Shown here: piece after piece, positions 1 through 23,559 of the stretch
Position numbering within the stretch: the first letter of the stretch is position 1
Layout of the letters: each line of letters opens with the position of its first letter
Assembly: GCA_036149055.1 (NCBI GenBank)
Contig: JAYZQJ010000013.1
Span: 1 to 23,559 of the forward strand
Length of the DNA stretch: 23,559 nt
Direction: 5' to 3'
Source: Myxococcota bacterium
Lineage (GTDB): Bacteria > Myxococcota_A > Polyangia > Polyangiales > Sandaracinaceae
The notes under the pieces: model-generated
Database searches by the model: none
What the model was told of the DNA's origin: nothing
What the model saw: the letters and a program-made list of their open reading frames with translations, nothing else
Program-made: the position numbers and the translations under genes

Positions 1-37
1 AAGCGCCAATGGGGCCCCCCTCCCGACTCCGCCGGCG

Positions 38-293
38 CGTCGCGCTTCGCGCTCGCGCCGCGACCCCAGCGACGGGGCGCTGGGGGCCCTGCGGCTCACG
101 CTCGCGCTTCGCGCTCGCTGGCCGCCCGCTGCCGCGGGATCGAACGACTCGAGTGGCGCGTGCGGCGACCTCGCTGCGCTCGTCGCCTGCCGTCGCGCTT
201 CGCGCTCGCGCCGCCACCCCGCTCGCGCTGCGCGCTCGCTGGCCGCCCGCTGCCGGGATCGAACGACTCGAGTGGAGCGCGTGCGGCGACCTC
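38..293. repeat. Intergenic REP-like repeat cluster (two imperfect tandem units with GCGCTTCGCGC mini-palindromes)
   Basis: The 24-nt block cgtcgcgcttcgcgctcgcgccgc is identical at 38-61 and 191-214. A 74-nt block (cgctcgcgct..gatcgaacgactcgagtgg..gcggcgacctc) is near-identical at 99-172 and 220-293. It lies downstream of the stop of the minus-strand gene at 320. Confidence 0.85.
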
Positions 294-319
294 TCCCCAC
301 GCCCCCCGCTGCGGCGGCG

Positions 320-934
320 TCAGCCCTCGAGGAGGTCGATGTCGCCTCGGAGCTCTTCCATGCACTGGGTGACCTGCTCGACGCGCTCCTCGCTCAGCTC
401 CTCGACCTCGCTGACCAGGGCCTCGAGCCGCCGGGTGTTGGCCCGGACCCGGTTGAGCAGGTCGATGCGCTGCTGGCCCTCGTCCTTCGGCTGGAGGACC
501 GGGTTGAAGCGGCGGCGCAGCGACGGGGTGCTGACCTGGTCCTCGAAGATCGCCTGCTTGAGCTCCTCGACCACGTCGGGCTCGGGCGGCGGGGGCGGCT
601 CGTCGCCCTCCTTGCGAGGCTTCGGGTCGACCGCCTTCGCGAAGTAGTCGACCGCCTCCATGTCCGGCACCTGCTGGGCCACGCCGTCCCACTGCAGCAC
701 GTGCGGCACGTGGGTCTCGAGGGCGTGGTAGCTCCCGGTGAGCTTGTCCACGGTGGAGCGCTTGATGTTGAGCTCCTCGAGGGCGAAGCCGTGCAGGGTC
801 TCGTAGCCCCAGCGCTCGTAGAGGCGCCGCTTGCGCACCTCGACCAGGGCCTCCGCCATGTCGACCCACGAGCGCTTGAACACGCGCGCGTGGGACAGGA
901 TCTTCATCCGATACGCTTCATCGCCGGCAGCCAT
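320..934 (-). CDS. Hypothetical protein, 204 aa, helical N-terminal domain plus C-terminal coiled coil
   Basis: Natural-looking composition and GC3-biased codons from ATG 934 (MAAGDEAYRMK...). The segment SWVDMAEALVEVRKRRLYERWGYETLHGFALEELNIKRSTVDKL is followed by a Pro-rich linker and an acidic heptad tail. The ORF-track extension to 1117 overlaps the divergent gene and looks non-coding. Confidence 0.8.
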   Translation of the reverse strand: MAAGDEAYRMKILSHARVFKRSWVDMAEALVEVRKRRLYERWGYETLHGFALEELNIKRSTVDKLTGSYHALETHVPHVLQWDGVAQQVPDMEAVDYFAKAVDPKPRKEGDEPPPPPEPDVVEELKQAIFEDQVSTPSLRRRFNPVLQPKDEGQQRIDLLNRVRANTRRLEALVSEVEELSEERVEQVTQCMEELRGDIDLLEG

Positions 935-1013
935 CGGCGGACGGTCGTACCACACGCGGACCGCGCGCGAAAATGGGGTGACGCCGTGAAGGCTGCGTGT
1001 GATGCTTCGGCGC

Positions 1014-1304
1014 ATGAAGTACATCATGACGTGTTCCCTCCTCGCCCTCCTCGCGGCCGGCAGCGGCTGCGCCACCAGCTTCCGCGGCGACGCCCACATC
1101 AGCGCCGCCGACTGCAACGCGAACTGCCGCGAGATGGGCGGTGAGATGAGCGCCTACGTGTTCATGGGGCAGTACTCCACCGCGTGCGTCTGCACGCCGC
1201 CGGGCCGCTCCGGGCAGATGGCGGGCGCGGCGGGCGGCCAGGCCGGCGCGGTGGCCGGCGTCTGGATGCAGATGCAGGAGGCCGAGCGCCAGCGCCAGCG
1301 TTGA
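1014..1304 (+). CDS. Small Cys-rich lipoprotein, 96 aa
   Basis: MKYIMTCSLLALLAAGSG-C signal peptide and lipobox; mature part has CNANC and CVC motifs; fills the gap before guaB1. Confidence 0.75.
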   Translation: MKYIMTCSLLALLAAGSGCATSFRGDAHISAADCNANCREMGGEMSAYVFMGQYSTACVCTPPGRSGQMAGAAGGQAGAVAGVWMQMQEAERQRQR

Positions 1305-1343
1305 GCGATTCCCAGCGGGTCCCGGCCGGGCTACAAGCAGGGC

Positions 1344-2792
1344 ATGCGCTTCCTGCACCCGGAACGGGACGAGCTGCTCGAGCTCGCGCTCGAGGACGTC
1401 TTCCTCCTGCCGGACCGCTTCGAGGGCGGCTCGCGGCTGGACACCGATCTGACGCCCGCGGACTTCCCGGGCGGCAGCCACCCGGTCGTCAGCGCGAACA
1501 TGAACGCGGTGACCGGCAAGCGCATGGCCGAGACGATGGCCCGCTTCGGCGGGCTCGGCGTCCTGCCGCAGGACATGAGCCTCGACACCGTCGAGCGCAT
1601 CGTCGCCCACATCAAGGGGGCCGATCCGCGCTATGACACCGCGCTCTACGTGGCGCCCGAGGCGACCCTCCGGGACGTCGAGGGCATCATGCGCAAGCGG
1701 GCCCACTCGATGGTGGTGGTGGTCGATCCGGACCGCCGCCCGGTCGGGCTCGTCACCCCGGCCGACCTGCGCGACCGCGACCAGTACACCGCCGTCGCCC
1801 AGCTCATGCAGCGCGAGGTGGTCACCGTCGGCGTGGGCGCGACGAACCGCGAGGCCTTCTTCGTGATGGAGAAGGAGCGCGTGAAGGCGGTGCCGGTCAT
1901 CGACGGGGACGGAGTCCTCGCGGGCGTGCTCACCAAGGACGACGCGGTCCGGCTCGAGCTCTTCGAGGCCAGCGTCAACGACGCCGGGCACCTGATGGTC
2001 GCGGCCGCGGTGGGCATCTCGGAGGGGGCGGTGGACCGGGCGTCGCTCCTCCTCGACATGGGCGTGGACGTGCTCGTGCTCGACACCGCGCACGGGCACC
2101 AGCGGCGCATGCTCGAGGTGGTCTCCCAGGTCTCCGCGGTGGCGAAGGGCCGGGCGCCGATCGTGGCCGGCAACGTCTGCACCGCGGCGGGCACGCGCGA
2201 CCTCATCGAGGCCGGCGCGGACGTGGTGAAGGTAAACGTCGGCCCGGGCGCGATGTGCACCACCCGCATGCAGACCGGGGTCGGCCGCCCGACCTTCAGC
2301 TCGGTGCGCGCCTGCGCGGCCGAGGCGGCGAAGCACGGCAAGCACGTGTGGGCGGACGGCGGCGTGCGGCATCCCCGGGACGTGGCCCTCTACTCGGCCG
2401 CGGGCGCGGCGCGGGTGATGATCGGCACGATGCTCGCGGGCACCTTCGAGAGCCCCGGTGACGTCAAGACCGACGCCGAGGGGCGCATCTACAAGCGCAA
2501 CTACGGCATGGCGAGCGCGCGCGCGGTGGCCGAGCGGACGAGCGGGCTCGACACCTTCGAGCGCGCGAAGAAGGGCTTCTTCCGCGAGGGCATCAGCACC
2601 TCGCGCATCTACATCCAGCCGGGCCGCGAGAGCGTCGGCGCGATCCTCGTCGACATGATCACCGGGCTCCAGTCCGCGCTCACCTACGTCGGCGCCCGCG
2701 ACCTGGCGTCCTTCCACGAGCGCGCGGTCGTGGGCGTGCAGACGCCGAGCGGCTACGGCGAGGGCACCCCGCACGGCAAGGTCGTGCAGTGA
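1344..2792 (+). CDS. guaB1: GuaB1-family IMPDH/GMPR protein with CBS pair (probable GMP reductase)
   Basis: Motifs SANMNAV, DTAHGH, AGNV, KVNVGPGAMCTTR (catalytic Cys), WADGGVRHPRDVAL, VMIG, YGMAS, plus tandem CBS domains. PGAMCTTR and HVWADGGVRHPRD are the GuaB1 flavour. Confidence 0.9.
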   Translation: MRFLHPERDELLELALEDVFLLPDRFEGGSRLDTDLTPADFPGGSHPVVSANMNAVTGKRMAETMARFGGLGVLPQDMSLDTVERIVAHIKGADPRYDTALYVAPEATLRDVEGIMRKRAHSMVVVVDPDRRPVGLVTPADLRDRDQYTAVAQLMQREVVTVGVGATNREAFFVMEKERVKAVPVIDGDGVLAGVLTKDDAVRLELFEASVNDAGHLMVAAAVGISEGAVDRASLLLDMGVDVLVLDTAHGHQRRMLEVVSQVSAVAKGRAPIVAGNVCTAAGTRDLIEAGADVVKVNVGPGAMCTTRMQTGVGRPTFSSVRACAAEAAKHGKHVWADGGVRHPRDVALYSAAGAARVMIGTMLAGTFESPGDVKTDAEGRIYKRNYGMASARAVAERTSGLDTFERAKKGFFREGISTSRIYIQPGRESVGAILVDMITGLQSALTYVGARDLASFHERAVVGVQTPSGYGEGTPHGKVVQ

Positions 2793-2901
2793 CCGGGCGG
2801 CCGGCGCGTCGCGACAAGCCCGGCGCGGCCTGATACCGTGCGCGGGCGGGGGCAGCGCGGGCGGAGGGTCGCCCGGTCCGCCCCCTGACGGGGAGCCACG
2901 G

Positions 2902-3378
2902 ATGTCGGTCGCCAGGATTCCATTCACGACCGAGGAAGAGTCGATGATCTCCACCCTCAACGGGTGGATGCTCTTCCTCGCCATCGTGCACTTCATCGGA
3001 GCGGCGTTCTTCCTGCTCTGCGGGTGCTTCGCGATGCTCCCGGCGTTCGCGGTCATCGGCAACAACCCGCTCGGCGGCGTGGCGTACACGCTGCAGATGT
3101 TCACGCTGCCGATCCTCGGCGCGCTGATGCTCGCCGAGGGCGTCTTCGCCCTGCAGGCCCGCGGCGCGCTCGACGCGATGATCTCGAGCGACAGCGCCGA
3201 CCAGCAGCACCTCTCCACCGCGTTCGCCAAGCTCAAGCTGTTCTTCATGCTGGAGCTGGGCTGGTTCGCGGTCTCCGCGATCGGCGGGGTGTTCGGGCTG
3301 CTCGTCAGCGTGTTCGCGCCCGAGATGGCGGGGCAGACCCCCGGCTTCGATCCCAGCCAGTTCGGAGGTGCGCCGTGA
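2902..3378 (+). CDS. DUF5362-like membrane protein (about 3 TM), paralog A
   Basis: ATG with upstream GGGAG. Three hydrophobic segments; motifs 'L.GWM.FLAIV' and 'D.AD..HL..AF.KLK.FF'. Confidence 0.8.
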   Translation: MSVARIPFTTEEESMISTLNGWMLFLAIVHFIGAAFFLLCGCFAMLPAFAVIGNNPLGGVAYTLQMFTLPILGALMLAEGVFALQARGALDAMISSDSADQQHLSTAFAKLKLFFMLELGWFAVSAIGGVFGLLVSVFAPEMAGQTPGFDPSQFGGAP

Positions 3379-3965
3379 GCTTCGGTCAGAGCGGAGGCGG
3401 TGGTTTCGGTCAGCCCCCGAGCGGCGGCGGCGGCTTCGGTCAGCCCCCGAGCGGCGGCGGCGGCTTCGGTCAGCCCCCGAGCGGCGGCGGCGGCTTCGGT
3501 CAGCCCCCGAGCGGCGGCGGCGGTCCTCCCGGCGGAGGCGGCGGCCTCGGCCACATCCCGTTCACGCCCGAGGACGACGCCAACCTGACGGGCATGGCGC
3601 GCTTCGCCCGCTTCGCGGCGGTGGCCGCGATCGTCGCAGGCGTCTTCCAGCTCCTGACCCAGCTGGTGGCCGCGCTGATGACGGACTCGCCGGCCGCGGG
3701 CTTCGCCGGACAGCTCTGCTTCGGCGCGATCGGCCTCGGGGTCACCGGGCTGCTGGCCTTCTTCCTGTTCCAGGTGGGCAAGGCGGTCGACCTCGTGGTG
3801 ACCACCGACGGCGCCGACCAGATGCACCTGGTGGAGTCGCTGCGGGCCCTCAAGGGCTACTTCATGGTGAAGGGGATCCTCTACATCCTCGCCTTCTTCC
3901 TGTTCTGCACCTGCTTCGCCATGGCGATGATGTTCGGCATGGCCGCCTTCAGCGCGCTGCGCTGA
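3375..3965 (+). CDS. DUF5362-like membrane protein (about 3 TM) with Gly/Pro-rich N-terminal repeat, paralog B
   Basis: GTG at 3375 overlaps the upstream TGA (GTGA), with GGAGG at 3364-3368. It aligns by eye with paralog A (IPFTPEDDANL vs IPFTTEEESMI; TDGADQMHL vs SDSADQQHL). Confidence 0.8.
   Translation: MSFGQSGGGGFGQPPSGGGGFGQPPSGGGGFGQPPSGGGGFGQPPSGGGGPPGGGGGLGHIPFTPEDDANLTGMARFARFAAVAAIVAGVFQLLTQLVAALMTDSPAAGFAGQLCFGAIGLGVTGLLAFFLFQVGKAVDLVVTTDGADQMHLVESLRALKGYFMVKGILYILAFFLFCTCFAMAMMFGMAAFSALR
3405..3524 (+). repeat. In-frame 30-bp tandem repeat x4 encoding FGQPPSGGGG
   Basis: Unit ttcggtcagcccccgagcggcggcggcggc at 3405, 3435, 3465 and 3495 (last base of copy 4 differs), plus a degenerate copy at 3381. 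Confidence 0.97.
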
Positions 3966-4031
3966 TCTCCCGATCGCGAACCGTGAGATCGCCACTGGCG
4001 CGCCGGCCCGGGCTGCCCCAGGTAGGCGGAC

Positions 4032-4550
4032 ATGTCTCACGACGCCGCCCTCTTCGACACCGTCACCCAGCTCGCCAAGCAGCTCCGCAACCTCGACGCC
4101 TGGATCGCGAAGGCGGTCGAGCACGCGGTCGCCAAGGAGTTCGATCCCGCGAACTACCTGGAGCTGCGCCTGGCGCCCGACATGTTCACCTTCCGTCGCC
4201 AGGTGCAGTCCGCCTGCGACTCGGCGAAGTTCGTCCCCGCCCGGCTGACCGGCCGCGACGCGCCCAAGCACGAGGACGGCCCGCAGAGCCTCGACGAGCT
4301 CCGCGCCCGGATCGCGGACGTCATCGCCTACCTCGAGGGCTTCGAGGCGAAGGACTTCGACGGAGCCGCCGAGCGCGCGATCGCGATGCCGTTCCTCGGC
4401 GACAAGAAGATCCTGGGCAAGGACTACCTCACCGAGTTCGCGCTCCCGAACCACACGTTCCACCTGACGCTGGCCTACGCCATCCTGCGGCACGCCGGCG
4501 TGGCCCTCGGCAAGCGCGACTTCATCGGCGGCCTCCGCCTGATCGACTGA
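4032..4550 (+). CDS. DUF1993 family protein (DinB-like fold)
   Basis: Signature RLAPDMF....QVQSACD.AK...ARL and YL.EFALPN..FHLT.AYAILRH.GV.LGK.DF. Confidence 0.9.
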   Translation: MSHDAALFDTVTQLAKQLRNLDAWIAKAVEHAVAKEFDPANYLELRLAPDMFTFRRQVQSACDSAKFVPARLTGRDAPKHEDGPQSLDELRARIADVIAYLEGFEAKDFDGAAERAIAMPFLGDKKILGKDYLTEFALPNHTFHLTLAYAILRHAGVALGKRDFIGGLRLID

Positions 4551-5191
4551 TGGCCCGCTTCGACGCCATCCTCTTCGACCTCGACGGCACGCTGCTCGAC
4601 TCGATCGGGCTGATCCTCGAGAGCTACCGCCACACGCTCGAGGCGCACGGCCTTCCCGCGCGCACCGACGAGGACGTGCTCTCCGGGCTCGGCACCCCGC
4701 TCGAGGCGCAGTTCCGGCGCTGGGTCGGCGACGACGGACCGGTCGCGGCGCTCGTCGAGACCTACATCGCCCACAACCTCGAGGTGCACGACCGCTTCGT
4801 GAAGCCCTACCCGGGGGTCACGGAGCTGGTGCGGCGGCTCGACGGGACGCCCCTCGCGGTCGTGACGAGCAAGCGCCGCCGCGGCACCGAGATGGGGCTG
4901 CGCGCGCTCGGGCTCGAGGACGCGTTCGCGGTGCTCGTCTGCGCCGACGACGTCGAGCGACCCAAGCCTCACCCCGAGCCGGTGCACCGGGCGCTCCGCT
5001 TCCTCGGCGCCGACCCGGCGCGCACCGTCTTCGTCGGCGACGCGGTGCACGACGTCGAGTCCGGCAAGGCGGCCGGGGTGCGCACCGCGGCGGTGACCTG
5101 GGGCGCCGGAGCTCGCGAGGCCCTCGCGCGCTCGGCGCCGGACACGGTGAGCGACGACGCGGCCGAGCTCGCCCGCTACCTGATCGGCTGA
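4550..5191 (+). CDS. HAD-superfamily hydrolase (PpaX/phosphoglycolate phosphatase-like)
   Basis: ATG overlaps the upstream stop (TGATG). Motif I FDLDGTLLDS, II VVTSK, III KPHPEP, IV FVGDAVHD. Confidence 0.92.
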   Translation: MARFDAILFDLDGTLLDSIGLILESYRHTLEAHGLPARTDEDVLSGLGTPLEAQFRRWVGDDGPVAALVETYIAHNLEVHDRFVKPYPGVTELVRRLDGTPLAVVTSKRRRGTEMGLRALGLEDAFAVLVCADDVERPKPHPEPVHRALRFLGADPARTVFVGDAVHDVESGKAAGVRTAAVTWGAGAREALARSAPDTVSDDAAELARYLIG

Positions 5192-5238
5192 CCGTCCGCC
5201 GCGCCAGTCGCTCGTCGAGATCGGGTATCGTCGGGCGG

Positions 5239-5751
5239 GTGACGCGCTCGATCCTCTCGCTCGCCCTGCTCCTCACCCTCGGCTGCGGAGGCGCCCAGGC
5301 GGCGCCCACCCGGGCCGGCGAGTACGCGGGGCCCAACCAGCTGGAGTTCCTCGTGACCGCGCCGGTGCAGCGTCAGATGCCGCCGGAGCGGCACAACGGC
5401 GTGGCCCGGGTGACCGGCGACGACGGACAGGTGGTGACGCTCGAGCTCGAGATGTTCGAGGGCGGCGACACCTGCGCCGTGACCGCGACCCGCGCGGCGC
5501 CGTCGGGGGAGCGCGAGACGCTGACGGTGAACGCCGGGCACGAGTGCTCGTCGCGCTTCGCCTACGAGGGCAGCCCGGTCGCGGCGACGGTCCTGATCGA
5601 GCAGGGCACGGTGCGCTTCGGCCCGGGCACGCTCGAGGTGGAGCTGTCGGGCGAGTTCGTCGCCGAGGTGGCGTCGGCGAGCGGGACGTCGGAGGTCGAG
5701 GGCATCGCGCGCTGGCAGCTGGACGCGCGCAGGCGAGGGGGGACGCGATGA
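5239..5751 (+). CDS. Hypothetical lipoprotein, 170 aa, beta-rich
   Basis: MTRSILSLALLLTLG-C lipobox; alternating beta-strand pattern with one Cys pair; stop overlaps the next start (ATGA). Confidence 0.75.
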   Translation: MTRSILSLALLLTLGCGGAQAAPTRAGEYAGPNQLEFLVTAPVQRQMPPERHNGVARVTGDDGQVVTLELEMFEGGDTCAVTATRAAPSGERETLTVNAGHECSSRFAYEGSPVAATVLIEQGTVRFGPGTLEVELSGEFVAEVASASGTSEVEGIARWQLDARRRGGTR

Positions 5752-8078
5752 GGGGGATGACGACGCTGCGGCTCGCGGCCGCGCTCGCGCTGATGGGCTG
5801 CGGCGGCCCGGCGCCGGAGCCGGAGGCGCCGCCGATCGAGCGGGTCGAGGAGTCGGGCGGCATGAGCGCGCTCGGGGACGGCGCCGAGGCGCCGGCGCTC
5901 CCGCAGCGACGCATCGGGCACGCCGAAGACCACCCCGACGTGTCGCACCTGCTCGCGACCCGGAGCGCGGCGGCGCCGCCCGCCGACACCCACGAGCTCT
6001 ACCAGCGCCTCGCGCCGTCCACCGTCATCGTGCGCTCGCAGCACTCGATGGGCACCGGGGTCGTCGTCGGGCCGGGCGGGCTGATCCTCACCAACAACCA
6101 CGTGATCGACGGCGCCGCGCTCGAGGACTTCCGGATGCGGGTGACGGTCGAGTACGGCCAGATCGGCGACACCGGCTCGATGGTGCCCGACGGGCGGCAG
6201 CGCACCGCCTACATCCTCAAGCGCGATCCCAACCGCGACCTCGCGATCCTCCGCGTCGAGGAGCCCGAGGCCGACGCGCCGGTGGTGGCCCTCGCGGCCG
6301 AGGACCCGACCCCGGGCGATCACGTGACCACCGTCGGCCACGGCAACGTGGGCATGGTGTGGGCGGTGCGCGGCTGCGAGGTCGAGGCGACCGGGCGCAT
6401 GGAGGAGACCTACGCGCGCCTCGCGGCGATCTGCGGCAGCGAGGAGCAGCTCAGCCAGATGATGTGCCGGCAGCTCCGCGAGCGGATGCACTCGCAGATG
6501 GCCGGGGTGGTGATCCAGTCGAGCTGCGTGCTCGCGCCCGGCGACTCGGGCGGCCCGCTCGTCAACCCGCAGGGGCTGCTCGTCGGCCTCAACGTCATGA
6601 CGGTGCGCAACGAGCGCGGGCAGTGGTCGAACTTCCACATCCACGGGCGTGAGCTGCGCGACTTCCTGTCCTCGGTGCCCGAGGCGCCGCAGGTGCAGCT
6701 GCCGACGCCCTGGCTCGCGAGCCCGGTGGCGTCCGCGGTGCGCGACGAGGACCTCGACGGCGAGTGGGACACGATCATGCTCATGGGCTCGGGCCGCGAG
6801 CGGATCCGTCTCCACGACCTCGACCAGGACAGCGCCCCCTTCTCGTTGAGCGACGTCGGGGCGGTGATCGCCGAGCGCCGCTTCGACGCGGAGATGGCGA
6901 TCGTCTCGCGCAACGACGAGAGCTTCGTCTGGTACGACAGCGACGGGGACGGGGACCTGGAGCTGCTCCTCACCCTCGACGCCCGTCATCGGGTCACCGC
7001 CGCCCACCGGGTCGACGGGGAGGCGATCGCGAGCGTCCCGGTGCCGGGCGGCGAGGCGATCTCCGCCGCCCGCGTCCCTCCCGCCGGCCGCGAGCGCTTC
7101 GAGCGGCTCTTCGGCGAGTCGCACCGCGGCGATCAGCCGTCGCCGCTCCCGGCCTTGCTGCGCGAGGCGCGCCCGGTCGACAGCGACGGCGACGGCGCGG
7201 TCGACGCGCTGCAGGGCGACCGGGTGTTCGTGCATGTCCTGACCTTCGACGTGGACCAGGACTCCACCGCGGGGCTGGCGCCCGACGGCGTCGAGGCCTT
7301 CGTGCGCGACGGCCGCCTCGACGCGGAGGTCAGCCTCGTGCGCCGCGGGCCGCTGCTCTGGGGCTTCTACGATCGCGACGGGGACGGCCGCATGGACACC
7401 GGCCTCCGCACCGCGCCGGTCACCCCGGTCGTCGCCGACGTGGCCCCGGTGGCGGGCGTCGAGCCCACGCTCACCCGCGAGCAGGTCCTCGGCACCATCA
7501 TCATCCGCGCCGACTGGGTGGGCGAGCGCGAGCGCGCCTTCGACCGGATGCTGCACCGCCACGTCGGCGCCATCTGGATGGTCGACTCGAACGACCACGG
7601 CGGGTTGCCCGATCCCCTCCGTCACCACGACCACCCGCGGGTGCGCGCGAGCTACACCGAGCGCGGCTGGGAGAACGCCGTCCTGTCGATCGAGAGCGAG
7701 GGCTTCAGCACCACCGCGATCGACGTCGACCGGGACAGCTTCCGCGGCCGTGGCCGCGCGCACGCCGCCGACCTCGCCGCCGCGGTGCAGGGCGGCCACT
7801 TCAGCGCGGAGCTCGCCGTCGCCTCGATGCGCAACGCGACCTGGGCCTGGTACGACACCGACCTCGACGGCACCTGGGACCTCGTGCTCGTCCGGGTCGA
7901 CGACATGGACGGCCCCCGGACCAACGCCTTCCGCCGAGGCGAAGACGGCGCCTTCGCCCCCGACCCGGCCCTCGCCTCCGGCCGCCTCGTGCGCCCCTCG
8001 CTCTTCCCCCGCCGCCACCGCCGCCGCCTCCAGCAGGCCGCCGCCGCCATCTTCGCCGCGTCCGAGATCGAGGACTAG
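5748..8078 (+). CDS. Lipoprotein trypsin-like (S1) serine protease with C-terminal DxDxDG repeat region, 776 aa
   Basis: ATG 5748 (alternative 5757); lipobox ALMG-C; triad ILTNNHV, RDLAIL, PGDSGGPL; no PDZ; many DxDxDG motifs downstream. Confidence 0.88.
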   Translation: MRGMTTLRLAAALALMGCGGPAPEPEAPPIERVEESGGMSALGDGAEAPALPQRRIGHAEDHPDVSHLLATRSAAAPPADTHELYQRLAPSTVIVRSQHSMGTGVVVGPGGLILTNNHVIDGAALEDFRMRVTVEYGQIGDTGSMVPDGRQRTAYILKRDPNRDLAILRVEEPEADAPVVALAAEDPTPGDHVTTVGHGNVGMVWAVRGCEVEATGRMEETYARLAAICGSEEQLSQMMCRQLRERMHSQMAGVVIQSSCVLAPGDSGGPLVNPQGLLVGLNVMTVRNERGQWSNFHIHGRELRDFLSSVPEAPQVQLPTPWLASPVASAVRDEDLDGEWDTIMLMGSGRERIRLHDLDQDSAPFSLSDVGAVIAERRFDAEMAIVSRNDESFVWYDSDGDGDLELLLTLDARHRVTAAHRVDGEAIASVPVPGGEAISAARVPPAGRERFERLFGESHRGDQPSPLPALLREARPVDSDGDGAVDALQGDRVFVHVLTFDVDQDSTAGLAPDGVEAFVRDGRLDAEVSLVRRGPLLWGFYDRDGDGRMDTGLRTAPVTPVVADVAPVAGVEPTLTREQVLGTIIIRADWVGERERAFDRMLHRHVGAIWMVDSNDHGGLPDPLRHHDHPRVRASYTERGWENAVLSIESEGFSTTAIDVDRDSFRGRGRAHAADLAAAVQGGHFSAELAVASMRNATWAWYDTDLDGTWDLVLVRVDDMDGPRTNAFRRGEDGAFAPDPALASGRLVRPSLFPRRHRRRLQQAAAAIFAASEIED

Positions 8079-8090
8079 GGGACAGGGCTA

Positions 8091-8161
8091 GGGGACGGAG
8101 TTAACTTGTGAACTTACGTAGGTCGAACGCCTACACAAGTTCACAAGTTCACTCCGTCCCC
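8091..8161. repeat. Long inverted repeat/hairpin between convergent genes (REP/MITE-like or bidirectional terminator)
   Basis: Arms 8091-8115 (ggggacggagttaacttgtgaactt) and 8137-8161 (aagttcacaagttcactccgtcccc) are complementary at 24 of 25 positions, with an inner gtagg/cctac stem. Confidence 0.85.
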
Positions 8162-8176
8162 CCCCTGCGGAGGAGC

Positions 8177-9088
8177 CTACGGCGCCGCGACGACCTGGTT
8201 CCGTCCGCCTTGCTTGGCCTTGTAGAGGGCCTCGTCGGCGGTGCGGATCAGGGCGCCCGGGTCCTGCTCGGCTTCGAACTGGGCGATGCCGACGCTGGTG
8301 GTGACCTCGAGCGCGCCGCCGGTCGGGAGCGGGATCCGGAGCTCGGCGATCGTGGCGCGCACGCGCTCGGCCAGCTGGAGGCCCTGGTACATCGCGGTGC
8401 TGCGGCAGAGCAGGGCGAACTCCTCGCCGCCGTAGCGGGCGAAGAAGTCCTCCTTGCGGATGACCGCGCGGACCGCCTCCGCGGTGCGGCGCAGGACCTC
8501 GTCGCCCACCGGGTGGCCGTGGGTGTCGTTGACCGACTTGAAGTGGTCGAGGTCGAGCAGCATCAGCACGACGTCGGTCCCGTGGCGTTTCGCGTGGGCG
8601 AGGTCCTGCTCGAGGCGGTCCATCAGCGCGCGGCGGTTGTACGCCCCGGTCAGCGGATCGCGCACCGCCGCCTGGTAGAGCTGCTGCTGGAGCTCCTGGT
8701 CGACCTCGTCCTGGAGGCTGAACTTGAGGAGGATCTCGGCGCCCACCTGGATCTTGTCGCCGTCGCTGAGCGGCGACGGAGCCTCGATCTTCACGCCGTT
8801 GAGCAGGGTGCCGTTCGTCGAGCCGAGGTCCTCGACCAGCGTCTCGTCGCCGCGCCGGAAGATGCGGGCGTGCTTGCGTGACACCCCGTCGCCGTTCACC
8901 CGCAGCTCGCACTGAGCGCTGCGACCGATGGTGACCTCGGTGTCCAGGCGCACCAGTCGCCCCGCGTCGGCGCCCGCCACCAGCACGAGCACGGGGCTCA
9001 AGCGGCTGGGTCGGACCGCCTCGCGGAACGCCTTCGCGTCGATGATCGCGGTGCCCTCGTCTTCGGCCTCGTCGAAAGGGGAGCCCAT
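8177..9088 (-). CDS. FHA-domain diguanylate cyclase (FHA-GGDEF), 303 aa
   Basis: FHA motifs IGRS, VSRKHA, DLGSTNGT. GGDEF domain with D.LTG.YNRR, DLDHFKSVND.HGH..GD, I-site RKED and A-site RYGGEEF. Start ATG 9088 chosen by composition. Confidence 0.93.
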   Translation of the reverse strand: MGSPFDEAEDEGTAIIDAKAFREAVRPSRLSPVLVLVAGADAGRLVRLDTEVTIGRSAQCELRVNGDGVSRKHARIFRRGDETLVEDLGSTNGTLLNGVKIEAPSPLSDGDKIQVGAEILLKFSLQDEVDQELQQQLYQAAVRDPLTGAYNRRALMDRLEQDLAHAKRHGTDVVLMLLDLDHFKSVNDTHGHPVGDEVLRRTAEAVRAVIRKEDFFARYGGEEFALLCRSTAMYQGLQLAERVRATIAELRIPLPTGGALEVTTSVGIAQFEAEQDPGALIRTADEALYKAKQGGRNQVVAAP

Positions 9089-9262
9089 TCGGTTCCCAGC
9101 ATATTCGAAAGCTGCGGCCGGAATCCACGATTCGTCTGCACGCCGTCGCACCTCGGACGCGCCGATGTGGGATGATGGCCACGGCCGGGGGGCAGCGGGA
9201 CCGCGCGTGGGCGTTGGCACGCGGCGTGACGGTGCGTCCTCCGCCATCGAAAGGGAGGGCCC

Positions 9263-9679
9263 ATGAACGCTTCGAGAATTCGCCACGCGCTGACCTTCGC
9301 CATCGTCCTCGCGCTGCCGCTGGGGGCGGCGGCGCAGGAGACCCCCACCGAGCTCAGCGTCTCCGAGGTGCAGCTGGGGAGCTCGCTCGACCGCGGCCGC
9401 GTCGAGTCGCCGACCACCACCTTCACCCACGCCGACGGCCGCATCTACGCGGTCGTGCAGGTCCAGAACCCGGCCCGCACGGAGACCCGGGTGCGCGTCT
9501 CGCTCGAGCGGGTGGACGGCCCGACGCGCTCCGGCGTGCTCCTCGACATCCCGGCCCGGCCCCGCTACCGCACGGTGGCCAGGTTCGTTGCGCGCCAGGC
9601 GCCCGGACGATATCGCGTCGTCGTGCGCACCGAGGACGGCACCGAGCTGTCGAGCACCGAGCTGACGATCTCGGAGTAG
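9263..9679 (+). CDS. Secreted DUF2914-like Ig-fold protein
   Basis: GGGAGG RBS; signal peptide ending AAA-Q; C-terminal 'YRT.......PGRYRVVVRTEDGTEL' pattern typical of DUF2914. Confidence 0.75.
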   Translation: MNASRIRHALTFAIVLALPLGAAAQETPTELSVSEVQLGSSLDRGRVESPTTTFTHADGRIYAVVQVQNPARTETRVRVSLERVDGPTRSGVLLDIPARPRYRTVARFVARQAPGRYRVVVRTEDGTELSSTELTISE

Positions 9680-9717
9680 CGGCTCGACACGCGGCGTTCA
9701 GCCCCCATGCTGTCAGG

Positions 9718-10479
9718 GTGAAGCCGCGTTGGTCACCCGGGCTGCCGCCGGAGCTCGTCATCTACGACTCCACGCACCCTTGCCCGTACCTCGAGGGACG
9801 GGACGCGCGTCTGCCGATGCGCCTCCCGTCCCGCCCGCTCCGTCCCGCGGAGTTCGACGTGCGCCTCGCCGGAGGGGATCGGCGGCACGGCGCGTTCCTC
9901 TATCGCCCCAGCTGCCCGAGCTGCGCGGCGTGCGAGGCCATCCGCATCCCGGTGCAGGAGTTCGCCTTCACCAAGAGCCACCGCCGGGTCTGGAACAAGG
10001 CGCGGCGCGCGCTCCGCGTCGAGGTCGGCCAGCCGATCGCCGACGCGCGCCGGCTCTCGCTCTACGAGAAGCACAAGCGCGAGCGCTCTCTGATGGGCTC
10101 CTCGAGCGAGCCGCTCGACCTGAAGGGCTACGAGGGCTTCCTGGTGGAGCGCTGCTGTCCGAGCTTCGAGCTGCGCTACTTCGACGGCGACACGCTGGTC
10201 GGCGTCGCGATCACCGACCGCGGGCACGACGCGCTCTCGGCGGTCTACTGCTTCTGGGATCCCGAGTACGCCTCGCTCAGCCTCGGCACCTTCTCGATCC
10301 TCGAGCAGATCCGGTTCTCGCGCGAGCTCGGCTTCACCCACCTCTACCTCGGGCTCTTCATCGAGGAGAACGCGCACATGCGATACAAGGCGCGTTTCCG
10401 CCCGCACGAGCGCCTGATCGACGGGCAGTGGCGCCGCTTCGAGCGTCAGTCGGCGCAGCAGCGGAACCCGGTCGAGTAG
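9718..10479 (+). CDS. bpt: Bacterial ATE1-like aminoacyl-tRNA-protein transferase (aspartate/glutamate leucyltransferase, Bpt)
   Basis: CPYL, G.RR.G.FLYRP.CPSC.AC..IRIPV.EF, LSAVYCFWDP....SLGTFSIL.QI, YLG..I....M.YK..F.PHE.L. The GTG start at 9718 is approximate. Confidence 0.9.
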   Translation: MKPRWSPGLPPELVIYDSTHPCPYLEGRDARLPMRLPSRPLRPAEFDVRLAGGDRRHGAFLYRPSCPSCAACEAIRIPVQEFAFTKSHRRVWNKARRALRVEVGQPIADARRLSLYEKHKRERSLMGSSSEPLDLKGYEGFLVERCCPSFELRYFDGDTLVGVAITDRGHDALSAVYCFWDPEYASLSLGTFSILEQIRFSRELGFTHLYLGLFIEENAHMRYKARFRPHERLIDGQWRRFERQSAQQRNPVE

Positions 10480-11441
10480 TCCCAGTGGCCGCGATCGTGC
10501 GCGGTGGTGCGGTAGAGGCAGCCCTCGCCGTTGCGCACCGTGTCCACGTAGAACCCGCCGCGGAAGGTGCCGGTCGGGTCGGCGGTCCACTCGTGCAGGT
10601 TGCCCATCATGTCCATCACGCCCTCGGCGGTGACGCAGCCGGGGTGCGCGCCGGTGGGCGCGAGCGAGTCGGGGAGCTGGTTGATGCACGCGTCGCCCAG
10701 CCTCGACCAGATCCAGTCGTCGGACGTGCCGAACCGCTCGACGGCGGGGTGCCGCGCGCGGGCGTCGTTGCACTGGCCATCCACCCGGGCGTCGCCGTAG
10801 GGATAGACGCGATCCGACGCGCCGCGACAGGCGCGGAGCCACTCCGCGTCGGTGCAGAGTCGCTTGCCCGCCTCCAGGCATGCCGCCTCCGCCTGAACGC
10901 CGGTGACGTAGCCTTGCGGGACCGCCTCGGCGAGCGAGAGCGCGCGCACCCGGTTCGTGCCCGGGTTGTGGAACGGCGACCAGCTCCCGAGCGGGCCGCG
11001 GTCGTCGACGAGCACCAGGCTCGCCTCGAAGCGATCGATGCAGAACGAGTCGACGCGCACCATGCCGTCGGGGCAGCCGGGGCTCCCGGGCTCCTCGACG
11101 AGGCCCTCGTTGGGGCGCGGCATGTAGTCCGGATCGCAGGCGCCCGCGTCGCCGGAGCCGCCGTCCGAGGTCACGGTGCAGCACTGGATCTCGGCCGGGC
11201 CGGGGCAGAAGCCCGGGGTGGGCGCGCGGTCCCCGACGCAGTCGTCCACGTGGAGGCAGCGGCCGGGCCGTCCGTCCACCGCGCACGCGAGCCCCGCGTC
11301 CCCGGGCGGGCCGGCGTCCGGGGCCTGCGCGTCGAGGACCTGCGCGTCGAGGGCCTGCGCGTCGAGGAGCATGGCTGCGTCCGTCGCCGTCGGCGGGTCG
11401 CCGCAGGCGAGGAGCAGGAGAGCCAGGAGCGCGCGCCGCAC
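10446..11441 (-). CDS. FGE-sulfatase (SUMF1/EgtB/PvdO-fold) domain lipoprotein with N-terminal Cys-rich module
   Basis: GTG start, RRALLALLLLA-C lipobox; CPDGMV, FCIDRFEA, GKRLCTDAEWLRAC, YPYG, DMMGNLHEW, RGG, GFRCC. Confidence 0.88.
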   Translation of the reverse strand: MRRALLALLLLACGDPPTATDAAMLLDAQALDAQVLDAQAPDAGPPGDAGLACAVDGRPGRCLHVDDCVGDRAPTPGFCPGPAEIQCCTVTSDGGSGDAGACDPDYMPRPNEGLVEEPGSPGCPDGMVRVDSFCIDRFEASLVLVDDRGPLGSWSPFHNPGTNRVRALSLAEAVPQGYVTGVQAEAACLEAGKRLCTDAEWLRACRGASDRVYPYGDARVDGQCNDARARHPAVERFGTSDDWIWSRLGDACINQLPDSLAPTGAHPGCVTAEGVMDMMGNLHEWTADPTGTFRGGFYVDTVRNGEGCLYRTTAHDRGHWDYSTGFRCCAD

Positions 11442-11472
11442 GCGGAGATGATGAACGGGAACCGCCGGCCCG

Positions 11473-12189
11473 TCACACCGCGTACGGCGCGAAGACCTCG
11501 ACGTCGACGCCGGCCGCGTAGTGCACGAGCGCAGGCGGGCCGCTGACCGGAGGCAGCCCGGCGGCGGCGACGAGCGAGTCCTCGACCTCGTGCACGGTCG
11601 CGCGCTGCGCCGGGTAGGGCGGGTGGTGCACCTGACCGAGCACCAGCTCGTCTCCCTTCTCGGAGTAGAGGAGGTAGCGCTCGAGGAAGAAGTGCTCGAG
11701 CGAGCCGGGCGCGGACGGGCCGAGCGCCTCGCCCACCTCGTAGCGCACCGCGTGGCGAGCCCCGTCGGAGCGGCGGACCGTGCGGTACTCCGTGACCCCA
11801 TCCGCGCTCGCCGACGTCATGCGCGCGTGGTGGTAGGGGAGCCCCCAGCCGACGCGGGCCGCCTGCACCGCGAGCCAGCTCGACGCCTCGAGGGAGAAGA
11901 AGTAGACGCCGGGGCCCTCGCCCTCGAGGTGCACGTACGTGCGGAGGTTGCACTCGAGGAAGTCGAACCCGAGCGCCTTCGGCCACCAGCTCGGCGCGAT
12001 CTCGCGCATGAGGAACGGGACCACGCCGACGAACGCCTCGCCCTCCCACAGGTCGAGCGAGAGCCGCGCCGGGACCAGCGGCCGCAGCGCCTCGACCGGC
12101 ACCGGCCAGTGCAGGAACAGGAGCTCCCGCCAGCGCTGCGTCCCCGCGTTCTTCCCCTCCGGCCGCTGCGTCGGCGCGATCCGATCCAT
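11473..12189 (-). CDS. DUF2071 (YqjF) family protein
   Basis: Q.WRELLFLHWPV..EALRPLVP..L.LD, F.E.NLRTYV, PGVYFFSLEA, LPY..ARM, LE.F..ERY.LY, V.H.P. Confidence 0.92.
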   Translation of the reverse strand: MDRIAPTQRPEGKNAGTQRWRELLFLHWPVPVEALRPLVPARLSLDLWEGEAFVGVVPFLMREIAPSWWPKALGFDFLECNLRTYVHLEGEGPGVYFFSLEASSWLAVQAARVGWGLPYHHARMTSASADGVTEYRTVRRSDGARHAVRYEVGEALGPSAPGSLEHFFLERYLLYSEKGDELVLGQVHHPPYPAQRATVHEVEDSLVAAAGLPPVSGPPALVHYAAGVDVEVFAPYAV

Positions 12190-12267
12190 GCCGCACCATA
12201 CCCTCGCGGCGCCGTTCGGGGACGGCGTTTTCCGGGACGTGTAGGATGGGGCGTGACCGAGGTGCCG

Positions 12268-12819
12268 ATGCGGTTCGCGGACACGCCGCTGCTCTGGACG
12301 GCGGACGGGATCTACTCGGAGGCCGAGTGCGCGCGGATCCGGGACGAGATCGAGGCGGCCTCGCCGTCGCTCGCCACGAACAACCCGATGTACCGGAACC
12401 AGGATCGGGTGATGCGCGACGATCCGGCCGCGTCGAGCGAGCTCTTCGCGCGCCTGAGGCCGCACCTCCCCGAGCGCATCGGAGACCTCACCCTCGTCGG
12501 GCTCAACGAGCGGCTCCGCTACTACCGCTACCGCGCAGGCCAGCGCTTCGAGCCGCACATGGATCACTGGCACCGCGCGAGCGAGACGCGCATCACGCTG
12601 CTCACCGTGCTCGTCTACTTCAACGACGACTTCGAAGGCGGCGAGACCCGGTTCCTCGAGCAGGTCGAGGAGACCGTGGTCCCGAAGCCCGGGCGGGCCG
12701 CGATCTTCCAGCACAAGATCCGCCACGAAGGCTGCGAGGTCCGCCGCGGCGCCAAGTACGCGCTCCGCACCGACGCCCTCTACGAGGCCCCGACCCCCAT
12801 CCAGCTGACGCGCGCATGA
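12268..12819 (+). CDS. 2OG-Fe(II) oxygenase, prolyl-4-hydroxylase-like
   Basis: GAGGTG RBS; GLNERLR.YRY..GQ.F.PHMD (HxD), T.L.Y.NDDFEGGET.F, HEG (distal His), KY.LRTD. Confidence 0.92.
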   Translation: MRFADTPLLWTADGIYSEAECARIRDEIEAASPSLATNNPMYRNQDRVMRDDPAASSELFARLRPHLPERIGDLTLVGLNERLRYYRYRAGQRFEPHMDHWHRASETRITLLTVLVYFNDDFEGGETRFLEQVEETVVPKPGRAAIFQHKIRHEGCEVRRGAKYALRTDALYEAPTPIQLTRA

Positions 12820-12956
12820 GCGGATCGCGGGTGTGGCCACACGATCGGCGCGTTCGGTCGGACACACGCGCGACCGGAGGGAGACGCGTCGGGCCCCGCC
12901 GCCGGGCTGGCACGTGACGTGCGCCTCGGAGCTCCGGAGAAGACCGGAGGGGTGTG

Positions 12957-15900
12957 ATGCGAGGAACGACGATCGACGTCGGGCCGGGAGGGCGACGTGC
13001 GCTCTGGCTCTTGGTGGGAGGGGCGCTGCTCATCCCGGGGTGTCCGAGCGGGGGCGCGCCGCCGCGGGCGACGATCCGGGCGGAGCTCGCGTCGCCGACG
13101 GGCAAGATGGTGGACCTCGGCGAGGCGACACCGCGCGCGCCGGATCGCGGCGGGATCCTCGAGGACGCGCTCGAGGGCGTGGTCGAGACCGAGGAGGAGA
13201 CGCTCGGGGCGCGCATGCAGATCCGCCCGCTCCGCATGCCGCACCCGCCCCGTGGCGCCTCCGCGCGCTTCAACTTCGGGCAGGGGCGGCGCGGCTGGGT
13301 GACGGCGATGCCGCGCGCGGAGCTGTTGACCTCTCCCGCCTTCCACGACGGCAAGGTGTTCCTCGGCGGCGGCTTCGTCTCGCACCGCTTCTACGCCTTC
13401 GACGCCTACAGCGGGGAGCTCTCGTGGTCGATGCCCGCGCCGGACGGCGGACCGACGGCCGCGATCATCGAGGACGACAAGGTCATCTACAACACCGAGA
13501 GCTGCACGATCTTCGTCGCCGACGCGCACACGGGGGAGCTCGCCTGGAGTCGCTGGCTCGGCGACCCCCTGATGAGTCAGCCCGCGGCCGCGCACGGGCT
13601 CGTGTTCAGCGCCTACCCCAAGGACGGCGGCCATCAGTTCGGCGCGTTCCGGCTGAGCGACGGCGAGCCGGTGTGGGCGACGCCGATCCCCGCCGACGTG
13701 ATCCAGGCGCCGCAGGTGGTGGGCGAGTCGGTCTACTTCGCGACGATGGACGGCACGGCGCACCGGCTCCAGGCGCGCACCGGCCGGGTGCAGTGGCGGC
13801 GCGACGTGGGCGCGTCGAGCGCGGTCTGGGTCGACCGCGAGAACGTGCTCGTGGCGCGGCGACGCGGCGGAGCCCGGAGCCCGCGGGAGTCGATGCTGGT
13901 GCTCGACGCGGCCAGCGGCCGGACGCAGCACGAGAGCGCGCACTTCGCCGCCCCCTACCTCGCGGGGAACAGCCGCGACCGCGAGCTCGCCTCGGGCACC
14001 GCCGGGGCGTGGGGCAACGTCCCGCACGGCGATCACCTCGGGCTGCGCAACGTGGCCAGCGGCTGGGCGTTCCAGGGCAGCTCCCCCGCGGTGGCCGACG
14101 GGCGCGCCTACTTCTCGATCGCGGGCGAGGTGCTCGCGCGCGACATGGAGACGGCGGAGACGGTCTGGCGTCGGCGCTACGCGGAGGCGGGGGACGCGCA
14201 GGCCCTCAGCCCGCCCGCGGTGGTCGGGGGCCTGCTGGTCTTCGGCACCGTCGACGGACACCTCGTGGCGACCGACATCGACACCGGCATGACGGTCTGG
14301 GCCTACGACGTCGGCGAGCCGGTGGTCTTCCAGCCGATCGTCGCCCAGGGCTGGGTCTACTTCGCCACCGGGCGCGGCAATGTCGTCGGGCTCGAGCTCG
14401 GCGACGCGATGCTCGACGGCTGGCACATGTGGGGCGGCAACGCGCGTCACGCCGGGCTCGTCGAGACGGCGGGGCAGGTCGATCCGCACCTCCTGGAGAG
14501 CCTCGAGCGCCCCGGCCGCGGCTCGCTCCGCGCCGTCGCGCTCAGCCGCGATCCGGAGGCCGAGGAGACGCCGGTCGAGGAGGAGGGCGACTCGGTCGAG
14601 CGCGAGCTCCCGCTCCGGGGCACCGAGGTCGAGGCGCGGATCAGCGGCCGGGTGGCGGAGGTCTTCGTCACCCAGCGCTTCGAGAACGACGGGCCCGAGC
14701 CGATCGAGGCCGTCTACCTCTTCCCGCTCCCCGACGACGCGGCGGTCGATCGCATGGAGATGCGGATCGGCGACCGCGTGATCCGCGGGGTGATCCGCCA
14801 GCGTCGAGAGGCGCGGCAGGTCTACGAGCAGGCGCGCAGCGAGGGCCGGCGCGCGGCGCTCCTCGAGCAGCAGCGCCCGAACCTCTTCGCGCAGCGGGTG
14901 GCCAACCTCCAGCCGGGCGACCGGATCGACGTGCGGCTCCGCTACGTGCAGGTCCTGCCCTACGAGGACGGCGAGTACGCGATGACCTTCCCGATGGTCG
15001 CGCCGCGCCGGTACGACCCCGCCGAGCCGGACGCGGACGGGGCGGAGACCGCGGTGAGCGCCACGAGCGCCTTCGTCGACGAGCAGCCGCCGCTGACGAT
15101 GCGCGTGTCGCTCGCGCCCGGGCTGCCGCTGGCCTCCGTGGCCTCGCCCAGCCACGAGGCGACCATCGAGCGCGACGGCGACACCGCCCGCGTGCGTCTC
15201 GAGGCCGAGGGCGAGGCGCGCACCCGCGACTTCACCCTGCGCTACGCGCTCGCCGGCGACGCGCCCCAGGCCACCCTGTTGGCCCACCGCGAAGCCGAGC
15301 ACGGTTACTTCACGCTCCTCGTGCAGCCGCCGGCCGCGCCCGGCGAGGGGACGATCGCGCCCCGCGACGTGACCTTCGTCGTCGACACCTCGAGCTCGAT
15401 GCACGGCCGGCCGCTGGCGCACGCGCGCGCGGTGGTGGAGGCGGTGATCGACGGCCTCCGCCCCGAGGACCGCTTCGACGTGATCGGCTTCAGCGATCAG
15501 GTGCGGCAGCTCGGCGCGCGGCCGCGGAGCGACGACGCGGTGCGGGACGCGCACGCCTTCCTGGGGGAGCTGCGCGCGGCCGGGGCCACCGAGATGGTGC
15601 CGGCGATCACCCGCGCGCTGCGCACCGAGACGAGCGCCGAGCGCCTGCCCATCGTCGTGCTCGTCACCGACGGGTTCATCGGCAACGAGGCGGACGTGCT
15701 GCGCGCGATCGCGACCGAGCTCGGGGAGCACCGCGTCTACGCGTTCGGCGTCGGCGGCAGCGTGAACCGCTTCCTCACCGAGCGCGCCGCCGAGATCGGC
15801 CGCGGGCGGGCGAGCCACGTGGGCCTCTCCGAGGATCCGGCGGTGGCCGCGGCGCGCTTCGTGACCCAGATCGACCGGCCGCTCTTCACCGACGTCGAGG

Positions 15901-16904
15901 TGGACTGGGGCGGGCTCGAGGTGAGCGACGTCTACCCGCGGCGCCTGCCGGATCTCTTCGCCGGGAAGCCGCTCGAGGTGCGCGGTCGGTTCGCGGCGGG
16001 CGGCGAGGCGACGGTGCGAGTGCGGGGCACGGTGAACGGTCGCCGCTTCGAGCGCGCGTTCCCGGTGAGCCTGCCCGCGGCGCCGACGCCCGACGGGCCC
16101 CACGCGTCGCAGGCCTCGCTCTGGGCGCGAGCGGCGGTGCGCGATCGCATGAACCGGCTGACGCTGCGCGACGACCCGGCGCTCATCGCCGAGGTGACCG
16201 AGCTCGGGCTCGCTCACCACATCGTCACGCCCTGGACCAGCTTCGTGGCGGTCGAGGAGATCGCCACGGAGGAGGAGGGCGACGCGCCCGAGCCCGAGGC
16301 CCGGGCCACCGTCTCGCCGGCGCGCGCGCTGCCCGGCGATCCGGAGATCCGGATCCCGGCCCCCGAGGACGCGCGGCAGGTCACCGTGATCCTGCCCTTC
16401 GGCGAGAGCCTCGAGGCGGGCTTCGAGGACGCGCTCGGCATGTGGACCGCGCGCTTCCTCATCCCGCGCGACGCCGACGAGGGCACCTACCCGATCGAGG
16501 TGCTGATCACCCACGCCGACGGGCGGCTCGAGCACCTCCGGCTCTGGTACACGGTCGACGAGACCGCGGCCCAGGTGCACCTGGAGGTCGACGGCGAGCT
16601 CAGGCCGGGCGGAGAGATCACGCTCCGCGCCGAGCAGGTGATCACCGAGGCGGATCTCGCGCAGGTCGGTCGGCGTCCCGGGGAGCTGAGCGAGGAGCGC
16701 GCCCTGCTGCTGAGCGACGCGCGCCGGGTGGAGGTGCGCACGCCGGGCGGCGAGGTGATCGACCTCGAGCGGGCGGCCCCGAACGCCTGGGAGGGCGTCT
16801 GGACGATCCCTCGAGACGCGCGCGGGACGCTGTCGCTCGACGTGGTGGTGGTCGACATGGCCGCCAACGTCACCCACCAGGCGCTGACCCTGGAGGTCGA
16901 GTGA
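12957..16904 (+). CDS. Lipoprotein: PQQ/BamB-type beta-propeller + VIT + vWA (MIDAS) + C-terminal beta-sandwich region, about 1315 aa
   Basis: GGAGGGG RBS; lipobox LIPG-C. Blade motifs (AFDAYSGELSW, DAHTGELAW, DIDTGMTVW) at about 13290-14460. VIT at about 14607-14970 (LPL..T.V.A.I.G.VA.V.VTQ.F.N...PIEAVYLFPLP..AAV..M.M.IG.R.I.G). vWA DTSSS/GAT/VTDG from 15363. ITIH-like tail 'LG..H.IVTPWTSFVAVEE'. Confidence 0.9.
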   Translation: MRGTTIDVGPGGRRALWLLVGGALLIPGCPSGGAPPRATIRAELASPTGKMVDLGEATPRAPDRGGILEDALEGVVETEEETLGARMQIRPLRMPHPPRGASARFNFGQGRRGWVTAMPRAELLTSPAFHDGKVFLGGGFVSHRFYAFDAYSGELSWSMPAPDGGPTAAIIEDDKVIYNTESCTIFVADAHTGELAWSRWLGDPLMSQPAAAHGLVFSAYPKDGGHQFGAFRLSDGEPVWATPIPADVIQAPQVVGESVYFATMDGTAHRLQARTGRVQWRRDVGASSAVWVDRENVLVARRRGGARSPRESMLVLDAASGRTQHESAHFAAPYLAGNSRDRELASGTAGAWGNVPHGDHLGLRNVASGWAFQGSSPAVADGRAYFSIAGEVLARDMETAETVWRRRYAEAGDAQALSPPAVVGGLLVFGTVDGHLVATDIDTGMTVWAYDVGEPVVFQPIVAQGWVYFATGRGNVVGLELGDAMLDGWHMWGGNARHAGLVETAGQVDPHLLESLERPGRGSLRAVALSRDPEAEETPVEEEGDSVERELPLRGTEVEARISGRVAEVFVTQRFENDGPEPIEAVYLFPLPDDAAVDRMEMRIGDRVIRGVIRQRREARQVYEQARSEGRRAALLEQQRPNLFAQRVANLQPGDRIDVRLRYVQVLPYEDGEYAMTFPMVAPRRYDPAEPDADGAETAVSATSAFVDEQPPLTMRVSLAPGLPLASVASPSHEATIERDGDTARVRLEAEGEARTRDFTLRYALAGDAPQATLLAHREAEHGYFTLLVQPPAAPGEGTIAPRDVTFVVDTSSSMHGRPLAHARAVVEAVIDGLRPEDRFDVIGFSDQVRQLGARPRSDDAVRDAHAFLGELRAAGATEMVPAITRALRTETSAERLPIVVLVTDGFIGNEADVLRAIATELGEHRVYAFGVGGSVNRFLTERAAEIGRGRASHVGLSEDPAVAAARFVTQIDRPLFTDVEVDWGGLEVSDVYPRRLPDLFAGKPLEVRGRFAAGGEATVRVRGTVNGRRFERAFPVSLPAAPTPDGPHASQASLWARAAVRDRMNRLTLRDDPALIAEVTELGLAHHIVTPWTSFVAVEEIATEEEGDAPEPEARATVSPARALPGDPEIRIPAPEDARQVTVILPFGESLEAGFEDALGMWTARFLIPRDADEGTYPIEVLITHADGRLEHLRLWYTVDETAAQVHLEVDGELRPGGEITLRAEQVITEADLAQVGRRPGELSEERALLLSDARRVEVRTPGGEVIDLERAAPNAWEGVWTIPRDARGTLSLDVVVVDMAANVTHQALTLEVE

Positions 16905-18670
16905 TGCGCGGGCTCGCGCTGCTGTCGCTGCTCGTCGCGCTCCCGGCGTCGGCGCAGCCGCGGGTCGAGGAGGTCATCACCGCCACCGCCGACGCGCGCG
17001 ACGTGGCCCGCTACGGCGACCGTGTCTTCGTGGCCACCGAGGGCGGCCTCCTGGTGCTGCGGGACGATCGGGTCGAGCGGGTGATCACCGAGGGCTTGCC
17101 CGGCGCGAGGCTCCGCTCGGTCAGCGTCATCGGGGATCGCCTCTGGGTCGGCGCGGTCGAGGGCACCGCGGTGCTCGACGCCGAGCTGAACGTCGTCGCC
17201 CGCCACGCGCCTCGCCGGGTGCGCCGGGCGGTGGCCTTCGCCGGCTCCACCTGGCTGGCCAGCCACGGCGGCGGCCTCCTCCGGGTGGACGGCGACCGCG
17301 TGCGCTCGGTGTCGCTCGGCCGCGCGCACGCCTACGTGCGGCTCACCGATCTCGCGGTGGTGGGAGACGAGCTGTGGGTCGCGAGCCATGGGGTGGGCGT
17401 GCTCCGGGTGAGCGCCGAGGGCCGGGTCGTCGGCCGGGTGCGTCAGCGGAGCGGCCTGCCGAGCGACTACACGTGGCGGCTCGCGCGACACGGAGGCGAG
17501 GTCTTCGTGGCCACCATCGCCGGGGTCGGCGCGGTCACCGAAGACGGCGCGGTCGTGCGCGACCATCGGGTCACCGCGCTGGCGCGGCGCCTCCCGGTCC
17601 GCGACGTGCGCGACGTGGCCCTCGCCGGCGATCGCGTCTGGCTCGCCACCTTCGGCCGCGGCCTCTGGCGCGCCGACGGCGATCGACCGCGCCGGGTGGG
17701 CCGCTACGAGCGAGCGCACGCGGTGCTGGCGGCAGACGGAGACCTGCCGCTGGTCGCCCACGCCGAGGGGGTGAGCCGCGGGGCGCGCGCGATCACCTCG
17801 GGCGGCCTGCCGAGCGGGGACGTCACCGCGATCGCGCGGGCCTTCGGAGCGCTGTGGGTCGGCACCTTCGGCGACGGCCTCGCGCGCCGCCGGGGCGGCC
17901 GCTTCGAGCGCGTCGGTCAGGCCCACGAGCGCTGGACGGTCGACGAGCGCATCAACGACCTCGCGGTCACCGGGCGCGGCCCGGGCGGTCGAGGAGGTGA
18001 GCGGCTCTGGATCGCGACCGACCGTGGCCTCTGGTGGCACGACGGCCGCGTGTTCTCGCGCGTCGAGGACCCGGCGGGCCCGAGCTGGATCCACACCACC
18101 GCGCTCCACGTCGACGGCGACGCGCTCTGGGTCACCACCAGCCGAGAGCTCTGCCGCTTCCGCCGGGGCTGGCGCTGCTGGACCGGCGACCCGAGCTTCC
18201 CCGTCGCTCAGCTCCACGCGGTCACCACCGATCGCGCCGGCCGGGTCTGGGTCGGCAGCCTCCACGGGCTCTACCGCTTCGACCCGGAGGCCGAGCGCTT
18301 CCACCGCCACACCGTCTCGAGCGGCGCGCTCCCCGTCGACTGGGTGACGGCGGTGGTGCCCTGGGGCGACGGCGTGCTCGCCGGCACCTATCACGGCGGC
18401 CTCTCGCTCGGCGACGGCGAGCGATTCCAGGTCATCCGCGAGGGACAGGCGGGCCTGCCGAGCGGCTGGGTGAACCCGCACGCGATCCGTCGCCGCGGCG
18501 ACACCCTCTACATCGGCACCCTCGAGCGCGGCCTGGTCATCGGCCGCCCCGGCGCCTTCGCTCACCTCACCCGCGCCGACGGCCTCCCGAGCGACGACGT
18601 GACCGACGTGCTCCCGGACCGCGGCGGCGTCTGGGTGGCGACCCGAGGCGGCCTCGCGCGCCTCCGCTGA
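16904..18670 (+). CDS. Secreted tandem beta-propeller protein (two-component-regulator/Reg_prop-like blades), 588 aa
   Basis: ATG overlaps the upstream TGA; signal peptide ending ASA-Q; about 14 repeats of 'lWvgT.gGl' with GLPS.DV linkers; no kinase or TM domain. Confidence 0.87.
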   Translation: MRGLALLSLLVALPASAQPRVEEVITATADARDVARYGDRVFVATEGGLLVLRDDRVERVITEGLPGARLRSVSVIGDRLWVGAVEGTAVLDAELNVVARHAPRRVRRAVAFAGSTWLASHGGGLLRVDGDRVRSVSLGRAHAYVRLTDLAVVGDELWVASHGVGVLRVSAEGRVVGRVRQRSGLPSDYTWRLARHGGEVFVATIAGVGAVTEDGAVVRDHRVTALARRLPVRDVRDVALAGDRVWLATFGRGLWRADGDRPRRVGRYERAHAVLAADGDLPLVAHAEGVSRGARAITSGGLPSGDVTAIARAFGALWVGTFGDGLARRRGGRFERVGQAHERWTVDERINDLAVTGRGPGGRGGERLWIATDRGLWWHDGRVFSRVEDPAGPSWIHTTALHVDGDALWVTTSRELCRFRRGWRCWTGDPSFPVAQLHAVTTDRAGRVWVGSLHGLYRFDPEAERFHRHTVSSGALPVDWVTAVVPWGDGVLAGTYHGGLSLGDGERFQVIREGQAGLPSGWVNPHAIRRRGDTLYIGTLERGLVIGRPGAFAHLTRADGLPSDDVTDVLPDRGGVWVATRGGLARLR

Positions 18671-18672
18671 TT

Positions 18673-19017
18673 CAGCCACTCGCAGGAAACGAGGAAGGGT
18701 GGAAACGAGGAGGCGAGAGGGGAAGGGTCTGCCAGAGTGACCCGGCCGCCGGCTACCGGGCCGCCGCTCCGCTCGGCGCCAGCCACTCGCAGGAAGCGAG
18801 GAAGGGTGGAAGCGAGGAGGCGAGAGGGGAACGGCCCGCCACGATGACCGGCTACCGGGCCGCCGCTCCGCTCGGCCCCCGGCGGCGAGCCACCATCCCG
18901 CCGCCCATCGGTCTCGCGGCGAAGCCGCACCTCCTCACTTCCCACCTTCCTCGCTTCCTGCGAGTAGCGGCCGCTCCAGCTTCCCGGCCGGGCCCCGGCG
19001 GCGAGCCATCATCCCGC
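18673..19017. repeat. Composite intergenic repeat: two direct copies and one inverted copy of a purine-rich unit
   Basis: cagccactcgcaggaa(a/g)cgaggaagggtggaa(a/g)cgaggaggcgagaggggaa at 18673 and 18780; ccggctaccgggccgccgctccgctcggc at 18749 and 18848; inverted copy at about 18931-18965; 25-nt direct repeat at 18877-18901 and 18993-19017. Confidence 0.9.
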
Positions 19018-19575
19018 TCAGGGCGCGCTCGGCGGCATGATCATCATGCCGGCCATCATGTGGTGGACCGGGGGGCGGTGCTTCTCTTCGGTCAGCCGGC
19101 GCTGCGCGGCGGTGGGGCGCGCGTCGTCGTCGGTCACGTCGGCGGTCACCGCGCGGGTCTCGGTGGGGCCGCCGTCGTCGACGTCGCCCGCGTCCGGCTC
19201 GAGCGCGCTCACCGGCTGCATCGGGGGCCCGAGGTCGAGGGGCGCGACCTCCTGCGTGATCTCCGCCTCACCCGGGGCCTCGCTGGTCGCGCAGCCCGCG
19301 GTCAGGGCGCTGGCGAGCACCACCCCGCCCGCCCAGCGCGGGGCCCGGCTCCGGGGCGGGAGGAAGACGGCCTCGTCGTCGGCGCTCATCGCCAGCCGGA
19401 CGCAGAGGCGCTCGCCGGTCGCGCGCCGCACCCGGGCTTCGGCCTGAGCGCGGGTCATCACCGAGAGATCGATGACGGTCCGGGCGCAGCTCGCGCAGTG
19501 ACGGCCCTCGCCGCGCGGCTCCATCTCGGACCAGGGCTCCTCGCAGGCTTCGGCGACGCGGAATTCCATGGGCAT
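19018..19575 (-). CDS. Membrane-anchored protein with N-terminal 4-Cys domain, 185 aa
   Basis: GAGG RBS before ATG 19575 (alternative 19569). C...W..M.....RHC..C...V.DLS.MT..........LCVR domain, then hydrophobic segment ending LTAGC, acidic linker and HHMMAGMMIM tail. Confidence 0.8.
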   Translation of the reverse strand: MPMEFRVAEACEEPWSEMEPRGEGRHCASCARTVIDLSVMTRAQAEARVRRATGERLCVRLAMSADDEAVFLPPRSRAPRWAGGVVLASALTAGCATSEAPGEAEITQEVAPLDLGPPMQPVSALEPDAGDVDDGGPTETRAVTADVTDDDARPTAAQRRLTEEKHRPPVHHMMAGMMIMPPSAP

Positions 19576-19609
19576 GGGACCTCGGACCGCCGAAGTCCTT
19601 GGCGGTTCC

Positions 19610-21974
19610 TCACGAGGCCATCTTCGCGACCACCTCGCGGAGCAGCGCCGCCAGGTCCTCGGCGACCTCGGCCGGGGCGTCGATCGCGACGCCGCCATCC
19701 GGTCGCGGCCTGATCTCGAGCTGGTCGACGAGCGAGGGCGGCTCGGCGCGCGACGCCGCCGGCTCGTCGACGGGCGGCTCGGCGATCGGCTCCCCACAGG
19801 GACATCAGCCGCTGGACCAGGCTCGTGTCCTCGAGCACGACGTGATCGGCGTCCGAGTCGAAGAGCCCCTCGAAGAGCGCCTGCTTCGCGCCGCACAGCT
19901 GGGCGATGCGGCCCTCGATCGAGGGCTCGGAGACGAGGTCGTAGACGTCGATGGGCTCGGTCTGCCCCAGCCGGTGGATGCGCGCGATCCGCTGCTCGCG
20001 CACCGCCGGGTTCCACGGGAGCTCGAGGTTGACGCACGCGGTCGCGGCCCGCTGGAGGTTCAGCCCGACGCCGCCCGCGTCGCTCGCGAAGAGCACGCGG
20101 GTGGCCGGGTCGTCGTGCAGCTCGACCACGCTCCGGTCGCGCTGCTTCGGCGACTCCGCGCCGGTGAAGAAGACCGAGCGGAGGCCGCGCGCCGCGAGCG
20201 GCTCGCGGGTGGCCCACCAGGCGAGCGCGAGCATGCGCCGCCACTGGCTGAAGACGATGACCGTGCGGCCCTGATCGACGACCAGGCTCTGCAGCAGCTC
20301 GCGCAGCGCCTCGAGCTTGGGCGCCTGCGCGTCGGCGAGGGCGGCCTGGGTGGCCGGCTGGTCGCGCATGCCCTCCCAGCGCTCCTCGAAGTCCCGCTGC
20401 GCGAGCCCGTTCGCGATGACCCGCTGCCGGGTGAGGAGGGAGATCAGCCGGATCTGCTCCTCCGGCGTGAGCCTCCGCTTCTGCGCGATCTCCACCAGGA
20501 TGGCGATGCGCTGGTCGAGGGCGTCGTGGCGGCGGATCTGCCCGGACGTCATCGGGACCGGCACGACGGTGTCCGTCCGGGGCGGCAGCTGGTCGAGGAT
20601 CTCCGCGCGTCGCCGTCGTAGGAAGCAATGCGCGATGCGGCTCCGGAGCGATCCGAGGTGGGTGGCGCAGCCGACGCCGCCGTGCACCACCGGGATCCGC
20701 CAGGTGGGGGCGAGCGCGCCCGGGTCGACGAACTCGAGGATCGACCCGAGCTCCGGGAGCCGGTTCTCGAGCGGCGTCCCGGTGAGCGCGAGCCGGTAGG
20801 CGCCCCCCAGCCGCTTCACCGCGCGCGCGGTCTGCGTGTGTGCGTTCTTGATGCGCTGCGCCTCGTCGAGCACCACCATCTCTGGCGCCCACGCCTCGAG
20901 CGCCTCGCCGTCGCGGAGGAGCAGCTCGTAGTTGATCACCAAGAAGCCCTCGCGCGTGGTCGCATAGAGGCGCCGCCGACGCGGCGGAGGCCCCTCGACG
21001 ACCTCGACCGGGGCGTCCGAGAAGGCCAGCCACTCGCGCCGCCACTGCGACTTCAGCGGGGCAGGCACCACCAGCAGCCCCCGCCGGACCGCGCCGCTCC
21101 GGTGCAGCGCGTGACAGGCCGCGATCGCCTGCGCCGTCTTGCCGAGGCCCATGTCGTCGGCGAGGAGGAGGCGGCCGGAGTCGAGCAGCCGCTCGACGCT
21201 CTCGCGCTGGTACGCGTAGAGCGGCCGACGGAGGGTCTCCAGGAGCCCGGCGCCCAGCGGCTCCCGGTCAGGGGGCGAGGCCTCCTCGAGGAGCGCCCGC
21301 ACCGCCGGGGCGACGCGCTCGGGGTGCTCTCTGGCCCAGCGTCGCGCGGCGGCGAGCCAGCGAGGCGATCCCTCCGGAGGGCGCCGCGCGTCGCCCGGCC
21401 CGCGCCACCCGCCGACGAAGGCGGGCTCGCGCCCGCGCTCCCCGCGCCAGCGCAGGCGTGACCACCACGGGTCGTCTCCGAGGACGGGCCGCACCGGATC
21501 CCACTCGAGCGCGTGACGCAGCGGCGGCGCGCTGGCGGCGGCGATCCACGCGTCCGGCTCGCCGGCCAGGTGGGCCAGGGCGGCGAGCACGTGCGCGCAG
21601 AGCCCGAGGGAGGACAGCCGGAAGTCGGGGCAATCGCAGCTCGCGCGGAGCGGGAACAGGCCGCCCAGGTGCGGGCGCCACGGGAGGCCCCGGAGCCGCC
21701 ACTCACCCAGCGCCTCGTCAGGCGCCTCGAGGGCGATCGACCTCGACTCCAGCCAGCGCCGCGTCGCGGCCTCGAACGCGGCGCGCTGCAGCGGCCAGCC
21801 CGCCGAGCGATAGAGGTCGATGACGTGGCGGGGGAGGAAGCCGCGCGGCAACGGATCGAGGCGCGCGCCGGCCAGGCCGGTGAGCGTGCGGAAGGCCTGC
21901 GTCTCGTCGACGCCGAAGAGATCGATCTGCCGCGCGGAGCTGAGGCCGCCGTGATGGGTGCCGGGGAGGGGCAT
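19610..21974 (-). CDS. SWIM zinc-finger SNF2-family (DEAQ) helicase/ATPase, apparently frameshifted near the 3' end
   Basis: SWIM CDC...LCAH; LYAYQ; LADDMGLGKT; VLDEAQRIKN; LTGTPLEN; IVFSQW; SDAGGVGLNLQ; WNPAVREQRIARIHRLGQ. As given, the frame runs to 19458 in junk-like sequence. Removing one G at 19792-19795 gives a natural tail ending at TGA 19610. The start is uncertain (21974, 21998 or 22026). Confidence 0.88.
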
Positions 21975-22022
21975 GACCCCCCTGACGCAGGTGCGCACGT
22001 CGGACTGACGGAAGCGCGAAGA

Positions 22023-22928
22023 TCATCGCCAGAGCGCCTCGTCGCCGGCGTGGGCCACCAGGTGATCGACGAAGGCGCGGACCCGGGGGGCGAGCTGCCG
22101 GACCTCGGGCCAGATCAGCCAGAGCTCTCCGCGCATCGCGTGGAGCGACGGGAGGACCGGCTCGAGCTCCCCCCGCTCCACGTAGGGCCGCGCCATCAGG
22201 TCGGGCGCGACCGCGATCCCCGCGCCGGCGGCGGCCGCGGCGGTGATGAGCGCGAAGTCGTTCAGCACCATGACCGTCCGGAGGGGCGCCTCGCGCTCGA
22301 CCCCCTCGTCGTCCCGCAGCACCACCCGGTCGCGCGGCAGGACGCGATGCTGCACGAGATCGTGCGAGGCGAGGGCCGGCGGCGCGGTCGGCCGTCCACG
22401 CCCGTCGAGGTAGGAGGGCGACGCGTACAGCCCCGCGCCCATCCTCGCGATCCGGCGCCCCGCCAGCCCGCTGCTCCCGGCCCGCGGGGCGTCGGGGCGG
22501 AGCGCGAGGTCGAAGCCCTCGCCGGCCAGATCCACCACCCGGTTGGTCAGGTCGAGCTCGACCACGACCTGCGGGTATCGCGCTCGAAACGACGTGAGGA
22601 GCGTCGCGAAGCCGCCGGCGTGGCCGAGGTCCTGCGGCGCGGTCAGCCGGAGCACGCCCGATGGGGTCTCCTGGCGATCCTCGAGCTCCCGCTCCACCTC
22701 GGCGAGCGTCCGGAGGGCGGCCACGCAGCGGGCGTGCAGGCGGGCGCCGTCCTCGGTGACCGTCACGCTGCGCGGCCCCCGGTTCAACAGCGGCAGGCCG
22801 AGCTGGTCCTCGAGCCTGGCCACCCGCCGGCTCACCGTCGACTTCGGCACCCCGAGCTGAGCGGCGGCCGCGGTGAGGCTCCCCGCGTCCACGACCCGCA
22901 CGAAGGTGTCGAGCTCCACCAGGTTCAC
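22023..22928 (-). CDS. LysR-family transcriptional regulator (CrgA-like), 301 aa
   Basis: GTG 22928; HTH F.RVVDAGSLTAAAAQLGVPKSTVSRRVARLEDQLG..LL.R; substrate domain P.G.LRLTAP, VDL..EGFDLALR, AAAAGAGIA..P, PRVRAFVDHL. Confidence 0.95.
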   Translation of the reverse strand: MNLVELDTFVRVVDAGSLTAAAAQLGVPKSTVSRRVARLEDQLGLPLLNRGPRSVTVTEDGARLHARCVAALRTLAEVERELEDRQETPSGVLRLTAPQDLGHAGGFATLLTSFRARYPQVVVELDLTNRVVDLAGEGFDLALRPDAPRAGSSGLAGRRIARMGAGLYASPSYLDGRGRPTAPPALASHDLVQHRVLPRDRVVLRDDEGVEREAPLRTVMVLNDFALITAAAAAGAGIAVAPDLMARPYVERGELEPVLPSLHAMRGELWLIWPEVRQLAPRVRAFVDHLVAHAGDEALWR

Positions 22929-22935
22929 GGTCGAA

Positions 22936-23002
22936 GGTTGCCTCAGCGCAACCCATGGTTGCAACCGAGCCCGGTGGTTGCGCAGGTGGAACTTCTTACG
23001 AT
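22936..23002. promoter_or_regulatory. Divergent lysR/doxX control region with dyad operator-like sites and a -10-like hexamer
   Basis: GGTTGC-N6-GCAACC (22936-22953), palindrome GGTTGCAACC (22957-22966), GTTGC-N6-GGAAC (22977-22992), TACGAT (22997-23002). Confidence 0.6.
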
Positions 23003-23024
23003 TGGCCTCGAAAGAGAGACGACG

Positions 23025-23441
23025 ATGAAGATCACCCTCTGGATCCTGCAGGCGCTCCTCGCGCTCCTCTTCGCCATGGCCGGCCTGTTCAAGCTCGCGA
23101 CCCCGATCGACGAGCTCGTCGCGAGCGGCATGACCTACGCGGCCGATTACCCCTGGATGCTCTACCTGGCCGGCGGCGCCGAGGTGCTGGGCGCGATCGG
23201 GCTCATCCTCCCGGCCGCGACCCGTATCAAGCCTGGTCTCACCCCTCTCGCGGCGGCGGGCCTCGCCCTGGTGATGTTCCTGGCGATCGGCCTCCACCTG
23301 GTGCGTGGAGAATTCGCGGCCCTCGGCGGCCCGGCCGTCCTGATGGCGCTCAGCCTCTTCGTCGCCTGGGGGCGCTGGAAGAAGGCGCCGATCACGCCCC
23401 TCCACCTTCGTTCTCGGAGCTTGGAGCTCTCTGAGCGGTAG
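23025..23441 (+). CDS. DoxX-family membrane protein, 138 aa
   Basis: ATG after gagagac; LWILQALLALLFAMAGLFKL, G.AEVLGAIGLILP..T.I.P.LTPLAA.GL...M..AI..HL.RGE; 4 TM. Confidence 0.92.
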   Translation: MKITLWILQALLALLFAMAGLFKLATPIDELVASGMTYAADYPWMLYLAGGAEVLGAIGLILPAATRIKPGLTPLAAAGLALVMFLAIGLHLVRGEFAALGGPAVLMALSLFVAWGRWKKAPITPLHLRSRSLELSER

Positions 23442-23464
23442 ACGCGAGGGACGACAATTACTCT

Positions 23465-23487
23465 CGCAAAGACGCAAAGGCGCAAAG
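23465..23487 (+). repeat. Short cgcaaag periodic repeat (intergenic repeat arm)
   Basis: ctctcgcaaagacgcaaaggcgcaaag carries three cgcaaag units at 8-nt spacing downstream of doxX; any partner arm may lie beyond the window. Confidence 0.55.
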
Positions 23488-23559
23488 GGGTTGGGTGGCG
23501 GCGGGGTGGGGGCTCGCCGGGCTGTGGCGGTCGCTGGTCGCTGGCCTGGGGCTCGACGC

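Follow-up and report, generated by a model that had tools for sequence, protein, structure and literature searches.

What does the Asp-Pro bond in a predicted exported VIT-vWA protein of a Myxococcota bacterium do? The window, a stretch of 23,559 nucleotides, carries a gene for such a protein followed by a gene for a propeller, and the earlier note had suggested that the bond could be cut as in animal inter-alpha-inhibitor (ITIH) heavy chains, giving a self-cleaving, cross-linking protein that acts on exopolysaccharide or prey surfaces.

The gene pair and its ITIH-like body

Gene 1 (12957..16904, 1315 aa) and gene 2 (16904..18670, 588 aa) lie on the + strand, as do all features below, and are joined by an overlapping stop and start (TGATG). 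The gene pair is real and its layout was confirmed. Sequence and Pfam bore out the VIT domain, the vWA domain with its intact MIDAS, the coupling, the predicted secreted double propeller and the placing of the Asp codon that had been read from the sequence. Pfam, profile matches and, for the part after the PQQ propeller, a structure model arrange gene 1, a predicted lipoprotein, as a PQQ-type propeller, VIT, vWA and two bacterial Ig (BIg) domains. The VIT-vWA part of this layout stood as claimed; what had gone unmentioned was the PQQ_2/BamB-type beta-propeller region at residues ~100-500 (13254..14456; Pfam PQQ_2 E 3.6e-30, with BamB matches), which is limited to one clade of the family (support 100). 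By eye and by regular expression, we identified a signal peptide (12957..13043) with a slightly atypical, lipobox-like Cys29 that has counterparts in orthologues of the PQQ and TPR-DUF2135 classes. No lipobox, and hence no evident anchor, was seen in the VWA_4 and plain classes.

The VIT domain spans residues 554-663 (14616..14945; PF08487, E 1e-35). It is followed by the vWA domain (15366..15881; Pfam vWA 804-952) with MIDAS residues D810-S812-S814, T878 and D905. D810 and D905 are invariant in alignment A1 and DxSxS is present in most subfamilies; judged by its residues, the motif appears intact. Sequence matches and the model then place the post-vWA strands and helices that complete ITIH-type hybrid domains and end in a T-S-F strand (15882..16259). 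The locus showed neither a sigma-70 promoter nor an intrinsic terminator, and the sole RNA run that was found yielded short stretches at low depth that extended over the upstream gene as well.

The modelled body found its best fold match in ITIH1 (6FPY; E 4.6e-30, TM 0.69 by target). We conclude that the body is ITIH-like in its predicted fold, as had been proposed. The proposed hallmark, the VTPWTSF strand after the vWA domain, proved not to be ITIH specific: the whole body (546-1114) scores about equally against PARP4 (2e-30) and ITIH4 (1e-29). The pair shares with ITIH1-3 the VIT/hybrid and MIDAS-vWA body, export (predicted for gene 1) and an Asp-Pro after the body. Unlike them, gene 1 has a predicted lipid anchor, an extra PQQ propeller and a dedicated propeller partner, and no equivalent of bikunin or TSG-6 was seen for the gene pair. 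ITIH4 offers a second comparison, with its VIT-vWA body (E 1.2e-29), flexible linker and propeller after the body (PMC7793589), whereas the propeller of the pair is a separate Reg_prop-type gene with a predicted Ig stalk between.

VIT-vWA proteins are common in bacteria and have hardly been studied. A search by titles and abstract starts, mostly outside subscription journals, returned no paper on a VIT-vWA/BIg protein with a propeller. The marine proteobacterial sortase targets of TIGR03788 and other bacterial VIT-vWA proteins have the same body and a swappable C-terminal module. Gene 1 scored 458 bits over residues 556-1124 against TIGR03788, below the cut-off of 551.65; its product has no LPXTG-type tail, and the window ORFs scanned included no sortase.

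The Ig tail and its Asp-Pro motif

An acidic linker (16260..16301; pLDDT <50 at residues 1103-1113 of the model) leads from the body to the tail. Profiles, covariation and the model define BIg domain 1 (residues ~1116-1203; 16302..16565), and profiles, alignments and the model define BIg domain 2, which has a helical insertion (16566..16901). The tail profile matched SiiE (2YN3, 3e-10) and Bap (7DM0, 2e-7), hhalign to SiiE-type repeats gave 94.6% and 96.3%, and Big_13 was matched by 46 of 60 members (E ≤0.1). On its own, the query scored 22.5 bits against Big_13, below the Pfam cut-off of 27, with a match that starts at Pro1129 (position 29 of 102 in the Pfam profile). The one lead from the ESM Atlas was a Big_13 cluster that, at 0.84, stayed below the 0.9 threshold. 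Designed helical repeats that appeared as profile relatives of the first domain were rejected, as they matched through the word GDPE only. We conclude that the gene 1 tail consists of two BIg domains of the Big_13/SiiE type. It differs from SiiE proteins in having two repeats only, on a VIT-vWA body, and in a loop before strand B that is ~7 residues shorter and ends in Asp-Pro.

Where does the motif sit within this tail? In the covariation analysis (414 sequences), V1119 paired with I1180 (z 13, rank 2) and A1124 with I1169 (z 9.5, rank 10); couplings between the two domains were scattered and were treated as noise. The model (pLDDT 91) shows a strand at 1118-1120, a loop, and strand B at 1130-1133. 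Because the covarying pairs and the model place a strand before the loop, the P-G-D-P motif (16332..16343; Asp1128 codon 16338-16340) lies inside BIg domain 1. It does not mark the start of the C-terminal region, as had been thought, but sits ~10 residues into this domain.

The presence of a GDP tripeptide alone is meaningless, since 0.67 are expected by chance per 1315 residues in the source genome and gene 1 has a second one at 202-204, where 69 of 75 close homologues retain the Asp-Pro. The earlier note had asked that conservation be checked, and this check favored the motif: three sets of homologues keep Asp-Pro in 292/295, 104/104 and 31/31 members. Asp1128-Pro1129 is thus nearly invariant, far beyond chance, and we rejected a chance tripeptide as its explanation. 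A plain Pro-Gly turn does not fully explain it either, as the Gly is K, M or R in 7 of the 31 acidobacterial matches.

Three aspartates in the region of the second domain, D1201, D1254 and D1300, line up with the type I calcium site that lies between SiiE domains, as defined in PMC5466336. D1201 and D1300 are found in all aligned sequences of the non-redundant myxobacterial set, while D1201 and D1254 are lost jointly in 3 of 31 acidobacterial matches. The type I aspartates thus point to a predicted calcium site between the Ig domains. Asp1128 was rejected as one of its ligands, as this Asp persists where the site is lost.

The argument from homology to ITIH and vWD cleavage does not stand. The Pfam scan gave no ITI_HC_C or VWD match for the gene 1 protein, and the two BIg domains stand in place of the vWD-like C-terminal pro-domain of ITIH heavy chains. 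Asp-Pro is followed by E, V, L, I, T or D, and by His in none of the homologue sets, so that neither the Asp-Pro-His consensus of ITIH heavy chains nor the GDPH of vWD and RGM is present. The acidic linker is missing in many homologues (the VWA_4 class and acidobacterial forms), and the distance from the T-S strand to the Asp varies from 17 to 65 residues. The position after the first strand is nevertheless analogous: the bond that is cut in vWD, RGM and ITIH likewise occurs between the first and second strands of a domain (PMC11670116). The FrpC module, another proposed parallel, has EF-hand-like calcium loops right after the Asp-Pro of an RTX protein, in an unrelated fold (PMC7078468); sequence and Pfam revealed no such loops or RTX family in gene 1.

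The propeller partner and its linkage to the tail

Sequence, Pfam and matches to solved structures describe gene 2 (16904..18670) as a predicted secreted double beta-propeller of the Reg_prop type. Its nearest solved sequences are the double propellers PorZ (5M11), 4A2L, 3V9F and 3OTT, the last three from Bacteroides hybrid two-component sensors; unlike these, gene 2 showed no kinase and no membrane span. Its PorZ family score was 15.3 against a cut-off of 260 bits, and PorZ was matched by 7 of 47 members (best E 2.8e-5), a weak and generic resemblance. The likeness of gene 2 to sugar-binding propellers is likewise generic. The second propeller (17789..18667) is the better conserved half. Its near-invariant residues (F322, N351, W480, G494-T495-Y496, W522, N524, D565 and R581) form a candidate ligand pocket.

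Is the propeller a conserved neighbor, as the earlier note had anticipated? It is. The gene lies downstream in 45 and is fused in 4 of 60 myxobacterial loci (49/60), and in all 5 non-adjacent cases tested it was on the same contig, 7-27 kb away. In Acidobacteriota, the genes are adjacent in 26 of 29 genomes, in reversed order in 25. A set of 61 loci, chosen by a pattern containing the motif, was used for synteny only. All 11 full-propeller genomes carried the tail, and the source genome has nine VIT domains but one tail and one propeller. The propeller is therefore co-inherited with the tail and not with VIT-vWA as such. A single clade of the 8 fused forms was rejected (p-AU 0.0013), so that propeller-tail fusion arose more than once; the fusions attach the propeller right after Ig domain 2. 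Paired covariation of tail and propeller (66 rows, Neff 60) reached a top z of 8.1, within the 7.2-10.4 of 20 shuffled pairings. Seventeen acidobacterial genomes have propeller matches without a tail, in longer frames of 880-1544 aa.

A tail of two Ig domains with a nearly constant Asp-Pro defines a subfamily that numbers 3437 proteins from one branch alone; one homologue belongs to the cultured species Sandaracinus amylolyticus. In both Myxococcota and Acidobacteriota, this tail is accompanied by one particular propeller, which offers a minimal two-protein system for testing.

Readings of the pair

We consider it likely that the ITIH-like VIT-vWA lipoprotein and the double propeller assemble into one cell-envelope binding complex. 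The fuller version, to which we give an even chance, is a heterodimer of exported chains that combines a body with a metal site, an Ig stalk stiffened by calcium, a ligand-binding propeller and an Asp-Pro with a structural role. Both chains would be exported, with gene 1 lipid anchored at Cys29, and calcium at D1201/D1254/D1300 would stiffen the two Ig domains into a stalk. We infer that the propeller docks on this stalk because fusions follow Ig domain 2 and the propeller is inherited with the tail. One ligand, a protein, may be gripped by the MIDAS through an acidic residue, and another, probably glycan or peptide in nature, would bind to the conserved face of propeller 2. Asp1128-Pro1129 would cap the loop before strand B, uncut. 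The choice of partners would lie with accessory modules: the fused PQQ propeller in the source, and elsewhere a VWA_4, a TPR-DUF2135 or a giant protein.

ITIH1 resembles integrin beta (PMC7170535), and by analogy the pair recalls the integrin alpha/beta headpiece, in which a vWA/hybrid chain is paired with a propeller chain. The pair differs in lacking membrane spans and in its propeller family, and its gene evidence favors docking on the Ig tail. One homologue, from a single unverified assembly, has Ala in place of Asp in an otherwise intact gene and keeps the operon, which counts for the binding complex. Against it count the propeller matches without a tail and the steadiness of Asp-Pro, which exceeds the needs of a plain turn and survives the losses of both the Gly and the calcium site.

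Might the bond be cut after all? A protein that cleaves itself, forms cross-links and acts on exopolysaccharide or prey, as first suggested, would have to be a case of convergence. In such a scheme, Asp1128-Pro1129 would break via an aspartic anhydride and the new C-terminal Asp would be joined to an envelope glycan or amine; the propeller would present the acceptor, as PorZ is reported to do with A-LPS (PMC8545088), and the Ig tail would serve as a pro-piece, either discarded or kept tethered by a strand. We regard this as improbable, and keep self-cleaving anchoring as a minority reading because Asp-Pro outlasts the turn glycine and the calcium site. The cleaved bonds between strands 1 and 2 of vWD, RGM and ITIH and the FrpC cut in an unrelated fold speak for it, as do the VWA_4 and plain classes that have no evident anchor and the presence of PorZ among the nearest solved propellers. 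In addition, the tail occupies the position of the sorting signal in other VIT-vWA proteins, such as those of TIGR03788 and a paralogue in the source genome (on C261). However, the tail is BIg and neither vWD nor the FrpC self-processing module, and the full-length ITIH4 match ends at residue 1110. Pro1129 aligns with a Pro conserved among SiiE-type repeats, His never follows the motif, the source protein already has a predicted lipid anchor, the Asp-to-Ala homologue retains its operon, and the PorZ match is weak. We are slightly more doubtful of the specific proposal of sortase-free surface anchoring, in which a PorZ-like double propeller presents envelope glycan to the anhydride of a self-cut BIg domain, a fold for which the literature examined holds no precedent of self-processing. 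If true, bacteria would have arrived by convergence at an equivalent of the transfer of heavy chains to glycosaminoglycans, in thousands of Myxococcota and Acidobacteriota proteins. A cut Asp-Pro would mean a new self-processing fold and a new way of tying proteins to the envelope; an uncut one would still leave a predicted bacterial vWA-plus-propeller complex.

Could the pair instead trap proteases in the envelope? Here a foreign protease would cut the linker and the MIDAS would hold it, in the manner of ITIH4 or beside an alpha-2-macroglobulin-type defence; we think this quite unlikely. DUF2135 genes, which are tied to macroglobulin operons, lie directly upstream in 10 of 60 loci, and the linker is disordered in the model. 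Yet its absence from the VWA_4 class and acidobacterial forms means that a bait region is not general, and no macroglobulin gene occurs among the 27 neighbor proteins scanned; a downstream candidate of 1925 aa, present in 3 myxobacterial loci, proved to be a TPR protein. In favor of a trap, ITIH4 is a top sequence match; it ends in a propeller, is without the consensus for bikunin attachment and uses its MIDAS to trap proteases (PMC7793589).

Least probable of all is a role in the periplasm, as scaffold or assembly subunit for a larger machine of the cell wall, with the myxobacterial pair as a reduced form: an open frame of 2190-3023 aa follows the pair in 6/6 acidobacterial loci fetched, as the TPR protein does in its three loci, but neither the window nor most of the 60 myxobacterial loci have cell-wall genes (PBP, SpoIID) beside the pair, and its patchy distribution (66/401 and 29/251 genomes) is unlike that of core wall machinery.

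Two overlapping genes and a VIT-vWA body

Gene 1 (12957-16904, 1,315 aa), encoding a predicted lipoprotein, overlaps gene 2 (16904-18670, 588 aa), the propeller gene, by TGATG. This coupling, reported in the earlier note, holds, as does its position for the Asp1128 codon (16338-16340). Pfam places the VIT and vWA domains claimed there at residues 554-663 and 804-952 of gene 1, and the MIDAS residues are present in the vWA sequence; it also places in the first 500 residues a PQQ_2/BamB-type propeller absent from that note. The closest named homologues are from Sandaracinaceae and other Myxococcota. Because the body (residues 546-1114) matches PARP4 (2e-30), ITIH4 (1e-29) and ITIH1 (1e-12), the strand before the acidic linker, previously read as ITIH-like, marks VIT-vWA bodies in general. 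For residues 540-1315, AlphaFold2 gives a model (mean pLDDT 91.2, pTM 0.74) whose best solved match is ITIH1 (E 4.6e-30, TM 0.69 by target), the protein with which comparison had been suggested. Gene 1 would work like an ITIH or integrin-beta-type body, as portrayed in part of PMC7170535, but it belongs to none of the processed ITIH, vWD/RGM, FrpC or TIGR03788 families.

Directly after gene 2, 18671-19010 is a multicopy intergenic repeat that occurs in direct and inverted orientation; blastn recovers 154 pieces of it, spread over 41 contigs of the same genome, and it resembles a REP-type element. The flanks (918-12867 and 19458-23477) carry apparently unrelated genes: IMP dehydrogenase, HAD hydrolase, trypsin-like protease, FHA-GGDEF, arginyl-transferase, DUF2071, 2OG-Fe oxygenase, SWIM-SNF2 helicase, DoxX and LysR. 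The sole one recurring beside the pair is 2OG-Fe, in a same-genus genome.

A conserved Asp-Pro in an Ig-like tail

Residues 1116-1315 form two bacterial Ig-like domains. A 60-sequence tail profile matches SiiE (2YN3, 3e-10) and Bap (7DM0, 2e-7), and its alignment to SiiE-type repeats scores 94.6% for the first domain and 96.3% for the second. Big_13 is matched by 46 of the 60 members at E up to 0.1; gene 1 itself scores below the cut-off, its match starting with Pro1129 at model position 29 (of 102). Three aspartates form the type I inter-domain calcium site of SiiE, according to a section of PMC5466336, and D1201, D1254 and D1300 align with them as a predicted site. D1201 and D1300 are kept in all aligned non-redundant homologues of the myxobacterial set and D1254 in 76%; D1201 and D1254 are missing together in 3/31 acidobacterial genome matches.

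Is the Gly-Asp-Pro (GDP) motif more than coincidence? Chance would supply 0.67 GDP per protein of this length; therefore, conservation alone counts as evidence. The homologue sets were chosen without reference to the motif, although the queries carried it and a slight bias is possible. GDP occurs in 292 of 295 homologues spanning the site (314 examined), and in 114/115 after reduction at 70% identity. The exceptions are an Ala gene counted twice and an apparently frameshifted fragment. The Ala gene (P0016, locus L005:6001-6609) is otherwise intact, departing from 3 of 244 conserved columns (median 1); its Ser1120 position is altered too, and the Ala may be a real variant or an assembly error. 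A second branch has GDP in 104/104 (from the best 120 of 3437 matches, 16 close relatives of the query excluded). Asp-Pro is present in 31/31 acidobacterial matches, with Gly replaced by K, M or R in seven. The invariance anticipated earlier is thus borne out almost without exception, for Asp-Pro more than for Gly.

The motif had been placed at the start of a C-terminal region. The C-terminal domains exist, but covariation and the model put Asp-Pro within domain 1. In 414 sequences, V1119-I1180 is the second-ranked and A1124-I1169 the tenth-ranked covarying pair overall, and the model predicts a short strand (1118-1120), a loop (1125-1129) and strand B (1130-1133), with pLDDT <50 nearby confined to residues 1103-1113. 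From the last body strand to Asp, homologues span 17 to 65 residues. In vWD, RGM and ITIH the cleaved bond sits between the first two strands (a passage in PMC11670116; mechanism treated in part of PMC10880436), and FrpC cleavage occurs in a different fold (likewise a portion of PMC7078468). Hence, an intradomain position is compatible with cleavage. The tail fold is homologous to none of these, so cleavage here would be convergent; the homology argument therefore falls, and in none of the homologue sets does His follow Asp-Pro. An Asp-Pro capping turn is a common motif and the simpler reading. A structural Asp-Pro can be well conserved: at a second GDP, within the PQQ propeller (residues 202-204, window 13560-13568), it is retained in 69/75 close homologues. 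The capping turn does not explain everything, since Asp-Pro persists where Gly or the calcium site is lost. We consider new chemistry at this bond improbable.

Linkage of tail and propeller

The tail is found in 66/401 genomes of the window's phylum; these and the following counts include kin and hence are not independent. We fetched 60 of 77 non-self tail places. The propeller gene proved the conserved neighbour that had been proposed: in 45/60 loci a homologue terminates no more than about 2 kb downstream, and in four it is fused. One lies 3.6 kb away, one is on the opposite strand, and none was seen in nine loci; of these nine, all five tested carry a full orthologue 7-27 kb off on the contig of the tail, and one more carries it on a different contig. 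Among 61 partly overlapping loci, the propeller is downstream in 50, fused in 3 and absent in 4, with no room in 4. In 41 close genomes, 11/11 with a full propeller also have the tail and 28 have neither; the remaining two hold a tail fragment (G023) or a weak match. In Acidobacteriota, 29/251 genomes have the tail, 28 of them with the propeller, which adjoins the tail gene in 26/29, upstream in 25 of the 26; a further 17 genomes show propeller matches, in longer frames, but no tail. We conclude that the link persists even where gene order and phylum differ.

The eight fused forms were rejected as a single clade (p-AU 0.0013) in a quick 26-row tree, the group having been defined after the first tree was inspected. 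The window's genome encodes nine VIT domains, two of the other VIT proteins carrying a PQQ propeller, but one tail and one propeller of this type; hence, the propeller goes with the tail. Gene 2 is better conserved in its second half (0.52 versus 0.39, 31 sequences), where several conserved residues recur in 6/6 acidobacterial orthologues. Among solved proteins it comes nearest to Bacteroides sensor propellers and PorZ, though it is no member of the PorZ family. A Dictyostelium VIT-vWA protein likewise associates with a WD40 propeller protein, in another setting (from part of PMC10539598).

Possible function and family variants

The gene pair is real and widespread, and its layout, fold, motifs and linkage are established; a literature search found no paper on it, and it offers a cheaply testable system. 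As most likely, at about an even chance, we infer a heterodimer of exported products: a lipid-anchored body carrying the metal site, an Ig stalk stiffened by calcium, a propeller docked on that stalk, two bound ligands and an uncut, structural Asp-Pro. A heterodimer as such would be compatible with each of three rivals. A self-cleaving anchor with a PorZ-like presenter (modelled on part of PMC8545088) is unlikely. We think still less of an ITIH4-like protease trap (after portions of PMC7793589 and PMC11538491), and least of a subunit of a larger wall machine.

The PQQ propeller fusion is confined to one clade. Elsewhere a VWA_4 gene (13/60 loci) or a TPR-DUF2135 gene (10/60) lies directly upstream. 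A regular-expression search picks up a lipobox in members of the PQQ and TPR-DUF2135 classes and none in those of the VWA_4 or plain class. Two PQQ-propeller-VIT-vWA proteins of the window's genome (G000:C181:13785, L128; G000:C167:44093, L129) end in another short tail, with two cysteines, and lack both the Ig pair and the propeller gene. Four VIT proteins on its contigs C52, C162 and C55, two in tandem on C52, have TPR/DUF2135-type tails by eye. Directly after the VIT-vWA-BIg gene, loci L039, L044 and L045 carry, from 7528, a TPR protein of 1925-1928 aa, and L130-L135 an open frame of 2190-3023 aa.
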